Shown here one piece after another: positions 1 through 64,000 of a stretch of DNA of 64,000 bases. The stretch spans positions 1-64,000 of the forward strand of contig JAEOSU010000018.1 of assembly GCA_016840165.1 (NCBI GenBank), in the 5' to 3' direction. Source of the stretch: Promethearchaeota archaeon. GTDB lineage: Archaea > Asgardarchaeota > Lokiarchaeia > Sigyniarchaeales > SOKP01. Under the pieces are notes generated by a model. That model had not been told where the DNA came from and ran no database searches. It saw only the letters and a list, made by a program, of their open reading frames with translations. The position numbers and the translations under genes are program-made. Positions within the stretch are counted from its first letter, which is position 1. Every line of letters begins with the position of its first letter.

Positions 1-5
1 AAAAA

Positions 6-299
6 ATGGCTGTTTTCATAGTTCTTGGTAGTTTTACTCAAGAGGGGATTACGAATATTAAAGATTCTCCAAATCGGCTTGAAGCTGCTAAAAGTGTAGC
101 TGAATCAGTTGGAGGAGCCATTAAAGAATTTTATTATACGATGGGACGCTATGATTTCGTTGCGATAACTGAGGCTCCAAGTTACGAAGCGATGATGAGA
201 GCTCTTTTTATTGTGGGTGCTACAGGCGCAGTAAGGACAGAAACGCTACAGGCAATCCCTGTAGAAAAAGTAGTTGATATAATTAAGGAACTTCCTTAA
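6..299 (+). CDS. GYD domain protein
   Basis: 97 aa, FTQEG...YYTMGRYDFVAITEAP...VRTETL pattern of the GYD family. Confidence 0.85.
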   Translation: MAVFIVLGSFTQEGITNIKDSPNRLEAAKSVAESVGGAIKEFYYTMGRYDFVAITEAPSYEAMMRALFIVGATGAVRTETLQAIPVEKVVDIIKELP

Positions 300-603
300 A
301 AAGTTTCACCAGAATATTCAATCTTTTTTTTTATAATTTTTCATAATTATAACGATTTTTTTCTGACACAATAAACTTTATATATAAATTTGATTTGTGA
401 TAAAAAGTAGCATTCTAGATATTTAACATTTGGTTTAAATGTTAATTACACATAAATAGATTCAGTATCAAGTCCCTAGTTCTTGTATAGATTTTTCCAT
501 AGAATTTTCATTGAAATCAGACCTTGAATTTACCTTTTATAACAATTAGTTTTTTTTAGAAAAGAATATTAACAAAATTAATTTACTTAGATTTGAATAA
601 CTC

Positions 604-852
604 ATGTGTCTCGCCATTCCAGGAAAAATTCTAGAAATTAATAAAGATGGCACTTCAGCCTTAGTTGATTTTGATGGGTTACAGCAAAATGTAATTATTG
701 CTTTATTATTGAACCCCCAGGTGGGAAACTATGTTGTTGTTCACGCGGGGTATGCGATCGAACAAATGAATGAAAAAGAAGCGCTTGAAGCCATTAAGCA
801 ATGGAAAGAGATAGCTGAAGATCAAGAACTAAATCTTACAGATATGCTATAA
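604..852 (+). CDS. hypC: HypC/HupF hydrogenase maturation chaperone
   Basis: N-terminal MCLAIPGK and VGNYVVVHAGYAI signatures. Confidence 0.95.
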   Translation: MCLAIPGKILEINKDGTSALVDFDGLQQNVIIALLLNPQVGNYVVVHAGYAIEQMNEKEALEAIKQWKEIAEDQELNLTDML

Positions 853-866
853 TATATAATAAAAAG

Positions 867-1052
867 CTATTTCTTCTTCTTATTCGAAGAAGCTAAGACT
901 ATATATTCAGCATTAAAGAAAACTGTTAAACCTAAGAACCCCAGGATTAATAAATTTAAGAGCACGTGAGGATTGCCAAGAAGATTAAACAGAATTGCGA
1001 TGACTAAACATAACATTCCCGCTGCCAATAAATTCTCTTTTCTTTTAACCAT
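867..1052 (-). CDS. small two-TM membrane protein
   Basis: Two hydrophobic helices and a basic tail. A GGAGGTGA Shine-Dalgarno at 1058-1065 favours ATG 1052 over GTG 1061. Confidence 0.6.
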   Translation of the reverse strand: MVKRKENLLAAGMLCLVIAILFNLLGNPHVLLNLLILGFLGLTVFFNAEYIVLASSNKKKK

Positions 1053-1142
1053 TAATCTCACCTCCTTTTATTCTTAATTCTAATCCTTTTTTAATTTAAA
1101 TTCCCTCAAAGACTAGAAATAAGATTTAGGTATTTAGAAGAG

Positions 1143-1163
1143 ATCTATATAGACTATATAGAT
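1143..1163. promoter_or_regulatory. perfect 21-bp palindrome ATCTATATAG-A-CTATATAGAT, putative operator
   Basis: 10-bp arms with a 1-nt spacer, between a minus-strand TATA-like TTATATAT (about 1175-1182) and the 867..1052 gene. Confidence 0.45.
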
Positions 1164-1201
1164 GATTACTTAAAATATATAAGAAAGGTGATTTAACCAA
1201 T

Positions 1202-2005
1202 TCAAATATCAAAAAGCTCAACTTTAAGTTGTTTTAATTTTGAATAGAGAGAAATCAATGATTTCACTGCTTTACTATCTGGATTATAATCGATAGGTGA
1301 GACGCCTTCGAGATCTGCCTTTCCTATTACAGAATCATAGGGGATAGAATGGTAAAGTGGGATATTCCACTCATTTATTCGCTCATTTATTATATCAGTT
1401 TGAGATTCATCAATCACTTTATTTGCAATTAAGTAGATATTAATTACACCCAACTTTTTTGATAAATCAATGACTTTGTGGCAGAGATCAAGAGATTTCT
1501 GTGAAGGTTCGGCGATTACTAACATTACATCAATTCCTTTCGCAGTTCCCCGACCCAAGTGTTCGAGTCCAGCTTCAAAATCTACAACGATTACCTCATC
1601 ACGTTTCACTAATAAATTATGTAAAAGAGTACGAATTAACGCATTCTCGGGACATAAACATCCTGTTGCTGGTTCTTCGATTCCTCCTAGTACAAGTAAT
1701 TGCAAACCATCAGGACCAGAGACCTTATATTTATCCGGAATATCAGAAACTCGAGGGTTTATATTATAAACACCAGGTCCTGCTCCAGGAACATTAGTAC
1801 GTTTCTCTATCATTTTTTTCATTTCGGATATAGGTACAATTTTTTCTTTGACTTCATTGTCAATACCTAGAGTATAGCTTAGATTCATCGCTGAATCATT
1901 ATCGATTGCGAGAACTTTAAATCCATCTTTCGCAAATAGCCTCGATAAGGTGCCTGCGATTAAAGTTTTTCCTACACCCCCTTTTCCAGCCACAGCGATC
2001 TTCAT
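1202..2005 (-). CDS. cooC: CooC/AcsF nickel-insertion ATPase (CODH/ACS maturation)
   Basis: Deviant Walker A GKGGVGKT, Ni-binding GCLCP, DFEAGLEHLGRG. Confidence 0.92.
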   Translation of the reverse strand: MKIAVAGKGGVGKTLIAGTLSRLFAKDGFKVLAIDNDSAMNLSYTLGIDNEVKEKIVPISEMKKMIEKRTNVPGAGPGVYNINPRVSDIPDKYKVSGPDGLQLLVLGGIEEPATGCLCPENALIRTLLHNLLVKRDEVIVVDFEAGLEHLGRGTAKGIDVMLVIAEPSQKSLDLCHKVIDLSKKLGVINIYLIANKVIDESQTDIINERINEWNIPLYHSIPYDSVIGKADLEGVSPIDYNPDSKAVKSLISLYSKLKQLKVELFDI

Positions 2006-2127
2006 AATATGAGTAATAAATTATTGTACTAAAGATAAATATTTAGATTTGAAATCGTAATTTATTAACTGAGGTTGTTTTAGTTTAATAAGTAATTTTT
2101 AGATTAATTTATAAGATATTATGAGAC

Positions 2128-2862
2128 ATGAAAAAGACTGAGTATAAAGATCTTTTACGAGATGATTTAGATTTTGAAGAAGCAAAAAAGATTCAGATAA
2201 ATTTATCTTATGAAATATCGAAATTAGACTTAAATAAAGAGAATTTAAGGCAAGAAGATTGTAAAATAGTAGTTGGAGCAGATGTACACTATTATAGAAA
2301 AGAACAGGTTGAATGGGGAATCGCTTGTGCTGTTTTTTGGGACACTGAGAAGAAAAGAATAATTGAAACCTCCTTTGCGAAGATGAAAATAAAGATACCT
2401 TATAAACCGGGATTTTTAGGTTTCCGAGAAGCAAAGATTATAAACCAAGCGATTCAAGATTGTAAAATCAATGCAGATCTTTTAATGTGTGATGGGCATG
2501 GAATAATCCATCCCAGAAATTTTGGTGAAGCGGTTCATTTAGGTTTAGCATTAAATTTACCCTCTTTAGGAGTTGCTAAGAATCCCTTTGTCGGTTTTTC
2601 CAACTGGAAGGCTTTAAATAGAAAAAAAGGTGAAAAATCTCCGATTTGGTTGAAAGATCCTAATTCAAATGATTTAAATAATAGAATAATCGGCTATGCC
2701 ATATGCTTAGCGGATTCTAAAAAGCCAGTATTCGTAAGCATAGGATTTAAGGTTTCTTTAGAAGCAGTTATAGAAATCGCATTAACGACTACATTACGTC
2801 ATAGGCAACCCGAACCACTCTTTCTTGCAGATAAATATGCCAAAGCGTTCAAAGATAAATAA
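2128..2862 (+). CDS. nfi: endonuclease V
   Basis: GADV, PYKPGFLGFRE wedge motif, CDGHGIIHPR, GVAK, PEPL..AD. Confidence 0.93.
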   Translation: MKKTEYKDLLRDDLDFEEAKKIQINLSYEISKLDLNKENLRQEDCKIVVGADVHYYRKEQVEWGIACAVFWDTEKKRIIETSFAKMKIKIPYKPGFLGFREAKIINQAIQDCKINADLLMCDGHGIIHPRNFGEAVHLGLALNLPSLGVAKNPFVGFSNWKALNRKKGEKSPIWLKDPNSNDLNNRIIGYAICLADSKKPVFVSIGFKVSLEAVIEIALTTTLRHRQPEPLFLADKYAKAFKDK

Positions 2863-2864
2863 CT

Positions 2865-3125
2865 TTAATCAAGATTTGTCATGTATTGCATCTTTTTTGA
2901 AATTCTCATCATTTCATCGAATATTTTGTCATTCTCTTCTGGATCCTTGCATACAACGAGTTTCTCATTCAATCTCTTAATCTTTAAAATTGACTCGTTG
3001 AATTCCTTAGGAGTTTTGATTCGATAATAGTATTCTTTTTCTCCGTCTCCATTTATCTTAATGAAAACCCATTTTCGATCTTGTTGTGACCAATTCCATC
3101 TGTTTGGCGTTAATTCCCGTGCCAT
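2865..3125 (-). CDS. hypothetical protein
   Basis: 86-aa ORF with ATG and upstream GAGG filling the intergenic space. Confidence 0.6.
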   Translation of the reverse strand: MARELTPNRWNWSQQDRKWVFIKINGDGEKEYYYRIKTPKEFNESILKIKRLNEKLVVCKDPEENDKIFDEMMRISKKMQYMTNLD

Positions 3126-3262
3126 ACCTCAACCTTTAGTTCTTTAATTGCTATGGAAGTTATGACCTCTTAATAGTAAATAAAAATATTGAAGTTTTAT
3201 TTATGGTTTTATTGAAGAGATATTAACACACTAATATAAAAAGGAAAAAAAAGAAAAATTTT

Positions 3263-4534
3263 CTAAGCTTTTTTGCGGTATTCTTTGGCAAGCAAAATCG
3301 GGATTAGAGCTAGAATCATCATCAATGAGGCTATCATGAATAATAAAGCTGGTGGAATCGATCCTGGGACTCCCTCCGGCGATGTGTAAGGAGTACCAAA
3401 TATACCAGCAATAAAACCTCCTAATAATGATCCAATTGTCATTCCCCCTAGAATAGTAAATAACAAGTAATATCCATGGGTTTGACCGCGTTTATCTTCT
3501 GGATAAAGATCTTTTAACCACGTTCTTGTAGCTACATTAAATGAAATCATGCCGAATACCCATAACGATGATGTAAATGCGATATAGGCGAAATCTTCAA
3601 TTCCACGACTAAATGAAAAAAAGAATAGACCAATAATTTCTATAATAACTGCTCCGATTGCAACTTTTTTCCTTCCAATCTTATCTACAACAATACCCAT
3701 CGGTACTGCAAGAATAATCGATATCAATAATGCGATGAATATCAAAATCGATGCTTCAAAAGTAGGAATGCTTAACCCGTATTCCAAATAGATTATGATA
3801 AATGGAAAAAATACGTTAAAGGCAATCCAAAAAAAAGCTCCACTTACTTGTATTTTAGTAAAGTCATGGTTCTCCCTTAAAATTTTAAAACTAAATGCTT
3901 CTTTGATCGTATTCCAATATCCTATTTCATTTGGGACTAAATTCTCTGGTTCGGGAGTAATTAAGGCACCAGGTATACCTAATATTGCGACAATCCCTGC
4001 AATCAAAAAGAAAAAATTATAAAAATTAATGGCCTCAATGATATAACCTGATAAAGCATAAACTATCAATAACGCGACCAAAAACATTAATTCTTTTATT
4101 GAACTAAGTCTGCCACGATTTTCCTGTATAGTTACATCAGTAACGTAGGCGTTTAATACTGCATCATTTGCCATTGCTCCAAAAAAAGACATTATACTGT
4201 CGAAAAGAATAGCAATTGAGACTGCCAAAACTACTGGTTGCAATAGTCCTGCTAAGGGAAAAATTGCAGTTGTAATAACCCAAAATGCATATCCAACTAT
4301 TAAAAAGATTCTACGTTTGGCTTTAATGTCACTATAAGCCCCTAGGAAGAAAGTAGTAAAAGTTGAAACTGCTGCAGTTATTGATACCATCAATGATACA
4401 TAGAGAGGAACTGGGGCAATCTGACTGTATATGAATACATTAAAATATTGATTCTCTACTGCCCAGGCAATTTCTCCGGAAAGAGTTAAAAGAACGACTC
4501 CCAATATGACTCTTCTTGGTATTTTTTGACTCAT
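3263..4534 (-). CDS. MFS transporter
   Basis: About 12 TM helices, motif A variants GAYSDIKAKRR and GIVVDKIGRK. Confidence 0.9.
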   Translation of the reverse strand: MSQKIPRRVILGVVLLTLSGEIAWAVENQYFNVFIYSQIAPVPLYVSLMVSITAAVSTFTTFFLGAYSDIKAKRRIFLIVGYAFWVITTAIFPLAGLLQPVVLAVSIAILFDSIMSFFGAMANDAVLNAYVTDVTIQENRGRLSSIKELMFLVALLIVYALSGYIIEAINFYNFFFLIAGIVAILGIPGALITPEPENLVPNEIGYWNTIKEAFSFKILRENHDFTKIQVSGAFFWIAFNVFFPFIIIYLEYGLSIPTFEASILIFIALLISIILAVPMGIVVDKIGRKKVAIGAVIIEIIGLFFFSFSRGIEDFAYIAFTSSLWVFGMISFNVATRTWLKDLYPEDKRGQTHGYYLLFTILGGMTIGSLLGGFIAGIFGTPYTSPEGVPGSIPPALLFMIASLMMILALIPILLAKEYRKKA

Positions 4535-4661
4535 TATTTAACCGGTAAAAATAGTTAAAGGGAAAAAATATTCTCTTTTCATTTAAGTTTTTTGAATTGA
4601 ACATTACTTTCTTTATCGATTAAATAAAATTTGATAAATCTACCGAAAAAAAACGTTGTAT

Positions 4662-6065
4662 TTAATTCGATCGAGAAAGTATTTTATCTGCTGAATCCCT
4701 AACATCGGGATCTTTATCTTTCATTAGAATTTCTAAAGTATCTTTTACTTCTTCTTTATCGAATAGACTCAATGCTTTAATTAAGTAAAGTTTTACAATC
4801 CAATCATCGTCAGTTTTCATCGCTTTTAATTCATTTAGGATTTCTTTGTCTTGGATTAAACTTAGAGTTTTAATTGCATAGGTCCGTGCTTCCCTTTCAT
4901 TGCTACTTAAGTCGCGAATAAGAATGTCTTTTACTTTTAGTTTATTATCATCATCAAGAAAATCATACATAATACGAAATAAATTTGGATGAACATTTCG
5001 AATTAAATTAGGCTTTGAATTTATGGGGACTTTATCACTTCTCTCTATTTTGAGTTCTTTTTCTTTTAATTCATTCATTAATTCATTCAGTTGTTGATTT
5101 GCATTTTCGATTTTAATCAACTTTTGCTTTAACTCTTCAATTTCTTTTTCATTTTGTATTTTTAAATCTTGTTCAAGAGTATCTTTATCTTCGAGCTCAT
5201 TAGATAATTGAACATTTTGGGTTTTTAGCTTTTCAATAACATTGGTATTTATTTCAATAATATTTTTTAAATCTGAATTTTCTTCCTTCAAGCTAGTAAT
5301 AGTGTGTTCTAATTGATTAACCTTTTCTATGTCCAATCCTTGTTGGTTACCCGAGATTTTTTCTAACTTTTCTTTAAGATATTTGACTTTTTCTTGAGTG
5401 TCCTCTAATTGATGCTCATAATCTTCATTCGATTGAAAATTTTGCTCTAAATTTTTAGTTAATTCTTGGTTCAATTTTAAAACATCTTCTAAATTTGTTT
5501 TTAGATCTTGATTCTCAGCTTTTAATGATTCGATTTTAACGCTTTTAATACCACTTTCTTCAGTTAATTGGAATAATAATTTTTTAGCATCGATAAGTTG
5601 TTGATCTCGGTCGATATGATCTTCACCATTCTTTTCAGCAATGATTTCTTGCAGTTCTTCAATCTTTTGATTAAGGATTTCATTTTCTTCGGTTAACTGT
5701 ACTATTGACTTCTGTGCATAAATCAGTTCTTCATTTTCTTCCTCAAATTGTTTTGACTCTTCTAACTCCAAGGTGATATCTTCTAAGGTTTTTTTGAGAA
5801 TTTCAATATCCTTATCCTTTTTTATTAATTCCTCTCTCTGATTCAACACCATATCTTTTAATACAACTATATCCGTTGGTAAATTATTTTCCTCAAGTGA
5901 AGAAAGCTTCGCAGATTGACTTTGAATTACTTTCTTCTGCTCATTGATGGTGAAGGTTAATCTCTGTACCTCATCTTTAAGAAAATTAATCATTTTTGAT
6001 ATTTCTGAGTGAGCTCTATTACTCGAATCAATAGTATCAATTAGATCTTTCAATTCTTTGCTCAT
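4662..6065 (-). CDS. long coiled-coil protein with C-terminal HEAT repeats
   Basis: About 340 aa of E/K/Q/L heptads, then HEAT-like DDDWIVKLYLIKAL and DKDPDVRDSA. Confidence 0.75.
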   Translation of the reverse strand: MSKELKDLIDTIDSSNRAHSEISKMINFLKDEVQRLTFTINEQKKVIQSQSAKLSSLEENNLPTDIVVLKDMVLNQREELIKKDKDIEILKKTLEDITLELEESKQFEEENEELIYAQKSIVQLTEENEILNQKIEELQEIIAEKNGEDHIDRDQQLIDAKKLLFQLTEESGIKSVKIESLKAENQDLKTNLEDVLKLNQELTKNLEQNFQSNEDYEHQLEDTQEKVKYLKEKLEKISGNQQGLDIEKVNQLEHTITSLKEENSDLKNIIEINTNVIEKLKTQNVQLSNELEDKDTLEQDLKIQNEKEIEELKQKLIKIENANQQLNELMNELKEKELKIERSDKVPINSKPNLIRNVHPNLFRIMYDFLDDDNKLKVKDILIRDLSSNEREARTYAIKTLSLIQDKEILNELKAMKTDDDWIVKLYLIKALSLFDKEEVKDTLEILMKDKDPDVRDSADKILSRSN

Positions 6066-6209
6066 TTTTGTATCCTCATTCTTCTATATTAGGTATCAAA
6101 ATCCAAATTAAAAAACGTTTGTTAAATAATAATTAAAAAATATTTTTAGTTTTATGATATCTCAACTAATAATCAATATAATAAAAAAAGGGATTTAATT
6201 ATCGTATTT

Positions 6210-6686
6210 TTATAATATTTTAATTTCTTGAATTAAATCTCCTTGTTGAATTGAATCTACTACTTTCTGATCCTCGGCACTCATGACTTTTCCAAATATC
6301 GTATGCTTATTGGTTAAATGAGGTGTGGGAACATGAGTTATAAAAAATTGAGAACCATTCGTACCCGGTCCTGCATTTGCCATTGCTAAAAGTCCCGCTT
6401 TATCGAATCGTTTTCCAGATTGGAATTCATCCTTATAAGGATAAGACACTTCTTTACCTTCATAAGGAAAAGAGGTTATACCTTTATTTCTTGGCCCTCC
6501 AGTACCATTTCCAATAGGATCTCCGCCTTGGATTACAAAATTTGGAATTACTCGATGAAATGTAAGACCATTATAAAAACCTTGTCTTACCAGAAAAAGA
6601 AAACTCGCCACAGTTAAAGGAGCTTCTTGATCAAATAACGAGATATTAATAAGTCCCTTCTTAGTAATAATTTTGACGCTGGTCAT
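6210..6686 (-). CDS. cyclophilin-type peptidyl-prolyl isomerase
   Basis: FHRVIPNFVIQGGD, LAMANAGPGTNGSQFFIT. Confidence 0.96.
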   Translation of the reverse strand: MTSVKIITKKGLINISLFDQEAPLTVASFLFLVRQGFYNGLTFHRVIPNFVIQGGDPIGNGTGGPRNKGITSFPYEGKEVSYPYKDEFQSGKRFDKAGLLAMANAGPGTNGSQFFITHVPTPHLTNKHTIFGKVMSAEDQKVVDSIQQGDLIQEIKIL

Positions 6687-6821
6687 ATTCTTAGTAAATT
6701 ATTTCTTTAATATTAACGTTTGTCATATTCTAATTTGATTGCTCTCGAACAAAGTTTAAAGTTTATGATAGATATTATTTTTTATAGTTATAACATAAAA
6801 TTTTGTATCTACGATACAATT

Positions 6822-8999
6822 ATGTCTACAAATCACCAACTCTCTTATTTCTTCAATCCAAAGAGTATTGCGGTTATTGGAGCTAGCGAAACTCCCGGTA
6901 AAGTGGGATATAATGTATTAAAAAACATTATTACGTCAGGATTCACTGGAAAAATCTTTGCTATTAATCCGAAAGCAGATGAGTTAAAAAATATTTTGGA
7001 TTATCCTGCTTATAAAAGCGTTCTAGACGTTCCTGAAGAAATTGATATTGCGATTTTTGTAATACCTGCTAAACTCGTCAATCCCATCGCTGAAGAATGC
7101 GGTAAAAAAAATGTTAAAGGATTAGTAGTTATCTCTGCTGGTTTTAAAGAAGTAGGAGGAGAAGGAATAACAAGGGAACAAGAACTCGTTTCTATTGCAA
7201 GAAAGTACAATATGAGAGTAATTGGACCAAATTGTTTAGGATTTGTAGGGATCAATTATAATGGTTCATTTGCGGCAAATACTCCTAAAGAAGGAGGAAT
7301 TGCTATGGTTTCACAGTCAGGAGCAATGCTTACAGGGATGATGGATTATTCAATGGAGCAATCATTCGGCTTTTCGTGTAATATTAGTTTAGGTAATAAA
7401 GCGGATTTAGATGAGGTTGATTTCATAGAATATTTAGCGGAAGATGATGATACAAAAGTAATTTTATGTTATTTAGAAAGTATTGATAAAGGAGAGAAAT
7501 TCTTAAAAGTAGTACCTTTCGCTGCTCGCAAAAAGCCAATTATTATATTAAAAGCAGGAATAAGTGAAGCTGGAGCAAGGGCTGCATCTAGTCATACAGG
7601 AGCCTTAGCTGGGGCTGATATCGCCTATGAATTATCATTTAAAAAAAGTGGAGTTATTCGAGCTAAAACCATCTCTGATCTATTTGACTATGGAGAAGTC
7701 TTTCTCTATCAACCTATTCCAAAAGATAATTCATTTGCAATCATTACCAATGCTGGCGGTCCTGGAATCGTAGCTACTGACGCTTTTGAAAAAGAGGGTT
7801 TAAAATTTACATCGTTTTCAGAGTCAATACTTCATCTCTTGCGTGAAAATCTTCCAAAAGAAGCTGCAATTTTTAATCCAGTGGATATTATAGGAGACGC
7901 ATCACCTCAACGGTATGCATTTACTATTAATACCATTTTTGGATTAAATCATTCTGATACCGGCAAAACAAATAGCAAAAAGGAAGTAACCACCCAAGGT
8001 GCATTGATTATTATGAGCCCACAAGCACAAACTCACCCAAACGAAGTAGTAAAATTGATTCACGCTATTAGCTCGGAAAAGTTACAAGATAAACCCATAT
8101 TATGTTCTCTTATTGGAGGAGTCTCTATCCATGAGGCTACGAAATATTTGAATGATCATCATATACCATGTTATCCATTTCCGGAAAGAGCTGCTCAATC
8201 GTTAAAAGCATTAGTGGATTATAGCAACTTTCTTAAAACAAAACAGATTGAATCTCGAGAAATACCAAGATTTAAGGTTGATAAAGATAAAGTTACATCA
8301 ATTTTTGCTAATGCCAGAGACGATGGAAGAACAGTACTATTAAGTTATGAGACTAGTGAAGTATTTGAAAGGTATGGAATTCGGTCTCCAAAAACACGAT
8401 TAGCAAAAACTCCACGAGAGGCAATGAAATATCAAGAGGAAATTGGAAAAGTAGTTATGAAGATTGTCTCGCCTCAGATCATCCATAAGACGGATGTAGG
8501 AGGAATTATCCTTGATATCAACACTCCAGGAGAAGCCTTCGAGGCATATATCCAGATTGTTGATAATACTAAAAAATTCGGTCCACAAATAGCTAAGGTG
8601 TATGGTGTTGAAATTCAAGAAATGATTGACTTTAGGAAAGAAAAGAAAGTAAACGAGTTAATTATCGGAATGTCAAGGGATCCACAATTTGGGCCATTAT
8701 TAATGGTGGGATCAGGAGGAATCTACGCGAATTTTCTTAAGGATGTTTCCTTTGCATTATCCTATAATTTCACTGAGGCTGATGCTAAAGAAATGCTCCA
8801 AAAGACCAAAATCTTTAGTTTATTACAAGGAGTTCGTGGAGAAAGTGCCTCAGATATTGATTCTATCCTAGAGGTGCTTTTAAGACTTTCTCAATTAGTA
8901 AACGATTTTCCAGAGATCGTCGAATTAGATATAAATCCTTTGCTCAGTTTTATCAAGGGATATTCTGCAGTGGATATTAAAATTACTATATCGCGTTAA
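6822..8999 (+). CDS. ADP-forming acetate/acyl-CoA ligase, fused alpha-beta
   Basis: PKSIAVIGAS, GPNCLG, SQSG, phospho-His SHTGALAG, ATP-grasp HKTDVGG and ELDINP. Start moved to ATG 6822 where homology begins. Confidence 0.92.
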   Translation: MSTNHQLSYFFNPKSIAVIGASETPGKVGYNVLKNIITSGFTGKIFAINPKADELKNILDYPAYKSVLDVPEEIDIAIFVIPAKLVNPIAEECGKKNVKGLVVISAGFKEVGGEGITREQELVSIARKYNMRVIGPNCLGFVGINYNGSFAANTPKEGGIAMVSQSGAMLTGMMDYSMEQSFGFSCNISLGNKADLDEVDFIEYLAEDDDTKVILCYLESIDKGEKFLKVVPFAARKKPIIILKAGISEAGARAASSHTGALAGADIAYELSFKKSGVIRAKTISDLFDYGEVFLYQPIPKDNSFAIITNAGGPGIVATDAFEKEGLKFTSFSESILHLLRENLPKEAAIFNPVDIIGDASPQRYAFTINTIFGLNHSDTGKTNSKKEVTTQGALIIMSPQAQTHPNEVVKLIHAISSEKLQDKPILCSLIGGVSIHEATKYLNDHHIPCYPFPERAAQSLKALVDYSNFLKTKQIESREIPRFKVDKDKVTSIFANARDDGRTVLLSYETSEVFERYGIRSPKTRLAKTPREAMKYQEEIGKVVMKIVSPQIIHKTDVGGIILDINTPGEAFEAYIQIVDNTKKFGPQIAKVYGVEIQEMIDFRKEKKVNELIIGMSRDPQFGPLLMVGSGGIYANFLKDVSFALSYNFTEADAKEMLQKTKIFSLLQGVRGESASDIDSILEVLLRLSQLVNDFPEIVELDINPLLSFIKGYSAVDIKITISR

Positions 9000-9068
9000 T
9001 TAATAATCAGAAATTATAAAAAATTATAAAAATATATTAACAATTGAAATAATAGGAAGAAGAAAAAA

Positions 9069-10133
9069 ATGGTTAAACCAATATATTTATGTTCCTTGCG
9101 AGAAAGAGTTGGAAAGTCTTTACTCTCAATTGGAATTATGTTAAAACTCCAAGAAGAAGGCAAAAAAGCAGCATACTTTAAACCCATTGGAATACCAATG
9201 GGTGCCTATAGTAACAAGGCAGATAGGGATGTAGGGTTCATACAGAAAACAATCTTTCAAACTACGCTTCCGTATGATATTATTAATCCTATTTCAATCC
9301 CAGACTGCTATTATGTAGACTTAATCGATTCTGCTAAGAAGGAGGATAATTTAGAGAAGATTAAGAAAGCTTATGATGAAATACAGAAAGACTATGATTA
9401 TGTCGTTATTGAAGGGGCTCCAAGCATAAAAAGATACATTAGAGTTGGTTTGGATGATTTAACTATTGCTCAAAAGCTTGGAATAGAGGAACTGGTATAT
9501 ATTCAAACTGAATCATCAGATAAATGTATAGATGACTTATTTTTCACCAAAAAGTATTTTGAATTTCGAGATATGAAGTTTAAAGGAGTCATTTTCAATA
9601 AAATCGATTTCGAATATAAAGCACGAATTAGAGAATTAGAAGAAGGTCATATCAAACGTTATAATATTCCCATTATAGGACTTATTGAAAAAAGCCTAGA
9701 ATTATTGAGTCCACGAGTCTCTGAAATTCAACAGGCTATTGGTGGAGAATTGATAAATGAACCCGCAATAAGTGGTTTAGACAAAACCGTTGAGACATAC
9801 TTAATTGCTGCTATGAATCTTCAAGCAGCTTTAAAGTACTTACGATCAATGAAATCTGCAGCTGTTATTACAGGGGGTGACAGAACAGAAATCGCACTTG
9901 CTGCTTTGAATGAAGATATTTCCGTCTTAGTTTTAACAGGGTTTATTCAACCTGATGTGGCAGTCATTTCATTGGCTAATGAAAAGAAAATCCCGATTCT
10001 TTTGAGTCCCTCAGATACATATACCACCATGCGAAACATGGAACGAGTTAAACCTGGAATTCAAGAGCAAGAAATACACTTAGCTCTAAACATTGTAAAA
10101 GAACATTTAGACTGGGAACTACTACTAAAATAA
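9069..10133 (+). CDS. phosphotransacetylase N-terminal-like (BioD-like plus DRTGG) protein
   Basis: VGKS, YFKPIG, VIEG, ITGGDRTEI. No PTA catalytic domain. Directly follows the ACD gene. Confidence 0.85.
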   Translation: MVKPIYLCSLRERVGKSLLSIGIMLKLQEEGKKAAYFKPIGIPMGAYSNKADRDVGFIQKTIFQTTLPYDIINPISIPDCYYVDLIDSAKKEDNLEKIKKAYDEIQKDYDYVVIEGAPSIKRYIRVGLDDLTIAQKLGIEELVYIQTESSDKCIDDLFFTKKYFEFRDMKFKGVIFNKIDFEYKARIRELEEGHIKRYNIPIIGLIEKSLELLSPRVSEIQQAIGGELINEPAISGLDKTVETYLIAAMNLQAALKYLRSMKSAAVITGGDRTEIALAALNEDISVLVLTGFIQPDVAVISLANEKKIPILLSPSDTYTTMRNMERVKPGIQEQEIHLALNIVKEHLDWELLLK

Positions 10134-10176
10134 AAAAAAGTATTCTGATTTTATTATTTGATTCCTTTTATATCAG

Positions 10177-10854
10177 TTAGTCCCACTTTGCTCCGCATTT
10201 AGAACAAAATTTCGCTTCTGCGGCTAGCCTTTCACCGCAATGGCTGCAAAATTTCATTGCACCTGCGCTATATGGTTCTGCTTGAGCCTCAGATTCTTTT
10301 TGTGGTATGACTGTTTTTGAGGGTTCTGAAATTCCAACTTTTTCCTTCATCTTCGTAATATCTTCTTTTAATGCTTCAGATTCTTTCCTTTTCTTGCCAA
10401 AAGCACTAGTTAATACCCACATTATAATTAACACGGGTAATAATAAAATAACCAATATTAAAGAGAACACAAATCCAAATATCGAATCAATAGGACTACC
10501 GAAACCAATAGGTATAATTCCTACCAAAACCAAGAGGGCCACAACGAATCCCGCTGTAATTAATATAGAGAATATTAATGATGCAGTATAAGCCCAGCTC
10601 TGTTTAGATTCAATTAGTACCTCCTCGATATTTCGCGTCTTATTTATAATATAATTTACTCGGATTTTATTAGCTGAATGTAAAGTCCCATGAACGACTA
10701 TTTCATCAGAGGTACCCAAAGAACCGGATTTTACTTGAGAAAAACAATAACGCATATTTCCTCCTGAATCTTCAAGCATAAATGCCAAATTGCCGGCTTC
10801 CGATCGTACGAATTCTTTTACTTTTCCTTCTAATACAATTTTAGATTCTGGCAC
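10177..10854 (-). CDS. two-TM membrane protein with C-terminal zinc ribbon
   Basis: OB-like beta N-terminus, two TM helices, FCSHCG...FCSKCG. Confidence 0.75.
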   Translation of the reverse strand: MPESKIVLEGKVKEFVRSEAGNLAFMLEDSGGNMRYCFSQVKSGSLGTSDEIVVHGTLHSANKIRVNYIINKTRNIEEVLIESKQSWAYTASLIFSILITAGFVVALLVLVGIIPIGFGSPIDSIFGFVFSLILVILLLPVLIIMWVLTSAFGKKRKESEALKEDITKMKEKVGISEPSKTVIPQKESEAQAEPYSAGAMKFCSHCGERLAAEAKFCSKCGAKWD

Positions 10855-10944
10855 AATTTATCAACATATAAAAAAATATTGCTACTATTAAAAGATTTAT
10901 AGACCATTTATTATGATCTACTTAGGTATACCAAATATTTATAA

Positions 10945-11520
10945 TTAAGTAGAATCTGGGCTTTTGTGACGAAATCCATGAGCATATAATTTGTCTCGAA
11001 TTGGTTTCATTCCCGGACAACGATCCCAATCACCCTGAAATTCACACTGAGCACAATCCTTTTTAATATGCTTTGCTCGAATATATGCAATTATCCCAAT
11101 AAACATGTTTACCTCAAATAATGTGAGGATCTTGAAGATTGGATGGAATGGGAGTGAAAAAATCGCTATAAGGTATAATCCAATCCCAATCCCAAGTGAA
11201 ACTTTCGAAAATACTTTCAAAAATTTGTATTTTGTATATCCCAAAATGTTTAAAATAAGAGGAGCAAAGAAGAGATATGAAATATTGAAGATGAGTATTA
11301 TTGTTTGAGGAGTAAGGTCAACAAAAAGTAAGGTGATTATTATCGTAAGAATGATTGTAGGATAGAATGTGAAACAACCAATACATAGTTTATACTTGCC
11401 AATATGATATACATGCTTGGAATACATTTCACAATTGGGATGGTGAGAAAGAAGTATTGGTTTAAAATCTGATAGAAATAATGAAGCTCTTGAAAGTTTT
11501 TTCTTGAATTTTGTAAGCAT
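10945..11520 (-). CDS. Cys/His-rich membrane protein (DUF2085-like)
   Basis: SHHPNC...LCIGC, about 4 TM, C-terminal CAQC...CP. Confidence 0.6.
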   Translation of the reverse strand: MLTKFKKKLSRASLFLSDFKPILLSHHPNCEMYSKHVYHIGKYKLCIGCFTFYPTIILTIIITLLFVDLTPQTIILIFNISYLFFAPLILNILGYTKYKFLKVFSKVSLGIGIGLYLIAIFSLPFHPIFKILTLFEVNMFIGIIAYIRAKHIKKDCAQCEFQGDWDRCPGMKPIRDKLYAHGFRHKSPDST

Positions 11521-11671
11521 TTTACATTTGGTTGATGATGTTAATGTATAAAAATATTTATCTCAGTTAATGAAACTTTTGGTCGTAAAGAAACTGAATA
11601 TATAAATGAGTAAAATACGTATAAAACAAAAAAAAAAAATTAGAATATTAATTATTAATTTCTTGTTATTA

Positions 11672-11884
11672 TTAATCACGTACAACGAGATAAATAATAC
11701 AACCTATACAACCGGTAAGTAATACTATCAACAGCCACATGGTAGCATTCATATCACGTTTCTTGGCATCTTTATAGACCCAGATACATAATAGTAATGC
11801 AACAATCCAATAAACGGCGGCAATGATAACGGGAATCAACCATAACAAAGCCAAACCTGCAAATGGATCAAAAGGAATTGTCAT
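11672..11884 (-). CDS. small membrane protein (PLDc N-terminal-like)
   Basis: WVYKDAKKR...WLLIVLL...IIYLVVR. Confidence 0.75.
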   Translation of the reverse strand: MTIPFDPFAGLALLWLIPVIIAAVYWIVALLLCIWVYKDAKKRDMNATMWLLIVLLTGCIGCIIYLVVRD

Positions 11885-12174
11885 ATATTTTCAACCTCTT
11901 AATATTAGTATTATTATTTTGTTTTTAGTAGAGTTATTACTTAATTCTATATCGGAATATATATTTAAATCTATTCTTTTTTACCAGCACTGAGCCCATC
12001 CTTTAAATACCATACAATTGCTAATATGTTAAAAGTGAAAATGATGGTTCCGACAATATTGGTAAAATTTTGCACTCTTTTGCCATCTTAAAGCTAAAAA
12101 TAAGAATAATATTAAGTTGTTAATATTATCAATTTAATTAAATACAAAATATTTTTCACCAACCACTAAATAGA

Positions 12175-13461
12175 TTGATAATAATGAGATTCACTCCTAA
12201 GTTCAAGATTGGAATTTTTATTGGATTTTTTGTTCTCACATTATCAGCCAATCTTGTTCTATTTTACACTTTTTCTTCAAAAAATATGATGCCTAGTTAT
12301 CTTGATGTTGACAGAAAACCAAATGGAAATACGTTTATATGTACATTTAGTTTCCGCGAAGTAATAAATTATCCCAACCGTGTAAGGAACCAAATTCCCG
12401 TGCCAGACAACAGTACTGAGCATAGTATTTTTGAAGTAGATCAATATGGAAATAAAGTATGGGAATATATCGGATTAGCTCAACCCCATGAGGTTGAGTA
12501 CTTACCGAACGGCCATATTTTAGTAGCAGATACCGGACATGACAGGGTTATTGAGATTGATTACCCAAATAAAAATATTGTGTGGGAATGGAAACCAGAG
12601 CTCATTAATTGGACAGAAATAAATTCAGCTTGGGACACGACACACTATTATAATAATCCTATAATCTTTGACTGGACTCATCTCAATGATGTGGACTTTA
12701 AGAATTATAGTACTTGGTCAGCTTGTCTAATTTCACTTCGAAATTTTGATATGATTGTAGAGATTAATTATACTGCAGAACGTCTTGGACCTGCAAATAG
12801 TCCAAATAATATTATCTGGTATTACGGAGATTACAATAATCATTCTCTCCTTTATCATCAACATAATCCTGACTATTTAAGTGATGGAAACATTATCGTT
12901 TCTGATTCCGAGAACGATCGTATTCTGAAAGTGAATTATAGCAATAAAGAGGTTTTTTGGTCATATCAAAGCGGAATGCGTTGGCCCCGAGATGCGGATG
13001 AATTACCCAATGGAAATATTTTAATTACTGATTCGTTGAATAGTAGAGTATTTGAGATTGATGCGGTTTCAAAGCAGATTGTGTGGAGTTTTCGAGGTGA
13101 TCTCATCAACCCTTACGAAGCAGACATGTTGGATAACGGGAATATCCTTATTGGGAATGGTATTGGTGGAGTTGTATATGAGATTAACCCCGATGGCTTT
13201 GAAGTATGGAGATATGGAATTTCATACCTTAAGAGCCTGATATATCTTAATTGTATTTTGGCTATCATCATCGAGTCTGCAACTATCTTTTTTATATTCA
13301 ATGGTATGAAAGGCAGAAGCCTTAATAGAATAGAAAAAATCTTAAAATATTTTTTCATCAGTTTTTTAGGATTTTTAATAGCCGTTGCCTTCATCTTTTT
13401 ATTTTTCTACACGTCTATCGCAGTTATGGTCTTTATTGCAATGACGGGTGCCGCTCGATGA
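12175..13461 (+). CDS. membrane-anchored arylsulfotransferase-like beta-propeller protein
   Basis: Repeated LPNGNILI blades, DWTHLNDVD, QHNPD, WPRDAD. One N-terminal and two C-terminal TM helices. Confidence 0.75.
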   Translation: MIIMRFTPKFKIGIFIGFFVLTLSANLVLFYTFSSKNMMPSYLDVDRKPNGNTFICTFSFREVINYPNRVRNQIPVPDNSTEHSIFEVDQYGNKVWEYIGLAQPHEVEYLPNGHILVADTGHDRVIEIDYPNKNIVWEWKPELINWTEINSAWDTTHYYNNPIIFDWTHLNDVDFKNYSTWSACLISLRNFDMIVEINYTAERLGPANSPNNIIWYYGDYNNHSLLYHQHNPDYLSDGNIIVSDSENDRILKVNYSNKEVFWSYQSGMRWPRDADELPNGNILITDSLNSRVFEIDAVSKQIVWSFRGDLINPYEADMLDNGNILIGNGIGGVVYEINPDGFEVWRYGISYLKSLIYLNCILAIIIESATIFFIFNGMKGRSLNRIEKILKYFFISFLGFLIAVAFIFLFFYTSIAVMVFIAMTGAAR

Positions 13462-13577
13462 TAAATTCTTGTTAAAAACATAAGAAAAACCAAATTTAAA
13501 AAATGTATGTTTTATTTTCTTAATTAATCTAAAAACATTTCTCAATACTAAGAAAAATGCAAATTAAGTGATATGCT

Positions 13578-13814
13578 ATGAGAAATTTATTTGGGACAGT
13601 TGCTTTTTCGCTAGGCCTTATTTTATCAATGGTGTCACTGTATATTATAATATTCATTCCTTTTGGAGCATATGTTATGTACGGTCTTTCGGCCTTTATT
13701 ATAGTTATGGGAGTAGTTGGGTTCAAAAAGGATGAATCTCGCATACTGGCTATCTTGGGGATAGTGTTCGGGGTAGTTCATCTAGGATTGACAATAGTAT
13801 TTACACAACTATAG
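13578..13814 (+). CDS. small three-TM membrane protein
   Basis: 78 aa, almost entirely hydrophobic helices. Confidence 0.6.
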   Translation: MRNLFGTVAFSLGLILSMVSLYIIIFIPFGAYVMYGLSAFIIVMGVVGFKKDESRILAILGIVFGVVHLGLTIVFTQL

Positions 13815-14173
13815 CTCCCTGGGGCACCTCATTAACTTTTTATTTTATTTTTTTTAATATTATTGATCTGGTCTAATTTTCAATTTATTTTTTGTATTAT
13901 GAGAAAAAATCTATAATTTATTATCGTTCTCCTCGATTATTGTGACTTTTGATAAATTTTTATTATTAATTTAGTAAATTCTTTCATAATGTTTGGTTTC
14001 TTCTGATCTTTCTCAGTAATAGAATCACTTAAATCGTGATCATATTTAGGAAATCGAAAGGGATCATGGTGGGAATCGTGGATCAAAATGTAAAGATATA
14101 AATATTGGATTTTCTATTTCTTACATAGAATAATAAAAAATATTCAAAATATTAAATATTGAGGAAAACGGCA

Positions 14174-14443
14174 ATGAGTAAAAATATAAGAAAGATTGAT
14201 GCTGTATTTGATGAGAATTATATAAAGATCATGGAATCTCTTACTGGATTAAAGGAGATTTTTGATATTTGCTTCTTTGAGCGAAATATTTATAAACAAA
14301 TGGGAATGGATAATTTAAAAGCCCTACACGACAATGTAATTGAGTTATTAAAACATACTTATTCCCCACGTGAAGTAAGGATAAAATTACGTGAACTTGA
14401 ATATGATGGCCTTGAGGCTCCAAATAGCTTTCTAAGTCCATAA
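14174..14443 (+). CDS. hypothetical small helical protein
   Basis: Isolated ORF. GAGG upstream of ATG 14174 and a T-rich tract downstream. Confidence 0.65.
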   Translation: MSKNIRKIDAVFDENYIKIMESLTGLKEIFDICFFERNIYKQMGMDNLKALHDNVIELLKHTYSPREVRIKLRELEYDGLEAPNSFLSP

Positions 14444-14661
14444 TTTTATTTTGATCATTTTTTTACTTTCTTTTTATTGAATTCGTTTATTGATCGATTT
14501 TTGTGATCAATTTGGGGAATCAATTGATCAGATTTCATACTCGATTGACTGGGAAATATCTCCCATTTAGATAAAATTCTGCAAATAGAATCAAAGTAAC
14601 ATCATTTATAGTTTTATATACTTTCATATCGTTTTTATAATAACTAATAATGGTGTAATTA

Positions 14662-16218
14662 ATGAAGCAAACACATGATAAAAAGGGTTTAATTGTTATT
14701 GGTGGTGGTATAACTGGGCTAAGTACCGGTTTAACATGGGCATTAAATCAAGATGTGAAAGATAATCCAGTTCTTATTATCGAAAAAGAGCCAAAAACGG
14801 GAGGATATGTGACTTCTTATGAGCGCGAAGGTTTTATCTTTGATACATGCCAGATGATACCGAATCTTTCTGATATTTTAGGCTATTTAGGCATCGATAT
14901 CGATTTAAAGAAATTTAAAGGCTATTATATGCGGATCTTTCTAGTCAATCCTGATACTGATGAGGTAAAAATTATTGAACTCCCTTCTGGTGTGGAAACC
15001 TTTAAGAAATGGCTTATGGAAACGTATCCAAGGGAAGCCGATCAAATAGAGAAATTTTTAGATTATTCACGTTCTATGTACCTTGAATTATTTGATTTAA
15101 AAGTCGAAATGGGGATTGCTGATATTTTAAAGGCATTAGTAAAGTGTCCCAAAATTGTGTTTAATGGGACAAAGACCTTCCATAACTATTTTTCAAAGTT
15201 CAAAATTAGTGAGCCAGAGGTGAAAGAAATTTTCAATGTTTTTGCCGAATTTAGTGCATTACCTTCTGAAAGAGTTGCTGCAGTAGTTCCCATTTCTGCG
15301 ATGAATTCACTTTTGGATGGTACATTTCGTCCGACAAAAGGATTTATTGAACTTCCAAAAAAGATTGAAGAGAGATACAAGAGTTTAGGCGGAGAGTTGA
15401 TGCTTAATACTAAAGTTATCGATATTCTTATGGAGAATGGTCAGGTGAAAGGGGTCAAACTTGAATCAGGTGAGGAAATATATTCGGATTATGTGGTAAC
15501 AACCATTGATCCGAAAGTAGCGATGATTGATATGGTGGGTTTGGAGACTCTCAGAGACTTAGACGCAAAATATGCGAAAAAGGCTGAATATGTAAAGATG
15601 TCAACTTCCTCCATCAACTTAAGTATTGGACTGGATGATAAAATCGATTTGGCTGCTCTTGGATTAGATTGTGGCTACAATGTAATTACAACTGGGGAGG
15701 ATTCGTATGATAGGCTCTTTGATGCTTATGAAAAAGGAGAAATAGGCTTCACCGATAAGAGATTTCATATTGGAGTTGTATGTCCGTCATTGACGACCGG
15801 AGGAAAACCTAATATCACAGTAAGGATCACCCCAATGGCTTTAGCAGATTGGGAAGAATTGCGGGAAAACGATTATGCTAAATATAAAGAACGAAAGGAG
15901 AAATGGGCAGACTTTTTTATAAATAAAGTAGAGAAATATTTGATTCCTAATTTGCGAGAACATATTGTTGTACTGGACATTTCAACTCCTGCTACTTATG
16001 CGCGATATTCAGGTTCACCTACAGGTGCTATTTATGATATGGCACCCTATACTGATAATTTTGGAAGGACAAGGTTGAAGATGAGAACTCCGGTTAAAGG
16101 ATTATTCCAACCTAAGTTTGTGCATGGTGTATTTGGTTGCCTTCTTGCTGGAATGCAAGTAAATGATATGATCTTAGAAGGGAAAATAATGAACGGTAAC
16201 GCTCGATATAAGGTTTAA
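14662..16218 (+). CDS. phytoene desaturase family FAD-dependent oxidoreductase
   Basis: GGGITGL, EK...GGY...EGFIFD, STPATYARY...GAIY. Confidence 0.88.
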   Translation: MKQTHDKKGLIVIGGGITGLSTGLTWALNQDVKDNPVLIIEKEPKTGGYVTSYEREGFIFDTCQMIPNLSDILGYLGIDIDLKKFKGYYMRIFLVNPDTDEVKIIELPSGVETFKKWLMETYPREADQIEKFLDYSRSMYLELFDLKVEMGIADILKALVKCPKIVFNGTKTFHNYFSKFKISEPEVKEIFNVFAEFSALPSERVAAVVPISAMNSLLDGTFRPTKGFIELPKKIEERYKSLGGELMLNTKVIDILMENGQVKGVKLESGEEIYSDYVVTTIDPKVAMIDMVGLETLRDLDAKYAKKAEYVKMSTSSINLSIGLDDKIDLAALGLDCGYNVITTGEDSYDRLFDAYEKGEIGFTDKRFHIGVVCPSLTTGGKPNITVRITPMALADWEELRENDYAKYKERKEKWADFFINKVEKYLIPNLREHIVVLDISTPATYARYSGSPTGAIYDMAPYTDNFGRTRLKMRTPVKGLFQPKFVHGVFGCLLAGMQVNDMILEGKIMNGNARYKV

Positions 16219-16248
16219 TTTCACTTTTTCTATTTTTTTATTTCTTTT

Positions 16249-17667
16249 TTAATCCCAAATGTTTCTTAAACTCCATATTTCAGATTTATTGATTTTAATG
16301 TTCCCATTTTGGGCAAAAAATTCTATTTGTAGGGAATTACTACCCTTAGGTATGATTTGACCAGAAATTATTTCTCGATTATTTATATAAACTTCAATAA
16401 TAGACACATCAATAAAAATATGTAGTTTTAATATATCATCGGTGTCAAGATCTTGGAGAATTATCTTTTCTTTGCCCAACCAAAATTCTTTAGATTGTAT
16501 ATTAAATCTAATACACTCATCATATTGAAAGTTATTAGACTCGAAAATCTTTAAAGTGAATTGATCGGCACTAAGCATTTCTAACTCCATAAGAATCTCA
16601 AAACACTGACTATTGAAATTTTTAGATAGGTACAATGGCTCATCATTGACTATTAAACTTTTAAATCTGACATGGTAAGTTCTTAGAGAATGGAGTTCTT
16701 TTATTGGAGAAAAACACAATTTATTATCTAATCCCAAAGTTATTCTTCTCGGAAGTGTGAGACATCCATTCCAACCTTTTCCTTTTGCGGCTAACCATCC
16801 CCACATAATTATGCGTCCTTTGGGGTCGATAAGTGTGGTAGGTGCATAGAATAATTTTCCATGATCCACTTTTTTCCATTTACCAGGTATAAACTGATGA
16901 TCTTTATAATCACCTATATTATATTCAACTTTACGACCAATTGAAAAGACTTCATCAGTGTAATATTGTCTTTTAAACGAAGATATTATTAACATATGTT
17001 TTCCATTTAAGGGGAAAAAATTAGGACATTCCCACGTTAATTTTTTATTAATTAATTCTTGAGCAAATATTGAGACAAATTCCCATTTTCGAAGATCGGA
17101 TGATTTATATAACAACAGAACTGCTTGACGGGGTTTATAAATATATCCTGCTAATAATGCATACCACTGATTTTTTCCTTTCCAGAGATAAGGATCTCGC
17201 CATTCTCTTATATCAAGTGGTTCATGAAGATTAGAATCCATGACTGGATTATGTTCATACCTCTCCCAAGTAATCATTTCATCAGAGCTGGTTGCCAACC
17301 ATTGTTCAGAATCCTGATGTGGGGTTCTTTTAGGACCGATGCTTGTGTAGATGATGGTTGGAATATTATCATAAAAAACACAGCTACCTGTGTAGCAATG
17401 GCTTTCTCCTTTAGTCTTATCTGGTTTTAAGCTAATCGGTAAATGAACCCAATGTACTAAATCCTTACTTTTTGCATGTCCCCAATAAATATTTTCCCAC
17501 TTATTTTCTTTAGGATTGTGCTGGTAAAAAAGGTGAAATTCGTTTTTATAAAAGATAAGTCCATGTGGGTCATTCATCCAATTTGCTGGGGGAAGAAAGT
17601 GGTATCGTGGTCGTAAGGGACATGAATCTGCGATAGTTAAATCTTCACTATTATATAATGGATCCAT
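16249..17667 (-). CDS. GH32 beta-fructofuranosidase / sucrose-6-phosphate hydrolase
   Basis: WMNDPHG, WGHAKSKDLVHW, RDP, WECP catalytic motifs, C-terminal beta-sandwich. Confidence 0.93.
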   Translation of the reverse strand: MDPLYNSEDLTIADSCPLRPRYHFLPPANWMNDPHGLIFYKNEFHLFYQHNPKENKWENIYWGHAKSKDLVHWVHLPISLKPDKTKGESHCYTGSCVFYDNIPTIIYTSIGPKRTPHQDSEQWLATSSDEMITWERYEHNPVMDSNLHEPLDIREWRDPYLWKGKNQWYALLAGYIYKPRQAVLLLYKSSDLRKWEFVSIFAQELINKKLTWECPNFFPLNGKHMLIISSFKRQYYTDEVFSIGRKVEYNIGDYKDHQFIPGKWKKVDHGKLFYAPTTLIDPKGRIIMWGWLAAKGKGWNGCLTLPRRITLGLDNKLCFSPIKELHSLRTYHVRFKSLIVNDEPLYLSKNFNSQCFEILMELEMLSADQFTLKIFESNNFQYDECIRFNIQSKEFWLGKEKIILQDLDTDDILKLHIFIDVSIIEVYINNREIISGQIIPKGSNSLQIEFFAQNGNIKINKSEIWSLRNIWD

Positions 17668-17852
17668 TTAGACGACTCTCTCAATTCCTTAATCAAAAAA
17701 ATCATAAAAAATATAATTAATTTGCTAATTTCTTTAGAATAGTTTTAAGAAAAGGTATATCCTATTTTTATAGATACTATACAAAAAAGTAACAATCTTT
17801 TTATAATGTGAGAATGATTAATATTAAATTCCTACAAAAAGGTGAGTCGCAA

Positions 17853-18242
17853 ATGGCAAATATAAAAGAGGTTTTAGGGTCTCTTTTTAAGATGTGTGGG
17901 ATAATGATAACCATCGGAGCTACAATTAGTATGATGTTTTTCGATTATTTCTTTGGTGGTCCTTATTGGACACAAATATATATATCCTTTACGTTGGCAC
18001 TAATTGGTCTGATTCTGTTAATTGTTGGAATTATACTTTATCGTCTCTCAAGAAAGTCAGTAGAAGTAGAAACCTCGAGAGCTTATAAAAGCACTGCGAA
18101 AAAGATTGGAATCTACTTGACGATTTATGGAGCTTTGATAACGCTCCCAGGAGTATTGCTTTGGAATTACCTGATTATGGCAATGGGTATAGTGATTCTA
18201 GTTATTGGCATAGTGCTATTAATTGTAGGGAAGAAAAAGTGA
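17853..18242 (+). CDS. four-TM membrane protein
   Basis: Hydrophobic helices. GGTGA at 17841 favours ATG 17853. Confidence 0.65.
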   Translation: MANIKEVLGSLFKMCGIMITIGATISMMFFDYFFGGPYWTQIYISFTLALIGLILLIVGIILYRLSRKSVEVETSRAYKSTAKKIGIYLTIYGALITLPGVLLWNYLIMAMGIVILVIGIVLLIVGKKK

Positions 18243-18463
18243 AACTTGCGTGATTGAATATAAATTATTAGAATTAAATGCGACTCATAATATTATACAA
18301 TTTGGTGGAACTCTATATGGTACAAAAAAGTATCTATATATCTTGTTTTATTCAATATTTTCTAACCTAAGTATTCTTTATCAAAGAAATTAGTAAAAAT
18401 ATAATTAATTTGTATATTTCATTAGAATATCCATAATATTAAGAAAGTATAAGCTAAGTTATA

Positions 18464-20014
18464 ATGAAACTCCCTAAGATTAATCTATACTTATTAGTTG
18501 CTCATTTGATAATGTTAGGGTTTCAAATCTACTTCTGGAATTTCATTATTGATGATGCATTTATCAGTTTTAGGTATGCAAAAAACCTTTTTCAAGAAAA
18601 TCAATTAGTTTTCAATATAAACGAGCCACCCGTGGAGGGTTATTCCAACTTTCTCTGGGTACTGTGGATATTTATCGGTTTTATAATGAACTTTGACACG
18701 ATAATTTTCAGCAAAATCTCTGGAATATTGTTTAGTCAGTTATCTATATATGTCTTATATAAGTTAGCTCTATTGTTGGGGAAAAGTAAAAATAGCAGTA
18801 CTCTGATTTGCATTTTCTATGCTTGGCTTCCTAATATTGCTTTATGGTCAATAGGAGGGTTAGAAACATCTCTATTTTCCCTTTTTCTCATGATTGCACT
18901 TTATTTTTTCATTTTATATCTTAAAAAGTCCATTAAGAAAGTACTTCTAGGATCCTCTTTATTTTTTTCATTAGCGAGTTTAACGCGTCATGAGGGATTA
19001 ATCATATTTGCAGGGTCCATTATTTTCCTAATTGGAATCCAAATTAGCAAGCGGAAATTTTTTAGTTCTGAATCAATAATACTTCTTGGACTGATGATCT
19101 CATTTATCGGAGCTCTCTATTTTCCTTATTTTTTATGGCGAATTATATATTATTATAGCATTTTACCTCATACTTTTATCGTGAAAGCAGAGCCAATTAC
19201 CTTCATATTTCTTTTGGAACAGTTAGTTTTTTATCTTCCTCTAATCTTAATTTTCTTACCTATACTCATATTAATATTATTGCAAGTTAAAATGCTAAGA
19301 AGTATTTCTCAAATTGCTCATTGCAAGCTCTATTTAGGATTTGTTCTCATTATTTTTTGCTCAATTTTAATTATTCTTTCGAGTTGGATGCCTGGTTTTC
19401 GTTTTGCAATCCCAATAATCCCCTTAATTTTATTGTTCATTCCTGATTCAATTAATATCTTTTATAATCTAGCTCAGAAATATCATGAAGATTTTAAACT
19501 TTTAAAATTTGGAAGATATTTTACGATATCAATAATATGCGTTTCCCATTTACTTTTAATTTTCTCATTCAATTCTTATGTGCGTCTTTATGCGACAGGA
19601 ATCAATGAAATTAATATCACACTTGGAAAATGGATTAACCAGAATACTAATCAGAGTGCTTCGCTAGCAATATGGGATGTAGGAGCAATTCCTTTTTATG
19701 CTGATATACGAACAATTGATATTTATCCAGAAAGTTTACAAGATAAGCATGTATTTACTTATCCTGAGGATGCAGATTATATCTTAGACCAAAATATTTC
19801 TATTCTTATTCTTAATGATGATTATTTCGATTACATAAAAACAGATCCTCGCTTTATAGCTAATTATCGATTAATATTCAACGCTCAGCTTTTTTATATC
19901 GAGAATCAACTGAGAGTTGATTATATTTATCAAGTCTATTTGTTCAATGGTTATTATATTTCAAATGTCTCAATCACTACTTTGATCAATTCATCTCCAA
20001 GGTTTTATATCTGA
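18464..20014 (+). CDS. GT-C fold membrane glycosyltransferase
   Basis: DDAFISFRYAKN after TM1, VEGYSNFLW, GLET, TRHEG, DVGAIPFY. Confidence 0.82.
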   Translation: MKLPKINLYLLVAHLIMLGFQIYFWNFIIDDAFISFRYAKNLFQENQLVFNINEPPVEGYSNFLWVLWIFIGFIMNFDTIIFSKISGILFSQLSIYVLYKLALLLGKSKNSSTLICIFYAWLPNIALWSIGGLETSLFSLFLMIALYFFILYLKKSIKKVLLGSSLFFSLASLTRHEGLIIFAGSIIFLIGIQISKRKFFSSESIILLGLMISFIGALYFPYFLWRIIYYYSILPHTFIVKAEPITFIFLLEQLVFYLPLILIFLPILILILLQVKMLRSISQIAHCKLYLGFVLIIFCSILIILSSWMPGFRFAIPIIPLILLFIPDSINIFYNLAQKYHEDFKLLKFGRYFTISIICVSHLLLIFSFNSYVRLYATGINEINITLGKWINQNTNQSASLAIWDVGAIPFYADIRTIDIYPESLQDKHVFTYPEDADYILDQNISILILNDDYFDYIKTDPRFIANYRLIFNAQLFYIENQLRVDYIYQVYLFNGYYISNVSITTLINSSPRFYI

Positions 20015-20068
20015 AGTCTATTTTATATATTTAAACGGGAGATTAATTAAGGTACAATAAGAAGTAAT

Positions 20069-21061
20069 ATGAAAAGAGAAAATTCATATATCGATTCCAA
20101 TAATATAGAGAAAAAGAGATATTTAAGTATCGATGTGTTTAAAGGTCTTTCCGTTCTCTTAATGGTTTTCGCAAATACATTTTCTCCCTTTGAGAACGTT
20201 CCTGACTGGAGTCAGCATGCAGGAGATTTTGGTCTTACATATGTTGATTTGGTAGCCTCATTTTTTGTTTTTATGTTAGCTCTTAATTTTAAAATATCAT
20301 TTACTCATAGGTTAGAAAGAAAAGGAAAGAAAAAGACTTATTTTAGATTTGTTCGCCGCTATCTCATTTTCATTGGTTTCGGTTTAATTCTTACAATATA
20401 TATAGCTCCTGGAGAATTTTACTTTCGATGGGGGACTTTACAAATACTTGGTACTGCTGGTTTAATATTATTAGTCCTAATTAATCTTAAAACTTACATT
20501 AGACTTATTATCTCTTTAATAATGTTAATCGTTCATCAATTAATATTAATCACAGAGTTAAATAGCATCATATATGATTCTATTGAGGGAGGGATATTAG
20601 GTATGTTTTCTTGGACGGCAATGATGATTCTGTCTTCATGTATCGTTGATGGTTTATTGAAGAATAGAGTAAGGCAATACTTCCTTTATGGGGGAATAGT
20701 ATTAACTATCTCGGGAATTATTTGTAATTTTTTTATACCTTTTAGCAGAGCATATATTTCTGGTTCATATACATTAATCTCTGTTGGAATCTCTTCACTA
20801 TTATATTATCTTATCTATTACATTTTTGAAAATCTCGCAAAAAACAAACCAATATTAACCAAAGAAAGATTCTTTAGTGTCGTAGGAAAAAATGCTTTTA
20901 TGTTATACCTTTTAGACTACTTAATTGCATATTCGATTTATTATTCGGTACCCTGGGATACTCCAGCAATCTTCATTTTTATAATTGCTTTTCTGAGTGT
21001 CATAGGTATTTGGTTAATTGCATATTTAATGGATCGAGTTGATATGTATATCGTAATTTAA
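20069..21061 (+). CDS. HGSNAT-like transmembrane acetyltransferase, paralog 1
   Basis: RYLSIDVFKG, MVFAN, HA...GLTYVDLV, GTLQ. Confidence 0.82.
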   Translation: MKRENSYIDSNNIEKKRYLSIDVFKGLSVLLMVFANTFSPFENVPDWSQHAGDFGLTYVDLVASFFVFMLALNFKISFTHRLERKGKKKTYFRFVRRYLIFIGFGLILTIYIAPGEFYFRWGTLQILGTAGLILLVLINLKTYIRLIISLIMLIVHQLILITELNSIIYDSIEGGILGMFSWTAMMILSSCIVDGLLKNRVRQYFLYGGIVLTISGIICNFFIPFSRAYISGSYTLISVGISSLLYYLIYYIFENLAKNKPILTKERFFSVVGKNAFMLYLLDYLIAYSIYYSVPWDTPAIFIFIIAFLSVIGIWLIAYLMDRVDMYIVI

Positions 21062-21080
21062 AGCTATAATAATTAAAATC

Positions 21081-22073
21081 ATGGAAAGCAATCTCATAGA
21101 CTTAAAGAGCCAAATAATTTCTGGAAAAAGATTTCTTAGTATTGATATTTATAAAGGAATTATGATTGCTTTTGCCATCTTTATAAACGCTACTGCATAT
21201 TTTCAATACAGTCCTGCTTGGAATAAAGGTTCTGAATTGTATGGATTAACATATGTCGATTTATTCGGGCCATTCTTCCTTTTTGCTTTAACTATGACTT
21301 TTAAGGCATCTTATAACCGTAGAGTAGAAAGATATGGTGAGTATAAAACCTATCTTCATTTTATTCGGAGATTTTCTTTATATATCTTAATAGGCTTTCT
21401 TATTACCTTACAAGTAAATGCAATGGGTCTCATGTTTCGTTGGGGAACACTACAGATGCTTGGAACAACTGGATTATTTTTGCTGCTTACAGTCAGAATT
21501 AGACCATATTTTCGAATATTAATAGCAACCATCCTTCTTATCATATACCAATTTATTATTCTACAGATTATGCTAGAAACAATTGCAGGCTCTCCACATG
21601 GAGGTATCTTAGGATTGTTACCGTGGTTCTCTTTTGCGACTTTTGCCTCAATATTTAATGAGTATTTTATTAATAGTAAAAATAAATCAGTATTTGGCTT
21701 ATACGGAATAATTCTTTTAGTTTTTGGAAGCCTTATTAGTATATTTCTTGTAGTAAGTCGACAATTAGTAAACTTACCATTTATTTTGATTTGTTTAGGT
21801 ATTTCTATACTTGTTTATTTGTTTCTATTCCAAATCTTTGAAGAATTAAGTAATAAGTATGTTTGGCTTAAAAAGGAACGATTTTTGGTGGTTCTAGGAA
21901 AAAATACTCTATTACTTTATATACTCCAATCTGTTCTCAAATTTGTGCCATATTTAATATTACCCTATGATACCCTACCTGTGATTTTCTTTAGTTTTGG
22001 AGCATTAATGCTAATAATGAATTTTTTATTGGCATTCTATATGGATAAATATCATATATATTTACAAATCTAA
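21081..22073 (+). CDS. HGSNAT-like transmembrane acetyltransferase, paralog 2
   Basis: RFLSIDIYKG, GLTYVDLF, RWGTLQ. Same length (330 aa) as the tandem paralog. Confidence 0.8.
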   Translation: MESNLIDLKSQIISGKRFLSIDIYKGIMIAFAIFINATAYFQYSPAWNKGSELYGLTYVDLFGPFFLFALTMTFKASYNRRVERYGEYKTYLHFIRRFSLYILIGFLITLQVNAMGLMFRWGTLQMLGTTGLFLLLTVRIRPYFRILIATILLIIYQFIILQIMLETIAGSPHGGILGLLPWFSFATFASIFNEYFINSKNKSVFGLYGIILLVFGSLISIFLVVSRQLVNLPFILICLGISILVYLFLFQIFEELSNKYVWLKKERFLVVLGKNTLLLYILQSVLKFVPYLILPYDTLPVIFFSFGALMLIMNFLLAFYMDKYHIYLQI

Positions 22074-22197
22074 AGTCTTCACTGTAAATGACAGTCTCAT
22101 TTATTGACCCAAACATTTAAAATACTAATTCTCATATTTATAATCGGCTGTATGAAATTCAATATCTATTAATCATGATAATTGATCGAGTCTGCAT

Positions 22198-22506
22198 ATG
22201 ACCGAAATGGAATTAAGCATTAATGTATTTCTATTGGATGAGGATTTAGAAAATTTCAAAAAAATTGAAGGAGATTTTGAAAATTTTAGTGATATCCTTG
22301 ATTCTCATTTTGTGTATATTATTGTTGATCCTGAAAATAAGGTTGTTTGGATTTGGAACGGTGCAGAAGCTAATATTCGTATGAAATTTATTGCTACCCA
22401 GAAAGCACCACTAATCCGAGACAAATATGGTATTGATTTTAAAATCATGGGTATCGATGAGAACAGCGAACCCCCTGAATTCATAAATTTCTTAGGTTTA
22501 GACTGA
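22198..22506 (+). CDS. single-domain gelsolin-like protein
   Basis: VYIIVD...VWIWNG....IRMKFIA...DENSEPPEF gelsolin-domain pattern. Confidence 0.8.
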   Translation: MTEMELSINVFLLDEDLENFKKIEGDFENFSDILDSHFVYIIVDPENKVVWIWNGAEANIRMKFIATQKAPLIRDKYGIDFKIMGIDENSEPPEFINFLGLD

Positions 22507-22626
22507 GGCTAATAAATTCACCTGTCCGTTTTATAATATTTAGATATTTATCTTAATATCATTTCTCTATAACTTTTTTTACGTGAAAGATACATTTCAC
22601 GATCAAACTCCTAAACTTTTAAAAAT

Positions 22627-23253
22627 TTATTTAAGTATTTTACCTGTTTCTAAATACCATAGATAGAGGTCTAATTCTGCCATATTTAAGCCTAATTTTT
22701 GTCCTAATTTCATAAGTACTTCTTCAATTTCATGATATTTGCTTTTTGTCATCGTTTTAGGTTTCTCAATCAAACCATATTTCTGCAATAAATCAACTAT
22801 GTGAAAGTCAATAATTGCATAATCTGTAAAACCAATATTTCGTAAAAAATGGCTGCTCTCTTTATATCCTAAGCCCTTAATAGCTTTAACTAGACTATCT
22901 CTTAGAGCAATTCTATCTTCAGAAGAAAATAAGATCTCATTTAATCGCTCTTTAAAATCTCGCGCATTAACTATATAATTTGCTCGAACATTAGGAAATC
23001 GGTATCCATATTCTTTAAACTTACTTACTAAATCTTCTTCTGAAAGATTTAAGAATTCATTCCCAATAAGATCATGAATTTCAATGCATTTTTCAGCTCC
23101 ACAATTCGCTGTCATAATACAAAAACAGAGTTCCACGAAAATCTCTTTTATACTCTTTTTTTTAATTTGTGAAAATTCTTGTATTCTCGATTGAATAACT
23201 TCACTTATTTCGCTATTCTTCAGATTTTCTATTGAATTTATTAAATCCTTCAT
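22627..23253 (-). CDS. ogg: 8-oxoguanine DNA glycosylase/AP lyase (Ogg2 family)
   Basis: HhH GLGYKESSHFLRNIG, AIIDFH, DLYLWY, terminal GKILK. Confidence 0.93.
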   Translation of the reverse strand: MKDLINSIENLKNSEISEVIQSRIQEFSQIKKKSIKEIFVELCFCIMTANCGAEKCIEIHDLIGNEFLNLSEEDLVSKFKEYGYRFPNVRANYIVNARDFKERLNEILFSSEDRIALRDSLVKAIKGLGYKESSHFLRNIGFTDYAIIDFHIVDLLQKYGLIEKPKTMTKSKYHEIEEVLMKLGQKLGLNMAELDLYLWYLETGKILK

Positions 23254-23342
23254 ATTTTATTTATTATTAAACGTGATTTAAAATTACCATCATTTATTTT
23301 AATAAGTATCAGTAAAATTATCTGTTGATGTGATTCAGATAC

Positions 23343-24344
23343 TTGAATAAGAAAAATAAAGTAATTGTTCTCGGTTCACTAGCATTTGATTATATTATGG
23401 CTTTTGAAGAAAATTTCATTAATGCCGTATCTATCGATCCCGAAAATGAAAAGTATCAAAGCACTGTGACCGCTAAAAGTAGAATTCAAAGATTTGGGGG
23501 TACTGCGGGGAATATCTCATATAATTTAGGGTTATTAAATATTGCTCGGGTTTCATTATTTGGTTCTGTTGGAACTGATTTTGAGAATCTTGGCTATAAG
23601 GCACATATCGATAGATTTGAAAATATCGAACTTGGAGTAGATATACATCAAGATCTATTTACTGCAGCATGCTATATAGTAAATGATATTAAAGCAAATC
23701 AAATGATTGTTTTTCATGGAGGGGCTTTAGATCGATCTAGAGATATTAATCTTATTGATAAGATTCAAGATCCTGAAAATTATCTTTATGCTATCAATTC
23801 CACTCAAAGCGTAGAAGCAATGACATCATTTGCAGAGCAGTTATATGAAATGAAAATCCCTATGATCTTTGATCCAGGACAAGTAACCCCCCTCTTTTCT
23901 AAGCTGACGCTTCTTGATATAATTAAAATATCAGAAATATTAATTGGAAACAGCTATGAAATAAACCAAATTAAATTAAAAACTGAGCTTTCAATGGAAG
24001 GACTGCTTGACATTGTAAAGGCGATTATCATTACTAAAGGAGAAGAAGGATCAGAATTATTATACCGAGATCAGAACAAACAAATATATAAAATTGAGAT
24101 CCCTATTGCAAAACCTAATAAAATAATAGATACTACTGGAGCGGGAGATGGATATCGGGCGGGAATTTTAAGTGGATTAATTTTAAATTTGACATTACTA
24201 GATTCTTGTCGGTTAGGCTCTATTGTTAGCTCTTTTGTGGTTGAAACAAGTGGCGCACAAACCCAAAAATTTGTCATCCAGGATGTTCGAAAGCGATTTT
24301 TTGATACTTATGGTTATCTCCCTCCTGAATTAGAAGGGTTATAA
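23343..24344 (+). CDS. PfkB-family nucleoside/carbohydrate kinase
   Basis: GSLAFD, FGGTAGN, FDPGQ, DTTGAGD. Confidence 0.9.
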   Translation: MNKKNKVIVLGSLAFDYIMAFEENFINAVSIDPENEKYQSTVTAKSRIQRFGGTAGNISYNLGLLNIARVSLFGSVGTDFENLGYKAHIDRFENIELGVDIHQDLFTAACYIVNDIKANQMIVFHGGALDRSRDINLIDKIQDPENYLYAINSTQSVEAMTSFAEQLYEMKIPMIFDPGQVTPLFSKLTLLDIIKISEILIGNSYEINQIKLKTELSMEGLLDIVKAIIITKGEEGSELLYRDQNKQIYKIEIPIAKPNKIIDTTGAGDGYRAGILSGLILNLTLLDSCRLGSIVSSFVVETSGAQTQKFVIQDVRKRFFDTYGYLPPELEGL

Positions 24345-24554
24345 TTCTGTTTTTTAATATATAAATATCACCCTTATAATACTTCACATAATAAGGATGC
24401 CAGAGATTTTAATAATCGAATACAATCACTATGCATTTTTACACACAAAATTATGATTAAATGAATGTACGGATTGCTATAACAGAATTTTAGCTCCCTA
24501 TTATTATTTAAAAATAATTTGTTTGATTATTAATATAGCACAAAGGACTGGAAT

Positions 24555-24878
24555 ATGATAATGACACAAAATAATAACGATATCGAACTGGATTATTATC
24601 AAAATATCATAGATTATTTTGAAAATAAACAAATCGATAGAGTGTCAACTGAAATTTGGAAAAGTAAGATATACATTAAATTAATGAAGGTATTGGAACG
24701 AACGCAAAATAAAGAATATGTAAGAAATGCCATTCTTATGATACTTTCTCTTTTTGAAGAGAATCCTCCTGATTTTTATAATAATCAAGGCTCCGATTCT
24801 AATTCACTTAACCCTGAGGAAAAAAAATCATTTAAAACGATTCTTAAATCAGAATTTATTGATGCTTATCCTAACTAA
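24555..24878 (+). CDS. hypothetical protein
   Basis: 107-aa ORF with ATG start, helical character. Confidence 0.6.
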   Translation: MIMTQNNNDIELDYYQNIIDYFENKQIDRVSTEIWKSKIYIKLMKVLERTQNKEYVRNAILMILSLFEENPPDFYNNQGSDSNSLNPEEKKSFKTILKSEFIDAYPN

Positions 24879-24983
24879 CTAGTCCTCGAAATAAGCATAT
24901 TATTCATTTACTTAAATTTATTAGCAAATTTTTTCATTAGCATAATAACTCTTTACTTCAAAGGAATTAGGGTAGTTAGGTAT

Positions 24984-27900
24984 ATGCAAACGAATAAAAA
25001 AGTCATATTTACATTTATATTGGTTACTTTGTTTCTTGTCAATATCTTTTATAGTCTCGGTTTTATAAATAATTTTTATAGCCCATCTTCTGAAATACGG
25101 TCATTTAATGAAGATATTGCTAGTGATTTAAGCACTCAGTCTACTATATTTGAAGGTGCTCTTGATCCTCTAAATATTTCTGATTATGGCAATCTATACA
25201 GCTTAAATCAAGAAATTCAATTAAACGATCAAGAAGATTATAATTTATCTTATTATCTAGATGATGTACATGATTGGTCTGTTTCGAAAATAGAACACAC
25301 TATTGATAATATTCGAGACACACGAAATTGGATCAATAACTCTGAATTTGAAAGCCCAAACATCTATCGGACTTATCAAGTCTTCGAATCAGCACATGAT
25401 TATGATAAATCGCATTCTCCAAATTGGAATAATCCTGATTCTGAAATAGAACATATACCAGGAGCATTATATATTAGAGCACATTTTGTAAATTTTTCTT
25501 TCGAACAGGGATGGGATTATTTATTAGTAGCTAATGGAGATGATGAAGTCATAATGGTTAATGATAGTATTAGTTATGATATTTTAACTCCATGGGTACC
25601 CGGAAATACATTAAAAATTGATTATGATTCTGATGGCTCAAATGAAGAGTATGGTTATTATATTGATTATTATGAATTCATTAATGATACTACAAATATA
25701 GGTTTTGAGAAGTGGGGCTTTGATTATAAAAAGAATTATGCTTTGGGAATTAATAATTATGGGCCTGGAGAAATTGATGGTGAAACAGCGATATTTGTCG
25801 CAATGTACCCTGATTTTGACTATACACTAAGTTATGACGATTTTTGGTATGAAACGGGTGCTTTTTCTGAAATCTATCAAAATATCACATTGCCTAGAAA
25901 AGGAGTAATAGACGCCTCTATATCATTCGACTATTATTGTCAATTTGGATTGCAAACTAACGATAATTTTATCTATGTTGCGATGAATGATCAAAAATTA
26001 TTCTCTATCGGAATGGCAGATGTAGCCGATCTAGGAAAAAATGAGTGGCATCATTCTGGTAAAATTCCTTTAGATATTTGGTTAAATACAAGCAATATTT
26101 TTGATATAAATTTACCAGAACAAAGCTTAAATCTTTCTTTAGGTATTAAAGTTGCCACTGGTTGGGGTTATGGCCAAGTAGAAGATGTTCTACAAAATAT
26201 TATATGGTTCGACAATGTTCAATTAGAGATAACTACTATAGCTAATGCAACTCAAAGTGATATTGATTTAAGAATCGAAAATGAGAGCGTACTCGATAAA
26301 GAGGAATGGGGTAGCGGCGAATTAACTTTTACAAGTACTTGGATTTCAAATCCAATAATCCAAACAATTAGTACTTCTTCTCCTAATATTGAGTTCCTTT
26401 TGAATACAACACTATATGGATCAAAGATAGGAACTTCGAAATATAACCAACAAAATGATGAGGGAATTACATACAATATATTGGATAATAATACAATTAT
26501 TTGGGAGTTCTATCACAATTTTTATATGCCTTCTCAATATTCTGACTTTAAATTTTCAGTAACCAAACCAGAAAATTGGCAAATATTATCGGTTTTCGAT
26601 CCAACCTTTTTGTCGGTTCCGTTTGAAGGGGGTAGTACTGGTGATCTTTTTGTTAATATTACTAAGGATTATGCAAAATATCCGGGATGGTGGAAATTTA
26701 GAGCAACTTCTCCGAATTACTTAGAAGAAAGTAATACGTTAATGGCTAGAAATGGAGAATGGGGATTTGATGAATTTAAATCAGGGGATTTCGCTCAAGT
26801 TCGGACTCAAGTTAATTATTCTGATGATATACCATTAGGACTCAGTCAAACCCGAGTTAATCTAACGATTTATGACCCTACTGATCTTATATGGTATGAA
26901 TATTCTGCTACTCCTCTTTTAGATGGAAGCGTAATTTTTCCTGCCATTCAGTTTGCATCAGAAAATACTACTGGAGGAACTTATGAATATCGGTTATTAT
27001 GGACTAATGGGACAGCATTAGGTGGCTATAATAATAGTTTTATTGTCACACATAATAGTTATTTGACCTTGTTAGAGCCAAGTGATGCTGTTTTTGATAA
27101 TACTACGGGTGGATATGTCGGAGAATTAATTCCAGTAAGGCTTTATTTACGCGATTTAGAAAATAATAATTCTATCTCTGGTGCTAGTGTATCATTCAAT
27201 TGGACTTCAGGTACTAGCTATTTTTCTGAAGGAATAAGTGGTATTTATGAAACTGTATTACATACTTCTGATTTGGGCGCTTTTGGAATATATAATATTA
27301 TAATTAATACTAATAGGATCGGTTTTAACACCAGTCAATTCATCCTCACGATTAACCTTGGTGAACAAAGTGGACTCCAACGACTAGAGTCTGATTCTAA
27401 GATTGAAGTAAATTCTAACAGTACTATAAAATTCAGATATTATTCAGATATTGATGAGGAAGGAATAGAAGGTGCGCTTGTGACCGTCAATATTACCAAT
27501 CCAAGTTATTATTCCATAACAGAATTAGCTGGCGGTTATTATGAAATCGAATTTTCAACTAGTTTTCTTCCTGGTTTAGGTATTTATCGATTTAGATTTA
27601 ACTTTGAATCTGCTGGGCATGAATCTCAAGAATATATCTACCAATTTGAAATAATCACTCCAGTTAATCCCAATGGTGAGCCAAATTATTTATTAATCAT
27701 AGCTTTAATAATGGCAATAGTAATAAGTTCAGTTTTAGGAGCACTCAGTATAAGATCCTATGTTTATCTACCAAGAAAACGTAAAAAACAATCCGATTTG
27801 TTATCTCGAACTCAACGCTATAAAGATATGGAGAATATTCAGGCAATCGTAATAATTCATAAATTGAGTGGCATTCCATTATATTCTAAAAGTTATTCAA

Positions 27901-28502
27901 TCTTAGAAAAACAAAAGAAAGAACTCTTTGCGGGCTTTATCCAAGCAATTACCACGATTGCTGGGGAACTAATTGGAAAAAAGAGTGAAAAGGCCCAAGA
28001 TGATGACAAGATTAAATCAGACACAGTCGAACGAATTATTGAATTAGATTTCAAATATTTCTATTGTTTAATATGTGATCGTGGGGAGCTACGTGTTGTC
28101 TTAATATTAAAAAATAAAGCTTCAGAGAGATTAAAAGAGCAAACAGTTAACTTTTCTCTTGGCTTAATGTTGCAACACTCAGAACAGATTGAAAACTGGG
28201 ATGGTTCTTTAGATAGATTTGAACGATTGATCCCTCCTATATTAAATAATTATTTTGAACTAGATTATAAAGAGGCTTTTATACTCAATTCAGTCGAGTT
28301 CATTGCCAAAGTCCGAGATCAAAACGATATGAGTAAAATGGAAGTCCGTATTTTGAATGTTATATATTCTATTGCAAAAAACAAACAGAAGTTCTATTTA
28401 GATCAAGTCTTAGAAATTATACATGAAGAAGATAAAAATAAAGTCATTGATGGGTTAGAATCGCTTCTCGAAAAGAAAATTATTATTACGGCAAAAAACT
28501 AG
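24984..28502 (+). CDS. large receptor-like membrane protein: CUB-like and Ig-like ectodomain, TM, cytoplasmic longin-like and winged-helix domains
   Basis: Signal anchor. CUB pattern IRAHFVNFSFEQGWDYL...GNTLKIDYDSDGS..YGY. Many NxS/T sequons. TM near aa 905-925. IIHKLSGIPLYS...LFAGFIQAI longin pattern. Confidence 0.75.
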   Translation: MQTNKKVIFTFILVTLFLVNIFYSLGFINNFYSPSSEIRSFNEDIASDLSTQSTIFEGALDPLNISDYGNLYSLNQEIQLNDQEDYNLSYYLDDVHDWSVSKIEHTIDNIRDTRNWINNSEFESPNIYRTYQVFESAHDYDKSHSPNWNNPDSEIEHIPGALYIRAHFVNFSFEQGWDYLLVANGDDEVIMVNDSISYDILTPWVPGNTLKIDYDSDGSNEEYGYYIDYYEFINDTTNIGFEKWGFDYKKNYALGINNYGPGEIDGETAIFVAMYPDFDYTLSYDDFWYETGAFSEIYQNITLPRKGVIDASISFDYYCQFGLQTNDNFIYVAMNDQKLFSIGMADVADLGKNEWHHSGKIPLDIWLNTSNIFDINLPEQSLNLSLGIKVATGWGYGQVEDVLQNIIWFDNVQLEITTIANATQSDIDLRIENESVLDKEEWGSGELTFTSTWISNPIIQTISTSSPNIEFLLNTTLYGSKIGTSKYNQQNDEGITYNILDNNTIIWEFYHNFYMPSQYSDFKFSVTKPENWQILSVFDPTFLSVPFEGGSTGDLFVNITKDYAKYPGWWKFRATSPNYLEESNTLMARNGEWGFDEFKSGDFAQVRTQVNYSDDIPLGLSQTRVNLTIYDPTDLIWYEYSATPLLDGSVIFPAIQFASENTTGGTYEYRLLWTNGTALGGYNNSFIVTHNSYLTLLEPSDAVFDNTTGGYVGELIPVRLYLRDLENNNSISGASVSFNWTSGTSYFSEGISGIYETVLHTSDLGAFGIYNIIINTNRIGFNTSQFILTINLGEQSGLQRLESDSKIEVNSNSTIKFRYYSDIDEEGIEGALVTVNITNPSYYSITELAGGYYEIEFSTSFLPGLGIYRFRFNFESAGHESQEYIYQFEIITPVNPNGEPNYLLIIALIMAIVISSVLGALSIRSYVYLPRKRKKQSDLLSRTQRYKDMENIQAIVIIHKLSGIPLYSKSYSILEKQKKELFAGFIQAITTIAGELIGKKSEKAQDDDKIKSDTVERIIELDFKYFYCLICDRGELRVVLILKNKASERLKEQTVNFSLGLMLQHSEQIENWDGSLDRFERLIPPILNNYFELDYKEAFILNSVEFIAKVRDQNDMSKMEVRILNVIYSIAKNKQKFYLDQVLEIIHEEDKNKVIDGLESLLEKKIIITAKN

Positions 28503-28537
28503 TTTTTATATATTTTTTTCTTTCTTATTTTTAATTG

Positions 28538-29152
28538 ATGGATGCTGAAAATGATATTAACTTTGAGTGTATTCGATGTGGAAATTGCTGTACTGACCCC
28601 AAAACTATTGTTAATCTAACTTATTCTGATATTATTAGAATAAAAAGTGGCTTAAAACTCAATTTGAATGAATTGTTAGAAGTCGTGGGATTTTATATTT
28701 TTGATCATAATTTAGATGAAAATACAAAAAAAAGGTTAGTTACTCCTCCCTTGCACACTGAAAGAGGCCTTTCGTATATTGGACTGCTCAAAGATCACAA
28801 AGGTAAATGCTTTTTTTTTGATTCAACCAATAAAAAGTGTAAAATTTATCCCCTTAGACCCAATTTCTGTAAAACGTTTCCATTCTCCTTTGGCTATAAA
28901 GATGATTCTGCAGATTTATATATAGTTATAACTAAAAAAGCGAAGGATTATTGTCTCGGTTTCACTCCGAATTCCCCTCCAATAGATAGATCTTATTGGC
29001 TTAAATTAGGAGAAGAGGTATTGAAGGATCTAAAACATAATTCAGAATTTATTGCACAATGGAATTTATTAGTTAAGAAGAAGAAATTAGTTCCTTCAGC
29101 AAAACAGTTTTTAATAAAAGTGATTGAATTAGAAAAGAACCATAAGGATTAA
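28538..29152 (+). CDS. YkgJ family cysteine-cluster protein
   Basis: CIRCGNCC, CFF...CKIYPLRPNFCKTFPF. Confidence 0.9.
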   Translation: MDAENDINFECIRCGNCCTDPKTIVNLTYSDIIRIKSGLKLNLNELLEVVGFYIFDHNLDENTKKRLVTPPLHTERGLSYIGLLKDHKGKCFFFDSTNKKCKIYPLRPNFCKTFPFSFGYKDDSADLYIVITKKAKDYCLGFTPNSPPIDRSYWLKLGEEVLKDLKHNSEFIAQWNLLVKKKKLVPSAKQFLIKVIELEKNHKD

Positions 29153-30783
29153 AGCATATTTTCATGGAAAGAAAATGCAAGACATACCCAAAAGAGCATT
29201 CTTAGTTCGACTTTAAACGCCAATGGGTCATTGCTCCAATGAAAAGCGCTATTTGAATAACTATCATCGAAAAATCTATTATTTCTTTTAATAAATGCAA
29301 TTAATATTCTACTTAGATCCTCATTTGATTGGTCTAATTCTATTAAGTCTAATACTAAAAGAGCTCTTGCAGTATCCGTCAAGTTATTATTAATTGATCC
29401 ATTTTGCTTCAGCGCTTTTGTTAATTCTGAGTAATATGTTTGTTTTAATCTTGTTACATCTCTGGTTTCTTCGATTAACTTAATAGACGCTAAATGGCAC
29501 ATCATATCTAAAGGAACATTCGTGTCTGAAAATGTAGTTACATCTAAAGACACTAGTTCTTTCAGCAAATCATTCTTATCTGTGATAATATTTCCTCTTT
29601 TTTCTAACATTTTTAATGCTACCAGAGCATAGAAGTTTAAAAGTAGCTTCTCTGGGATAAATATAGTAAATTCATTTTCAAGAAACATTTCAATATCAAG
29701 TAAATCAATGATATCTGTGCTATTAATAAGATTAAGTTCTGATAATATAGAGAGGCCATAGGCATTACTTATAGGATTAGGTTTATGATAGATTCCTGAA
29801 CTAAAAACGCGAGCATTTATATATGGTTTAAGATATTCTATGAATTGTGAAGGATGAAGGGGAAGATCAAATCCAATCATTTTTGCAATAGCAATTATAT
29901 AAAAAAGATTTTCTATATCTAATGACTCAGGATTGTTTTTGATGCAAATAAATAAATTTTCGCGGTTGAACGTTAATTGAGTAATCATTTTTTGCGTCAT
30001 TTGAGGAAAATTTCCAAAGTAGTGAGCAAATGTTTTCTCATCCCCACTAAGTTCTATAATGGCACCCTTTAAGTCTTCTAGATCTTTATTTAAATACTCA
30101 TCTTCAGCTTCAACTTCATTTGGATATTGAATAAGATTCAATGCACTTTCCTTAGCTTTTTCCAATTGATCAATGATGTTTTCCTCTGATGATGGAATTT
30201 GTTTTTGCGGTAGTTTATTAAAACTCTCAGAAATAACTGTAATCGTATTTAAGTCTATATAATGATTTATGTGCTGGAGCACGTGGTTAAGGAGTTCCTC
30301 ATCCTCAAATGATATAGGATTATTTATTCTGTATTCAATTAGTTTATCTTTGAATTTAGCGGGGAGTAAATCGAAAAGATCGAGATTATCAACTTTATTT
30401 ACATCAGCTTCGACAACATATTCAATAAGACTGACAAATAAATATCTATTAGCATAGGCTCTTAATTCATTTTCATAAAATTCGTTATAATTAGAATAGG
30501 CTTTGATCCTTTCAGTAAAAGTTTTTTCAACTATAAAATCATTAGGAACTAATTCCTGAATCGGAATTCCAATCGTGTTTAATGCCGAATTAGTTGAGGA
30601 TATAATATTTTGTATGATTTCCTTTTTCTGATAATCAGTATGTTTTTTTAACTTTGAATATATGGCAATTTTTTTAAATGTCAATAAATCCTTGATATAT
30701 GCATGACACTTACCTAAATACTCAATAATTTCTTTTTGATATGTAAGACAAAAATTAGTTATGAAATAATTTATTCGCTCCAT
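29149..30783 (-). CDS. hypothetical protein, C-terminal half possibly a degenerate alpha/alpha toroid (prenyltransferase-repeat-like)
   Basis: 544-aa ORF with repeating helical units such as SNAYGLSILSEL, NFYALVALKML, TARALLVLDLI. Confidence 0.5.
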   Translation of the reverse strand: MERINYFITNFCLTYQKEIIEYLGKCHAYIKDLLTFKKIAIYSKLKKHTDYQKKEIIQNIISSTNSALNTIGIPIQELVPNDFIVEKTFTERIKAYSNYNEFYENELRAYANRYLFVSLIEYVVEADVNKVDNLDLFDLLPAKFKDKLIEYRINNPISFEDEELLNHVLQHINHYIDLNTITVISESFNKLPQKQIPSSEENIIDQLEKAKESALNLIQYPNEVEAEDEYLNKDLEDLKGAIIELSGDEKTFAHYFGNFPQMTQKMITQLTFNRENLFICIKNNPESLDIENLFYIIAIAKMIGFDLPLHPSQFIEYLKPYINARVFSSGIYHKPNPISNAYGLSILSELNLINSTDIIDLLDIEMFLENEFTIFIPEKLLLNFYALVALKMLEKRGNIITDKNDLLKELVSLDVTTFSDTNVPLDMMCHLASIKLIEETRDVTRLKQTYYSELTKALKQNGSINNNLTDTARALLVLDLIELDQSNEDLSRILIAFIKRNNRFFDDSYSNSAFHWSNDPLAFKVELRMLFWVCLAFSFHENML

Positions 30784-30942
30784 GTTTCTCTCTATAATCC
30801 TTATACTTAATTAATAATTAAACAAATTATAAAGGATGAAAAAATATTTAACTTTGTTTAATATATTGAAAGTGATTAAATAATCAAACCTCGGTAAGTA
30901 AAATTGATATATAAATATTAAAAGAAACTTTTGAAAGAATAG

Positions 30943-31686
30943 ATGACTGAATCTTATTATAACTATTTAGCTGAAGATTATAATCATAAAAGAAGAAAAT
31001 CTTGGAAGGCTTTGGAGGATTTCCTGCAAGAAATTGGTATAGATAAATTATTTTCTTCAGGTTATTGTCTTGATATCGGTTGCGGGAATGGCCGCAATTT
31101 TCCACTTATCTCTTTAACTTCAAACCACATAATTGGGCTCGATAATTCAATAGAATTATTAAAATTTGCTCAAAAGAATGCCAATAATCAAATTAAAAAA
31201 AATTTTGAAACGAAACCTCACATCCAATTAATATTATGTTCGCTTGATTTATTACCAATCAGATCAAAAGCTATCAACAGTGCATATGTTATTGCCGTAA
31301 TTCATCATATTAAAGGAAGTAAAAATAGAAAATTGATTATGCAACAAATCTATAATTTTCTAAAGGATAAGGGATGGGTCATTCTATCTGTATGGCGTAA
31401 GTTTCAAAAAAAATATAGATGGTTTTTCTTTAAAGATTTGATGAAGAGAGCACTGATACCTAATTATTCAAAGGTTCAGACTAAAAAAGGTTTAGAAGAG
31501 TTCGGGGATAAAATCGTTCCTTGGACTTTAAGTAAAGAAGGAAAAATATATCACCGATTTTATCATTTTTTCTCTCATAAAGAAGCTAAAAAATTAATAG
31601 ATGACTTTAAAATTGAGGTAATTACTAAATTAGGGGGTCCAGGTAAAAAAGATAACTTTTTCTTCTTCTTGAGAAAAGCAAGTTAG
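30943..31686 (+). CDS. Trm9/ALKBH8-like tRNA wobble-uridine methyltransferase
   Basis: Y..LA.DY...R.K.W, LDIGCGNGRN, IAVIHHI, SVW, VPW, RFYHFF. Confidence 0.78.
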   Translation: MTESYYNYLAEDYNHKRRKSWKALEDFLQEIGIDKLFSSGYCLDIGCGNGRNFPLISLTSNHIIGLDNSIELLKFAQKNANNQIKKNFETKPHIQLILCSLDLLPIRSKAINSAYVIAVIHHIKGSKNRKLIMQQIYNFLKDKGWVILSVWRKFQKKYRWFFFKDLMKRALIPNYSKVQTKKGLEEFGDKIVPWTLSKEGKIYHRFYHFFSHKEAKKLIDDFKIEVITKLGGPGKKDNFFFFLRKAS

Positions 31687-32180
31687 ATAGGATGACAAAT
31701 TATTGAAGCATAAGCTTTCAAGATGTATGGTTTAAAGTTTTCATAATGTTTATCGATAATCGCGGTATGAATATTAATTAATCGTTCAGTAACGTCGCAA
31801 TAAAAAATTCCGTGTATACTTTTCTCGGAGTAGAATCGTTTTCGTATCATTTTTGATCTTTGCCCAAACCAAGTAGTAAATTCATGACTTTGGAGCCATG
31901 AATTCTCTTTCGAAGTGATAACTAACCCAATGGAATTATAAGTGTTAATTGATGCTTGAATTTCACGTCCATAATAAAAATTTTGTCGTTCTTTTTTCTC
32001 CCAACTAATGTCAATTTTTGCATTAGCTCCCCAAATCTCATCGTAATCATTTTGAGAATGAAGAATTAGATTTCCTTTATTTTGATCCCCATTGAATTCA
32101 ATTTCTTTAAACCATATGGGCATCCTAGTTAGTTGCAAATTCCCTTCAGGTTTTTCATAGACATAATACTTATATTCCAT
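31683..32180 (-). CDS. hypothetical protein
   Basis: 165-aa ORF, co-oriented downstream of L13e. Confidence 0.65.
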   Translation of the reverse strand: MEYKYYVYEKPEGNLQLTRMPIWFKEIEFNGDQNKGNLILHSQNDYDEIWGANAKIDISWEKKERQNFYYGREIQASINTYNSIGLVITSKENSWLQSHEFTTWFGQRSKMIRKRFYSEKSIHGIFYCDVTERLINIHTAIIDKHYENFKPYILKAYASIICHPI

Positions 32181-32242
32181 TATAATTTTCTCTTGAAGTG
32201 ATTTCCGTACTGTAAAGATAATAATGATTTTAAAAAATATCT

Positions 32243-32836
32243 TTATTTCTTGACTAATTCCTTACCTTCTTCAATCCAGCTTTTGATTCTTTCTTCTGAG
32301 CATCCTTTAATTAACTGTCCAAGTTCGCTAGGATCTTCCAATAATAAGTCTTCAACAGAACTTACTCCTAACTCTACAAATTTCTTTTCAGTCGTGGGAC
32401 CTAAACCAGAAAGCTTAGTAAGAGGCAATCTATCCTTTGGAATAGCTTTAGCTTCTAATTTTACTTTTTTAGGTTCTTTTTGAATAGGAGTTGGTTTTTC
32501 AACAGCTTTAGCTTTCTTTGGTACTTTAACTTTCTTTTCTTTTATAGTTGGTTTTTCTTTCTTAGGTTTGAATTCCGCTCTCCGTTTTTCTTTAGGTTGA
32601 AATGGTTTCCGTTTCTTAGATGTAGTCTTAGTGATTTTTATATTCTTTAAAGCTTCAATATTCACTTTATAACTTGATTTTCTTGAAAAGTCAATAGGAA
32701 CATTTAGGTTCTTAAGCTCTTGAACTGATTTTCCAGATTCTTTTATTTCTGACAGAGAAAAACCCCTTCCTTTTCTTAGATTTACATTTCTCGAAGGTGA
32801 GATTACAGTTGCGCTCACTTCTTTATTAACTTGCAT
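32243..32836 (-). CDS. rpl13e: 50S ribosomal protein L13e with Lys-rich linker and C-terminal HhH domain
   Basis: RKGRGFSLSEIKESG L13e signature. LSGLGPTTEKKF..LGV...EDL HhH. Confidence 0.82.
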   Translation of the reverse strand: MQVNKEVSATVISPSRNVNLRKGRGFSLSEIKESGKSVQELKNLNVPIDFSRKSSYKVNIEALKNIKITKTTSKKRKPFQPKEKRRAEFKPKKEKPTIKEKKVKVPKKAKAVEKPTPIQKEPKKVKLEAKAIPKDRLPLTKLSGLGPTTEKKFVELGVSSVEDLLLEDPSELGQLIKGCSEERIKSWIEEGKELVKK

Positions 32837-32966
32837 ACTAACTCTACCACTTTTTTAGTAATAATGTAGTTAAGATAAATAATGAGACTTTTTATTTTTT
32901 TCTATTCGGGAGCTAAGCAAATACATGTTATTTCAAACTGACGAATTCGATGAGAAAATAATGGGT

Positions 32967-33608
32967 TCAAATTTGAATGATATCTAATTGGATCAATTTA
33001 TTTAACGATTCATAAATTTCTTGCTGGGTCTTTCCAAAGGATCTGGAAATTTCGAGGGGCGAGGTCTTGCCATCACATTTCACAGCAATCTGAAATTCGG
33101 CATCATTAATCATACCCATTGATACAATTTTCTTTAAAACACTCACGTTTATTAGCAATTTGGGAAAAACCTCAGCAATGGTCCCACCATGAGTTAAATT
33201 TTCGATATCGGTAATAATGGTTTGAAATCTGCTTTTTTCCGTAGTGTCTCTAAAGAATTCGATATCCGATTTATGCTTTTTCCAGAATCTATTAGCAATT
33301 TTGCGTATTACGTCAATTAAACGGTCAGAATTATCATCAGCATCAGAAATAGAACAAAACAAAACCCGTGATAATGGATGATAAAAAATGACAATTGTAG
33401 AGTTTTCAGATTCGACGGTTCGCATTAATTCATTTTTTTTTTCCCCTTTCACCATTGCATCTTGAATATTGTCAATAATTCGGTTAATTTCCTTGAAAAA
33501 TCCAGTTATAATATCATTATTAATTTTTCCTTCTTGAAAATCTTTAAAAGAAGCTTCTAAAATGGATATGCCGTTATCCCCGTCAATTAAATAAATTTTA
33601 TAGATCAA
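32967..33608 (-). CDS. longin-like domain plus winged-helix protein
   Basis: IYLIDGDNGISIL...IITGFFKEI longin pattern. C-terminal CDGKTSPLEIS...IYESLNKL wHTH. Confidence 0.7.
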   Translation of the reverse strand: MIYKIYLIDGDNGISILEASFKDFQEGKINNDIITGFFKEINRIIDNIQDAMVKGEKKNELMRTVESENSTIVIFYHPLSRVLFCSISDADDNSDRLIDVIRKIANRFWKKHKSDIEFFRDTTEKSRFQTIITDIENLTHGGTIAEVFPKLLINVSVLKKIVSMGMINDAEFQIAVKCDGKTSPLEISRSFGKTQQEIYESLNKLIQLDIIQI

Positions 33609-33757
33609 TTTCCCTAAAAATTAAAATCATTCACTTACCACTATAATAAAATTACCTTCTTAAGAATGTTTTTTTATTATATCGATTAACACTTAAAAAT
33701 AAAAGTGGGAAATGTTATGACTAGTACAAATATTTTATTATTTCTTATTGGAAAAAA

Positions 33758-35014
33758 ATGTCAAGAAAAAACTTCTCTATTATATTCTTTATCATTTTCA
33801 GTTCTCTAATTACTTCGTATTTATTGCCTCAACAAGTAATTCTAAATGAGATGGGTTATATTAACACCAGTAGTGTATCAGATACTTTACCAAGTAAATA
33901 CCAAATTAAGCAAAGCGTTACCTATTCGGTTGAAATCAACTTTTCAGTAACACAATTGAGTTCATTTGCTGATTATTACTTTAAATTACCACGATTAAAT
34001 GATCGACAACCAAATTCTCCATATACGCCAATGTGTCCTCCTTATCAAGAGAGTGAACTTCTCTATCATAACATTTCTGGTAATCTTCCAAGTCAGACCA
34101 TATTAAATCATACTGATAGATTTAACAACGTTTATGATTCATATAATACAACCCTAAATTTTGCCAATCCTGAAATCAAACTAAGCTCAAAATATTTAAT
34201 TACTCTCAACGAAATCGCATTTGATAATATTCTACCCTCAGAGATAGGATCCTATAATACTTCTGATGATATTTTTGAGCTTTACTGTAATCAATCAGTA
34301 GAATTTTACAGGACAGATGATCCTAACTTGATAAGTTTATCAAACAACATAGTTAGTCCTTCTGATAGTCCAATCATCAAAGCTCAGAAAATTATGAATT
34401 GGATCTGTGATAATATCGAATATAACAATAGTTTTGATGGAGAAATTGGAGCATCTAGTGCATATGGTAATTTGACAGGAGATTGCTCAGAATATTCTAG
34501 CTTAATGATTACACTTCTTCGGATTCAAGGTATCCCTGCTCGTAAAGTCACTGGTATCTGTTTCTCGAAAATGTCTAACTTTAAACCTGAAATTGGAGAT
34601 ACATTTACATTTTATATGAGAGATGGAGAAACCCCTACATTATTAGGACATGCATGGGTCGAATACTATGTTCCCGATATTGGATGGATTGCTTGCGATC
34701 CTACATGGAATCAAGTTACTAACTCTTATTTTAACAGAATAGATTATTTACGCTTAAATTATAATATTGGTGAATGGTTCTTTGTCCCTCCTGATGAGTA
34801 TTTTAGTGAATTCCCAGTACCTTATTTTTTTGCTACTGGACCTGGAGCATATTCTAATACCTATGACTTCCAAATAAAAGTAACAGTTCTCGATACAAAT
34901 TACCTTACAATAGATCCACTGCTTTTGATCATAGTTTTCTCTGTAATTGCTGTAGTTATAGCTTTAATTGTCATAATGCTATATATCAGAAAAAAGAAAA
35001 AAACAAAATACTAA
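33758..35014 (+). CDS. secreted, C-terminally anchored transglutaminase-like protein
   Basis: Catalytic triad GDCSEY / HAWVE / DPTW, signal peptide, C-terminal TM with basic tail. Confidence 0.88.
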   Translation: MSRKNFSIIFFIIFSSLITSYLLPQQVILNEMGYINTSSVSDTLPSKYQIKQSVTYSVEINFSVTQLSSFADYYFKLPRLNDRQPNSPYTPMCPPYQESELLYHNISGNLPSQTILNHTDRFNNVYDSYNTTLNFANPEIKLSSKYLITLNEIAFDNILPSEIGSYNTSDDIFELYCNQSVEFYRTDDPNLISLSNNIVSPSDSPIIKAQKIMNWICDNIEYNNSFDGEIGASSAYGNLTGDCSEYSSLMITLLRIQGIPARKVTGICFSKMSNFKPEIGDTFTFYMRDGETPTLLGHAWVEYYVPDIGWIACDPTWNQVTNSYFNRIDYLRLNYNIGEWFFVPPDEYFSEFPVPYFFATGPGAYSNTYDFQIKVTVLDTNYLTIDPLLLIIVFSVIAVVIALIVIMLYIRKKKKTKY

Positions 35015-35031
35015 GGATAATGTGCATCAAC

Positions 35032-36444
35032 TTAGATATAAGTTTTAATTAACTCTCTTAAATTTTTTGTGAGATTTGGTAGTGACTTTTCAATTTTTTC
35101 TACTCTTAATGCTTTTTCCATGAATAATAATAAATATAGATTATAATTATCTACATTTATTTTTTGAAATACAATTTTTTTAGATTGTTCCGAAATACCG
35201 GAAGTAACAATAAAATCTTTCTTTAATATCTTAAACTCTTTAAATGTCTTATATAAAGTCGTAAAGTGTGGTGCTGAGATTTCAAAAACCTTGTTAGCAA
35301 TATCAGATTTTGAATAATTCGATAAGATGATACCATTTTCATTTAAGAGAAGAATCGCATCAGAATTAACCTTGTCAGAAAACAAACGTAATTGGTTCCG
35401 GAATAATTCACGATTAGGGCTTAGTCGTGAAAGTCCAAATGAATAAGCGGAAATAAGGCTCCAATGATCAAAAATCGATGTTTGAAAGATTTTTATGAAA
35501 AAGGTATGAGAACTTTTGCCTATCTCATTGGTTATATATTCAATATTTTTTTTGATCTCTCTTGATTTCTTTAGATCTGGATCAAACTTATTGATACATA
35601 CTACTATAGGCGGAAACTCATCTAAATTTTTAAGGGAATTGAGAATGTTCTGAAATAATGAAACCGATTCTTTAATTCTTTCAGTATCTTGGACGTCAAT
35701 AAAATAAAACAATAAATCCACATTATACAAATAGACTTTTCCTTGTTCAAGAAACTTTTCTCGATATTTTTTTTGCCCCCCTAAATCCCATATAGATATT
35801 TGGGAGTTTTGTTCCTCAAATAATTTCTCCTCTGTTCTTGAAACTCCCTTTGTGGGTAAAGTTTTTATAATTTCAGAGTATCTCTTCTTTACCGCAAGTA
35901 AGAAACTTGTCTTTCCAGCTCTATCCAAGCCTGTAAATAAAATTTTTAATTGTCTTTTTATCGAAAAAGGATCTTTCAGTTCATTGGTAAACTCAAGTAA
36001 ATCTTTTTTAAGTTGATTCATAATAGCTTTATTCTCCTCTAATGTATTTCGAGCTAATATTTTTGTAGCAGTATTATCGATGATGACCCGCAAATATTTC
36101 ATGTTTTCATAAAAAAATATTTTATTTGTCTCTTCAATTAAAATGGTGATAGTTGCTGCTTTTGCGTTTCCTCTAGCTGCTTTATCAGGGATAAGAAAAA
36201 AATATGTTAATCCATTTAATTTTAAATCGGGAAAAGGTAAGATTCCGAAATAATTAATTCCTTCTATAGTTGTACCGTTTTGATAAACAGAATCGCCCAT
36301 AAGTAGACTTATAGTTTTCATAGCGACTAATAATCGCGCTGACTCATCTAAGTCTTCTGGCCAATAGATTATAGGAGTAGGTCCGTCATCATCAAAAAGG
36401 CTATATACAATTGACTTAATTATCTCTCTTTTCATTTCCGTCAT
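35032..36444 (-). CDS. uDENN/longin-like + Arf/Rag-like GTPase + roadblock-like fusion protein
   Basis: FDDDGP, DKAARG. G1 GLDRAGKTS, G2 LPTKG, G3 WDLGGQ, G4 NKFD, G5 TSIFD. C-terminal AILLLNENGIILS. Confidence 0.85.
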   Translation of the reverse strand: MTEMKREIIKSIVYSLFDDDGPTPIIYWPEDLDESARLLVAMKTISLLMGDSVYQNGTTIEGINYFGILPFPDLKLNGLTYFFLIPDKAARGNAKAATITILIEETNKIFFYENMKYLRVIIDNTATKILARNTLEENKAIMNQLKKDLLEFTNELKDPFSIKRQLKILFTGLDRAGKTSFLLAVKKRYSEIIKTLPTKGVSRTEEKLFEEQNSQISIWDLGGQKKYREKFLEQGKVYLYNVDLLFYFIDVQDTERIKESVSLFQNILNSLKNLDEFPPIVVCINKFDPDLKKSREIKKNIEYITNEIGKSSHTFFIKIFQTSIFDHWSLISAYSFGLSRLSPNRELFRNQLRLFSDKVNSDAILLLNENGIILSNYSKSDIANKVFEISAPHFTTLYKTFKEFKILKKDFIVTSGISEQSKKIVFQKINVDNYNLYLLLFMEKALRVEKIEKSLPNLTKNLRELIKTYI

Positions 36445-36585
36445 TATATAATACTTTTTAACACAGTATCTTAAAATAGATTTTAATCGAGGTAATAATC
36501 CGAAATATCGATTTTTGTAGATATTAAAATACGATATTTTAATATATCAATAAACTAAGTGTTAATAAATTTAATGAGAAAGAAA

Positions 36586-38379
36586 TTATTTTATAAAATT
36601 AAGACTTTTTATTTCAGTTTTAATCCAAATCTGCCTTAAAAATTCTAATATAGCTTGCTTGGTAGTATAGTTTTGCTTGAATTCTTCTAAACTCACTTTT
36701 TCAGTTGCTCCATGTGAAATTAATGAGTGAAATTTCCCTTGGTTTTCAAGTTTTTTAAATAAATCCATTTCGATATCCTTATCAAATTTTGTAGAATTAG
36801 AATAAGAATCCATTGAAATATGTGGAAAATGACGTTTATCCAATTTAATAAATCGATCTATTGCCCTTTGTGAGGTATCTTCTATGAGAGCAAACTTTCT
36901 CTTATAAATTTTTGAAAATTCATTACAGCTATTAGCCATTTCAGTAACAATGTGCATACCGAGATCAAGTGAGTTAGAAGTCTCATGCATCATGTTATTG
37001 GTCAATATTTTAACCGCCTCATTTAAACCGATAAAACCAATACATAAATCTTGATTTTTTAATTGATAAAGATTAGTTCCCTCAATTAAACTATTACATA
37101 ACGGTAAATGGTTGGTCGAAAGGCGCTTTTTGATGATTTCATATTTTTTGTTCAAGATAGTAGCACATAAGTGCAATTTTTGATTTAAATCCTCCATAAA
37201 TAGCGTTTCATCTCTGTTATTAAATGCAATTCTAGGTAGGTTTATCGAGATCTTCTGAAGAATTCCATGGTTTAAATAACCGTCTAATGTTTTATTCTCT
37301 ATAGTATCATTTAGTTTAAATAATGAAGAATTTAACAGATAGGGGGCTTGATTAGTATTAATCTCATTGATAACTTTTATAAAAGAATCTTGGTATTTAC
37401 TTAACCATTCACTACTACAAAATATTTTATGGACCGGGTATCGAAAAGGATGAGAATAAAAGTCACCCTCTGTAAAGATATCAATGAAACAATCAAAAAG
37501 TTTTAAGCATTCAGAGGAAAAGTCTGAGTATATTCCGTCAACTTTTCCATGAATCCCAATAGCAGTCTCATCTAAGAAGGGTTCAACTATAGTAGGATAA
37601 CATTCTAATGATGATTTAAGATATCGCTTACCAGAGATGGCTGATAAATGATTTATTTCATATATAAAGCTTTTAAGTTCATTTCTAATCTCTGAATCGG
37701 ATAAGTTACCAACTAAGGGTGCTAAAAAAATAGTTAAATGATTAAAGCTTTGGCATCCACAAAATTCATTTTGAATTATACCTGTCCAATTTGCGAGCTG
37801 ATTCAAGGCTTCTCTTAAATTCTGAGGCGGTTTTACTTTATAAGAGAAGCTCTTAAGATCAGTGGGCGGAATTCCGTATTTCAATATGATCCTTGGATCC
37901 CAGGTATGCTCATACGGTCTTAAATCAAAATACTTAAGCTGATGAATGTAGATATCTCCAAATAAATGGGCTTTTGATTCCTCATCAGTTAAAATTCGTA
38001 ATAATGTATATTCTTCTGCCAATTGGTTAGCTGCCCAGTGATGAATCTTCTCGGGATTAATTACACTTCTAATTACATCTTTTTCTACTTTTTCCAAGAT
38101 CTCCTCATAATCCATCAGTGGCATTCCTATGCGGGTATAGAGTTTCCTTTCTTTTTCATAATGATTTTCAGATAAAATAGAACAAACGATCTCTCTTATA
38201 TGGGGTCCAGAAAGGAACTTTATTCCAGAACTTATTATTCTTCTAACTACTAATTCTGTGACGTTTTTAGCCTCTTCTTCTGGCATCCCTGTTTCTTTCA
38301 TGATGCTCTCAAAAATTTTAGAGGCATCAAAATCAACGACATCTCCCTCGGATCGAAAAACTTTAGGTAATAAGTGCAT
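36586..38379 (-). CDS. ATP-cone plus degenerate class III ribonucleotide reductase (NrdD-like pseudoenzyme)
   Basis: ATP-cone V.RSEG...FD..KI, H..GDIYIH, SINLPRIA, IGFIGLNE. No finger-loop GCR, no Zn ribbon, no RxxGY. Start at ATG 38379. Confidence 0.8.
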   Translation of the reverse strand: MHLLPKVFRSEGDVVDFDASKIFESIMKETGMPEEEAKNVTELVVRRIISSGIKFLSGPHIREIVCSILSENHYEKERKLYTRIGMPLMDYEEILEKVEKDVIRSVINPEKIHHWAANQLAEEYTLLRILTDEESKAHLFGDIYIHQLKYFDLRPYEHTWDPRIILKYGIPPTDLKSFSYKVKPPQNLREALNQLANWTGIIQNEFCGCQSFNHLTIFLAPLVGNLSDSEIRNELKSFIYEINHLSAISGKRYLKSSLECYPTIVEPFLDETAIGIHGKVDGIYSDFSSECLKLFDCFIDIFTEGDFYSHPFRYPVHKIFCSSEWLSKYQDSFIKVINEINTNQAPYLLNSSLFKLNDTIENKTLDGYLNHGILQKISINLPRIAFNNRDETLFMEDLNQKLHLCATILNKKYEIIKKRLSTNHLPLCNSLIEGTNLYQLKNQDLCIGFIGLNEAVKILTNNMMHETSNSLDLGMHIVTEMANSCNEFSKIYKRKFALIEDTSQRAIDRFIKLDKRHFPHISMDSYSNSTKFDKDIEMDLFKKLENQGKFHSLISHGATEKVSLEEFKQNYTTKQAILEFLRQIWIKTEIKSLNFIK

Positions 38380-38582
38380 TTTGTCGGAACCTTTTTTATA
38401 TACTCTGTTTTTAGATATTATCTCTAATATTATTATTATAGAGATTTTAAAAAACAATTTATTAACACATTAAAGAGATGTGTATTTATAAAGAAATATT
38501 AGAAAAATTTTGCTAAAATAAGATTTAGATTGTTATTACCTTGGTAACAAAAATGAAATGGAAAATAAAATTTTAGTAATTT

Positions 38583-39359
38583 TTAATTAGTTTTTGAACC
38601 ACATAACGGACAATATCTTCCTTCCTTGTTGATTAACCTCGTTCCACAGTTGGGACAGAAATTACTAATTTCAATCATGTTTATAGAAGTTTGAACGCTT
38701 TCTTGAGGAACTGCTTGAGCATTCACAACTAATTGCTGATTTGAAGATACTTGATAATACATTATTGAATCTAACTTCGCTAATTTAAAGTAACCTGCGA
38801 TTTGAAAGATAAAACCGATGAAAACAGTAATTATTAAAAAGCCTAGAGCATATAATAAAGCACCTGTCTTAAGATTTTCACATCCATTAATAGCATCTTG
38901 ACCTATATTAATAGGAAATAGCTCTCTATTATTTTGGAAATAAATCTTTAAATTTTCCCAAGCTTTCATTTCAATTACTGAGCTTGAAATAAGCAATATT
39001 AGCCCTGCTACCAGTATGCATATGCTGATGGGAAATAGGATAGCATTGAACGGTGGTATATATAATGGGATAAAGAAATTTATTGCCAAGCTGACACCTC
39101 CTACAACGAGAAAAATAAATCCGATTATAATCAAAATCATAGATCGTACGTACTTAGAACGAAACATTCCAAGATTAGGATTATTCAATTGGTAATTAAT
39201 ATTTCTAATAACCCCTAATGCTAAAAAAATAAAAACCAATGCCACTATACTCGCAACTGGAGCTATAGGGGGAATAAAAGATAACACACTCGCTATCGCA
39301 ATTACCCGAATCTTCTTTCCAAATTCATAGAAACTATTTCTGATAGTATCATTATCCAA
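38583..39359 (-). CDS. membrane protein (DUF973-like) with C-terminal zinc ribbon
   Basis: Several TM helices, FCPNCG...YCPLCG. Confidence 0.7.
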   Translation of the reverse strand: MDNDTIRNSFYEFGKKIRVIAIASVLSFIPPIAPVASIVALVFIFLALGVIRNINYQLNNPNLGMFRSKYVRSMILIIIGFIFLVVGGVSLAINFFIPLYIPPFNAILFPISICILVAGLILLISSSVIEMKAWENLKIYFQNNRELFPINIGQDAINGCENLKTGALLYALGFLIITVFIGFIFQIAGYFKLAKLDSIMYYQVSSNQQLVVNAQAVPQESVQTSINMIEISNFCPNCGTRLINKEGRYCPLCGSKTN

Positions 39360-39526
39360 TTTTACTCACTCTTTTTTTTCAAAGATTTGTTTTACTTAAG
39401 ATGATAAATACTATGTATATTAAAATAGCTAAGGGAGTCCAATTTTAATCACTTAATTTTCATATCATAATTTTATTTTTTCAACACTCTCATTAGATTA
39501 TATAGCTGAGTAAACCCAATTAAAAT

Positions 39527-40324
39527 ATGCTAAATTCATTTTCAGAAAAATCTTTAAAAAAATTCTTCCAAAGTCTTTATTTAACTCTTAAAAATTTCGA
39601 TGCTGAATTAACTGAAGTATGGTGTGAACCATCAGATGTGGATTATTTTCAAGGATTTAGTCAAGATCAAATAATAGAATTTATTTCTTATTTTGATTTC
39701 ATCTCAATAAAGAGAGGTAATTATATCGACTATGTTGTCATTGATAAAATACTCTTTATCATAAGAAGTCTTAAATATCTCCAATTAGATATAACGCTTC
39801 TTTCTAGTCTCTTGGATTATGACGGTTTTGAAGCATTAGTTAAGTTGATTTTGAGTGAAAGTAATTATTTTACCACCAAAAACTATAGATTCACAGATAA
39901 AACCAATTTCAAATCTAAAACTAAGCAATCAAAATATGAAATTGATGTGATTGGTATTAATAGGAATCTTATTTTACTTATTGATTGCAAGCAATGGAAG
40001 CGTAAGGATTCCTATAGTGCCATGAATAAGGCAGCTAACTTACAATATAGGCGCGCGTTAGCTCTTAAAAAAAATCATGAGCTTTTTTCAGGGATGTTAG
40101 AATCTTTAATAGGAATTAACAAAGTTCAAAAAGTAAAACCTCCCTTTCTGCTAATCCCTTTGATGGTGACTCTCGAAAGCAATTGGATAAAAATTAATGA
40201 TAATTCGGTACCGATTGTAAGTATCTATCAATTTCATTCTTTCCTCGAAGAACTTCATGATAATTTATACTATTTTAGAATAGTAAAGGTGAATAAATTG
40301 CAGATCCAGAAACAATTAATCTAA
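39527..40324 (+). CDS. Mrr-like PD-(D/E)xK nuclease
   Basis: FEALV, EIDVIG...IDCKQW. Confidence 0.75.
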   Translation: MLNSFSEKSLKKFFQSLYLTLKNFDAELTEVWCEPSDVDYFQGFSQDQIIEFISYFDFISIKRGNYIDYVVIDKILFIIRSLKYLQLDITLLSSLLDYDGFEALVKLILSESNYFTTKNYRFTDKTNFKSKTKQSKYEIDVIGINRNLILLIDCKQWKRKDSYSAMNKAANLQYRRALALKKNHELFSGMLESLIGINKVQKVKPPFLLIPLMVTLESNWIKINDNSVPIVSIYQFHSFLEELHDNLYYFRIVKVNKLQIQKQLI

Positions 40325-40331
40325 AATATAG

Positions 40332-41285
40332 CTATTTATCTAATCCTAAGTATTCTTTCACTTGTTTTTTAACAATATTTGCAGCAAAATTAATAATTCC
40401 TGATTTAATCCGAGGCGATGAGAATATTACCAATATCATGTCATTGCCCAATGTGGTTTCAGTATCAATAGGAGCAAGATCTACAACTCCGTTAGATCCA
40501 CGTACGGAAATATTAAGTAACTTTCCCGCACTTAAACCCTCAATTATATCTTCTCCTATCATCGAAAGATTTTGTCCAATCGTTGCAAATAAATTGTCTG
40601 ACATTCGTGAGGAGATAGCGGAGGCAAGAATCGTTCCATCCTTCTTAATGATGGCTGAAGCTTCAATATGTAAATCTAATTTTAATAATTCTTTAAGAAT
40701 TTCATTCATACTTGAAGGGGGAATAAACTCTTCTTTTTTCTTTTTCTCATATGGTTCTTTTTCTGTTGGGAGTTTTTTTACTGTTATCTTTTTTGATAAG
40801 AAGGTCAATACTTTAGTCATATCCTCCTCTAACTGTTTTTGCTTTACCAAAGATGCTTCGGAATAGGGTGCTTTAGGTACGGGTTGTGGCTTCTCCGTTG
40901 AAGATTTGGAACTATATACTCCTTTTAACCCAATAATTGATCCCTCAAACGGTTTGGGAGTAATCTCCGTAAGGATCTCCTTTTCATCTTCAATATCATC
41001 ATTTTCCTCCTTATGCACTACTAGCTTTTTGGCGTCATCCTTTGAATTATTAACATGGATTTCAACTAATGGTATTTCTTGAAGTTCAGATACTTTGGGC
41101 TTCTTCACGACTTTTGGCTTATTAATAGGTATTTTTTCCCTTGATTTACTCTCTTTTTTCTTTTTTTCTAAAGTAAGTCTTATTCGCGGTGGTTTTGTAG
41201 AAATTGGGAGCAATGCGCCACACTTACGGCATATGTTTCCATCTGCTTCGTTATTGGTCGCACCACAATTACTACATATTATCAT
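40332..41285 (-). CDS. zinc ribbon + disordered linker + roadblock/LC7 domain protein
   Basis: CSNCG...CRKCG. IEASAIIKKDGTILAS...ISVRGSNG roadblock pattern. Confidence 0.82.
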   Translation of the reverse strand: MIICSNCGATNNEADGNICRKCGALLPISTKPPRIRLTLEKKKKESKSREKIPINKPKVVKKPKVSELQEIPLVEIHVNNSKDDAKKLVVHKEENDDIEDEKEILTEITPKPFEGSIIGLKGVYSSKSSTEKPQPVPKAPYSEASLVKQKQLEEDMTKVLTFLSKKITVKKLPTEKEPYEKKKKEEFIPPSSMNEILKELLKLDLHIEASAIIKKDGTILASAISSRMSDNLFATIGQNLSMIGEDIIEGLSAGKLLNISVRGSNGVVDLAPIDTETTLGNDMILVIFSSPRIKSGIINFAANIVKKQVKEYLGLDK

Positions 41286-41328
41286 AAGTGAAGCCCTTAA
41301 TAATAGCTAATTTGAGTAAAAATCGAAA

Positions 41329-41341
41329 ATATAGTCTATAT
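41329..41341. promoter_or_regulatory. palindrome ATATAG-T-CTATAT, putative operator
   Basis: Exact reverse complement of the core at 1147-1159, about 45 bp upstream of the roadblock gene. Confidence 0.3.
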
Positions 41342-41565
41342 CTACTTTATACTAGTGATAATACTGTTTTATTAATATTGTTTCTTTATTATAAAAATCA
41401 ATTTAAAGTTCTAAATTATATCTTTTTCTCTGATATCTTTTCAATAGGAGTTAGTTCTGATTAGAAGATTGAATAAATTCCGAAATAAGAACCTCTAATT
41501 ATATAAAATTTACTTTTTAACAGAAGGAATTAAGTAAAAGAGAAATAAAAACATGTTGCTTTCAA

Positions 41566-42546
41566 TTATTTAAACAAAATTTCGGTCATTATATTAGCGA
41601 ATGAATCAAAGTCCTCTTTATTAATTGCCGGATCCCCTTTTAACATAAGTATATAATATGGTGTTTTGACATCTCGGATATTTAATTTCTTAAATATAAA
41701 GTTTCTCCCAAATCTTTGTACAATCATCTTACCTTCTTCTTCAATTCTTCCCGGTATGACTTGTGTAAATTGGAAACTGTCATTTAAGGTTAGAAAGTAG
41801 GGAGTGGATGCAGATAAAAGATTTTTAGTTTCCTCATCCTTGTAAAAATATCCAATGATGAGAGAGTTATCATCAATAACCACCACTCCCTCAGAATCTA
41901 CTTTTTTGGCAAATTCATCTATAGTTTTACTAATTAATTCCGCTTTGGGATATAAATTTAATAAAATTTCTGACATTGCGCTAATTATAGAATTTAGATC
42001 ATAAATCGATGTATTATAGTAATAAATGCGCTTATAATCTACAGAACGTCTCAGTTTTTCTTTAAGATCTATTTCTAAACTTTTAAATTCGTTCATTGCA
42101 TTTCGTCTTAATGCTGGGTCATATTTGTGGAAAAAGACATATATAGGAGGTTCAATTTCAAGTTTTCTAAATTGTTCAACCACATCTTTGAAGTAACTCA
42201 TAGCTTCTGGAATTCGTGGTTTGTTTTGAATGTCAATCACATAGATTGCGATCTCTGTTCCATCGAAATACTTCCCTGGGTTCTTAAGATAACTAATTCT
42301 ATAACTGATTTGTCCTCCCAAATCCCATTCGGCTATTTCCCTGCCTAAAAACTCAAAAATACGTCTTTGGGCTCCTCTAGTAGGTTTTAAAAGAGCTATT
42401 TTAGAGAATTCTCTTTGAAGGGCTAAAATTATTGAAGTCTTCCCTGCAGCATCTAAACCTGTAAACAATATTTTCGATTGAGGCTCAGGTGGCTCTTTTT
42501 TTTCTTTTGAAAGGTATTGAATTTCCAAAATAAATTCACCTTGCAA
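41566..42546 (-). CDS. Rag/Arf-like small GTPase with C-terminal roadblock-like domain
   Basis: GLDAAGKTS, KPTRG, WDLGGQ, Rag-type HKYD and TSIYD. True start may be TTG 42528 after GGTGA. Confidence 0.85.
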   Translation of the reverse strand: MQGEFILEIQYLSKEKKEPPEPQSKILFTGLDAAGKTSIILALQREFSKIALLKPTRGAQRRIFEFLGREIAEWDLGGQISYRISYLKNPGKYFDGTEIAIYVIDIQNKPRIPEAMSYFKDVVEQFRKLEIEPPIYVFFHKYDPALRRNAMNEFKSLEIDLKEKLRRSVDYKRIYYYNTSIYDLNSIISAMSEILLNLYPKAELISKTIDEFAKKVDSEGVVVIDDNSLIIGYFYKDEETKNLLSASTPYFLTLNDSFQFTQVIPGRIEEEGKMIVQRFGRNFIFKKLNIRDVKTPYYILMLKGDPAINKEDFDSFANIMTEILFK

Positions 42547-42693
42547 ATATGAGATAATGATAAAATATATTCTTTTGTAAGATGTGAAGAAATTATTCTA
42601 TATATTTGTTATGTAAAAACACCTTAAAATGAGTCAAATCCTATTTTGTTAAATTTGATCCTGAAAAATAATTTCTTGTTTGTTTTTAAACGA

Positions 42694-43251
42694 CTAAAAA
42701 ATTCCTTCTGAACTTTTGTATGTCAAGTTTTTATCTACAATAAGCTGATTAAGTTTATTTAATACCTCTTCTGGAGATTTAGCTTCGTGAATAATATCAG
42801 TTCGTCTATCGTCAATTTTTTGAGAGGCAATCTTTGAGGACCACCCTTCAATATTACTCATAGCAATTATAGGTTTTTCATAAATCCATGCAAAACACAA
42901 TTCAGAAAGTGTTCCCGCTTTCCCTCCTATAGCAATACAGGCATCTCCCGCGAGAATGACTACAATGTTTCTAGCTTGTGAAAAAGGTACTGGGATCACA
43001 ATATCAATATATTTATTTGCAAACTTTTTTTCCTTAAAAGGAATGATTCCAATCGTCAATCCTCCCGCTTGTTTTGCTCCTTCACAAATTGCTTCCATTA
43101 CACCAGATAATCCTCCGCAAGCAATCGCGTAATGCTCTTCTGCTAATAATCTTCCAAGAGATATAACTGTCTTTTTAGTTGGTTCATCGATCTCACTAGT
43201 TCCAATGACTGAAACGGTTGCTTTAATATCTTTTTTATAATCGAAATTCAT
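42694..43251 (-). CDS. TIGR00725 / LOG-like Rossmann-fold protein
   Basis: CGGLSGVMEA, TIGIIP, ARN, GGKAGTLSE. Confidence 0.88.
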   Translation of the reverse strand: MNFDYKKDIKATVSVIGTSEIDEPTKKTVISLGRLLAEEHYAIACGGLSGVMEAICEGAKQAGGLTIGIIPFKEKKFANKYIDIVIPVPFSQARNIVVILAGDACIAIGGKAGTLSELCFAWIYEKPIIAMSNIEGWSSKIASQKIDDRRTDIIHEAKSPEEVLNKLNQLIVDKNLTYKSSEGIF

Positions 43252-43393
43252 TATTAATTGTTCTTATTCCGAATTATTAATTAAATTAATGATTTGATTA
43301 TTCTGGAATCTATGCGATCATTAGTCAAAGGAAAAGTAAAATTTCCAAAAATCAAACCTACTCCCGAACTATAGTCATCTTAGATTTTTACTA

Positions 43394-44095
43394 CTACTTA
43401 GGATTATAACGGAGGAATTCAGGGATTCTCTCACCGCACTCCGGACAGAATGCCAATCCTTCATCAATAGCCTTTTTACAGTTAGGACAAGCAATCTTCC
43501 CCTTTAAAACTGGTTGAGATGAGGGTTTTATACTGGTTAGAGAGTCTCCTTTTACCTTTTTCGTCTTATCCGTATTTCTACGCTTTAATACTATAATTAT
43601 TATCATAAATGCTACAAATCCTAAAATAATGGTAAAAAGACTATACCCCATTCCTAAAAATATATCAAAAGTCTCACTATAAGTGAAAAGACCAGTAATA
43701 TTGAGCGTAAAATGATATTCCCCTGGAAAAGTCGTAATTAAAGGGGTTACTCTAATAGTTAATAGATGCGATTGATTATTTCCTAAAATTTCCATAGTTT
43801 GATTAATATTGATAAAATATCGATCCCCTGATTGCTCCGTTAAAGCATAATGAATCTGTCCGAAATTGGCAGACGATACATTTATAGCAATATGACCTTC
43901 AATAATGATCAAACCCGGTTTGATGATATTTAGAGTTATATTTGACCCTAACTGGGAGGTGTTCAGTAAATTCTCTTCAGAATAACTGAAATGGTTATTA
44001 ATAACAATAAATTTAGATTGAAAGTTGATAAAAAAGCAAGATAAAAATAAAATGCTAAAAAAATATATTAGAAATATCCGTTTTTTATTCCACAT
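43394..44095 (-). CDS. single-pass membrane protein with Ig-like ectodomain and cytoplasmic zinc ribbon
   Basis: Signal anchor, beta-rich PGEY region, TM, CPNC...FCPECG. Confidence 0.7.
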   Translation of the reverse strand: MWNKKRIFLIYFFSILFLSCFFINFQSKFIVINNHFSYSEENLLNTSQLGSNITLNIIKPGLIIIEGHIAINVSSANFGQIHYALTEQSGDRYFININQTMEILGNNQSHLLTIRVTPLITTFPGEYHFTLNITGLFTYSETFDIFLGMGYSLFTIILGFVAFMIIIIVLKRRNTDKTKKVKGDSLTSIKPSSQPVLKGKIACPNCKKAIDEGLAFCPECGERIPEFLRYNPK

Positions 44096-44114
44096 TACAT
44101 CTCTAACAATAATT

Positions 44115-45071
44115 TTAGTATTTAATAACTTCTATTGAAGATTTTTTATCATGAATTTTTAATATGGGTTCTTTTATAATTTTGCCAATAATCATGGCAT
44201 CCAATCCATAAAAACTAAATATTTTTATTGCTTCATCGCAATTCTCTAATGGAGCGGTTAAAACAAATGAAGTCGTTAAGTACATTTTGCTGTATTGCTC
44301 TAAAGAATAATTTTGTGCTATTAACTTAGGAGGGATACTTATAGAATCAATATCGATATTGGCCCCCACAGAAGAATATTTTACAATTTGTAAAATTGAA
44401 CCAAAGATACCACCATTCGAGATATCTTTTGAGGCATTAATAATATGTGCATGTGCGATTTGATTCATTGCATTTCTTTTGTATAAGACTTGATCACTTG
44501 ATTTAAATGTAACTGTATCCCAATATAGCTTATTTGCTTTTGCAACTTTACCGTCAAAATCAACAGCTAAAATTATTGCGTCACCAATTTGAGCATTCTT
44601 TGCTGAGATATAATCCTGTTTTAAAATTTCACCAACCATAGTGGAACTTAATTCATATGACTCACTACGTGGTTTTGTGTGGCCTCGAATGATAGGTACT
44701 TGAAATTTTGTGGAGCCTTCACAGATCCCCTCTATGATCTCTTGTCCGATTTTTGGATCTTTATAGGAAAGAATTAGACTTGCTGCTAAAGGTCTTCCTC
44801 CACAGCAGAAGATATCATCTACTCCTACGAGTATGGAACTGAATCCTGCACCATAGGGATAAGCTTTAATATAGTTAGTGTTTATTCTATCTGTTGTAAC
44901 TAATATATAGGTATCTTGATCATTTATAGCTGCAGAATCCTCACCCAAATCGGAATAAATTCTAGGACTTTTATAAGTCTTATCATTAATATACTGAACA
45001 ATTGGGCTTATTTCTTTTTTTTCAATGATGTTTTGATTTTTACGAATAGAATCTGCGATTTCTTCAAGCAT
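44115..45071 (-). CDS. AIR synthase-related (PurM-like; methanogenesis marker 2 / sll0787-like) protein
   Basis: GEDSAAI, VDDI...GGRP, GHT, KDISNGG. Confidence 0.82.
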   Translation of the reverse strand: MLEEIADSIRKNQNIIEKKEISPIVQYINDKTYKSPRIYSDLGEDSAAINDQDTYILVTTDRINTNYIKAYPYGAGFSSILVGVDDIFCCGGRPLAASLILSYKDPKIGQEIIEGICEGSTKFQVPIIRGHTKPRSESYELSSTMVGEILKQDYISAKNAQIGDAIILAVDFDGKVAKANKLYWDTVTFKSSDQVLYKRNAMNQIAHAHIINASKDISNGGIFGSILQIVKYSSVGANIDIDSISIPPKLIAQNYSLEQYSKMYLTTSFVLTAPLENCDEAIKIFSFYGLDAMIIGKIIKEPILKIHDKKSSIEVIKY

Positions 45072-45165
45072 AATAAAATCATATCTAAACTTATTAATAA
45101 TACATCATACATATTTAATTCAATAATTATCGTTTTAAAAATTAATTAATCACAAAATATCCATA

Positions 45166-46671
45166 ATGGAAGAGTTAATTAAATCTTCAATTATTAAATC
45201 AATAGTATTTTCGATTTATGGAGAGTTAGGACCTCAAGCACTATATATATGGCCTGAAATCATAAAGAAGGATACTAATAGTTCCAATTCTTCATTTAAT
45301 ATTGAGGAAAATATTGTATATCTAACCAATAGAGATGCAACTCAAATCGCTATTAAAAATTTGAGTTTATTAATTGGAGATGGTAGCATTTTAGAAAAAT
45401 CTAATTTAGATGAATATCGATATTTTGGGATTATTCCCTTTCCTGATTATAACTTAACCTCATTAACATTTTTTCATTTTACGAATGTTAATTATTCAGA
45501 AAAACCCTTACCATCAGCATGTTCGATTTTAATCGATGAATCGAAACGAAGTTTTTTGTATAATAATATCGAGAGATTTAAAGAATTGATTGTAGATTTT
45601 TGTACAACATTAGATAAAGAAAATGCAAAGGAACTTAAGTCTCAAAAAGAGCTCGAATCTTTATTCAAAAACCTTATCAATGAAATTATTTTAATAGAAA
45701 AGGAACCTACAACGCCTATCTCCGCTCATCGAAAACTTAAAATCATTATGGCAGGTCTTGATGATTCTGGAAAAACTTCCTTTTTACTTTCAGTAGATAG
45801 AAAGTATTCTAAATTAATAGGACTTAAACCTACCAGAGGAGCAAAAGTCAATTCGATTGAAGCTTTAGGAGCAACCATCTTTATATGGGATTTAGGCGGT
45901 CAGTTGGGTTTACGTAAAAAATATCTAAATAAAGCTCAATTATATCTCTATGAGGCGGATCTCTTGTTTTATTTTATTGATATTCGAAATAAAGCTAGAT
46001 TTAAAGAAAGTATTGAGTATCTAACCAAGATTAAGAACGTTCTAGATGGTTTTGAACAATCCACACCAATTATTTTTATTTTTTCAAAAGGCGATCCTGA
46101 TATAATTGATTCTAAAGAGATCAAAAATAATATCAAACTAATTACTACGGAATTAGAAAAATTAACTCCCAATGGTAAACCAGAGATCTACAATACAACG
46201 ATATTTCAATTATTTTCCATATTGAGAGCTTTTTCATCGGGAATAGCAAAACTAAGCCCCAACCGAGATTTAATAGAGTTAAATTTAAGTAGATTTTCCG
46301 AACAAACCCAAACATTTTTAACTTTACTTTTAAGTATGGATGGTCTTGTGCTAGCAGATCATTACACCACCGAAGCATTGAAACTAACTAAAGTGCCGAA
46401 ATCTGAAGAAATCCTTAATATATTTGAAATAACAGCCCCTCAATTTGCAATGTTATTCAAAATTTTTTCAAAATATAGGGCTGTTAAAAAAGATGAGGCA
46501 ATATTCAAGGTCGCAAAATCAGTCATCTTTTTTAAAAGAATTAGGATTTCCGAAACTGATATGTTCCTTTTATTTTTATTAGACGATGAAAAGAAAAAAG
46601 ATCAAATTAATGAGAATTTATCTAGCTTTCTAAATCAAACTCAAGATCTTCTTCTTCGCTATATTTCCTAA
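45166..46671 (+). CDS. uDENN/longin-like + Arf/Rag-like GTPase + roadblock-like fusion protein (paralog of 35032..36444)
   Basis: IIKSIVFS..ELGP, YFGIIPFPD. GLDDSGKTS, KPTRG, WDLGGQ, SKGD. Shares LSPNR and FEI.AP.F..L.K.F with the paralog. Confidence 0.85.
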   Translation: MEELIKSSIIKSIVFSIYGELGPQALYIWPEIIKKDTNSSNSSFNIEENIVYLTNRDATQIAIKNLSLLIGDGSILEKSNLDEYRYFGIIPFPDYNLTSLTFFHFTNVNYSEKPLPSACSILIDESKRSFLYNNIERFKELIVDFCTTLDKENAKELKSQKELESLFKNLINEIILIEKEPTTPISAHRKLKIIMAGLDDSGKTSFLLSVDRKYSKLIGLKPTRGAKVNSIEALGATIFIWDLGGQLGLRKKYLNKAQLYLYEADLLFYFIDIRNKARFKESIEYLTKIKNVLDGFEQSTPIIFIFSKGDPDIIDSKEIKNNIKLITTELEKLTPNGKPEIYNTTIFQLFSILRAFSSGIAKLSPNRDLIELNLSRFSEQTQTFLTLLLSMDGLVLADHYTTEALKLTKVPKSEEILNIFEITAPQFAMLFKIFSKYRAVKKDEAIFKVAKSVIFFKRIRISETDMFLLFLLDDEKKKDQINENLSSFLNQTQDLLLRYIS

Positions 46672-47570
46672 AATACTTTTTTTAAAGGGGAACGTTCAGA
46701 AATATTTTTTCGAAGGATTCTTTTACGATAATAGGCATTAACCGCAGCAATCAACGATTGAGCAGGGATTACACACTTTGCAAATTTTACTGGGCCAAAA
46801 AGAACAAAATCTCCTCCAGAATTGATGCAATATGACATTAAAGAGGCGATTGCTCCACATCTGGGTGATTCACCATACTTTTTTACATAATTCCATGCAA
46901 ATATTGCATTTGCGGGGGCAAATCCCGCGGGTAATCCTAATTTTGTCTTAATCATTCTCACAGTTTCAGCATTAATACTAATGGATGGCAAATCTAATAC
47001 TGCCGTATCAATCATGATATTTGTAATTCCCGCTTTTTTAGCTTTAGGAATTAAGCTTTCTTCTAAGAACTTTATTTTTTGATCAGGATAAATATATTTA
47101 TTTCCAAATGTTAATAATACAGCGTACTTAACTCCATAAGATTTTAATTTCTGCAACGTTTCGTCATTAGTTGCTTGGTCTATACTATTTAATACTGCTC
47201 GATCGAGTAAACCAATCTCACCTAATCTTTTTAACGCAGGAATACGAGAACTGTCATTTAATCCATCAACGAGAAAAGGATAATCGACTAAGTCCGCAAC
47301 AATCTCACATTCTCTAATTAATGCTTCAGGATATCCCCCAACTATATCTATCATCCCTTGCATATCAGTATCTTCGATGATCTCCGTGTATTCATTTAAC
47401 TCTTTCTCAAGTAATTCTATATCGATATTTCCTGTCTTTTCATCCAATAATGCTGCATGTTTAGTGTAAAAAACGGTTGCGACCATAACGGGAGGATTTT
47501 CTCCTGGCTGACCTCCAATCTTTGTACCAGCTATATTAATTACTTCTTGTTCTTTTTCATATTCTAACAT
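46668..47570 (-). CDS. mtrH: MtrH-family pterin-binding methyltransferase
   Basis: IGGQPGENP, NSI, DTAVLD, P.G.APAN, DFVLFGP. Confidence 0.85.
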   Translation of the reverse strand: MLEYEKEQEVINIAGTKIGGQPGENPPVMVATVFYTKHAALLDEKTGNIDIELLEKELNEYTEIIEDTDMQGMIDIVGGYPEALIRECEIVADLVDYPFLVDGLNDSSRIPALKRLGEIGLLDRAVLNSIDQATNDETLQKLKSYGVKYAVLLTFGNKYIYPDQKIKFLEESLIPKAKKAGITNIMIDTAVLDLPSISINAETVRMIKTKLGLPAGFAPANAIFAWNYVKKYGESPRCGAIASLMSYCINSGGDFVLFGPVKFAKCVIPAQSLIAAVNAYYRKRILRKNISERSPLKKVF

Positions 47571-47645
47571 TTTTTATCATTAATTCTTCTTAATACCTTG
47601 ATTAGCTTTTAGCTTAACTTTTAAATAAAGGTTTGTGTTTAAAAT

Positions 47646-48707
47646 TTAGGATTTATCTTTAGATTTGAGTTTCTGCTTAATCAATGTTCCAGTATAAATT
47701 ATTGATATTATGAATTCAGGTATCCATTTATGTAAAAGTAATATAATAATTGCAGCTATAAAGGAGCTTGCGGCTGAAATTGAAACATGTATACTTTCCC
47801 ATGGATATCCGATATAATACAAATATATTTGAATTAGCATACGAATAATATTGACTACATAAAATATAATCGATGATACGATCAATGATTTTGCCTTGCG
47901 CCATATAATATTTTTGTTAGTTTGCTTATCTTGTGAATGGGGTATGAATAAAATCAATCCAGCGAAGACACAAATAGCTTGAATCCCAGTGCAAAAAGTC
48001 TCAAAATAAATACTTGGCTTATCTGGTATTAAAAAACTCCAATAATATTTACCAACCGGATTGTAAACTGCTTGTGCTCCCATATTGAAAAATGTATTAA
48101 GAAGATATACTGTCTGCTTTACAACAACTTCATGAAGCCAATAGTTTACCTCTAAATCAAAGAAAAGATAAATTAAATAAGAGACTAATGGGGTTCCAAT
48201 GGCAAAAATTATTAATGAATTTTTTTTAAAAATATAATTTTTATTTTCAAATTCGATGGAGAGAGACTTTTTTGCCTTAGAATCACTTAGTGAGGGTTCA
48301 AGAGTTTTACTTAATTCTTCTTTTCCATTTATATCGCGAAAATTGTGATTTACTAAAATGTAGATAAAGACAATCAATAACGGAATCATTACTATCCCAA
48401 AATTGTATTTCGAAATAGATTCCATAACTGAAATTGAAAAGCCGATGAAATATGAAAAAATTAAATTCAAGCTCAAATAGATGATATTCTTCATTTTTAT
48501 GTTTAGACTGAACGATTTAGGAAAGGAATAAGTTATAAATAAAAGATGTAAGATGGAAAGTACAATCATTAAAATTATAAAAACGAGATTTATTCCTTCA
48601 ACAGAAGATATAGAGTAAATCCCAAAGAAAAAAGCGATAATTAATTGTAAGGAAAGACCAATGAAAGTTAAGTATTGATTTTTTAAGTTTAATCTCATGA
48701 TTGACAA
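47646..48707 (-). CDS. archaeosortase/exosortase family protein (archaeosortase H-like) with extra N-terminal TM domain
   Basis: Catalytic Cys in FCTG, NIIR arginine, downstream His in WESIH, multi-TM. Confidence 0.82.
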   Translation of the reverse strand: MSIMRLNLKNQYLTFIGLSLQLIIAFFFGIYSISSVEGINLVFIILMIVLSILHLLFITYSFPKSFSLNIKMKNIIYLSLNLIFSYFIGFSISVMESISKYNFGIVMIPLLIVFIYILVNHNFRDINGKEELSKTLEPSLSDSKAKKSLSIEFENKNYIFKKNSLIIFAIGTPLVSYLIYLFFDLEVNYWLHEVVVKQTVYLLNTFFNMGAQAVYNPVGKYYWSFLIPDKPSIYFETFCTGIQAICVFAGLILFIPHSQDKQTNKNIIWRKAKSLIVSSIIFYVVNIIRMLIQIYLYYIGYPWESIHVSISAASSFIAAIIILLLHKWIPEFIISIIYTGTLIKQKLKSKDKS

Positions 48708-48948
48708 TTCTAATTTTCTTTCATTAGAAAAAGTATTAGTTTTTATAAAATTTTATGAACTATATTTTTATTCATTATATCTTCTTATTCTAAGCTTTAA
48801 AAGGCTATAATGTAAAACAGTTGTAGAAGGGCATTATATAGCGTCGGTAAGATTCAGAAGTATTAAATAAGAAGGTATCCTATTAAGATAATGTTATTTA
48901 GGAAAAGAATATAAACATTTAGAAATCTATGGAGTAGCATGAATTACA

Positions 48949-49527
48949 GTGAGTAAAGGGAAAAATAGTTTAACTTATACTATACAAAATATTGTTGTTA
49001 GGTTGAGTTTAAATTGTAATCTAAATTTAGAGAAAATTGAAGATCGTTTTAAAAACTGTTCTTATAATCCAAATAACTTTCCAGGACTTTTTCTACGAAT
49101 AAAAGCCCCTAAATCAGTCTTAATTATCTTTAATAGCGGAAAAATCATTTTAACAGGGATTAAACTATTCCAAGATATTGATTACATTTTAGAATATTTG
49201 ATTTCTCAATTCCATCGAGAAAAAATTGTTCAAGTTGATCTAATAAAGAACAATTTTGATGTCAAAGTTGTCAATATTGTTATTACTGCAGACTTAAATA
49301 ATAAAATCGATTTAGATTTAGCTTCATTGTCATTAAAAAATGCTATTTATGATCCAGAAGTCTTTCCAGGATTGATCTACAAACATGATGATCATATAAA
49401 AGGCACCTTCCTAATTTTTAGTACCGGAAAGTTAGTATTTACAGGTATAGCTCAAGAAAGTCTAATAGAGCCCTCTTTAATAAGTCTTGGGCGATTACTT
49501 AAAACTATGGACCTTTTTAAACAGTGA
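48949..49527 (+). CDS. tbp: TATA-box-binding protein (divergent)
   Basis: Two repeats: QNIV/YNPNNFPGL/IFNSGK and VNIV/YDPEVFPGL/IFSTGK. Confidence 0.93.
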   Translation: MSKGKNSLTYTIQNIVVRLSLNCNLNLEKIEDRFKNCSYNPNNFPGLFLRIKAPKSVLIIFNSGKIILTGIKLFQDIDYILEYLISQFHREKIVQVDLIKNNFDVKVVNIVITADLNNKIDLDLASLSLKNAIYDPEVFPGLIYKHDDHIKGTFLIFSTGKLVFTGIAQESLIEPSLISLGRLLKTMDLFKQ

Positions 49528-49643
49528 TTATCGAATTTAAAACCTTAATATCATAAGGGTAAAATTTTTTTTTAATTGATAATTCATTACTTTGAAAAAA
49601 CCATCTTATATGAATAATATGGACAATATAAAATCTTGAGTGC

Positions 49644-50381
49644 ATGAATATGTCTGAAAATAATAAAGAAAATCAAGATGATGTAATTAATGAAGAGGAA
49701 GAAGATTCTCATCAAGATGAGGAACCTAAAGAGGCTGAAGAATCAACCACAAAAGCTAAATTTACATTTAAGTGTACTCGTTGCGATGCTTGTTGCCTTT
49801 CGCGAGGTCCCATACCAATTACTTTTTATGATTTAGAATTATGGGCTAAAAACGGTGTAATCGCTAATTTTCTTCCCTATTTAGATATATATAACAAACC
49901 AGATGGCAGCATCGATCTGATAATGAAACCACTTCCTCCCAAACCCAAAGAAGGAGAAGAATCAAAGAGAGATCCATTTAGTCCTGTTCCAATCGAAGAA
50001 TTATTAGAAGAGAAATGCCCTTTATATAATAAAGAGAAGAAAGAGTGTTTAGTATATCAGAATAGGCCTCTTAGCTGTCGAACTTATCCGCTTGAGTATG
50101 ATGGGAAAAATTTTACAATAGTCGATGTTGATTGCCCTGGTTTAAACGAAGAAGGAATGACCAAAGAAGAATTAAAAGAGATGAGAGATACAGCAAAAAG
50201 AATGTTCTATGAATTGACACGCATGCGAATTACTATACCCGTTTTAAATCAATTAATTACTCAAAAAGTTATGATCGATTTGATGCGACAGAATATGGAG
50301 GCAATGAGCAAAATGTCAGATGAAGACCGAGCAAAATTGGACGAAATCTTTAAGAAGGATCAAGAAGTTCCTGAAGAATAA
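49644..50381 (+). CDS. YkgJ family cysteine-cluster protein
   Basis: CTRCDACC, CPL...CLVYQNRPLSCRTYP, CPG. Confidence 0.9.
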   Translation: MNMSENNKENQDDVINEEEEDSHQDEEPKEAEESTTKAKFTFKCTRCDACCLSRGPIPITFYDLELWAKNGVIANFLPYLDIYNKPDGSIDLIMKPLPPKPKEGEESKRDPFSPVPIEELLEEKCPLYNKEKKECLVYQNRPLSCRTYPLEYDGKNFTIVDVDCPGLNEEGMTKEELKEMRDTAKRMFYELTRMRITIPVLNQLITQKVMIDLMRQNMEAMSKMSDEDRAKLDEIFKKDQEVPEE

Positions 50382-50508
50382 ATTTTCTTTCATTTTTCCT
50401 ATTCCTATTTTTTTATTATTAAATGATTTAAATGGGACAACGTTATTTCAGCTTACAATGTAGCACCCGTTTGATTTGATTTAGATATAAGATATAATTG
50501 TGATAGAT

Positions 50509-50527
50509 TGGTTCCAATTAGGAACCA
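50509..50527. terminator. hairpin TGGTTCC-AATTA-GGAACCA between convergent genes
   Basis: 7-bp perfect stem immediately 3' of the stop codon of 50531..50842. Confidence 0.3.
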
Positions 50528-50530
50528 TTT

Positions 50531-50842
50531 TCACTTTTTATCTAGCATGGTCAAATTTTGTGAATAGTATTTGGCAATTCTCCTGGTTTTTACAACTGTA
50601 TAAATGCTTAGTGCGAGAAATACTGCAATTATCCCTAAAGGTGGTCCAATCGTTAACATCATCATAATGAAATCTCCGAAATCAAAAAATGGTGATGTAA
50701 TAATCATAATAAGGTACGTATAAATAAATGAGAATAGCGTATAAGATGTTAAGATAACGCTTATTAGAGCTATGACAAAAATCCATACCGATTGTTTTTG
50801 TGTTATATTAAACCCAAACCATGTTTCATTCTCTCTACTCAT
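50531..50842 (-). CDS. small two-TM membrane protein
   Basis: Hydrophobic helices, ATG with upstream GAGTGA. Confidence 0.6.
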   Translation of the reverse strand: MSRENETWFGFNITQKQSVWIFVIALISVILTSYTLFSFIYTYLIMIITSPFFDFGDFIMMMLTIGPPLGIIAVFLALSIYTVVKTRRIAKYYSQNLTMLDKK

Positions 50843-51054
50843 TTTATCACTCTCTATTAAAAATGGATTTTAATATCAAAAATTTAACTTAGGTTAATAA
50901 AGGTTATTGTCTTCATATTATATCTGAAAAGCACATTTTTAATCACTTCTGGATAGAAAATGCATGAATTTAAAAATTTAAATTAAAGTTATTTCTACCT
51001 AACTTTATTTTTCTGCCCGAAAGACTTTATAATATCATTATCTTAGAACTAATT

Positions 51055-51579
51055 ATGGATGAATTAGTGGTAGATGGCTCGAGAATTAAGTTAGCCAAAG
51101 GAGATATTACCGATTTAGACACAGATGTAATAGTCAACGCGGCAAATGCTCAACTTATTATGGGGGGCGGCGTTGCTGGAGCGATACGACGCAAAGGAGG
51201 ACCAAAGATACAAGAAGAGTGCAATAAAATCGGTGGTACTCATGTTGGAGGTGCCGTGATTACTACTGGTGGAAATTTAAAAGCTAAATATGTAATTCAT
51301 GCTGTAGGTCCCCGTATGGGAGAGGGAAATGAGGATGAGAAGTTGAAAAATGCAACTCTTAATAGTCTTAAATTAATGGACGAGAAAAAACTCAAAACGA
51401 TTGCATTTCCCGCTATTTCCACGGGTATATTCGGTTACCCTATTGAAAAATGTGCTGAAATTATGATCGCAACCAGTAAAGAATATTTATCTGCTGATAC
51501 ACAGATTCAGGAAGTAATTTTTTGTTTATATTCAAAAAATGATTATGATGTTTTTAAAAAAGAATTAAATTTATATTAA
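51055..51579 (+). CDS. macrodomain ADP-ribose-binding/hydrolase (Af1521/YmdB type)
   Basis: GDIT, IVNAAN, GGGVAGAI, VIHAVGP, FPAISTGIFGYP. Confidence 0.95.
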   Translation: MDELVVDGSRIKLAKGDITDLDTDVIVNAANAQLIMGGGVAGAIRRKGGPKIQEECNKIGGTHVGGAVITTGGNLKAKYVIHAVGPRMGEGNEDEKLKNATLNSLKLMDEKKLKTIAFPAISTGIFGYPIEKCAEIMIATSKEYLSADTQIQEVIFCLYSKNDYDVFKKELNLY

Positions 51580-51598
51580 TAAAAATTTATGGACTGCT

Positions 51599-52219
51599 AT
51601 GTCTGAATTAGCAAAGAAATTAACTGAAAAAATCTATAAGAAAATAAATTTTAAACCTAGACTTAAAGTTGATATTGGCGAAAAAGTTAAATTCTATTTC
51701 AGTATCATTGGATGGATAATTATCATTGGTTGTGTTTACTATTGGATTCATTTCTTTATCATAGTACGAATGTATGAACCACTTGTATATACAACTTATT
51801 TAAGCTTAATTTTAATTGGGTTGACTTCTATCTTCAGGTTTGAATCAGTCTTATTAAACTCTATTTCTTGTATTACTTTCTATGGATTCATTAATATCGC
51901 TATATTTATGATTTCTCAAGTAAACGATTTATTTAGTTTAATTGTTGGGCCAGTTCTTCATCTGTCGATTGCTGTATTCCAGTTATTTATTATTTTTCAC
52001 CCAAAGATTCCAATAAGTAAACAGTATCTATTATGGAGCTTCTTGCTATTCCTAATTTTTACGAGTAGTTATGACAGTTTTCAACGTTGGGACGTTATTA
52101 CTGGTTTGTATGATATCGTGCCAACCTCTTTTACCGAGGTTTATTCATTCTATATGCTGATATTTTCAGTTCTTGGAATTTACCTTTATAAGAGAAAATT
52201 TGGAATTTTAGTCAAATAA
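51599..52219 (+). CDS. multi-TM membrane protein
   Basis: About 6 hydrophobic helices, 19 bp after the macrodomain gene. Confidence 0.65.
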   Translation: MSELAKKLTEKIYKKINFKPRLKVDIGEKVKFYFSIIGWIIIIGCVYYWIHFFIIVRMYEPLVYTTYLSLILIGLTSIFRFESVLLNSISCITFYGFINIAIFMISQVNDLFSLIVGPVLHLSIAVFQLFIIFHPKIPISKQYLLWSFLLFLIFTSSYDSFQRWDVITGLYDIVPTSFTEVYSFYMLIFSVLGIYLYKRKFGILVK

Positions 52220-52339
52220 TTAATTAGCTAATAGATCTGAAAAGAACTTTATAGGAATGCATACTTTTTTTTTTGTAGTTTAATTATTTTTAAGAAATTC
52301 TCATTATTTAATTAACAAACAATATTAGCATGCTTTAAT

Positions 52340-55252
52340 ATGGAGCCAAGAAAATACGAATATATCCGATTTTTTGAAGAAGTTCGAAGAGAAGATGTTC
52401 CAATTGTCGGAGGGAAAAATGCTTCTCTCGGAGAATTGCTCTCTTTTGGAATTCCTGTACCTTTGGGTTTTGCAGTTACAGCAAAGGCTTTTGATTATGT
52501 ATTAGATACTAACTTCTTTACAATTAAAGAAGAAGAGGTCTCTCTGCGAGAACTCATATCTCGTGATATAAAGCGTATTTCAAATCAGCTAATGGAAGAA
52601 GATATAAAAGCGATTGAAGAGGTTGACAAGTTATGCGCAAATATACGATATATTATAGAAAAAGCTAAAATTCCCGATAGTTTGAGAGATGAAATTTTAG
52701 AAGCATATCATAAATTAATCGATCACATTGGGGAAGAAACCACTTTTGCCATACGGAGCTCAGCAACCGCGGAAGATTTACCTGACGCTTCATTTGCAGG
52801 CCAGCAAGATACACATTTAAACATCTCTGGAGAGAAAGATGTTTTAGATTATATTTTAAAAGATATGGCATCTGTTTTCACTACCAGAGCAACGATGTAC
52901 AGAGAGAGAGCGGGATTTGATCATTTTGCTGTAAAATTAAGTGTGGGCGTTCAGGAAATGGCTGGAGGAAAAGATGGAGTTAAAGCTTCCGGCGTAATGT
53001 TTTCAGAGGACCCAGACTCAGGTAATCCAAACGTTGTCGTCATTAGAGGAACTTGGGGCCTTGGAGAGTTGATTGTACAAGGAGTTGAAAAAGGTGACGA
53101 GTTCATCGTTTTTAAACACGGACCTCAATTACAAATAATCAGTAAAAGCCTCGTGAAAAAGGAGAAAACAATGATTTTCGATATTGAGAAAGGTGGGACG
53201 ATTACAAAACCCGTAGAAAAAGCTAATCAGAAGAAATTTTGCTTAAATGAACAACAAGTAAAGTTATTAGCTGAATTTGCCACCAAAATACGCGAACATT
53301 ATGGAGTACCAATGGATGTCGAATGGGCATTAGGAAATAATGGTAAAATCTATATAGTACAAGCTCGACCAGAAACAGTTCATTCTCAAAAAGGAGATAC
53401 AGAGGAGATATTTTATCTATTAGAAGATGCAACTAAACTTATATCGGAAAATTATTTAATTGATAATTCTGGCACAGCAATCGGACGAAGAATTGGATAT
53501 GGAAAAGTTAAAGTCATTGAATCGATTAATGAAGCCCATCTTCTTGAAGAAGGCGATATATTAATCACAGAGGAGACGAACCCAGATTGGACGAGTTATA
53601 TGGCAAATCTTGGAGGTGTAGTGACGGAGCGCGGAGGTCCCACTTGCCACGCGGCTATCGTTTCCAGAGAACTTAATATTGCATCAATTGTTGGTGCTGA
53701 TAATATTATAGAGCTTATTAAAGAAAAGATACGAGAATCCAACCTTCAAACAATTACAATTGACTGTAGTGAAGGCGAACCGCGCATCTGGGCAAAAGAG
53801 GTCGAATATGATTATGATACAATCGAATTTTCAAAGCTTCCTAAAACCAAAACGAAAGTTCTAGTGAATTTGGGAATCCCTAAAGGTGCTCTTAGTTCAG
53901 GAAAGCATCCTGATGGAACTGGGTTGGCACGTTTAGAATTCATCATAAATGATGAGATTCAAATCCATCCGAATGCCTTAATCGATTTCGATGCCTTACT
54001 TATGAGATATGATATTTTATTAGAACAAAGAAAAAAAATCGAAAATATAAAAAAAAGTGATCTCCACTATAAAGATCCCTTTAACGAAGAGATTAAACGT
54101 TTAAGGCTCACTATTGACAAAATTAGAGAACTAACAGAAGGTTATGATGATAAAGTCGACTTTTACATACAAAAGTTGGCGGAGGGTATAGCAACTATCG
54201 CAGCAGGCGTATGGAAAAAATTACCAGATGGTGAGATAGCTCCATGTGTCGTTCGATTGTCTGACTTTAAAACAAATGAATATGAAAACCTCATTGGCGG
54301 TTGGTTTTATGAAAGTGATGAAAATAATCCGATGCTCGGCTTCCGAGGGGCCTCACGTTACTGTTCTAACGATTTCCAGAACGCTTTTATCTTAGAGTTA
54401 AAAGCAATTAAAAAGGCTAGGGAATGGGGCTTGATTAATATCATTCCAATGGTTCCATTTTTACGGACTCCAGAAGAGGGCATTCATATTGAGCAGATAA
54501 TGAGATCACAAGATTTAATTCGAGGTCAAAATGGATTAAAGGTCTATTGTATGGCAGAAATTCCCTCAAATATATTCCTAGCGGATATTTTCTGTAAAAC
54601 ATTTGATGGGTTTTCAATAGGGAGCAATGATTTAACTCAATTAATTTACGGAGCTGGAAGAGATAACGAAAAACTGATTACACTTTCACGAAATTACAAT
54701 TATATAACGAATAGTGAAGCAATTAGAAGAGCAGTCTCCCATCTTATTAAAGTCGCCCATGAAAACAATAGAAAGGTCGGAATTTGTGGACAAGCACCGA
54801 GTGATGATCCCGATTTTCTCCGATTTCTAGTGAGGGAAGGAATTGACTCAATTTCTCTTAACTTTGATACTTTTGCTCGAGGAAGGATCAATACGTGGAG
54901 GACTGAAATTATTGAAAACAAGTTAAGTGAAGATAATAAAGAATTAGCATATACTTTTCTAAGCCAATGCGATGATTTAATTGAGAAACTACGAATTCCA
55001 CGTGGTAAATTAAGGAATCTTGCTCGAAAGAAAAGAAAGAAAATTTCAGAAACATTAGATATTAATGTTTCCAAATTTGATGAGATATTTGAAAATACGA
55101 CAAGGATCTCAAATGAATTTGTGCAGAATATTAACTCTGGCAAATTTAAAAATTTTAATAATCTCTATAATGAATATCACGAACAATTACAGTCATATGA
55201 TAAACTGGTTCCTCAATTGATGAAAAGTATTCGTGAATTTGGTATTTTTTAA
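52340..55252 (+). CDS. ppsA: phosphoenolpyruvate synthase with C-terminal helical extension
   Basis: VGGKNASLGE, RSSATAEDLPDASFAGQQ, phospho-His TCHAAIVSREL, NPMLGFRG, SIGSNDLTQ, GICGQ. Confidence 0.95.
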   Translation: MEPRKYEYIRFFEEVRREDVPIVGGKNASLGELLSFGIPVPLGFAVTAKAFDYVLDTNFFTIKEEEVSLRELISRDIKRISNQLMEEDIKAIEEVDKLCANIRYIIEKAKIPDSLRDEILEAYHKLIDHIGEETTFAIRSSATAEDLPDASFAGQQDTHLNISGEKDVLDYILKDMASVFTTRATMYRERAGFDHFAVKLSVGVQEMAGGKDGVKASGVMFSEDPDSGNPNVVVIRGTWGLGELIVQGVEKGDEFIVFKHGPQLQIISKSLVKKEKTMIFDIEKGGTITKPVEKANQKKFCLNEQQVKLLAEFATKIREHYGVPMDVEWALGNNGKIYIVQARPETVHSQKGDTEEIFYLLEDATKLISENYLIDNSGTAIGRRIGYGKVKVIESINEAHLLEEGDILITEETNPDWTSYMANLGGVVTERGGPTCHAAIVSRELNIASIVGADNIIELIKEKIRESNLQTITIDCSEGEPRIWAKEVEYDYDTIEFSKLPKTKTKVLVNLGIPKGALSSGKHPDGTGLARLEFIINDEIQIHPNALIDFDALLMRYDILLEQRKKIENIKKSDLHYKDPFNEEIKRLRLTIDKIRELTEGYDDKVDFYIQKLAEGIATIAAGVWKKLPDGEIAPCVVRLSDFKTNEYENLIGGWFYESDENNPMLGFRGASRYCSNDFQNAFILELKAIKKAREWGLINIIPMVPFLRTPEEGIHIEQIMRSQDLIRGQNGLKVYCMAEIPSNIFLADIFCKTFDGFSIGSNDLTQLIYGAGRDNEKLITLSRNYNYITNSEAIRRAVSHLIKVAHENNRKVGICGQAPSDDPDFLRFLVREGIDSISLNFDTFARGRINTWRTEIIENKLSEDNKELAYTFLSQCDDLIEKLRIPRGKLRNLARKKRKKISETLDINVSKFDEIFENTTRISNEFVQNINSGKFKNFNNLYNEYHEQLQSYDKLVPQLMKSIREFGIF

Positions 55253-55386
55253 GGAATTTCTCATAAATTAGCTAAAACGAAAAGCTACTAAGTATAGAAA
55301 AACAATAAAATTATATTTTATTCACTATTCATTAAATCATTCCTACTTACTATATTTCTGTAAATTTGTTATTTGGTGAATTTATC

Positions 55387-55668
55387 ATGAGCCATGAAAA
55401 AGAATTTACTGCCCTGGTTTTAGACACATTTGGAAAGGTTGAACAATTACTTAATGGAATGATCAATGATCGTTCAGTCCCTCGCAACATAAAACGAATT
55501 GCTCAGAGAGGGATTGATGAACTCAAAAAAAAGGATGATTCTCCTGCTGTTCATGCGAGTAATGTAATGTATATGGTTGATGATTTATCTCTTGATCCAA
55601 ATATTCCATTTCATCAAAGAACAACGATTTATAGAATTTTATCGTTATTAGAAAAAATAAAGGATTAA
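55387..55668 (+). CDS. UPF0147 family protein
   Basis: D.SVPRNI.R.A, DPNIP.H.RT. GGTGA before ATG 55387. Confidence 0.88.
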   Translation: MSHEKEFTALVLDTFGKVEQLLNGMINDRSVPRNIKRIAQRGIDELKKKDDSPAVHASNVMYMVDDLSLDPNIPFHQRTTIYRILSLLEKIKD

Positions 55669-55845
55669 ATTACTCTTTATTTTAAAATTTGTACTAGAAC
55701 TTATTTTAAATAATATGTATTAAATAAGTATTAATAAGATATTCCTTCCTATTTTAAACAAACAAAATTTAAATTAGAAAATGATAATATAATCTACAAA
55801 TATAAAGATTATATGAAATCTACAAACCAGTATATATTCAGCTAA

Positions 55846-56889
55846 ATGATAAACCAAGATATTATTACCGCTGTGTTGTATATCCAATTAGATGATGAAG
55901 TAGGTCCTAATCCCGTTGTAACTCTTCCTAAGGATTTTGCTAATGTAAATAAGATGCATGTCAGTATTAAAGTGATTACGGTACTTTCGGGAGAACATGG
56001 TAATGTTCCAAAAAAATTGGTCATTCTACCGTTTCCTTCTCTAAAATTAAAAGGAATTATTAAATATATTAAGTGGGACGATCCTAAACGAAGAGGAGGC
56101 ATTGGTCAGGCAGCAATAGCCATTTTATTTGAGGATATAAACGATGTTATCTTTTACAAATATTTTGAACAATTGAGCGACTCTTTCGAGGAAATAGGAA
56201 AAATCTTTAGAAATTTGGAAGAAAATAGATCTAAATTGGAAGAAATCGAAAAAGAAGTTAAGAATTTAATTAATAGAATCAAAACAGTACTTAATGAGCT
56301 ACGGATTGATGAAACATCTCAATCTGAATCAAAAGAATTTCCAAAACTTAAACTTAAAGATTCAACAATGATAGATTATAAATTCAAAATCATTGTGTTA
56401 GGAGATCCGGGAGTGGGAAAAACCTCGCTTATATTAAGATACACTGATAACGCTTTTCGAAGAAGTTATATTCCTACCTTAGGGGTGCACGTTAGTGATA
56501 AGATCTTTAAAATAGATGATGCCGTTGTTCAACTTGTAATCTGGGATTTAGCAGGACAACAAAAATTCGATACAATGCGTCATCAATTCTATGTTGGTTC
56601 TGATGGTTTTATTTTGGTATTTGATTTGACTAATCTCAATTCTTTTGAGAATTTATCTAACTGGTTTCTAGATATACAAAATCAATTCAAGGATCAAACT
56701 AACTTAATGGGTTATGTTATCGGAAATAAATGTGATTTAAGAGAGCAAGTTAAAATTAAATCGGAAAATGCAAAAGAATTAGCCTCTTATCTAAACCTTA
56801 ACTTTATTGAAACATCAGCTTTATCTGGTTTAAATGTTAATAAAGTTTTTACACAATTAGCAAAATCTTTATATACTTCATTTACTTAA
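55846..56889 (+). CDS. uDENN/longin-like + Rab-like GTPase fusion, paralog 1
   Basis: LDDEVGP, DPKRRG. GDPGVGKTS, YIPTLG, WDLAGQ, GNKCD, ETSAL. Confidence 0.88.
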   Translation: MINQDIITAVLYIQLDDEVGPNPVVTLPKDFANVNKMHVSIKVITVLSGEHGNVPKKLVILPFPSLKLKGIIKYIKWDDPKRRGGIGQAAIAILFEDINDVIFYKYFEQLSDSFEEIGKIFRNLEENRSKLEEIEKEVKNLINRIKTVLNELRIDETSQSESKEFPKLKLKDSTMIDYKFKIIVLGDPGVGKTSLILRYTDNAFRRSYIPTLGVHVSDKIFKIDDAVVQLVIWDLAGQQKFDTMRHQFYVGSDGFILVFDLTNLNSFENLSNWFLDIQNQFKDQTNLMGYVIGNKCDLREQVKIKSENAKELASYLNLNFIETSALSGLNVNKVFTQLAKSLYTSFT

Positions 56890-56954
56890 AATTCCTTGAT
56901 TCTATGATTATACTAATCGTTAGAAATAAAAAATTTTTGAGAATATAAAAAATT

Positions 56955-57044
56955 ATGAAAAAAAAAGTAAAATATCTATTAATATTCTTATTAATAATTA
57001 GTAGTTCAATCACGGGAGTAATATTATACGTATTAAATTTCTGA
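56955..57044 (+). CDS. candidate 29-aa membrane micropeptide or gene remnant
   Basis: Hand-translated MKKKVKYLLIFLLIISSSITGVILYVLNF*, below the ORF-track size cutoff. Confidence 0.35.
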   Translation: MKKKVKYLLIFLLIISSSITGVILYVLNF

Positions 57045-57183
57045 AAAATCTACATCAAGTGAAGAGATTTATTTTCTAAAGTTGATGTCTAATTGATCCA
57101 AATAACAGATATTTATATCATCTTATAAATTTTATATAGAATTTTAGCAATAACCAAATAATAAATATTGTTAATTTTTCAAT

Positions 57184-57209
57184 TATATAAGACTAAAAAC
57201 TTTTTAGTC
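57184..57209 (+). promoter_or_regulatory. TATA-like box followed by the perfect palindrome GACTAAAAA-C-TTTTTAGTC
   Basis: TATATAA at 57184-57190, 9-bp arms at 57191-57199 and 57201-57209, about 30 bp before the 57238 start. Confidence 0.5.
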
Positions 57210-57237
57210 GATAATTTATTAGCGTTGAGGATTAAGA

Positions 57238-58290
57238 TTGGATAGAGCGATCATTCATTCCATAGTATACACTGAATTTAATGATGAATTAGGTCCAAAT
57301 CCACTTTTTTGTCTTCCACAAGATTTGTCAGAGAACATTTCAATGCTTGTAAGCATTAAAACGGTTACGATCCTCTCAGCTGATCATGGTTTTATACCAG
57401 ATTCGCTTATAATTATTCCTTTTCCCTCGTTGAAATTAAAAGGTTTAATTAAATATATAGAAAGAGACGACGAATCAAGACGGGGAAAAGTTGCTCAATC
57501 TGCAATCACATTTTTATTTCGAGAAGTTGAAGATATCCTCTTTTATAAATATATGAACTATTTCAATTCTCCTTTTAATGAGACCACCCGTAAAATAGTT
57601 GAATTAGAAAATCAAAATCAGGATAAATCGCTGATATTTAGAGAAATTGAGAATTTAAAAGATAGTATTCACGCATTATTAAAAGATTTTAGGATTAAAG
57701 AATTTCAGCAATTCTCTTATAAAGAATTTCCTGAAATAAAAAAATTAACTGAAAAAGAAGTTGATTTAAAGGCGAAAATAGTAATTATTGGAGATCCAGG
57801 AGTCGGAAAAACAAGTACTATTTTACGTTTTACTGATAATGCATTTAAAAGAAGCTATATCCCCACTATGGGCACAAACATAACTGAAAAGAGTTTTAGA
57901 GTTAAGGATAATATAATAGAGTTGATTCTATGGGATTTAGCAGGACAAAGTAAGTTCGAACTTATGCGAAAACATTTTTATCAAGGCGCTGAAGCTGTTA
58001 TACTTATTTTTGATTTAACAAATCCTAAATCCTTTCAAAGTGTAATTCAGTGGTTTGAAGATATCGAGAATAACTTAATACTTGAGCATGAGCTTATTGG
58101 ATGTCTCTTTGGAAACAAAACTGATTTAACTAATGGACGTAAAATTGGTACTAATGAAGCACAAAAATTAGCCTCCCAGTTAAATCTAGATTACTTTGAA
58201 ACTTCGGCTCTAACAGGAAAAAATGTAGAAAATGCATTTTATAAGATCGCAGAGAAAATTATTGAAGTAAGAAAGCCAGATTTAGCATAA
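57238..58290 (+). CDS. uDENN/longin-like + Rab-like GTPase fusion, paralog 2
   Basis: EFNDELGP, DESRRG. GDPGVGKTS, YIPTMG, WDLAGQ, GNKTD, ETSAL. Confidence 0.88.
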   Translation: MDRAIIHSIVYTEFNDELGPNPLFCLPQDLSENISMLVSIKTVTILSADHGFIPDSLIIIPFPSLKLKGLIKYIERDDESRRGKVAQSAITFLFREVEDILFYKYMNYFNSPFNETTRKIVELENQNQDKSLIFREIENLKDSIHALLKDFRIKEFQQFSYKEFPEIKKLTEKEVDLKAKIVIIGDPGVGKTSTILRFTDNAFKRSYIPTMGTNITEKSFRVKDNIIELILWDLAGQSKFELMRKHFYQGAEAVILIFDLTNPKSFQSVIQWFEDIENNLILEHELIGCLFGNKTDLTNGRKIGTNEAQKLASQLNLDYFETSALTGKNVENAFYKIAEKIIEVRKPDLA

Positions 58291-58440
58291 ATTAATTCTT
58301 CCAACTAAGATTTATAATTAAGTTATAAAAATCTAAATTTTATAGTCTTATTCAAAATAGTTTAATTGGATAGTAATAAAAATAAACATTGCTAAATATT
58401 ATTTAAATTAGATTTTTATATTCTTGGGTGGAATCTAAGC

Positions 58441-59658
58441 ATGGTAAATTTTACCTTTGATGATTGGATCATAGGTGTTTCTACATTAGTAATTTTATTA
58501 TTTGGTTATGGATTAGGGTCCTACTTTTTTTACAAGTCAATAAAGATGAAGACTATGCTCCTTAGCATGCTAAGTTTGTCGATGATAAGTGTGAGTTTTG
58601 CATGGCTACCCATTGTTTTAGATTTCTTTTTAGTGCTTTTTACTAATACAAGTGGAGAACTTTTAGTTTATATATATTTAACTTGGGGTCAACTCCCTTT
58701 TAGCGTTTTTTTAAGTCAATATGTGGCTGCGGAACTCCTTTTACCATCAAAAAAGATATATATCATTTATTTCTTAGAAATAATCGGAATACTTTTCTTA
58801 GTATTTCTATTTTTAGATCCGGTCAATTCTGTTATCCCTGTAGGATATCCTGCGGAAAACTTTTATTATAAGATTAGTATTAAAAATAATTCATTTCTAG
58901 GGATTTTTGGTCTTATATTAATCCTTTTTGTCTTTATCTTTTCTGGTATAGGTTATATTTATAAATCTTCCATTTCTAAGCCTCAAATTAAAAATAATTT
59001 TAGATTTTTAGGAATAGGAATGATATTTATTTATTTATTTGGTTTTCTAGACAGTATTCTTAATGGGATCTTTCTTGTTTTAGTAAGAATAGGGGCGATT
59101 GTCGGGCTCTTTTTATCCTACTGGGGGCTTAAACCAAGAATTCAAAAAAAACATCATGATTATGATAATCGTGTGAAGGTGATTACTTATTTTCTCCATA
59201 AGCCAAAATCCGCGGATATTTCAGGAGAGATCGAATATTATCGTGATTTATTAAAACGGCCAATAGTTTTATTCATAAGTTTTTATCTTGGAGATTTAAA
59301 AATATTTAAGATAAGAGAGGTTATCCAAAAATTAAAAGTTTATCCTGAAATCAAAGATATTATTTATCGGACTTATGAAACCAATGAAAACATGTTTGAG
59401 TTTACACAAAATGTTATTGATAAATTTGACATAATGCTAGTATTTTGTTCAAAAGAAGCATTAAGTTCAATAGAGGTCAAAAATCAATGGATAAGTGCTC
59501 TTGAAAACAAGAAATCAATCATCCCTGTGTTTATAAAATCAGATTACGTGCCAGATCTATTGAAGAATAATGAAGGATTATTATATGATTTATATGACTT
59601 TGACAAAACAGTCTTAAATTTACGGCATTTAATATTAAAAGCAATTTTCAGTAAATAA
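58441..59658 (+). CDS. seven-TM membrane protein with C-terminal TIR domain
   Basis: Seven hydrophobic segments in the first ~230 aa, then LFISF...DIMLVFCSKEALSS..VKNQWISA....KSIIPVF TIR pattern. Confidence 0.78.
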   Translation: MVNFTFDDWIIGVSTLVILLFGYGLGSYFFYKSIKMKTMLLSMLSLSMISVSFAWLPIVLDFFLVLFTNTSGELLVYIYLTWGQLPFSVFLSQYVAAELLLPSKKIYIIYFLEIIGILFLVFLFLDPVNSVIPVGYPAENFYYKISIKNNSFLGIFGLILILFVFIFSGIGYIYKSSISKPQIKNNFRFLGIGMIFIYLFGFLDSILNGIFLVLVRIGAIVGLFLSYWGLKPRIQKKHHDYDNRVKVITYFLHKPKSADISGEIEYYRDLLKRPIVLFISFYLGDLKIFKIREVIQKLKVYPEIKDIIYRTYETNENMFEFTQNVIDKFDIMLVFCSKEALSSIEVKNQWISALENKKSIIPVFIKSDYVPDLLKNNEGLLYDLYDFDKTVLNLRHLILKAIFSK

Positions 59659-59673
59659 TCTGGTTTTCCGTGT

Positions 59674-60456
59674 TCAATTTTCTTTTTGGCAAGTAGGACA
59701 AAAAAAACCATGACGCCCCAAGATTTCATATCTTTTAATTGGTGTGTGACAAATAGGACAATTTTCTTCTTCAATTCGGTGAGGAATTATTAATTTACTT
59801 GAATAAGTTGCGAGATTTCCTTTTTTTCTGATCCCATACTTAAGAATCTCTTTAATATTTGTAAATAACTCTTTTAATTGATATTCCTGTAAAATATTTA
59901 TTTTAGTTAGGGGATTTATTTGAGTTCTGAATAAAATTTCATCAGAATAAATATTTCCAATTCCACATATAATCCTTTGATTCATAAGTGCGGTCTTAAC
60001 ATTAGTAGTTCTTCGTTTTAAACTCATTAAAAACTCTTCATAACTCATAGTAAGTGCATCGGGTCCTAATCTATTTTTATTGATATATTTCTTATAGTCG
60101 TCAGTAATATCTAATTTGCCAAACATTCTTGTAGATATATATGATAATATATGATTATTTGTGAACTCGAACAAAACTTTACTGTACTTTGGTTCTTCTT
60201 CTCCCCTTCTGTAGTATTCTAAATCTCCTGTCATACCAAAATGCATAACTAAGAAAAATGAATTACATTCTACAAATAAATATTTTCCATGACGAGTAAC
60301 TGAGTTAAATTTTTTACCCCGAAGGGTATTTATAAATATATTTTCCTCTATTGAGAGAATCCGAGTATCTTTAATTTTGATATTTTTAATTTGCTTATTT
60401 AAAGAGGTGGATTCAAAATATTGCTTAAAAGTCTCAACTTCTGGAAGTTCTGGCAT
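59674..60456 (-). CDS. mutM: Fpg/Nei family DNA glycosylase
   Basis: MPELPEVET, RHGKYL, HFGMTG, GIGNIYSDE, CPIC...CPTC zinc finger. Confidence 0.9.
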   Translation of the reverse strand: MPELPEVETFKQYFESTSLNKQIKNIKIKDTRILSIEENIFINTLRGKKFNSVTRHGKYLFVECNSFFLVMHFGMTGDLEYYRRGEEEPKYSKVLFEFTNNHILSYISTRMFGKLDITDDYKKYINKNRLGPDALTMSYEEFLMSLKRRTTNVKTALMNQRIICGIGNIYSDEILFRTQINPLTKINILQEYQLKELFTNIKEILKYGIRKKGNLATYSSKLIIPHRIEEENCPICHTPIKRYEILGRHGFFCPTCQKEN

Positions 60457-60485
60457 AATCTAAATTAGATTTTTAGTTTAATCAA

Positions 60486-61454
60486 TCAAATAAGGTGCTT
60501 TTCTTTCATTTCTGAGAAAAATTGTACTAAATTCACATTTCCTCCACTTAATATAACCCCTATTCGCTTATTTTTAGTTAGCTCATTATTTAATAATTGA
60601 AAAAGTAAGGGCGCAAGTGAGACTGCTCCAGAGGGTTCAGCTACAATTTTTAAATTCTCAAGATAAAACATCATCGCTTTAAGAATTTGTTCTTCACTAA
60701 CAGTTATTATGTCGTCAACATATTTCTGAATGATTGGAAAAGTGTTCTCACCTAAGGAAGTTCGTAATCCATCAGCAATAGTATCAGGATTTTCAACTAA
60801 TAATCTCTCTCCTGATTTGAAAGACCGATAGGCATCATCAGCATTTTTGGGTTCTACTCCTATTACTTTTATACTCCGATCTAAGCCTTTTGCCGCAAGA
60901 GCTGTTCCACTTAACAATCCTCCACCGCCAACTGGTACTAATATCAAGTCTAATTTACCTACTTCTCTTAGGAGTTCATAAGCAACTGTACCTGCTCCAA
61001 AAATAACATGATTGTCATTGTGAGGATGAATAAGGCTAAGACCTTTTTCGTTAGCTAACTTTTTAGCCATTTTCTCGCGATCATGTGGATTATTCCCACT
61101 AAATATAATCTCTGCTCCATATTCTTCAGTTGCTTTTCTTTTAAATTCTGAAGTATTTTCTGGCATTACTATTGTTGCTTTAATCCCCAGCATCTTTGCT
61201 ACTAAAGCCACTGCTTGAGCATGATTTCCGGAGGAATGAGCAATAATGCCTCTTTCTCGCATATCCTGCGAAAGCTGACTAATCGCATTCCAGGCACCCC
61301 TAAATTTAAACGACCCAGTCTTTTGGAAATTTTCACATTTGATATAGACCATTTTAGCTTGATTCAATTCATTAAGTATTCTTGACCTTATTATAAGAGT
61401 AGAATTTGCGATTCTACCAACAATCTTATTCGCTAATTTAATTTGTGAAAACAT
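60486..61454 (-). CDS. PLP-dependent threonine/serine dehydratase (serine racemase-like)
   Basis: KCENFQKTGSFKFRGA, SSGNHAQ, PVGGGGLLSG, SGGN. Confidence 0.92.
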   Translation of the reverse strand: MFSQIKLANKIVGRIANSTLIIRSRILNELNQAKMVYIKCENFQKTGSFKFRGAWNAISQLSQDMRERGIIAHSSGNHAQAVALVAKMLGIKATIVMPENTSEFKRKATEEYGAEIIFSGNNPHDREKMAKKLANEKGLSLIHPHNDNHVIFGAGTVAYELLREVGKLDLILVPVGGGGLLSGTALAAKGLDRSIKVIGVEPKNADDAYRSFKSGERLLVENPDTIADGLRTSLGENTFPIIQKYVDDIITVSEEQILKAMMFYLENLKIVAEPSGAVSLAPLLFQLLNNELTKNKRIGVILSGGNVNLVQFFSEMKEKHLI

Positions 61455-61550
61455 TTTTATCAGTCTCTTTATTCAAAATATCTTACAATTTAAATTGTTT
61501 TAGCTAAATTTTTGGTAGTTTTTTAAAAAAAAAGAAAAATTAATAGAAAT

Positions 61551-62351
61551 TTATTTTCTAAACCATCTTATTATATTATAAATGATTCCAACTGAGATAA
61601 CTATTAGGGCAATTAGTGCAGTGATGGCAACTGTTAAATTTAAAGTACTCTGTTTATACCAAATTCCAAATAATGCCCAGACAATGACTAAACTATATGC
61701 GGTATCCTTCTTTAGGAGTATCATCGCATAAGTTATGATAACTACTACGAGAATCACTAAAATTGTCCAGATCTCAGCAATTAAATTAGGTCCAGTCCCA
61801 CCTGCAGCTACTGCTACACCGTCAGCTACACCAGCTGATATTAAGACTGCTGTAATGTTAGCTACTGTAGCTACTGAAATCCAGCCCAAATACACGCTAA
61901 ATGGCACGTGTACCGCGATCTTTTCCCATCGGGGGACTTCTGCTCCGCCAATATCTAGTCGTCTGTATATTTGTAATAAACAAATTAGGAGGATTAACAT
62001 CATTACTAGCGATAGGGGAATTAAAACATAATGCCAAAAGAAGATCCACGCAAAATTTGCAAGATTTCCAATAATAAAATAATAGCTAATTTTATCTAAA
62101 TAGGGCATGTCAGTTTCTTCCTTTTTGAAGACATCTCTGATTTGATATAAAGAAAATAGAGAAAGCAAAAAGTATATAACACCCCAAATCGCGAAAGTTA
62201 ATCCCGCGGGTACAAATAAGTTTGGAATTGCATCAGATAATTCACCCGTATTTCGACCTCCAATCGGAATAATGTTTGCTAAAGCATTTACAGTAATAGT
62301 AGCAATGTTAGTAACCAAATTTAAGACTTGTAATATGATTTTTTTATTCAT
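61551..62351 (-). CDS. tryptophan-rich sensory (TspO-like) membrane protein
   Basis: NALAN, FVPAGLTFAIWGVIY, FSVYLGWISVATVAN. Confidence 0.8.
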   Translation of the reverse strand: MNKKIILQVLNLVTNIATITVNALANIIPIGGRNTGELSDAIPNLFVPAGLTFAIWGVIYFLLSLFSLYQIRDVFKKEETDMPYLDKISYYFIIGNLANFAWIFFWHYVLIPLSLVMMLILLICLLQIYRRLDIGGAEVPRWEKIAVHVPFSVYLGWISVATVANITAVLISAGVADGVAVAAGGTGPNLIAEIWTILVILVVVIITYAMILLKKDTAYSLVIVWALFGIWYKQSTLNLTVAITALIALIVISVGIIYNIIRWFRK

Positions 62352-62523
62352 TTTTACACCTTCTTTGTGAAACTTAATTTCTTATAAATTTTTTTTAGAG
62401 GTTATCAGGTAAATCTAATTTGTATCTTATAAAACTTTTTCATCTTTAATTTATTAATATTAACCTTCTAAAAGATCAAACGGATAATCGTTGTCGAATA
62501 ATTTTTTATAAAATTTTAAAAAA

Positions 62524-63210
62524 CTACCCAAAAATAATTTTTTCAATAAGAAAATAGAAAAAGTTTGCCGCACCGAGGTATAAAAGCATAACTACGAATG
62601 CTAAAATAATTTTAACATAGAATTTACTCACTTCATATTTATAGAATAGATAAAAGGTAGATAATCCAAGAATGACTTCTGGTAAAATAATATAAACAGC
62701 TAAATGATCAAATAGGAGAATAACGTTCTGCGGGTACCAAGAAAAGACCCACATCGACATCTCAGCACCGCTAAATATTATCAATGAGAGGAAAGTCGCT
62801 ATAATATATGCCTTATTAACGGAGTCACGTTCTCTTATTCTTAAAGATATGAAACAAATAATAAAAAGAGGAATTACCCATAAACCTAACATATATGCGG
62901 ATACGGTTCCTATTTTGAAAAATCCATCGTCCGGAAAAACCAAGATATTTAATTGAGCAGATAAGTACCAATCGGGAAATACTTGAAAAAAACTTATGAA
63001 AACAACGAAAAAGTACAATTTAAGCCATATTGAATAATTTCGAATTATTCCAACCAAAAATATTAATAGATTATAGTTTAGTACAAGAATAAATAATTTA
63101 ATTCCAATTAAAATTGGAAAAGGAATAACTAATATCACAACACAGATTGCAATAAAAAGAAGATGGGAGTAAATAAAGTCTTTTTCTATAGGTAAAAGTC
63201 TTACCATCAT
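62524..63210 (-). CDS. multi-TM membrane protein of unknown function
   Basis: About 7 TM, conserved-looking FQVFPDWYLS...LVFPDDG. Confidence 0.65.
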   Translation of the reverse strand: MMVRLLPIEKDFIYSHLLFIAICVVILVIPFPILIGIKLFILVLNYNLLIFLVGIIRNYSIWLKLYFFVVFISFFQVFPDWYLSAQLNILVFPDDGFFKIGTVSAYMLGLWVIPLFIICFISLRIRERDSVNKAYIIATFLSLIIFSGAEMSMWVFSWYPQNVILLFDHLAVYIILPEVILGLSTFYLFYKYEVSKFYVKIILAFVVMLLYLGAANFFYFLIEKIIFG

Positions 63211-63259
63211 AATAAATAATAAAAAGAAAAAAAATTAAAAATAGTTTTTTATATTACCC

Positions 63260-64000
63260 CTAGAATGGTCCAGTAAGAGAGGCATAAACACAAGGATGAT
63301 CGGCAGCATTTCCGCCGGTATAAAGCACCCGTGAGACTGTGGTGTTTAGATCTCCCGATACAAATATGTGATCAATTCGAGCGTGTGGTAATCGTGGAAC
63401 CCAACTATCTGGAACATCTCCTATCAATTGTAAAGAAGGTGGTACTAATTCCCAGCAATCATATAGTTCAGCAACCGTTATATTATATTGTTCTGTATTT
63501 GGTCGAAAATTAAAATCTCCCATCAATATAACATTCTGTAATCCCGGTATAAGGGATAGGATATTTTCTTGTTGTACTATTTGGGATCTATCCTCAGCAG
63601 GATCCTCATAATTTCCAAGATGTGTAACAAAAATATTAAATTCAGTAGTTCCTACTATGATTTTTACCCAGATAGTCGCGGTTTGTTCTCCTTTACTTTC
63701 CATATAAAATGTTCTTGGATTAAGTATAGGATATTTTGATAAAAGGGCAATCCCATAAGTGCCAGTCACGGTTTTCGGCCCATAATATGAATAAAGCTTC
63801 AACTGATTATCGATAAATCTTACGATATCAGTATTACCACTTGAAATCCTACACGTGTCTGATTCTTGTAATGCGATAATATCTCCATCTAAATTCTTTA
63901 TAACTTCATACTGACCTTCAAAATTTTTGTTTCCACTATCATCTGAGCCTTGCTGGATGTTATAGGATACAATTGATAAGGATGCATTTGAAACAGGTCG
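63260..64000 (-). CDS. endonuclease/exonuclease/phosphatase (EEP) domain, CWH43-like; 5' part outside the window
   Basis: Frame is open to base 64000: SYNIQQG, DIIALQESD, YGIALLSKYPI, THL, MGDFN, RIDHIF, ADH. Confidence 0.85.
   Translation of the reverse strand, partial: RPVSNASLSIVSYNIQQGSDDSGNKNFEGQYEVIKNLDGDIIALQESDTCRISSGNTDIVRFIDNQLKLYSYYGPKTVTGTYGIALLSKYPILNPRTFYMESKGEQTATIWVKIIVGTTEFNIFVTHLGNYEDPAEDRSQIVQQENILSLIPGLQNVILMGDFNFRPNTEQYNITVAELYDCWELVPPSLQLIGDVPDSWVPRLPHARIDHIFVSGDLNTTVSRVLYTGGNAADHPCVYASLTGPF

Follow-up and report, generated by a model that had tools for sequence, protein, structure and literature searches.

A folliculin-type longin domain with a candidate arginine finger fused to a Rag-like GTPase in a Lokiarchaeial protein

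A gene in a 64,000-nucleotide stretch of Promethearchaeota DNA (contig JAEOSU010000018.1, positions 1 to 64,000, hereafter the window) raises the question of whether a longin domain with the arginine finger of a GTPase-activating protein (GAP) acts on the Rag-like GTPase domain to which it is covalently joined, and whether it would do so within its own chain or across a dimer. The longin-domain GAPs of eukaryotes—folliculin (FLCN), GATOR1 and C9orf72-SMCR8—govern mTORC1 signalling and lysosome biology, and their active states are hard to trap. In Asgard archaea, longins that carry an arginine finger together with a GP motif, described as specific to GAP longins, have been proposed to be GAPs, with the GTPase partner (ArfR or Rag) posed as an open question (PMC12290439, Traffic 2025). 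Longin-GTPase-roadblock architectures have been described separately from AF2 models of MK-D1 proteins (Tran et al. 2024, PMC10933270). Both the architecture and the Asgard arginine-finger longins are thus known already, and what is new here is their combination in one protein. The reading that we prefer, at a rough probability of 45%, is that of a three-domain protein in whose dimer Arg91 of the longin would complete the active site of a Rag-like G domain, most likely that of the partner.

The gene occupies 35032..36444 on the minus strand as an uninterrupted open reading frame with its stop codon at 35032-35034, and its 470-residue product combines longin, Rag-like GTPase and roadblock domains. 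The sequence is SIVYSLFDDDGPTPIIYWP at residues 11-29 and TYFFLIPDKAARG at residues 80-92, with Arg91 encoded by AGA at 36172-36174; translation bears out the reading frame, the motifs and the codon position from which the original prediction started. Homologues of the protein form 120 clusters at 71-100% identity, nearly all of them 470 residues long, and across the orthologue clusters the mean identity to the query is 73-78% in each of the three domains. These conservation data effectively refute the notion that the resemblance to known GAPs is due to chance or that the reading frame is without function. That notion could appeal to the scores that the query itself obtains with Pfam Folliculin and with FLCN in the PDB, each of which falls below significance, but it is at odds not only with the 120 homologue clusters but also with a confident predicted fold, a consistent structural ranking and orthologues from sister genera that exceed the Pfam Folliculin cut-off.

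The N-terminal domain (residues 1-155; 35980..36444, minus strand) is modelled by AF2 with a pLDDT of 86 and a pTM of 0.83. The model has the longin order β-β-α-β-β-β-α-α, with β1 at residues 9-18, β2 at 21-28, α1 at 34-49, β3 at 65-71, β4 at 76-86, β5 at 94-104 and helices over 105-149. An exhaustive structural comparison of the domain with 48,161 PDB representatives gives the Loki longin 8yqg as the top match (VIA-align Z 18.6), and ranks 2-8 are held entirely by subunits of CSW, FLCN-FNIP/Lst4 and GATOR1/SEACIT, among them C9orf72 (13.4), Lst4 (12.7), FLCN (12.3), NPRL3 (11.3), FNIP2 (10.8) and SMCR8 (10.0); NPRL2 matches at Z 11.7. The longins of TRAPP, DENND1, SNAREs and adaptins score 9.9 or lower. 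A longin fold had been proposed for the first 150 residues or so, and both the AF2 model and ranks 2-8 agree with it, specifying the GAP-longin type. Sequence searches point the same way at lower scores: Folliculin (PF11704) is the sole Pfam match of the domain, at 17.2-18.2 bits and under the gathering cut-off of 23.3, yet it matches 18 of 19 subfamily members at E<=1, and the orthologues from sister genera reach 23.6-27.2 bits, above the cut-off, three of them scoring 27.2, 26.8 and 25.7. A search of NCBIfam returned nothing beyond a sub-threshold small_GTP match, and an ESM Atlas feature search of the N-terminal domain reached an NPR2-annotated cluster at 0.85, under the 0.9 level that counts. 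The predicted fold and the sequence relationships together identify the domain as a longin of the GAP type, a homologue of the catalytic longins in folliculin, NPRL2 and SMCR8.

Two short motifs mark this domain: the GP motif Gly21-Pro22 at the β1-β2 turn (36379..36384, minus strand), and a finger loop, D87-K-A-A-R91-G92 (36169..36186, minus strand), which places Arg91 between β4 and β5 of the AF2 model. In DENN and longin GAPs, too, the catalytic arginine is located between β4 and β5 (bioRxiv 10.64898/2026.01.05.697756). G21, P22, R91 and G92 are identical in 121/121 orthologue cluster representatives, the GP motif is also invariant in alignments A1, A3 and A4, and D87, R91 and G92 are invariant across 26 divergent sequences. 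When relatives at 17-30% identity are aligned, including distant folliculin-like proteins of Asgard archaea that lack a GTPase domain, G21, P22, D87, R91 and G92 are found among the only six invariant columns. Conservation of this extent puts the motifs beyond chance.

The correspondence with folliculin was followed to the level of residues with profiles searched against PDB sequences. FLCN ranks second among the matches, at E=0.11-0.25 on its own; profile positions 70-99 align without a gap to FLCN 147-176, which sets Arg91 on R164, and the GP block aligns to FLCN 4-22. Obtaining this match required the inclusion of unfused Asgard folliculin-like proteins in the profile as well as trimming off the helical tail, a source of coiled-coil noise; a profile of the subfamily only (A1) finds the Loki longin 8yqg alone among PDB sequences, and not FLCN. 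Searched against the PDB by itself, one Asgard FLCN-like protein reaches FLCN at E=0.39. A profile search also matches SMCR8, at E=0.17. By alignment, then, Arg91 is the equivalent of folliculin R164, as the original prediction had proposed, and its expected conservation among orthologues extends from the 121 representatives to the distant Asgard folliculin-like longins. The folliculin-like N-terminal GP strand was anticipated correctly as far as the GP itself is concerned, though the spacing is F-x-x-x-GP, one residue under the F-x-x-x-x-GP of folliculin.

The middle of the protein is a Rag/Gtr-like G domain (residues 164-343; 35416..35955, minus strand), recognised by Pfam (Gtr1_RagA at 90.6 bits and E=1.3e-25, the cut-off being 22 bits; Arf at 77.3 bits), by Foldseek and by a sequence match in the PDB to LokiRagO (8yl2; 1.9e-37, 29% identity). 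On the minus strand, its motifs are G1, the P-loop GLDRAGKTS (172-180; 35905-35931), G3 DLGGQ (220-224; 35773-35787), G4 NKFD (285-288; 35581-35592) and G5 TSIFD (322-326; 35467-35481), and T198 is present as well. An Arf/Rag-like G domain that keeps the G3 glutamine had been predicted, and it is indeed found with G1-G5 intact and with that glutamine as Gln224. The P-loop, Q224 and the other G-domain motif residues are identical in 121/121 orthologues. The domain is predicted to be able to bind and hydrolyse GTP. The roadblock-like tail that had been noted corresponds to a C-terminal roadblock domain (residues 344-470; 35035..35415, minus strand), as seen from the roadblock order α-β-β-α-β-β-β-α over residues 345-469 of the AF2 model and from Foldseek, which finds 8yl2 at 6e-21 and then RagA, RagC, Gtr1 and Gtr2 at 1e-16 to 1e-10. 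The matches to RagA, RagC, Gtr1, Gtr2 and LokiRagO run over the full length; the Foldseek alignments to RagA and Gtr1 cover about 310 columns across the G and roadblock domains, at a TM of about 0.7 by target. Sequence and predicted structure together show residues 164-470 to be a Rag/Gtr-like G domain joined to a roadblock domain.

Comparison with the eukaryotic systems brings out both the shared module and the differences in how it is built in. The longin of FLCN, which in FLCN-FNIP2 is the GAP for RagC/D (6NZD, 6ULG, 8DHB), superposes on that of the query over 129 aligned residues (Z 12.3-12.9, rmsd 2.6 Å), shares the aligned GP motif and D-x-x-x-R-G loop, and is like the query associated with a Rag-like GTPase. 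However, FLCN continues from its longin into a C-terminal DENN domain, whereas the query continues into a Rag-like G domain and a roadblock domain; it holds the catalytic module of the folliculin family rather than the full architecture, with a Pfam score below the family cut-off. NPRL2-NPRL3 (GATOR1/SEACIT) and SMCR8-C9orf72 (CSW), the best structural matches after the archaeal longin, each pair an Arg-bearing with an Arg-less subunit, an arrangement mirrored in the window by the gene at 35032-36444 and its paralogue at 45166-46671, and by analogy this Arg-less paralogue would be the candidate counterpart of FNIP. The eukaryotic complexes are nonetheless separate from their GTPase substrates and include DENN-like domains, NPRL-specific C-terminal domains and other subunits that the query does not have.

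Asgard 'FLCN/SMCR8 longin domain-containing' proteins have the GP and arginine-finger motifs in common with the query, but no fusion to a GTPase is mentioned in the paper that describes them (PMC12290439), whereas the longin of the query is covalently joined to one of Rag-like type; when unfused Asgard proteins that pass the threshold of Pfam Folliculin are aligned with the query, neither GP nor ARG varies. The proteins described by Tran et al. have the same three-domain architecture, but in that work the arginine finger is not mentioned and the longin is not assigned to the GAP type. LokiRagO (8YL2) is the closest solved relative of the G and roadblock part, and its crystal structure, like those of LokiRagM (8ZLA/9M28), differs from the query in being without an N-terminal longin. 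The Rag pairs of eukaryotes (RagA/B-RagC/D, Gtr1-Gtr2) combine a G domain with a C-terminal roadblock as the query does, and the query has the Rag-type G5 TSIFD; it departs from them in its Arf-like P-loop (GLDxxGKT), its G4 NKxD and its additional longin, and it has no Ragulator or TOR context.

What the longin might act on is suggested by its occurrence across the genome. Five of the nine Arg-bearing longins of this type encoded there are fused to a small GTPase domain—one Rag-like, two Ras/Rab-like and two Arf-like—and Arg-bearing longins of the same type are also found free of a GTPase domain, either by themselves or joined to PAS/GAF or receiver domains. Fusion of a GAP to its substrate is the simplest reading of five fusions that involve three GTPase families. 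The covalent joining of a motif-bearing longin to each of these G domains names candidate substrates by way of gene fusion, and for the protein described here it suggests that these archaeal GAP longins target Rag-like GTPases. The Arg-less paralogue (45166-46671) shares a contig with the Arg-bearing gene, at a distance of 6-20 kb, in no fewer than 16 genomes of the family, and it does so also in a distant MAG; it is absent within 10 kb of the Arg-bearing gene in lineage L034, and the synteny may partly reflect general collinearity within the family. Several genomes encode, between these two genes, a Rag-like protein that consists of G and roadblock domains only (41566-42546 in the window). 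Among 26 cluster representatives, presence of the arginine shows no association with an intact G3 motif (7/9 vs 10/17, Fisher p=0.42).

In the mode of action that we favour, the protein would dimerise through its roadblock domain, and probably through its longin as well, in analogy to Rag heterodimers and to the longin pairs of known GAPs. Within the dimer, Arg91 would reach into a Rag-like G domain at its nucleotide pocket and, together with Gln224, complete the active site. The G domain acted on would most likely be the partner's, whether the dimer joins two copies of the protein or pairs it with the Arg-less paralogue, and such a Rag-like GTPase module would be self-contained and self-limiting. 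Action in trans is favoured by two Arg-bearing proteins, P0132 and P0135, which have lost the DxxGQ motif and the switch I threonine of their own G domains while retaining ARG and GP and thus argue against a purely self-directed finger, and it is favoured also by the synteny of the Arg-less paralogue. A more specific form of the proposal, an asymmetric heterodimer of the 35032-36444 and 45166-46671 products in which one finger brings about GTP hydrolysis in trans on one G domain, is tentative, and the odds are against it. If true, the RagA/RagC pair and the FLCN/FNIP (or NPRL2/NPRL3) pair would both have their equivalent in just these two chains, a minimal self-contained archaeal Rag-GAP nutrient switch for whose reconstitution one or two recombinant proteins would be enough.

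The built-in arginine of G-alpha and the GAP domain of ARD1/TRIM23 are models for the alternative in which the longin folds back and Arg91 completes the active site of its own chain. Such a strictly intramolecular arrangement would be in keeping with a single chain whose linker is short (β1 of the G domain, at 164, follows a helix at 135-155), with a pTM of 0.71 for the full-length model and with the joint retention of Arg91 and Gln224 in 121/121 orthologues. Docking of the longin (1-150) on the G and roadblock domains (156-470) with GTP and Mg, which counts for the favoured mode of action too, could be taken for it as well, giving an ipSAE of 0.59 (median of three runs; best control 0.00; graded as 'weak support') at a contact agreement of at least 89% and a partner pLDDT of at least 80. 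Of 80 solved complexes 58 attain this grade, as do 2 of 110 mismatched pairs, and passes at an ipSAE of 0.60 or less comprise seven of those solved complexes and both passing mismatches; these counts are an approximate calibration, since custom alignments and ligands were used. Moreover, the docked 'chains' make up a single polypeptide in nature, each being one half of it, and some contact is expected regardless. The finger held by P0132 and P0135 despite their decayed G domains speaks against the intramolecular arrangement, as do the known longin GAPs, which are longin dimers acting on a separate GTPase (PMC8213707), and we consider it quite improbable. The fact that eukaryotic longin GAPs work on other chains (PMC8213707) would equally suit a longin that serves as GAP for separate, unfused GTPases such as the 41566-42546 product, the fused G domain being a nucleotide-dependent regulator or localiser. 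The Arg-bearing longins that exist without a GTPase domain fit this picture, as does the G and roadblock-only paralogue encoded between the two longin genes; the five of nine copies that are fused to GTPases of three families do not, and it appears to us just as improbable.

Also unlikely is a longin without a catalytic role, one that acts as a dimerisation module or platform, in a GEF-like manner (DENN, TRAPP, Mon1-Ccz1) or in ligand binding, with Arg91 serving structure or the ligand. Most longins are platforms or parts of GEFs, those of DENND1, TRAPP and Mon1-Ccz1 match the query at Z 8-10, and the Loki longin 8yqg, the closest of the solved structures, forms a dimer and lacks the arginine. 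The PAS/GAF and REC fusions suggest signalling, and a GEF-like role has been suggested by Liu et al. for an Asgard FLCN-like module. Against a non-catalytic longin, the six invariant columns include both motifs that are tied to catalysis in the eukaryotic longin GAPs, and the Arg-less paralogues retain the longin fold and the GP motif, so that the arginine is not required for folding. Should catalysis by Arg91 be refuted, the conserved Arg/GP surface would have another, older function; should it be confirmed, the functional link between Rag GTPases and longin GAPs would predate eukaryotes. The protein also offers a system of one polypeptide for testing and crystallising the arginine-finger mechanism that longin GAPs use.

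The fusion had also been interpreted as a 'Rosetta-stone precursor' of the eukaryotic module. The first half of that description is apt, a GAP longin and a Rag-like GTPase being present in one chain; the second half is not supported, because the fusion is confined to one order of the sampled genomes. A lineage-specific fusion is the simpler reading, and the protein is not necessarily an ancestor. Homologues of the fused longin at E<=1e-12 number 0 in 157 genomes from 25 other families of the phylum, and close homologues are found in 43/43 genomes of the window's own order. Folliculin-like longins in unfused form are present in those other families.

The gene at 35032-36444 on the minus strand is an open reading frame coding for 470 aa, and every string quoted from it in the original prediction is present in its translation, SIVYSLFDDDGPTPIIYWP at residues 11-29 and TYFFLIPDKAARG at residues 80-92, the latter including Arg91 (codon AGA, 36172-36174). 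The G domain is intact, as had also been claimed, with G1 GLDRAGKTS, G3 DLGGQ (including Gln224), G4 NKFD and G5 TSIFD. It is a genuine, conserved gene: among 5.8 billion protein clusters searched, 120 are homologous at 71-100% identity and almost always exactly 470 aa long, the closest being named Promethearchaeota or Lokiarchaeota (the G+C of the window is about 30%). Across 121 sequences the longin, G and roadblock domains are about equally conserved, with mean identities to the query of 74, 78 and 73%, and G21, P22, R91, G92, the P-loop, T198, D220, G223, Q224, K286 and D288 are identical in all of them. Among subfamily representatives clustered at 50% identity, the ARG loop is kept down to approximately 34-48% identity (P0122, P0123, P0125, P0127, P0128, P0129, P0132 and P0135); in three-domain paralogues farther out the Arg is lost and the GP retained.

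The N-terminal domain (residues 1-150) is modelled by AF2 with a pLDDT of 86 and a pTM of 0.83 in the order β1-β2-α1-β3-β4-β5-α2-α3, which is that of a longin, with Arg91 in the β4-β5 loop. Its top Foldseek match in the PDB is 8yqg, a dimeric longin from a roadblock-longin protein of Lokiarchaeota, followed by NPRL2, Lst4, FLCN/FNIP2, C9orf72 and DENND1. VIA-align, which is independent of Foldseek and was run against 48,161 PDB representatives, likewise ranks 8yqg first (Z 18.6), ranks 2-8 being taken exclusively by subunits of three eukaryotic longin-GAP systems: C9orf72 (13.4), Lst4 (12.7), FLCN (12.3), NPRL3 (11.3), FNIP2 (10.8), the SEA-complex chain 8adl_S (10.5) and SMCR8 (10.0). TRAPP, DENND1, VAMP7/Ykt6/Sec22 and the adaptin small subunits fall below these, at Z of 9.9 or less. 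The sole Pfam match of the domain is Folliculin (PF11704), at 17-18 bits under a cut-off of 23.3; at E<=1 the same family is matched by 18 of the 19 members of the subfamily, and sister-genus orthologues pass the cut-off at 27.2, 26.8 and 25.7 bits.

The remainder of the chain resembles Rag GTPases. Pfam Gtr1_RagA matches residues 167-383 with 90.6 bits (Arf, 77.3 bits), and the nearest solved sequence is LokiRagO (8yl2, E=1.9e-37), then LokiRagM, then Arf, RagA and Gtr1 at about 1e-11. In the full-length AF2 model (pLDDT 77, pTM 0.71), switch I is disordered and residues 345-469 adopt a roadblock topology. Foldseek places this model closest to 8yl2 (6e-21) and then to RagA, RagC, Gtr1 and Gtr2 (1e-16 to 1e-10), the Rag/Gtr alignments running over some 310 columns, that is, G domain plus roadblock domain, with single-domain Arf/Arl matches far behind at about 1e-7.

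According to a 2026 preprint (bioRxiv 10.64898/2026.01.05.697756), DENN and longin GAPs have their catalytic arginines in a conserved β4-β5 loop. Scanning 301 genomes from the phylum with PF11704 recovered proteins of 170-460 aa over the Pfam cut-off in other families, all lacking any P-loop. When the query subfamily was aligned with such unfused folliculin-like proteins (17-30% identity to the query) and two Ras-fused paralogues, only six columns were invariant across the 26 sequences, namely G21, P22, P70, D87, R91 and G92. A profile of 102 positions, built from the N-terminal ~105 residues of every sequence and searched against all PDB sequences, found human folliculin as its second-best match, behind 8yqg. 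Profile positions 70-99 align with FLCN 147-176 without gaps ('..ieDekaRGkara..' over '..IKDSLARGFQRW..'), which places the invariant Arg on R164, and a second, collinear segment sets the GP block over FLCN 4-22 (IVALCHFCELHGPRTLFCT); the E-values for FLCN, 0.11-0.25, are not significant alone and are consistent with the Pfam and fold evidence. The longin fold, the Rag-like G domain with roadblock tail, and an Arg91 equivalent to FLCN R164 and conserved in orthologues, all parts of the original prediction, thus hold; the domains assigned and the equivalence of the Arg are well supported, and we put their probability at about 0.9.

At the centre of the original prediction stands a finger serving its own chain. 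With GTP and Mg present, docking of residues 1-150 on residues 156-470 gave an ipSAE of 0.59 (runs 0.49, 0.59 and 0.64; best control 0.00), the runs sharing at least 89% of contacts with a partner pLDDT of at least 80. The tool grades this as 'weak support', a mark that 58 of 80 solved complexes attained, as did 2 of 110 mismatched pairs; those attaining it with 0.60 or less comprise only seven of the 80 solved complexes and both passing mismatches. This calibration is only rough here because our own alignments and ligands were used. The docked pieces are halves of one polypeptide, so that even a strong pass would be silent on Arg91 reaching the nucleotide. Strict action in cis, with Arg91 as the finger for the G domain of the same chain, appears unlikely: P0132 and P0135 retain both ARG and GP despite the loss of DxxGQ and of the switch I Thr, the presence of the Arg shows no association with an intact G3 motif (p=0.42, 26 representatives), and the known longin GAPs are longin pairs with a single Arg (PMC8213707). 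These observations are indirect, and they tend to speak against a finger that serves its own chain alone. The best mechanistic reading is that the longin would act as a GAP towards a Rag-like G domain inside the protein's own oligomer; its larger share, action in trans or in an unspecified arrangement, is tentatively preferred at a little under even odds.

Longins of this type recur in the window. Two tandem plus-strand genes, 55846-56889 (347 aa; Pfam Ras 1e-51 to 3e-51) and 57238-58290 (350 aa; 1e-49 to 7e-49), fuse the query's longin type (GP and RRG; loops DDPKRRGG and DDESRRGK, respectively) to a Ras/Rab-type G domain with motifs GDPGVGKTS, WDLAGQ, NKCD/NKTD and ETSAL; most of the family's genomes have similar genes of ~350 aa, often sharing a contig with the Rag-fused gene. 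An Arg-less longin/Rag-like/roadblock paralogue (45166-46671, plus strand, 501 aa) has the GP, a β4-β5 loop TNVNYSEKP without Arg, intact G1 and G3, and G4 SKGD, and a 326-aa Rag-like G+roadblock protein without longin is encoded at 41566-42546 (minus strand; Gtr1_RagA 90.8 bits). Arg-bearing and Arg-less three-domain genes lie 6-20 kb apart on opposite strands of the same contig in at least 16 genomes from six genera of the family, often with a G+roadblock gene between them, in several genomes a homologue of 41566-42546; the pairing is also seen in a distant MAG (48% identity), where the intervening genes differ, and was not found within 10 kb in another lineage (L034).

Searching all ORFs of the genome with the profile of GP/Arg longins added candidates at weaker, mostly marginal E-values, from 6.5e-6 to 6e-3, on other contigs: fusions to an Arf-like G domain and PAS (C30:248140-251553, L027, 1138 aa, E 6.5e-6), an Arf-like G domain (C58:68609-69655, L031, 349 aa), PAS-GAF-PAS (C48:19847-21532, L032, 562 aa) and a receiver domain (C47:17491-18432, L028, 314 aa), and stand-alone longins (C86:47505-48239, L029, 245 aa; C67:639-1328, L030, 230 aa). 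All six carry Arg at the aligned position, and in five of the genome's nine Arg-bearing copies the longin shares its chain with a small GTPase domain, three GTPase families being represented. In genome G291, a gene at L007:1087-1911 (plus strand) encodes a ~110-aa N-terminal segment followed by a longin (Pfam Folliculin 38.5 bits, over the cut-off), a layout resembling that of the 8yqg protein; its longin keeps the Arg (IEDENARGG), whereas that of 8yqg lacks it.

At E<=1e-12, every sampled genome of the family (40 of 40) and of a sister family in the same order (3 of 3) has a homologue of the N-domain, and none was found in 157 genomes from 25 other families of the phylum, several of which have unfused folliculin-like longins; among the genomes sampled, the fusion is thus confined to one order. 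'Rosetta stone' is a fair description; the proposed 'precursor' of the Rag-FLCN module is unsupported.

Liu et al. described Asgards with Rag GTPases fused to longins, as well as FLCN-like and NPRL2-like longins, and Tran et al. (PMC10933270) had listed longin-GTPase-roadblock architectures in MK-D1 on the basis of AF2 models; they do not mention an arginine finger. GP and Arg-finger motifs were reported for Asgard 'FLCN/SMCR8 longin' proteins (Traffic 2025, PMC12290439) in a paper that explicitly does not decide between ArfR and Rag GTPases as their partners, does not contain the word 'fused' and never uses 'fusion' of GTPases. No paper combining the longin-GTPase fusion with these motifs was found in the literature searched. 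The query would point to the substrates of Asgard GAP longins, and it provides a simple setting in which to test the idea.

Immediately upstream of the query, 141 bp away on the same strand, is the gene for an NrdD-like protein of 623 aa that has an ATP-cone (36586-38457, minus strand); it matches Pfam NRDD at profile positions 8-496 of 562, the C-terminal profile end being unmatched. At its 3' end the GTPase gene is convergent with the gene for a transglutaminase-core membrane protein (33758-35014, plus strand). The 45%-identical orthologue at L034 has the same transglutaminase neighbour, after which come two small ORFs and then a methyltransferase, in an order conserved with 30943-33608, where the 213-aa ORF 32967-33608 starts MIYKIYLIDGDNGISILEASF and has a weak HTH match at its C-terminus.

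Follow-up and report, generated by a model that had tools for sequence, protein, structure and literature searches.

An old, order-wide pair of longin–Rag–roadblock paralogs in Lokiarchaeia, one with and one without the longin arginine

The window analysed here is a stretch of 64,000 nt from a Promethearchaeota archaeon (Lokiarchaeia, contig JAEOSU010000018.1). It carries two genes of the LGR type, in which a longin domain, a Rag-like GTPase domain and a roadblock domain follow one another in that order; they are referred to below as A and B. Gene A (45166..46671, plus strand) is an intact ORF of 501 aa, of the type without an Arg finger, and gene B (35032..36444, minus strand), an ORF of 470 aa, is its Arg-bearing paralog. 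The two genes lie on opposite strands, 8.7 kb apart, in line with the spacing of about 9 kb given in a preliminary description of this DNA. Their products align end to end with 33% identity and an E value of 7e-88 (BLASTP), which is far above chance. All the blocks that the description had quoted as common to both were located, namely IIKSIV (A 9-14, B 8-13), YFGI.PFPD (A 86-94, B 65-73), LLFYFID (A 266-272, B 244-250), LSPNR (A 363-367, B 341-345) and FEI.AP.F (A 420-427, B 387-394).

The AF2 model of A has a pLDDT of 81 and a pTM of 0.80, and that of B a pLDDT of 74 and a pTM of 0.62. The longin domain of A (residues 1-182; 45166..45711, plus strand) is of the folliculin/SMCR8/C9orf72 type and retains the GP motif (G22-P23). 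Residues 5-183 match the solved Lokiarchaeal longin dimer 8yqg_B with Z 17.5 and an rmsd of 2.4 over 145 aligned residues (VIA), and the longin domain of B matches the same structure with Z 17.9, C9orf72-SMCR8 (7o2w_A) with Z 13.9 and Lst4 with Z 12.2. The G domain of A (residues 190-361; 45733..46248, plus strand) contains G1 GLDDSGKT, G2 Thr223, G3 WDLGGQ, G4 SKGD (residues 307-310; 46084-46095, plus strand) and G5 TTIF. The Pfam families Gtr1_RagA and Arf match both paralogs, with values of 3.3e-16 and 2.1e-16 for A. Residues 190-496 of A are closest to LokiRagO (8yl2, Z 21.5), followed by RagC (6nzd_G, Z 19.6) and Gtr (8fw5_E, Z 18.8), and Foldseek aligned A with RagA/C and Gtr1/2 over ~310 columns at E 1e-15. 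Finally, the roadblock domain (residues 362-501; 46249..46668, plus strand) includes LSPNR and FEITAPQF; residues 360-501 match MglB (3t1r_A) with Z 13.6 and the roadblock protein 3kye_A with Z 12.7 (VIA). Hence, A and B are confirmed as full-length paralogs, each with a longin domain, a GTPase domain of the Rag/Arf type and a roadblock domain, as the preliminary description had proposed.

The two proteins differ at the β4-β5 loop of the longin domain. In A, this loop reads TNVNYSEKP (residues 106-114; 45481..45507, plus strand) between strands E97-106 and E115-124, and it holds no Arg, as first noted from the translation. It aligns opposite DKAARGNAKAA in B (residues 87-97), where the loop carries the motif ARG; the codon of B Arg91 is at 36172-36174 on the minus strand, within the B ORF. 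We compared 120 orthologs of A (about 500 aa, 57-88% identity) with 121 orthologs of B. ARG is found in this loop in 121/121 B orthologs, and 0/120 A orthologs, whose loop is variable, have an Arg at the homologous position; retention of the Arg by A orthologs is what the preliminary description had said would speak against its reading. Pairwise identity is 0.35 in A versus 0.79 in B for the loop, 0.54 versus 0.83 for the longin core and 0.73 versus 0.78 for the G domain. The longin domain is the least conserved domain of A, and relaxed constraint in A is mostly confined to it, which is consistent with the loss of a catalytic role while the switch is retained. The GP motif is invariant in both families. 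The longin domain of A has kept its fold and GP motif, lost the catalytic arginine and come under relaxed constraint.

The G domain of A is well preserved across orthologs, with invariant columns at K203, T223, D242, G245, Q246, K308 and D310. The preliminary description had listed G4 as SKGD rather than NKxD (NKFD in B) and G5 as TTIFQ, which is indeed present at A 344-348 (TSIFD in B). We considered SKGD and TTIF as signs of decay and ruled this out, because both are variants conserved in the family, in which Lys308 and Asp310 do not vary. SKGD, constant throughout the A orthologs, is therefore no defect. With G1, G2 and G3 intact, including the catalytic Gln, and with the Lys and Asp of G4 retained, A is predicted from its motifs to be a working GTP-binding switch.

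The A clade of the tree (SH-aLRT 97) contains members of two families of the order, and the A/B duplication is older than the divergence of these families. The sister-family A copies, which cluster with A of the window at this same support, have no Arg, and their G3 reads WDIPGK/S, so that the catalytic Gln is lost; the sister-family B copies retain WDVGGQ. G4 of B is NKFD in the window and HKxD in sister families. Matching of G motifs to those printed in the supplement of PMC10933270 assigns WP_147663364.1 of MK-D1 to the A type (GLENTGKT, WDIPGK, TKV..D) and WP_147663355.1 to the B type (WDL.GQ, HKMD), which would place MK-D1 in the sister family; the G motifs of the sister-family A copies are identical to those of WP_147663364.1. 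A and B are mutual closest relatives within one order in a tree that holds no eukaryotic sequences, which points to a Lokiarchaeal duplication separate from the RagA/RagC split. Of the eukaryotic parallels first drawn for these genes, the likeness to Arg-bearing/Arg-less longin GAPs is apt, but the pair is probably not orthologous to the RagA/RagC split. Overall, Lokiarchaeia carry an old pair of LGR paralogs that spans the order, and A is its Arg-less member.

A and B occur together in 36/41 genomes of the window's family (about 103/132 in a second count) and in 10/14 sister-family genomes, so the expectation that Arg-bearing and Arg-less copies travel together was borne out. Raw counts gave 10 genomes with A alone and 10 with B alone, which would speak against pairing, but they were discarded owing to assembly artefacts. 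Two A-only genomes were rejected as single-copy cases, since a 100-N scaffold joint lies just upstream of the A start in one (G252) and a contig end falls inside the block in the other (G262); in G049, B is 2.7 kb from the contig start. The only verified loss is that of G138, a 99% complete genome in which A is reduced to a 41-nt remnant between conserved neighbours and B is intact. B survives there without A and hence has no strict need for it.

Both genes belong to a collinear block of 12 genes, in which they form separate transcription units; the block is interrupted by 80 kb in G205. This synteny does not single out A and B, since the block also contains unrelated genes that are kept equally well. 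Always between A and B is a third Rag-like gene (41566..42546, minus strand), coding for a GTPase-roadblock protein of 326 aa with G4 HKYD; it is an ortholog of LokiRagO, and its product matches 8yl2 over the full length (phmmer, E 2.9e-90). The ORF directly downstream of it (40332..41285, minus strand) encodes a protein with a zinc ribbon, a charged linker and a roadblock domain, and is conserved at 21/21 compared loci of the window's family. The four genes have the same order at these 21/21 loci, and the order of A, B and the GTPase-roadblock gene is kept in the sister family too; the zinc-ribbon-roadblock gene had no match in the G211 block with the query used. The two intervening genes are possible further members of the same module. 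In an exploratory analysis of rate covariation, which treats related genomes as if independent, the A-B distance correlation, with a raw r of 0.94 and a partial r of 0.45, was the highest among the 28 gene pairs of the block. With the same exploratory status, the partial r was 0.53 for A and the GTPase-roadblock gene, 0.52 for the LOG-like and PurM-like genes, 0.51 for the GTPase-roadblock and zinc-ribbon-roadblock genes and 0.36 for B and the GTPase-roadblock gene.

Do A and B associate, as the preliminary description had suggested? Prediction of the full-length A+B complex gave an ipSAE of 0.48 in three runs, compared with 0.00 for the best of three controls, a score that does not tell A:B from A:A or B:B, A+B being the one combination modelled. 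At least 85% of the contacts were common to the runs, and the partner pLDDT was at least 77. In calibration, the ipSAE mark was passed by 58/80 solved complexes and 2/110 mismatched pairs, and at 0.60 or below lay just 7 of the 80 solved complexes together with both mismatched pairs that passed; these counts are only approximate for A+B, since its alignments were custom-made. The A+B score lies in a weak band, and memory of solved Rag heterodimers may be its source. Residues conserved in both A and B orthologs are more numerous in helix α2 (413-436) than in any other roadblock element. This helix corresponds to the roadblock dimer-interface helix of homologs, and its conservation supports homodimers equally as well as A:B.

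The case for an A:B heterodimer is made of the Arg-bearing/Arg-less split, the co-occurrence, the age of the split, the longin-specific relaxation, a sub-threshold Folliculin match confined to B-type N-domains, the precedent of C9orf72-SMCR8, the complex score, the interface helix and the A-B rate correlation. On the other hand, the 8.7 kb spacing, opposite strands and separate transcription units count against it, as do partial rate correlations equally high for other block pairs and relatives (8yl2, 8zla, 8yqg) that are homo-oligomers or a monomer according to their PDB titles. In MK-D1, the sole Rag-like pair predicted as a heterodimer is operonic (PMC10933270). For the physical A:B contact of the original claim, the complex score above control speaks weakly in favour, while separate transcription, the loss of A in G138 and the homo-oligomeric or monomeric relatives weigh on the other side. 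We tentatively favour the view that A and B form a heterodimer.

In such a heterodimer, A would dimerise with B via the roadblock domains, like the C-terminal domains of Rags, and the two would also join via their longin domains, like SMCR8-C9orf72. The dimer would present one arginine finger, from B, held by the non-catalytic longin domain of A, and only one G domain would be stimulated at any time. The result would be an intrinsic asymmetry resembling that of eukaryotic Rag dimers together with their longin GAPs. The contact, the GAP activity of the B Arg and the choice of its target G domain are inferred, while the domain anatomy, the paralogy, the Arg-bearing/Arg-less split and its age, the co-occurrence, the synteny and the relaxed constraint were observed. 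A stronger version, in which A and B make an obligate, asymmetric and self-contained proto-Rag/longin-GAP machine, seems unlikely; there, the finger of B, held by the finger-less GP longin of A, would act on one G domain, the halves would adopt opposite nucleotide states like RagA/RagC, the machine would have arisen independently in Lokiarchaeia, and A of the MK-D1 lineage would have become a Gln-less pseudo-GTPase.

A first alternative, possible if somewhat doubtful, is that A and B are separate switches, each a homodimer or a monomer. B would then stimulate itself via its built-in Arg finger, and A would act as a slower and long-lived switch, its longin domain having turned from a GAP into an effector or localisation platform. 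The distinct transcription units, the full set of G motifs retained by A in the window's family and the survival of B in G138 after the loss of A all agree with this, as does the conservation of the interface helix in both paralogs. Going by PDB titles, the Rag-like, longin and roadblock proteins with solved Lokiarchaeal structures are likewise homo-oligomers or monomers, and LGR proteins, modelled as homodimers only, showed typical interfaces (Tran et al. 2024, PMC10933270). However, an A homodimer would bring together two GP longins without a finger, and C9orf72, the known eukaryotic Arg-less GP longin, acts solely beside an Arg-bearing partner (PMC8213707). In addition, the Gln loss in sister-family A is more in keeping with a pseudo-enzyme partner than with a switch that works on its own, and the A:B score exceeds all three controls.

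The block suggests a second alternative, in which A and B would enter a larger hetero-oligomer, or pair with the products of 41566-42546 and 40332-41285, in a Rag-Ragulator-like assembly where the A:B contact is perhaps indirect. Roadblock domains dimerise promiscuously in Ragulator, and the four genes are collinear at 21/21 family loci, three of them also in the sister family. The exploratory partial correlations that involve the GTPase-roadblock gene (0.53, 0.51 and 0.36) point the same way, and LokiRagO is a tetramer according to its PDB title. Yet unrelated genes of the block are just as conserved, and in the G211 block the query used did not recover the zinc-ribbon-roadblock gene; we consider this arrangement rather improbable. 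It is highly improbable that the longin domain of A partners not B but the Arg-bearing longins of two Rab-like fusions (55846-56889 and 57238-58290): this longin subtype occurs in only four proteins of the genome, all four inside 23 kb, and both fusions have GP and RRG motifs, but they are without a roadblock domain and, being in tandem, could pair together.

Eukaryotic nutrient signalling has two asymmetries, the pairs of unlike Rags and the catalytic/non-catalytic pairs of longin GAPs. In the archaeal order studied here, two fused longin-Rag-roadblock proteins are conserved as a pair, and the catalytic arginine is precisely what sets them apart, joined in one lineage by the catalytic glutamine. 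If A and B bind, the longin GAP division of labour can arise in a prokaryote that has neither lysosomes nor TOR, and perhaps likewise the unequal loading of Rag dimers, in a system open to study with two soluble proteins of cultured MK-D1. If they do not, the pair is a natural experiment on a folliculin-type longin after arginine loss.

The three-domain LGR layout (Tran 2024, PMC10933270) and Asgard folliculin-type longins (Traffic 2025) have already been published; our literature search found no paper describing a conserved Arg-bearing/Arg-less LGR pair, nor one for PDB entries 8YL2, 8ZLA and 8YQG. At the profile level, Pfam Folliculin (PF11704) matched residues 79-137 of B below its gathering cut-off of 23.3 bits, the best B match having an E of 3.8e-5 and 18 bits. 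Such sub-threshold matches occurred in 56/112 scanned LGR members, a number equal to that of the B members, and in 0/10 N-domains of A. Searches of PDB sequences with profiles of N-domain alignments, mixed A+B or B-only, found no longin GAP, and a search of the whole library with the B N-domain profile returned 145 representatives. Matches of 530-680 aa were rejected as eukaryotic folliculins, as they are longer LGR variants (Pfam Gtr1_RagA). As a lead only, ESM Atlas gave best scores of 0.88 and 0.84 for the A N-domain, both <0.9, and the cluster at 0.84 has 19% NPR2 annotation.

Among known systems, the MK-D1 LGRs (WP_147663364.1 and WP_147663355.1) have the same three-domain order as A and B. 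The catalogue of Tran et al. (PMC10933270) is silent on one LGR having and one lacking the longin arginine, and on an order-wide pair. The catalytic Gln is lost in A of the MK-D1 type, whereas A of the window keeps it. LokiRagO (8YL2) and LokiRagM (8ZLA/9M28) are the best matches to the G and roadblock domains of A both in sequence (E 5.1e-27) and in structure (Z 21.5), but unlike A they have no longin domain; by PDB title, 8yl2 is a homotetramer, 8zla a monomer and 8yqg a homodimeric longin. Eukaryotic Rag/Gtr GTPases (RagA/B-RagC/D; Gtr1-Gtr2) share with A and B a G domain, a C-terminal roadblock domain and an organisation in two paralogs. In contrast, A and B have an additional N-terminal longin domain, and the Rag-type G4 HKxD is absent from both in the window (SKGD and NKFD).

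As in A and B, the pairs C9orf72-SMCR8, FLCN-FNIP and NPRL2-NPRL3 combine, within the longin fold, one member with a loop Arg and one without. The GP motif, defined before strand β2, is found in C9orf72 and SMCR8 (PMC12290439) as it is in A and B, and its retention places A closest to these two. In the solved eukaryotic GAP, the Arg-less GP longin C9orf72 holds the GTPase and SMCR8 gives Arg147 (PMC8213707; PMC12290439). The WD motif that precedes GP in C9orf72 (PMC12290439) is absent from A, which reads YGELGP in a family with the consensus Y-G/D-K-L-G-P. Unlike C9orf72-SMCR8, A and B are without a DENN domain, the longin being followed by the G domain and roadblock. Unlike the eukaryotic longin GAPs, they carry the longin fused in cis to its putative substrate GTPase.

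The ORFs at 45166-46671 (+) and 35032-36444 (-) are both intact and encode proteins of 501 and 470 residues (P0001 and P0002, hereafter A and B), which align over their full length with 33% identity (E 7e-88, pairwise protein alignment). AF2 models, which range from good to fair (A, pLDDT 81, pTM 0.80; B, pLDDT 74, pTM 0.62), divide A into a longin domain (1-182, strands β1 to β5), a G domain (190-361) and a roadblock domain (362-501). In exhaustive structure alignments, A 5-183 resembles the Lokiarchaeal longin dimer 8yqg_B (Z 17.5, rmsd 2.4, 145 aligned), A 190-496 resembles the Lokiarchaeal Rag-like GTPase LokiRagO (8yl2, Z 21.5), RagC (6nzd_G, Z 19.6) and a fission-yeast Gtr chain (Z 18.8), and A 360-501 resembles MglB (Z 13.6). 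Structure alignment of the B longin retrieved chains of the C9orf72-SMCR8 (Z 13.9) and FLCN-FNIP2 (Z 10.5) complexes and the Lst4 longin (Z 12.2). Since models and alignments agree on each part, the three-domain layout proposed for both proteins in the preliminary description is borne out, and the shared blocks it quoted are all in place. Pfam matched Gtr1_RagA and Arf in both proteins and, below threshold, Folliculin in B only (residues 79-137). The longin-GTPase-roadblock (LGR) layout is already published (PMC10933270; Liu et al. preprint 10.1101/2020.10.19.343400), as are Asgard folliculin/SMCR8-type longins with a Gly-Pro (GP) motif and an arginine (PMC12290439).

The loop TNVNYSEKP of A (residues 106-114), between β4 (97-106) and β5 (115-124), does lack RG, as first noticed, and faces AARGNAKAA of B; G4 SKGD (307-310) and G5 TTIFQ are likewise as described. 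In Lokiarchaeial metagenomes, A and B each have a large, tight ortholog family (~500 aa with 57-88% identity and 470 aa with 71-98% identity, respectively). The B loop reads A-R-G-N-A-(K/T)-A-A in 121/121 orthologs; an arginine stands opposite the B arginine in 0/120 A orthologs. No stretch of A varies more than the β4-β5 loop, and 24 of the 120 orthologs carry an arginine elsewhere in its 14 aligned columns, at unconserved positions. The GP motif, reported to be specific to GAP-type longins (Traffic 2025, PMC12290439), is invariant in both families. In A orthologs G1, Thr223 and WDLGGQ are also invariant. SKGD, singled out earlier as a departure from NKxD, is constant, with Lys308 and Asp310 invariant, and is hence a family variant rather than a defect. 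Given these conserved G motifs, A of the window's own family (f1) plausibly functions as a GTP-binding protein. Within the LGR pair, A is best seen as the member without a finger.

Constraint, measured as pairwise identity inside each ortholog family, differs by region. The longin core scores 0.54 in A and 0.83 in B, the β4-β5 loop 0.35 and 0.79, the G domain 0.73 and 0.78, and the roadblock 0.65 and 0.81. The longin is thus the best-kept domain in B and the worst-kept in A, as expected if the B longin is catalytic and the A longin is not. A sub-threshold Folliculin match was obtained for 56 of the 112 N-domains scanned, a count equal to the number of B members; all 56 scanned B-type N-domains appear to give it, and 0/10 A-type N-domains do (Pfam).

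Among 201 genomes of the phylum (E <= 1e-30), LGR proteins were found in 39/40 genomes of f1 and in 3/3 of f2, a sister family in the same order, and in 0/158 genomes of 25 other families, so that every hit fell within the order to which the window belongs. In a tree rooted on GTPase-roadblock paralogs, the f1 and f2 A copies form one clade (SH-aLRT 97), with longer branches than the other clade (SH-aLRT 80), which holds all B copies, among them the sole LGR found in f29, a further family. Three LGR-length representatives without the loop arginine (P0260, P0265, P0357) have other loop/GP contexts (GPTP-VYWDL) and may be independent finger losses outside the A clade. In f2, A-type copies (~505 aa) have no loop arginine, a TKxD G4, and WDIPGK or WDIPGS at G3 with the catalytic Gln replaced (loci L014 (G094:C51), L016 (G089:C19), L044, L046 and L047), and B-type copies have retained ARG(Q/K)AKAA and WDVGGQ together with an HKxD of the Rag type. 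The motifs printed for two proteins of the cultured 'Ca. Prometheoarchaeum syntrophicum' MK-D1, the A-like WP_147663364.1 and the B-like WP_147663355.1, equal those of f2 (supplement, Tran et al. 2024, PMC10933270). Judging from this motif identity, the pair most likely exists in cultured Prometheoarchaeum, and A of the f2/MK-D1 lineage looks hydrolysis-impaired.

The expectation that one RG+ and one RG- copy occur together held in 36 of the 41 f1 genomes for which the search results for both types could be read. At E <= 1e-50, about 103/132 f1 genomes, not all individually checked, have at least two LGR-type matches, and 10/14 f2 genomes have two. Single-copy genomes are mostly assembly artefacts: G252 (G252:C1; L028 1388-1487, L037) is listed as one contig and is actually a scaffold with 100-N joints, one directly before the A start codon, so that absences counted there are unreliable, and in G262 the contig ends within the block. 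One loss is real: G138 (99% complete) keeps a whole B and the rest of the block, and its A was lost by decay. Only 720 bp separate the PurM-like and MtrH-like genes (G138:C51, L041 13617-14338), including a 41-nt remnant similar to the LSPNR region of a same-genus A gene (83% identity, E 6e-6). B can therefore persist without A.

The block runs transglutaminase-like, B, NrdD-like, endonuclease-like, Zn-ribbon-roadblock, GTPase-roadblock, LOG-like, membrane Zn-ribbon (only in some loci), PurM-like, A, MtrH-like. Gene order is collinear in 21/21 f1 loci fetched; the block is recognisable in f2 genomes G211 and G216, and split by 80 kb in f2 genome G205. The linkage of A and B is real but belongs to the whole block, including unrelated genes, and is weak evidence for physical pairing. 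The NrdD-like ORF (36586-38457, -) adjoins B; in relatives, matches to it mostly cover only ~100 N-terminal residues, and its length or intactness seems to differ from one genome to another. The PurM/AIR-synthase-like gene (44115-45071, -) is divergent from A across a 94-nt spacer and, with the LOG-like gene (42694-43251, -), stays beside A even in G205.

We predicted the complex of full-length A and B with author-supplied alignments, in three runs and with three controls. The ipSAE was 0.48 in 3/3 runs (best control 0.00), with at least 85% contact agreement and partner pLDDT of at least 77. The ipSAE mark is reached by 58/80 solved complexes and 2/110 mismatched pairs, and values <= 0.60 by only 7 of the 80 and both passing mismatches. 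The predicted score is weak support for A:B binding, may partly reflect memory of solved Rag heterodimers, and is silent on A:B versus A:A or B:B. Roadblock helix α2, which makes the dimer interface of MglB, LAMTOR and the Rag C-terminal domains, is more conserved between A and B than any other roadblock element; thus the sequence does not forbid mixed dimers. Rate covariation was explored across 21 genomes, and A-B had the highest raw correlation (0.94). The partial value of A-B, 0.45, is close to those of A/GTPase-roadblock (0.53) and LOG-like/PurM-like (0.52); as related genomes are not independent, we draw no significance from it. Helix conservation and covariation point, non-decisively, toward A:B pairing.

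The original observation is confirmed, and its interpretation as an asymmetric heterodimer after RagA/RagC and FLCN/FNIP partly supported: the arginine split, co-occurrence and the weak ipSAE speak for it. A physiological A:B heterodimer is a tentative reading that stops somewhat short of probable. Against it, A and B are oppositely oriented, belong to different transcription units and are not co-transcribed, A is lost in G138, and PDB titles of solved Lokiarchaeal relatives give a homotetramer (8yl2), a monomer (8zla) and a longin homodimer (8yqg). Homodimer predictions of a typical kind are also on record for longin-containing GTPases (Tran et al., PMC10933270). That A and B form separate homodimers is accordingly a serious contender, if a rather doubtful one. 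It is unlikely that they form a larger assembly together with two neighbours, the GTPase-roadblock protein (41566-42546, -) and the Zn-ribbon, charged-linker and roadblock protein whose gene follows (40332-41285, -), both kept in 21/21 f1 loci compared. Pairing with the tandem longin-Rab-like fusions (55846-56889 and 57238-58290, +; GP motif, RRG loop) is very improbable; a genome-wide iterated HMM search found the A/B longin subtype in only these two, A and B, all within 23 kb. That none of these readings applies seems just as remote.

In the literature searched, we found no paper on the two LGR paralogs as an Arg+/Arg- pair conserved order-wide, on relaxation confined to the A longin, or on catalytic Gln loss in MK-D1-type A copies. 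The true LokiRagO ortholog is the intervening GTPase-roadblock gene rather than A, a full-length match of that gene to PDB 8YL2 (E 2.9e-90), whose title gives a homotetramer with GTP. In the solved C9orf72-SMCR8-ARF1 mechanism, the GTPase is held by one longin and Arg147 comes from its partner (PMC8213707). Because A keeps the GP motif without a finger, its nearest counterpart in logic is C9orf72 alongside the Arg-bearing SMCR8.

Follow-up and report, generated by a model that had tools for sequence, protein, structure and literature searches.

Two neighbouring genes in the 64,000-nucleotide stretch of archaeal DNA analysed here (the window) encode members of an Asgard protein family, of the Loki/Promethearchaeota type, whose proteins are about 345 aa long. 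Each protein combines a longin domain of the FLCN/NPRL2/SMCR8 type with a helical linker and a Rab-like GTPase whose catalytic motifs are intact. The reading that we favour, with a probability of roughly 0.55, is that the longin domain acts as a built-in GTPase-activating (GAP) module, inserting an arginine into a Rab pocket in cis or in trans. The longin domain would then probably be a built-in off-switch.

Paralogue A (P0001, 347 aa) is an intact open reading frame on the forward strand at positions 55846..56889, and paralogue B (P0002, 350 aa) follows on the same strand at 57238..58290, also intact, with TTG as its start codon and the sequence GAGGA ahead of it at 57227-57231. A look for RNA evidence over 55300-58500 turned up 20 runs, every one a DNA metagenome. 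Within A, the longin domain covers residues 1-106 (55846..56163), the helical linker residues 107-175 (56164..56370) and the Rab-like G domain residues 176-347 (56371..56889); B has the same three-part layout. An AF2 model of full-length A (pLDDT 80.5) is available, and AF2 modelling arranges the longin domain as strand-strand-helix-strand-strand-strand-helix and the linker as helices at 107-126 and 131-162 with a disordered end at 160-172. Sequence identity between A and B is 46% across 341 aa. The N-terminal blocks of A (D17-E-V-G20-P21, P62-FPSLKLKG70 and D79-P-K-R82-R83-G84) and those of its G domain (GDPGVGKTS at 186-194, WDLAGQ at 233-238, NKCD at 294-297 and ETSAL at 322-326) recur in B with an offset of one residue, and every motif quoted in the original prediction is found in both proteins.

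The N-terminal domain has a longin fold of the FLCN/NPRL2/SMCR8 GAP class, as several lines of structural comparison indicate. An AF2 model of residues 1-128 of A (pLDDT 88, pTM 0.82) has longin topology with a five-stranded sheet, and VIA-align was used to compare it with 48,161 chains. The closest solved structure is the Loki longin dimer 8yqg (Z 15.5, rmsd 2.1, 121 residues aligned), which also matches the domain at the profile level (E 9e-5). The second tier, tied at Z 10.3-10.7, consists of GAP longins only, namely Lst4, FLCN (6nzd_H), Npr2 (8adl_S), NPRL2 (8fw5_B) and C9orf72-SMCR8 (7o2w_A). Chains of GATOR1 and SEAC appear in the Foldseek ranking at E 2e-4 to 8e-4, and a shape search of the ESM Atlas returned SMCR8 (TM 0.75), the uDENN domain of FLCN/SMCR8 (0.74), NPRL2 (0.71) and a Heimdall cluster bearing Pfam Folliculin (0.83). 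A PDB sequence search with the domain gave 8yqg and spurious TALE-repeat matches only, with no alignment to FLCN, NPRL2 or SMCR8, and neither Pfam Folliculin (PF11704) nor NPR2 (PF06218) matched P0001, P0002 or the N-domains of 40 orthologues. One family member, P0324, clears the Folliculin cut-off (24.5 against 23.3 bits), and two others score below it (P0383 at 21.5 bits and a 470-aa protein of the window at 17-18). An analogy with DENN proteins acting as exchange factors, drawn earlier, does not apply, because neither protein contains a DENN domain.

A rival reading, which we rate as clearly less probable but still the most serious competitor, is that the longin is no GAP but serves for dimerisation or docking, or else works as an effector-binding or GEF-like module comparable to those of Mon1-Ccz1, TRAPP and DENN proteins, with the GP and Arg-Gly residues serving folding, a dimer interface or another ligand. 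Longin and roadblock platforms are mostly GEFs or scaffolds (PMC10933270), 8yqg, the closest relative of known structure, forms a dimer and lacks the arginine, and the longins of Mon1, Ccz1, TRAPP and DENND1 also align with the model, at Z 7.3-8.1. In the same comparison, however, GEF longins and roadblocks reach at most Z 8.9, and the GAP longins outscore the GEF longins by 1.5-3 Z units.

Two short motifs also bear on this choice. The GP motif lies at G20-P21 in A (55903..55908), where it opens strand 2 (residues 20-27) in the AF2 model, and at G19-P20 in B (57292..57297), where it is invariant among 40 orthologues. This motif has been placed in the loop before strand 2, or at the start of that strand, in GAP longins only, and is reported to be missing from non-GAP longins (PMC12290439), which argues against a non-GAP role. 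The candidate arginine finger is R83 of A, within R82-R83-G84 (56089..56097), and R82 of B, within R81-R82-G83 (57478..57486). In A these residues form the loop between strands 68-78 and 86-96, which is the strand 4-5 loop that holds Arg147 of SMCR8 and Arg164 of FLCN, the equivalence being one of topology and not of three-dimensional superposition; the location of the arginine in the loop of the proven SMCR8 finger again speaks against the rival.

Both motifs are strongly conserved. Among 238 homologues, G20 is kept in all, P21 in 237, R83 in 236 and G84 in 237, while position 82 holds R in 186 homologues and K in another 51; among the 40 orthologues of B, G83 is invariant and R82 is present in at least 90%. 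The longin domain equals the G domain in conservation (0.69 against 0.68). Across 129 family representatives retention or loss of GP goes with that of RG (100/12/4/13, an odds ratio of 27 that is uncorrected for relatedness), a pattern that counts against a platform or GEF-like role. Family members without GP and arginine still have intact G domains, a point in favour of such a role, and the G domain can therefore persist without the finger.

The C-terminal part is an apparently active GTPase of the Rab/Ras type, as originally predicted. Pfam Ras matches at E 3e-51 in P0001 and 7e-49 in P0002, motifs G1-G5 are intact in A, and its catalytic glutamine, Q238, is kept in 238 of 238 homologues. 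The best solved relatives of the G domain of A are RabA1a, Rab8A, Rab1A and Ypt1 (E about 1e-38), its 60 best solved relatives are all Rab, Ypt or Sec4 proteins (E 5e-38 to 1e-32), and among G domains of known structure it lies nearest to those of the Rab8, Rab1 and Rab11-like type; Foldseek gives a TM of about 0.9 to Rab8/Rab1. Inspection by eye shows an interswitch and switch II that partly resemble RabF2-F5, with P-T-L-G-V-H as switch I. No cysteine, and hence no prenylation motif, lies near the C-terminus of P0001 or P0002, in agreement with the earlier claim, and a cysteine occurs within the last six residues in only 4 of the 238 homologues.

Our preferred model of a GAP longin built into its own GTPase may work as follows. 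By analogy with Arg147 of SMCR8 and ARF1, R83 of A and R82 of B would reach from their loop into the pocket where a Rab domain binds its nucleotide, and the finger could act on the partner's G domain in trans or on its own in cis. Like all eukaryotic GAP longins and the Loki longin of known structure, A and B would probably dimerise by way of their longin domains and helices. Arg147-dependent GAP activity of C9orf72-SMCR8 on Rab8a and Rab11a has been reported in vitro. The outcome would be a self-timing switch in an organism without a recognised RabGAP; a search for RabGAP-TBC (PF00566) found none in the 99.7%-complete genome, an absence that is not validated, since control genomes also gave none.

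The same module is carried by other proteins of the window. A Rag-like longin-GTPase-roadblock protein of 470 aa, on the reverse strand at 35032..36444, has the same N-domain with GP and A-R-G, and its G domain and roadblock part match the solved LokiRagO structure 8yl2 at E 2e-37. A second Rag-like protein of this layout, of 501 aa and on the forward strand at 45166..46671, keeps GP and lacks the arginine (S-E-K there). Residues 1-170 of P0001 match the 470-aa protein at E 2e-19, with 30% identity over 155 aa and homology that extends through residue 146, into the linker, and P0002 matches the 501-aa protein at E 1e-5. A family profile run over the whole genome detects the two Rag-like proteins at 1.9e-38 (470 aa) and 1.1e-18 (501 aa), and the clear family members in this genome number four, all within 23 kb. 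Homology of the N-domains across the four proteins, which the original prediction had put forward for checking, is thus confirmed by both the pairwise matches and the profile.

Partners of the longin module include Rab-type and Arf/Rag-type G domains as well as roadblock, TrmB and TIR domains. Homologues bear Lokiarchaeota or Promethearchaeota names, and the longin-Rab fusion is present in 68 of the 68 genomes of the host's own family. The proposal of a portable module shuffled between GTPase families is upheld in part: one module does occur on Rab-type and Arf/Rag-type G domains, but in a tree of the N-domains these cluster by architecture, with a 98% split by fused G domain. Such clustering points to a small number of ancient fusions that were then inherited vertically, rather than to ongoing shuffling.

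Judged from phylogeny and gene order, A and B are ancient tandem paralogues whose order is conserved in other Asgard genomes. The upstream and downstream genes of four genomes form two separate clades (SH-aLRT 94 each), with P0001 in the upstream clade, A, and P0002 in the downstream clade, B, where its own orthologue group has 57-95% identity. A PEP synthase gene (52340-55252) and a UPF0147 gene identified by Pfam (55366..55668, forward strand) are conserved upstream of the pair, and the order PEP synthase, UPF0147, pair is common to three other genomes (L004, L005 and L006) and a close relative.

Whether A and B associate was addressed by predicting the complex of A and B with two GTP and two Mg. 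The score was 0.56, in the weak band, with 0.01 for the best of three controls, and it does not discriminate A-B from A-A or B-B, since near relatives of a true partner pass as well. In calibration, 58 of 80 solved complexes scored high enough to pass, as did 2 of 110 mismatched pairs; only 7 of the 80 passed with a score of 0.60 or less, a range that also held both of the passing mismatches. The prediction runs agreed in at least 59% of contacts, with a partner pLDDT of at least 76. Computation thus lends weak support to the earlier suggestion that the pair may heterodimerise.

A stronger version of the pairing idea, which we think unlikely, holds that A and B are obligate partners in a heterodimer built on their longins and linker helices, with reciprocal insertion of arginines, and that this self-timing pair is a living model of the ancestor that gave rise both to the longin GAP heterodimers of eukaryotes and to the separate GTPases that they serve. 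It might also be coupled to the membrane TIR-like protein encoded downstream of the pair, because a longin-Rab-TIR fusion protein, P0260, exists elsewhere. The TIR part of P0260 matches the downstream protein (405 aa) weakly, at E 2e-4 over 58 aa.

Less probable again is the possibility that the longin is a GAP for another GTPase, such as the Rag- or Arf-like proteins about 10-20 kb away, with the fused Rab domain only controlling or localising it; besides the 470-aa protein, a Rag-like protein at 41566-42546 is a candidate client. In eukaryotes FLCN and NPRL2 have Rag GTPases as their targets and SMCR8 is most active on ARF1, the four clear family members of this genome are clustered, and a distance of about 20 kb between the pair and the Rag-like fusion is kept in many genomes, which belong to two genera. 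Against this, the Rag-like proteins have their own copy of the module, linkage over 20 kb in close relatives may be mere synteny, and the grouping of N-domains by fused G domain fits co-evolution with the fused partner. It is similarly improbable that the pair arose by recent duplication and is redundant, without joint function, each protein working alone as a monomer or homodimer: the extra recent copy of A in L005, the retention of all motifs, including the arginine, in both paralogues and the inability of the complex score to tell hetero- from homodimers would suit it, but clades A and B are ancient, each occurs in several genera in fixed gene order, and six positions are fixed differently between them, among them W77/R beside the loop of the finger and Q247/H near switch II.

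To our knowledge, no GAP has been demonstrated experimentally for any Asgard small GTPase. The fusion of a GP/Arg longin to a Rab-like GTPase, and in paralogues to a Rag-like one, is a Rosetta-stone hint at the client GTPases of such longins, and the A/B pair offers a compact two-protein test object for asking whether GAP action by a longin arginine finger is older than the eukaryotes.

The longin-GTPase fusion and the GP/Arg motif are themselves already known for Asgard archaea, and the idea is not new because both have been published. Fusions were described by Klinger 2016 (summarised in PMC4917890), Liu et al. (Liu 2021, bioRxiv 10.1101/2020.10.19.343400) and Tran et al. 2024 (PMC10933270), work in which NPRL2-like longins are noted as abundant. 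As in those fusions from Loki-type archaea, the longin of P0001 and P0002 is N-terminal and is followed by a small GTPase; the text of the papers covers Arf-like and Rag-like fusions, and not the GP/Arg motif on Rab fusions, the A/B pair or its synteny. 'LG' and 'LGR' architectures are described in MK-D1, with one 'LG' protein in the Rab clade (PMC10933270); the best match of the closed genome G213 to the printed C-terminal segment of that protein is 52% identical, so that either G213 is another strain or the printed sequence is garbled, and the two family-profile matches in G213 are Rag-type frames. The GP/Arg motif of Asgard longins was published in Traffic 2025 (PMC12290439), where the partner GTPase was left open, and the large, strongly conserved family described here bears on that client question.

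Among solved and experimentally studied systems, 8yqg, the dimeric longin of a Lokiarchaeota Roadblock-Longin protein, has the GP motif and belongs to the same family as members of about 287 aa, but it is fused to a roadblock instead of a GTPase and the crystallised protein has no loop arginine; a literature search found no paper on 8YQG, LokiRagO or LokiRagM. MglA-MglB of Myxococcus is likewise a prokaryotic Ras-like GTPase under a dimer of the roadblock/longin superfamily (PMC10933270), although there the roadblock protein, MglB, is separate from the GTPase and has no arginine finger, and its structural score to the N-domain is in the general roadblock range.

The closest parallels are the eukaryotic GAP longin complexes FLCN-FNIP2 (acting on RagC/D), NPRL2-NPRL3 of GATOR1 (RagA/B) and SMCR8-C9orf72 (ARF1, and Rab8a/11a in vitro). 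The archaeal proteins share with them the longin fold, GP at strand 2, the strand 4-5 loop arginine, a small-GTPase partner and the presence of two paralogous longin proteins side by side. Eukaryotic pairs comprise one arginine-bearing and one arginine-less subunit, whereas both P0001 and P0002 carry the arginine, a difference that tells against the favoured reading. The archaeal proteins also differ in that they belong to a prokaryote, which lacks lysosomes, that they lie beyond the reach of the Pfam models, and that the longin is followed not by a DENN or NPRL2 C-terminal domain but by a Ras-family G domain, to which it is covalently fused.

In the window, two anciently paired paralogues each fuse a longin domain of the GAP class to a Rab-like GTPase that is apparently active; the two signature motifs of the longin are strongly constrained. 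Paralogue A (55846-56889, plus strand, 347 amino acids) is an intact reading frame with an ATG start; paralogue B (57238-58290, plus strand, 350 amino acids) is also intact, with a TTG start and GAGGA six bases upstream. The co-oriented genes encode proteins that are 46% identical across 341 residues, in DNA with a G + C content of ∼30%. Pfam matches are confined to their C-terminal halves, where Ras (E 3e-51 for A, 7e-49 for B) is stronger than Roc and Arf, and the solved relatives closest to the G domain are all Rabs (RabA1a, Rab8A, Rab1A, and Ypt1, E ∼5e-38). All motifs quoted in the original prediction were found in both proteins and, as it had claimed, neither has a cysteine near the C-terminus. 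The 348-nt gap between the genes contains a 29-codon reading frame (56956-57045, plus strand), with a lysine-rich start and then a hydrophobic helix; it is probably not conserved, since the gap is just 59-170 nt in two other Asgard assemblies (L004 and L005).

The two genes occur in this order in other Asgard genomes as well. Database searches returned separate orthologue sets, 1240 matches for A and 853 for B, with 53-95% identity and often sharing contigs. In a 64-row tree, one clade holds the upstream genes of four genomes and a second clade their downstream genes (SH-aLRT 94 for both), with an extra recent copy of A in one genome. Six positions are fixed differently between A and B, including W77/R by the finger loop and Q247/H close to switch II. 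Directly upstream lie genes for a PEP synthase/PPDK-like protein (970 amino acids) and UPF0147 (52340-55668, plus strand), and the order PEP synthase, UPF0147, A/B pair is found again in other genomes, including L004-L006. Some of these three assemblies carry an unannotated 236-residue gene between UPF0147 and A, which is absent in the window. When an N-domain profile was applied to 301 sampled genomes of the phylum, it matched all 68 genomes of the window's family and six of seven of the sister family, with scattered matches beyond; at E 1e-8 several large families gave no match to this profile, the sensitivity of which drops with distance.

Downstream, 150 nt past B, is a gene for a 405-residue protein that crosses the membrane several times and has a TIR-like domain at its C-terminus (58441-59658, plus strand; Pfam TIR_2 E 1.5e-5, 25.9 bits, under the cut-off of 28), and a close relative also has a 405-residue gene after the pair. 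A longin-Rab-TIR fusion is found elsewhere in the 525-residue protein P0260 (TIR_2 E 7e-19), and the two TIR parts show weak direct similarity (E 2e-4, 58 residues).

The predicted fold of the N-domain has a longin order of secondary structure. An AlphaFold2 model of residues 1-128 of A, built from a 42-row alignment (pLDDT 88, pTM 0.82), has strands at 7-16, 20-27, 59-63, 68-78, and 86-96, and helices at 33-48, 97-105, and 107-126. Full-length modelling (pLDDT 80.5) extends this by a helix of 32 residues at 131-162, a hinge at 160-172 that is disordered, and the Ras-like domain. Comparison with 48,161 chains by VIA-align placed 8yqg first, a dimeric longin domain solved from a Lokiarchaeota Roadblock-Longin protein (Z 15.5, rmsd 2.1, 121 aligned), followed by a tied block (Z 10.3-10.7) of GAP longins only: K. 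lactis Lst4, FLCN (6nzd), Npr2 (8adl), NPRL2 (8fw5), and C9orf72-SMCR8 (7o2w). Roadblocks and the longins of DENND1A, Mon1-Ccz1, TRAPP, and VAMP7 scored 8.9 or less. Foldseek agreed (8yqg 1e-4; GATOR1/SEAC chains 2e-4 to 8e-4), and an ESM Atlas shape search retrieved, besides the domain's own family (TM 0.91), a Heimdall cluster that bears Pfam Folliculin (0.83), SMCR8 (0.75), FLCN/SMCR8 uDENN (0.74), and NPRL2 (0.71).

The GP motif has been defined in the loop before strand 2 or at its start; it is present in FLCN, NPRL2, SMCR8, and C9orf72, absent from non-GAP longins, and adjoins the arginine finger, both being reported from stand-alone Asgard longins (PMC12290439). SMCR8 Arg147, which corresponds to FLCN Arg164, lies in the longin strand 4-5 loop (Tang et al.) and was seen directed at BeF3 in ARF1 (Su et al.). 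In the model of A, strand 2 opens with G20-P21 and the strand 4-5 loop holds R82-R83-G84. Among 238 full-length homologues, G20 is retained in 238, P21 in 237, R83 in 236, and G84 in 237, with R or K at position 82. The P-loop, DxxGQ glutamine, NKxD, and ETSA show essentially no variation, conservation is as high in the longin part as in the G domain, and a cysteine occurs within the last six residues in just four.

The same N-domain is found on two Rag-like proteins of the window, which have a Gtr1_RagA/Arf-type G domain and a roadblock tail. Residues 1-170 of A match the N-terminus of the 470-residue protein (35032-36444, minus strand; E 2e-19, 30% identity over 155 residues), with an alignment extending through the first linker helix, and B matches the 501-residue protein (45166-46671, plus strand; E 1e-5), which retains GP and lacks the loop arginine. 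A family-representative profile run on 4018 reading frames of the 3.6-Mb genome gave strong matches to exactly these four proteins (4e-48, 1e-44, 2e-38, and 1e-18). The four N-domains are homologous, contrary to the outcome that was named as refuting the original prediction, and therefore one N-module is carried by two different GTPase families, as originally proposed. The next match (E 6e-11) is a 1126-residue protein on another contig, C30 (248176-251556, plus strand), with its longin-family domain at residues 326-439. The four clear members of the GP/Arg longin family in this genome are confined to 23 kb of one contig (35032-58290), and a spacing of ∼20 kb between the Rab pair and the Rag-like fusion recurs in many genomes from two genera, which may reflect a functional neighbourhood or simply synteny. 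Within 40332-42546 (minus strand) are a 326-residue Rag-like GTPase with a roadblock tail and without an N-terminal longin, and an adjoining zinc-ribbon protein that matches Roadblock/LC7 weakly (E 0.018).

Across 1.84 billion representative proteins, a profile search found only 232 clusters at E ≤1e-3. Sorted by length and local comparison, most are longin-Rab proteins (∼345 residues); others are longin-Rag-roadblock proteins (460-520 residues), ∼287-residue proteins of the 8yqg type, in which the domain occupies 110-235, and, less often, proteins in which it is fused to TrmB or to Rab and TIR together. GP and R-G occur together in 100 members, GP alone in 12, R-G alone in four, and neither in 13 (odds ratio 27, Fisher p 3e-8, uncorrected for kinship and alignment error). 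Members that have lost both motifs still have normal G-domain motifs; longin-Rab examples with G1-G5 intact are P0264, P0283, P0303, P0307, P0326, P0361, P0374, and P0380. By analogy, these are possibly Arg-less partner subunits like FNIP, NPRL3, or C9orf72. In the N-domain tree, Rag-linked domains are split from those linked to Rab or roadblock (SH-aLRT 98), and six architecture changes are required, the minimum being three. The tree suggests a small number of ancient recombinations of the module and vertical inheritance since, so that the proposed shuffling between GTPase families holds for those early events and not for the later descent.

Longin-GTPase fusions have been described before. 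For Lokiarchaeum, a 2016 study described fusions of longin domains with Arf-like GTPases (as summarized in PMC4917890). Liu et al. (bioRxiv 10.1101/2020.10.19.343400) described longin-Rag fusions and abundant NPRL2-like longins, and Tran et al. (PMC10933270) listed the architectures L-G and L-G-R, one ‘LG’ falling within the Rab clade; the GP/Arg signature of Asgard longins was published in 2025 (PMC12290439). The present analysis adds how large and how constrained the Rab-fused family is, that A and B are paralogues in a fixed gene order, that GP and Arg are retained or lost jointly, and that the N-domain tree follows architecture. It also adds that the partner question left open by the 2025 paper is answered by the fusions, and the A/B pair makes a moderately interesting test object.

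The observation in the original prediction is confirmed and its interpretation partly supported. The main rival reading is that the longin of A and B serves as a scaffold or GEF-like platform. We favour an arginine finger from the longin that would enter a Rab pocket, most likely inside a longin-mediated dimer. A complex of A and B, predicted from separate alignments with two GTP and two Mg, scored 0.56 (best control 0.01), graded as weak support; runs shared at least 59% of contacts, with partner pLDDT at least 76. In calibration, 58 of 80 solved complexes and two of 110 mismatches attained the mark; only seven of those 80, together with both passing mismatches, did so with scores of 0.60 or less. 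Proteins closely related to a true partner pass as well. Of the heterodimer originally suggested, the model makes some dimer plausible and does not single out A-B pairing. The finger mechanism is favoured because 8yqg and every eukaryotic GAP longin form dimers, because the long helix and hinge could permit reach in cis or trans, and because the GAP activity of C9orf72-SMCR8 on Rab8a/11a reported by Tang et al. provides a precedent. Rab paralogues of the Asgard strain MK-D1 lack an arginine in switch I and ‘may require GAPs’ (Tran et al., PMC10933270).

Follow-up and report, generated by a model that had tools for sequence, protein, structure and literature searches.

A seven-helix membrane protein with a derived, probably non-catalytic TIR domain downstream of two Rab-like GTPase genes in a Promethearchaeota archaeon

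The window, the whole stretch of 64,000 nucleotides that was analysed, comes from a contig of an uncultured Promethearchaeota (Asgard) archaeon, and all features of the window given with coordinates below lie on its forward strand. A complete gene with stop codon was found in the open reading frame list at 58441-59658. It encodes a protein of 405 aa, here called 7TM-TIR. Two paralogous genes for proteins with a longin domain and a Rab-like GTPase domain precede it in the same orientation, GTPase A (55846-56889, 347 aa) and GTPase B (57238-58290, 350 aa), the products of which are 46% identical. Both matched Pfam Ras with E values of about 7e-49 to 1e-51, and their best PDB matches were Rab10, Rab35, Rab8A and Rab1 (E 1e-34). 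The model of GTPase B superimposed on Rab3C with a Z score of 24.6 and on the Lokiarchaeal longin structure 8yqg with a Z score of 16.9. The start of 7TM-TIR lies 150 bp past the stop codon of GTPase B, and the co-oriented position behind two Rab-like genes described in the first-pass annotation was thus confirmed. Alignment of three orthologous spacers revealed an A/T-rich block (58361-58398), a candidate promoter of the gene's own, and a Shine-Dalgarno-like GGTGG (58427-58431), which reads GGTGA in the orthologs, was located 9 nt before the ATG. The other neighbours of 7TM-TIR in the window encode a PEP synthase, UPF0147, Fpg and a PLP enzyme. Rfam families and tRNAs were absent from 50000-64000.

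A protein search yielded 12 orthologs with 43-85% identity. Because of these orthologs and a dN/dS of 0.13-0.17, the reading frame was taken as a real gene and not a chance one. The N-terminus MVNF(T/S)F(D/E)DW is kept across the orthologs in the alignment, and the AlphaFold2 model of the 405 residues had a mean pLDDT of 86.6. Word-based protein searches recovered close 7TM-TIR orthologs only, and an exhaustive HMMER search with a profile of the membrane module was needed to collect the whole family. No paper describing archaeal 7TM-TIR proteins was found in the literature searched.

The seven-helix membrane module comprises residues 1-230 (58441-59130) and was defined from hydropathy, charge distribution, the secondary structure of the model (DSSP) and family alignments. 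In the AlphaFold2 model, the transmembrane helices span residues 6-36, 39-68, 74-100, 102-125, 152-178, 181-206 and 211-230, and seven helices were also supported by Kyte-Doolittle hydropathy. Lys and Arg residues cluster in the loops 32-37, 104-105 and 175-188 and in the tail 231-246, from which it follows that the N-terminus is outside, the C-terminus inside and the TIR domain cytoplasmic. The outer loop that joins TM4 to TM5 contains a conserved β-hairpin (residues 131-147), and the family alignments showed conservation of D61, E98-L-L-x-P-x-K-K105, K175, R216 and Y227-x-G. The module is followed by a basic, K/R-rich juxtamembrane linker of residues 231-271 (59131-59253), which is partly disordered (pLDDT <50 at 234-252) and is the least constrained region of the protein.

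The membrane part of 7TM-TIR matched no family in Pfam or NCBIfam. The exhaustive search identified 632 representatives of the family among 1.8 billion proteins, and the family is largely Asgard-specific. The C-terminal domains vary. Among the best 150 of the 632 representatives, fusions to zf-C3HC4_3 (14 proteins), TIR_2 (12) and C1_2 (10) were recorded, HisKA plus HATPase_c was present in four, one of them with PAS as well, and about 36 were stand-alone as judged by a length of 200-262 aa. The seven-helix part is therefore a swappable sensor or input module, since it occurs fused to HisKA-HATPase_c kinases, RING-like zinc fingers or TIR domains, or on its own. In this it resembles the HisKA_7TM (PF16927) input modules, which likewise place a seven-helix N-terminal part before interchangeable cytoplasmic outputs. 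PF16927 was matched by five of the best 150 representatives at E <= 1e-3 (best E 3.3e-6), and in the named ESM Atlas cluster nearest to the family HisKA_7TM was present in 10% of members. The four kinase-fused members did not match PF16927, nor did the 7TM-TIR protein at E <= 0.1 or any protein of the genome at E <= 1, and sequence comparison points to a relation that is distant at best. For the other candidate of the first-pass annotation, a GPCR-like bundle, Z scores of 12-14 were obtained, which lie inside the background range for unrelated helical bundles. This background range also holds the best GPCR match, GABA-B (Z 13.9, rmsd 4.1 Å over 224 residues), and the adhesion, class A and class C receptors (Z 12-13.6, Foldseek TM 0.2-0.36), and the module carries no GPCR sequence signal. 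The top Foldseek matches were GPCR crystal constructs with a fused flavodoxin or similar domain, which mimic a seven-helix plus α/β arrangement and were discarded as not meaningful. On contig C15, a TIR protein (31650-33356) and a stand-alone seven-helix protein (35305-36021) were considered as a split version of 7TM-TIR, but an operon was rejected because two opposite-strand genes intervene.

TIR domains are immune and signalling modules common to bacteria, plants and animals. Residues 272-405 of the protein (59254-59655) were assigned to them, as a derived type with Gln in place of the catalytic Glu, by the TIR_2 profile, homology and structural superposition. The direct score against Pfam TIR_2 (PF13676) was 25.9 bits, just below the gathering cut-off of 28 bits. 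TIR domains of the same genome matched the region with E values of 1e-16 to 1e-24, and because these paralogs themselves score 45-58 bits, membership of TIR_2 holds by transitive homology. The modelled strands (275-280, 304-309, 331-336 and 359-364, with helices between them and a pLDDT mostly of 86-93) form the flavodoxin-like α/β fold of TIR domains. Z scores against solved TIR and SEFIR domains, including TIR-1 and RPS4, were 12-13.9, with Hydra TRR-2 (13.8), MyD88 (13.7), Cat1 (13.4), SARM1 (13.1) and ThsB (12.5) among the TIRs, which superimposed with rmsd values of 1.8-3.2 Å over 114-130 residues. The order of seven transmembrane segments and a TIR-like domain that had been read from the letters is thus borne out by hydropathy, the AlphaFold2 helices and Z scores of 12-14 to solved TIRs. 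In profile searches, the solved sequences nearest to the Asgard TIR family were the SEFIR domain 5y8e (E 3.6e-7) and the TIR protein 9m0n (E 8e-4). None of the PADLOC defence models was matched by 7TM-TIR at E <= 0.01, and relatives that keep the Glu (Glu-type) weakly matched the ThsB and TIR-NLR models. The genome encodes seven other TIR proteins, all of them Glu-type. Their partner domains are WD40, Ras GTPase, PCI, STAND NTPase, SMC-like ATPase and TPR, or none that could be recognised.

Residues of the TIR domain were mapped by sequence and profile alignment together with predicted secondary structure. Helix αC (344-355) begins S343-I-E-V-K-N-Q349-W. In the profile alignment to 9m0n, the family Glu column, where 7TM-TIR has Gln, aligns with the Glu of SEWVKKEI. 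Gln349 (codon CAA, 59485-59487) thus occupies the canonical catalytic Glu position, as had been noted before, and Glu345 (codon GAG, 59473-59475) the i-4 position, which we take to be that of the pocket-lining Trp in the canonical S-x-W-x-x-x-E motif of SARM1-type sites. The Glu of SIE, which would have been the alternative catalytic residue, falls on this i-4 position and is replaced by Ser in one ortholog; it was rejected as the catalytic residue by alignment. Column 349 holds Gln in 9/9 members of the clade to which 7TM-TIR belongs (Gln clade) and Glu in all 17 other 7TM-TIR relatives and all seven other TIR proteins of the genome. An assembly or sequencing error as the source of the Gln was ruled out, as it occurs in ten clade sequences, all of them metagenome- or MAG-derived, from four database sources and two named MAGs. 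Position 345 is Glu in eight of the nine clade rows and Ser in the remaining one (G007); it is Asp in P0008 and Glu in P0009, two further clade proteins outside this set, and Pro in all 17 Glu-type relatives.

In the tree, the Gln clade is monophyletic (100/100), has a long stem (0.76) and forms the sister group of the syntenic Glu-type orthologs; all paralogs carry Glu. This topology indicates that the exchange of Glu for Gln is derived and belongs to one narrow clade. The exchange is accompanied by others. About 25 positions that are invariant in 15-17 of the 17 Glu-type sequences are replaced in the Gln clade, among them Y281F, A282Y, T283x, K284x, E312Y/H, D316x, P345E, K348N, E349Q, R377N and L378E. 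After βB, E312, D316 and N317 are invariant in the Glu-type, and the Gln clade has Y or H at 312 and a variable residue at 316; one of these positions may correspond to the BB-loop Asp of plant or bacterial TIRs. New invariants of the Gln clade are Q349, I351, S352, E378, F281, F321 and F329. In every TIR tested, the catalytic Glu and BB-loop residues were needed for NADase activity (PMC13732033). Judged from its residues, the TIR domain of 7TM-TIR probably does not cleave NAD+.

The dN/dS of the TIR domain is 0.13-0.17 in the Gln clade, the same value as for the membrane module, versus 0.04 in the Glu-type sister clade. Within-clade TIR identity is 0.68 in the Gln clade and 0.91 in the sister clade, with the membrane part equally diverged in both (0.72 and 0.73). 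These comparisons indicate that constraint on the TIR domain is relaxed three- to four-fold relative to the sister clade, yet purifying selection persists.

Two other explanations of the altered TIR domain were weighed against these data. The changes P345 to E and E349 to Q might have moved the acid by one helical turn, which would give a remodelled enzyme with altered chemistry or product on NAD+ or another nucleotide. Position 345 is acidic in nearly all Gln-clade sequences, with a single Ser, and i-4 is presumably the place of the pocket-lining Trp, so that an E or D one helical turn before the canonical site might conceivably restore or change the catalysis. The persistent purifying selection would also agree with an active domain, and the coordinated replacement of pocket motifs could mean re-tuning instead of loss. 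However, position 345 is Ser in the G007/P0007 ortholog. Other hallmark residues, in the S-Y-A-T-K-D loop, S-R-L-G and the acidic positions behind βB, are changed as well, and constraint is three- to four-fold lower than in the sister clade. To our knowledge, no TIR domain with a shifted catalytic Glu has been described, and none was found in the literature searched. We consider a remodelled enzyme unlikely. The domain might instead be an inert, slowly decaying appendage of a protein that acts like the stand-alone members of the family, for which proteins of about 236-245 aa are common. The lost ancestral invariants, the faster evolution of the TIR domain than in the sister clade and the missing ortholog in most genus genomes searched would fit such decay. 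Against it, the full-length members are free of frameshifts and truncations; P0008, P0009 and P0012 lack just an N- or C-terminal part, and the contigs that hold P0009 and P0012 are 3.2 and 1.1 kb long. Moreover, the dN/dS of the TIR domain equals that of the membrane module, new clade-specific invariant residues have appeared and the confidence of the fold prediction is high. A relic domain is thus very doubtful.

The position of the gene behind the GTPase pair had led to the proposal of a receptor-GTPase signalling cassette, in which 7TM-TIR would be the receptor of the longin-Rab pair and its non-catalytic TIR domain would dock or regulate the GTPases as one unit. The genes are co-oriented with a spacer of 150-172 bp in three Gln-clade genomes, and in 5/5 loci with enough flank the Gln- and Glu-type orthologs lie 0.15-2.8 kb downstream of GTPase B. 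Both GTPases end without Cys and have no visible prenyl anchor, so that a membrane partner would be needed. Fusions of a small GTPase to a TIR domain are known from the same genome (L020) and from a Helarchaeote (L034). The distribution of the genes does not follow this proposal. Orthologs of GTPase B were found in 24/24 genus genomes searched, orthologs of 7TM-TIR only in three (G000, G007 and G018). In seven other genus genomes, a co-oriented nitroreductase-like gene directly follows GTPase B and 7TM-TIR is absent from the site. Between GTPase B and 7TM-TIR, the two Glu-type sister loci carry one to three further genes, some of them in opposite orientation, and four paralogous 7TM-TIR loci are without a nearby GTPase. 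Across the genome, 1/15 genes for TIR proteins or members of the seven-helix family abuts one of the 66 small GTPase genes, which is about the chance expectation. The conserved order at the locus runs PEP synthase-UPF0147-GTPase A-GTPase B-...-Fpg, and because PEP synthase, UPF0147 and Fpg are equally conserved there, the linkage of 7TM-TIR to the GTPases is ordinary synteny. The A/T-rich block of the spacer, which is conserved in the three Gln-clade loci and has no recognisable counterpart at the Glu-type sister loci, and the Shine-Dalgarno-like motif would fit a promoter of the gene's own. Among the other 40 genomes searched, none had a full-length ortholog of the Ras-TIR fusion, which hence gives no co-occurrence pattern.

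Tight adjacency was confined to three closely related genomes, which falls short of a conserved receptor-GTPase operon, and by these genomic comparisons a functional link of GTPases A and B to 7TM-TIR is not supported. The cassette is quite unlikely, and the adjacency seems to stem from a recent rearrangement and not from a signalling unit that has been conserved. The three tight loci and the Asgard Ras-TIR fusions leave some room for a lineage-specific link to GTPases.

The explanation that we consider moderately likely is a sensor in the membrane whose TIR domain is non-catalytic and of the adaptor type, with the GTPase adjacency secondary. The ancestral 7TM-TIR would have carried a strongly conserved and presumably enzymatic TIR domain with the motifs F-x-S-Y-A-T-K-D, E-D-x-x-D-N-I-F-E-Y, S-x-P-V-K-K-E-W and S-R-L-G. 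A narrow clade would then have dismantled the site by the change of Glu349 to Gln and the replacement of about 25 other invariant positions, while purifying selection kept the fold. A signal in or at the membrane may alter how the seven-helix bundle is arranged or oligomerised, and the TIR domain could relay this change through protein association or by binding a ligand that it does not turn over. A Glu-type TIR protein, of which the genome encodes seven, is a possible partner of the TIR domain, by analogy with plant RRS1 and other inactive sensor TIRs that act together with a catalytic one. The signalling would probably not involve NAD+ cleavage. The present juxtaposition with GTPase B may have arisen when the nitroreductase-like gene left the site. 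Abolished catalysis is only a prediction from Gln349, and both the loss of NADase activity and adaptor signalling are probable on the basis of residues; the NADase activity of the Glu-type relatives is presumed as well. The earlier view of a membrane sensor with a scaffold-type TIR domain is thus retained, supported by the exchange of the seven-helix part among outputs and by the replacement of the Glu together with other invariant motifs. The receptor-GTPase cassette that accompanied it was not upheld, the linkage being unconserved across genus genomes, sister loci and paralogs.

A stronger version of the adaptor-type sensor would be a pure-adaptor receptor that recruits or restrains catalytic TIR proteins (Rab-like-GTPase-TIR, WD40-TIR or STAND-TIR) or the neighbouring longin-Rab GTPases. 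We regard it as improbable. If true, it would represent receptor-adaptor signalling in the style of TLR/MyD88 or RRS1/RPS4 in a prokaryote, derived from an enzymatic 7TM-TIR ancestor and set among the closest archaeal relatives of eukaryotes. The transition from an enzymatic to an adaptor TIR domain is an evolutionary question, and the locus offers a natural and close pair for it, with orthologous 7TM-TIRs at one genomic site that carry the Glu in one lineage and have lost it in the other. The loss is dated to one branch, with about 25 coordinated substitutions alongside. As the input module is largely Asgard-specific and is swapped among kinase, RING-like and TIR outputs, the sensing side is experimentally approachable.

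Compared with known systems, 7TM-TIR differs from bacterial TIR and SEFIR defence systems such as Thoeris ThsB in that it lacks the Glu as well as a ThsA-like or other effector neighbour, and its gene sits among housekeeping genes. At the level of the domain, the bacterial BcSEFIR structures (5y8e/5y8f) are related, with 24% identity and a Z score of 12.1 between 5y8e and the Asgard TIR, and the S-x-W-V-K-K-E motif of 9m0n, a TIR-TPR/NLR-type protein, aligns with the family. Animal Toll-like and IL-1 receptors share with 7TM-TIR the plan of a membrane-anchored sensor with a C-terminal cytoplasmic TIR domain. The TIR domains of MyD88, Hydra TRR-2, MAL and IL-18Rβ gave Z scores of 12.5-13.8 to the model at an identity of only 7-18%. 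Toll-like receptors have a single-pass transmembrane segment and an LRR ectodomain, whereas 7TM-TIR has a seven-helix bundle; the likeness is an analogy of design that does not imply receptor homology. Animal TLR TIRs had been cited in the first-pass annotation as non-enzymatic scaffolds. The scaffold comparison needs qualification and its premise is no longer safe, because several TLR TIRs are reported to make cADPR in a 2026 preprint (bioRxiv 10.64898/2026.04.20.719644).

Sensor TIRs of paired plant TIR-NLRs, such as RRS1 with RPS4, lack the catalytic Glu and/or the BB-loop Asp (PMC13732033). As in the Gln-type TIR, the site is lost, the domain is under selection and other family members keep the site. 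These plant proteins serve as the model for signalling by a TIR domain that has become inactive. RRS1 and RPS4 are soluble NB-ARC-LRR fusions with a head-to-head partner gene; 7TM-TIR has a seven-helix anchor and, unlike the paired plant NLRs, no adjoining gene for a partner TIR. Common descent beyond the TIR superfamily is not implied.

Within the family, the comparison is with the Glu-type Asgard 7TM-TIRs, which are uncharacterised proteins. Examples are L014/L031 (Promethearchaeota MAG DZ3S.305), L032 (MAG DZ1B.201) and the clusters P0015, P0036 and P0047. With 405-420 aa and 27-46% identity, they match the two-domain architecture and topology of 7TM-TIR, and the two syntenic ones are true orthologs from the same genomic region. 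They keep the Glu, S-Y-A-T-K-D, D-N-I-F-E-Y and S-R-L-G, all of which the Gln clade has replaced, and their TIR domain is about twice as conserved as their transmembrane part.

Sequence comparison shows that the ORF at 58441..59658 (+), which encodes 405 amino acids, is a real gene, because it has 12 homologs with 43-85% identity from independent metagenomes, shares a common N-terminus with them and shows a dN/dS of 0.13-0.17 against two orthologs, a rough value since dS is saturated. It lies in a region of ~29% G+C on contig C92 of the assembly (3.6 Mb, 99.7% complete). The gene is co-oriented with the paralogous upstream genes for GTPases A and B and starts 150 bp after the GTPase B stop (58290). 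Its end and the stop of a convergent Fpg/Nei glycosylase gene are 15 bp apart. Hydropathy analysis gave seven hydrophobic segments. Clusters of Lys/Arg in loops 32-37, 104-105 and 175-188 and beyond residue 230 place the N-terminus outside and the C-terminus inside. An AlphaFold2 model calculated from a 28-sequence alignment (mean pLDDT 86.6) contains seven long helices (residues 6-36, 39-68, 74-100, 102-125, 152-178, 181-206 and 211-230). Helices 4 and 5 are joined by an outer loop that carries a beta-hairpin (131-134 and 144-147), and the helical part is followed by a basic linker of low confidence (234-252) and an alpha/beta domain with four strands that spans residue 275 to the C-terminus.

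A search with the model covered 48,161 solved chains, and residues 274-404 matched the TIR domains of Hydra TRR-2 (Z 13.8), MyD88 (13.7), SARM1 (13.1) and RPS4 (12.9), as well as CRISPR-associated Cat1 (13.4), ThsB (12.5-12.6) and a prokaryotic SEFIR domain (12.1, 24% identity). The Pfam TIR_2 score of 25.9 bits is just under the 28-bit threshold; seven other proteins of the same genome score 45-58 bits, and their TIR domains match the present one at E values of 1e-14 to 1e-24. By fold and transitive homology, the protein belongs to the TIR superfamily. With a profile built from 17 TIR domains of the family, matches were obtained to 5y8e (E 3.6e-7), a bacterial SEFIR structure, and to the TIR protein 9m0n (E 8e-4). 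The latter alignment places the family column k-k-e-W on S-E-W-V-K-K-E-I, the canonical S-x-W-x-x-x-E motif, and Gln349 (codon CAA, 59485-59487) occupies the column of the catalytic Glu. The first-pass annotation had placed Gln at this position, and the alignment bears it out. The nearby Glu345 (of S-I-E) was considered as the catalytic residue and rejected, as it aligns with the i-4 (Trp) position instead. The protein lacks the catalytic feature that defines enzymatic TIRs.

The genome's other seven TIR proteins have Glu at the catalytic column, and so do four 7TM-TIR paralogs from sister genomes, the syntenic orthologs of two more distant genomes and eleven further 50%-identity cluster representatives. 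Among the members compared, Gln is confined to the window protein, proteins P0001-P0009 and the loci of genome G007 (L013) and the MAG AMARA_5S (L029). In a maximum-likelihood tree of 26 full-length 7TM-TIR proteins, the nine Gln sequences group as a single clade (support 100/100) with a long stem (0.76). Its sister group consists of the Glu-type syntenic orthologs (stem 0.24), both together being supported at 100/99, and the thirteen paralogous sequences have Glu throughout. By parsimony, Glu is the ancestral state.

The replacement of Glu is accompanied by wider changes. The Gln clade has replaced about 25 positions that are identical in 15-17 of 17 Glu-type sequences. The loop after betaA changes from S-Y-A-T-K-D to S-F-Y-x-x-D; after betaB, E312 becomes Tyr or His, D316 is variable, and Y321F and M322T are found; C329 becomes Phe, the alphaC motif P-V-K-K-E-W-T-A becomes E-V-K-N-Q-W-I-S, and S-R-L-G becomes N-N-E-x. 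An active site remodelled around E345 would be one explanation. An acidic residue was gained at 345 in all but one Gln-clade sequence seen, where all Glu-type sequences have Pro, but G007 carries Ser at this position, and we regard such a site as unlikely.

Selective constraint on the domain differs between the two types. Among Glu-type paralogs, identity is 0.63-0.66 in the TIR domain and 0.29-0.31 in the membrane part, so that conservation is about twofold higher in the TIR; the Glu-type sister clade has internal values of 0.91 and 0.73. Inside the Gln clade this excess is gone (0.68 and 0.72). The TIR dN/dS is ~0.04 in the Glu-type sister clade versus 0.13-0.17 in the Gln clade, the latter equal to that of the Gln-clade TM module. 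The ~25 replacements, the lost conservation excess and the raised dN/dS show that one branch lost a strong ancestral constraint, presumably an active site. The Gln-clade TIR has since taken on a new, still selected state with invariant residues of its own (Q349, I351, S352, E378, F281, F321 and F329), which argues against an inert relic domain, an explanation we hold to be very improbable. The reading we favor, with somewhat better than even confidence, is that the protein is a membrane sensor whose TIR would act by associating or by binding a ligand and not by cleaving NAD+.

The seven-helix module precedes interchangeable outputs, which supports the membrane-sensor view of the first-pass annotation. 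Matches of residues 1-235 to GPCR-type bundles (Z 12-13.9) are within the range the search tool gives for unrelated helical bundles, and the best matches in Foldseek, GPCR crystal constructs with fused soluble domains, were dismissed as an artefact of the two-domain shape. HisKA_7TM was detected in 5 of 150 aligned family sequences (the 149 best 7TM-profile matches plus the window protein; best E 3.3e-6), but neither in the window protein nor anywhere in its genome; the relationship is distant at best. At E <= 1e-3 the 7TM profile found 632 of 1.84 billion representative proteins, 155 of them at E <= 1e-30, and in the ESM Atlas the module clusters with hypothetical proteins of 236-244 amino acids, mostly from Promethearchaeota. 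The best matches fall into length classes of ~235-245 (module alone), ~336-380 (the largest class), ~405-420 and ~484-618 amino acids. Pfam domains in the 150 sequences include zf-C3HC4_3 (RING-type, 14), TIR_2 (12), C1_2 (10) and HisKA plus HATPase_c (4, one with PAS). The module is a family outside curated models, largely Asgard-specific, in front of swappable RING-like, TIR and histidine kinase outputs. Its commonest architecture, with a C-terminal Cys-rich RING/C1-like zinc finger (~336-380 amino acids), accounts by length for 60 of the best 149 matches (P0014-P0162); a few members are 7TM-(PAS)-HisKA-HATPase_c histidine kinases. Conserved polar residues are D61 (helix 2), E98-L-L-x-P-x-K-K (inner end of helix 3), R216 and Y227-x-G. 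In the outer loop with the predicted hairpin (131-147), P127, P137, F141, Y142 and K144 are invariant among orthologs; the loop varies across the wider family, making it a candidate ligand-facing element. The conserved polar residues and the hairpin are candidates for mutagenesis.

In GTPases A (55846-56889, +) and B (57238-58290, +), a Ras-family GTPase (Pfam Ras, E 1e-49 to 1e-51) comes after ~170 N-terminal residues; the best solved relatives are Rab10, Rab35, Rab8A and Rab1 (E 1e-34). The GTPase B model (pLDDT 81.9) matched Rab3C (Z 24.6), and its residues 1-153 matched the longin domain of the Lokiarchaeal roadblock-longin protein 8yqg (Z 16.9, rmsd 2.5 A over 145 residues). Both are longin-domain and Rab-like GTPase fusions. 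The 348-bp spacer between them holds a 29-codon ORF (56955-57044, +) for a very hydrophobic peptide with a Lys-rich start (MKKKVKYLLIF...); the AMARA_5S spacer is 193 bp, so the ORF may not be conserved.

The first-pass annotation suggested a receptor-GTPase signaling cassette. G007 and AMARA_5S share the arrangement PEP synthase, UPF0147, GTPase A, GTPase B, 7TM-TIR, Fpg, with GTPase B/7TM-TIR spacers of 167-172 bp. This tight arrangement in three genomes speaks weakly for a cassette, as do the C termini of both GTPases, which lack Cys and any visible prenylation signal, and the existence of Glu-type fusions in both orders: GTPase-TIR (443 amino acids, Ras/Rab family, C8:11352-12683, L020) in the window's genome and TIR-GTPase (398 amino acids, L034:7488-8684) in Helarchaeota Hel_GB_A. 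However, a search of the other 40 genomes turned up no full-length ortholog of the former, and other genes are intercalated at both Glu-type orthologous loci: a nitroreductase-like gene in DZ1B.201 and three genes, two on the opposite strand, in DZ3S.305 (G018). GTPase B orthologs (57-63% identity) occur in 24 of 24 genus genomes searched, the 7TM-TIR ortholog only in the window's genome, G007 and G018. In seven others a nitroreductase-like gene follows GTPase B co-oriented after 9-120 bp with no 7TM-TIR behind it at this site; one of them carries a 7TM-family gene of 347 aa another 1.5 kb on. This ~190-aa gene is the same-strand neighbor of GTPase B in L035-L041 and is also located in the interval from GTPase B to 7TM-TIR at the two Glu-type loci (L014 and L032, in the latter directly after GTPase B). 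The GTPase B/nitroreductase-like pairing is better conserved than that of GTPase and 7TM-TIR. Because the nitroreductase-like gene has moved to another contig in the window's genome (C91:11696-12271, 66% identity), the adjacency is most simply a secondary juxtaposition. No GTPase was present within the flanks examined at four paralogous 7TM-TIR loci. The window's genome has 8 7TM-family genes, 8 genes with this TIR and 66 small GTPases; the window gene alone adjoins a GTPase, with a second gene 2.9 kb away from one, about the level expected by chance. The proposed GTPase coupling, surprising as it would be, is not supported, and we judge a cassette quite unlikely. Two spacer elements are conserved in the Gln clade, an A/T-rich block (58361-58398) and, ahead of the ATG, a GGTGG/GGTGA motif; they are compatible with a putative own promoter and ribosome-binding site.

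The other seven TIR proteins of the genome combine the domain with WD40 repeats (1221 amino acids), a Ras-family GTPase (443), a PCI-like region (568), a STAND NTPase (930), an SMC/AAA ATPase (519), TPR repeats (1130) or no recognized partner (544). The Glu-type TIRs with WD40, PCI-like, STAND, SMC-like and TPR partners are on contigs C8, C15, C66, C72 and C91 (L019, L021, L023, L025-L027), and the SMC-like ATPase gave PADLOC mad3/GajA-like matches. The set looks like an expanded TIR signaling or conflict repertoire in one Asgard genome. The window protein itself matched no PADLOC defense model, and its context is not defense-island-like.

Full-text literature searches for Asgard or 7TM TIR proteins turned up no account of a protein of this kind. 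Glu and Gln orthologs offer a clean evolutionary contrast that can be tested, with the Glu-type relatives as natural positive controls. All TIRs tested need the catalytic Glu and the BB-loop residues for NADase activity, and in paired plant NLRs the 'sensor' TIRs lack them while the 'executor' keeps them (PMC13732033). By analogy, these RRS1-type sensor TIRs are the closest functional precedent for the Gln-type TIR, and TLR-type receptors share the design of a membrane sensor with a cytoplasmic TIR.
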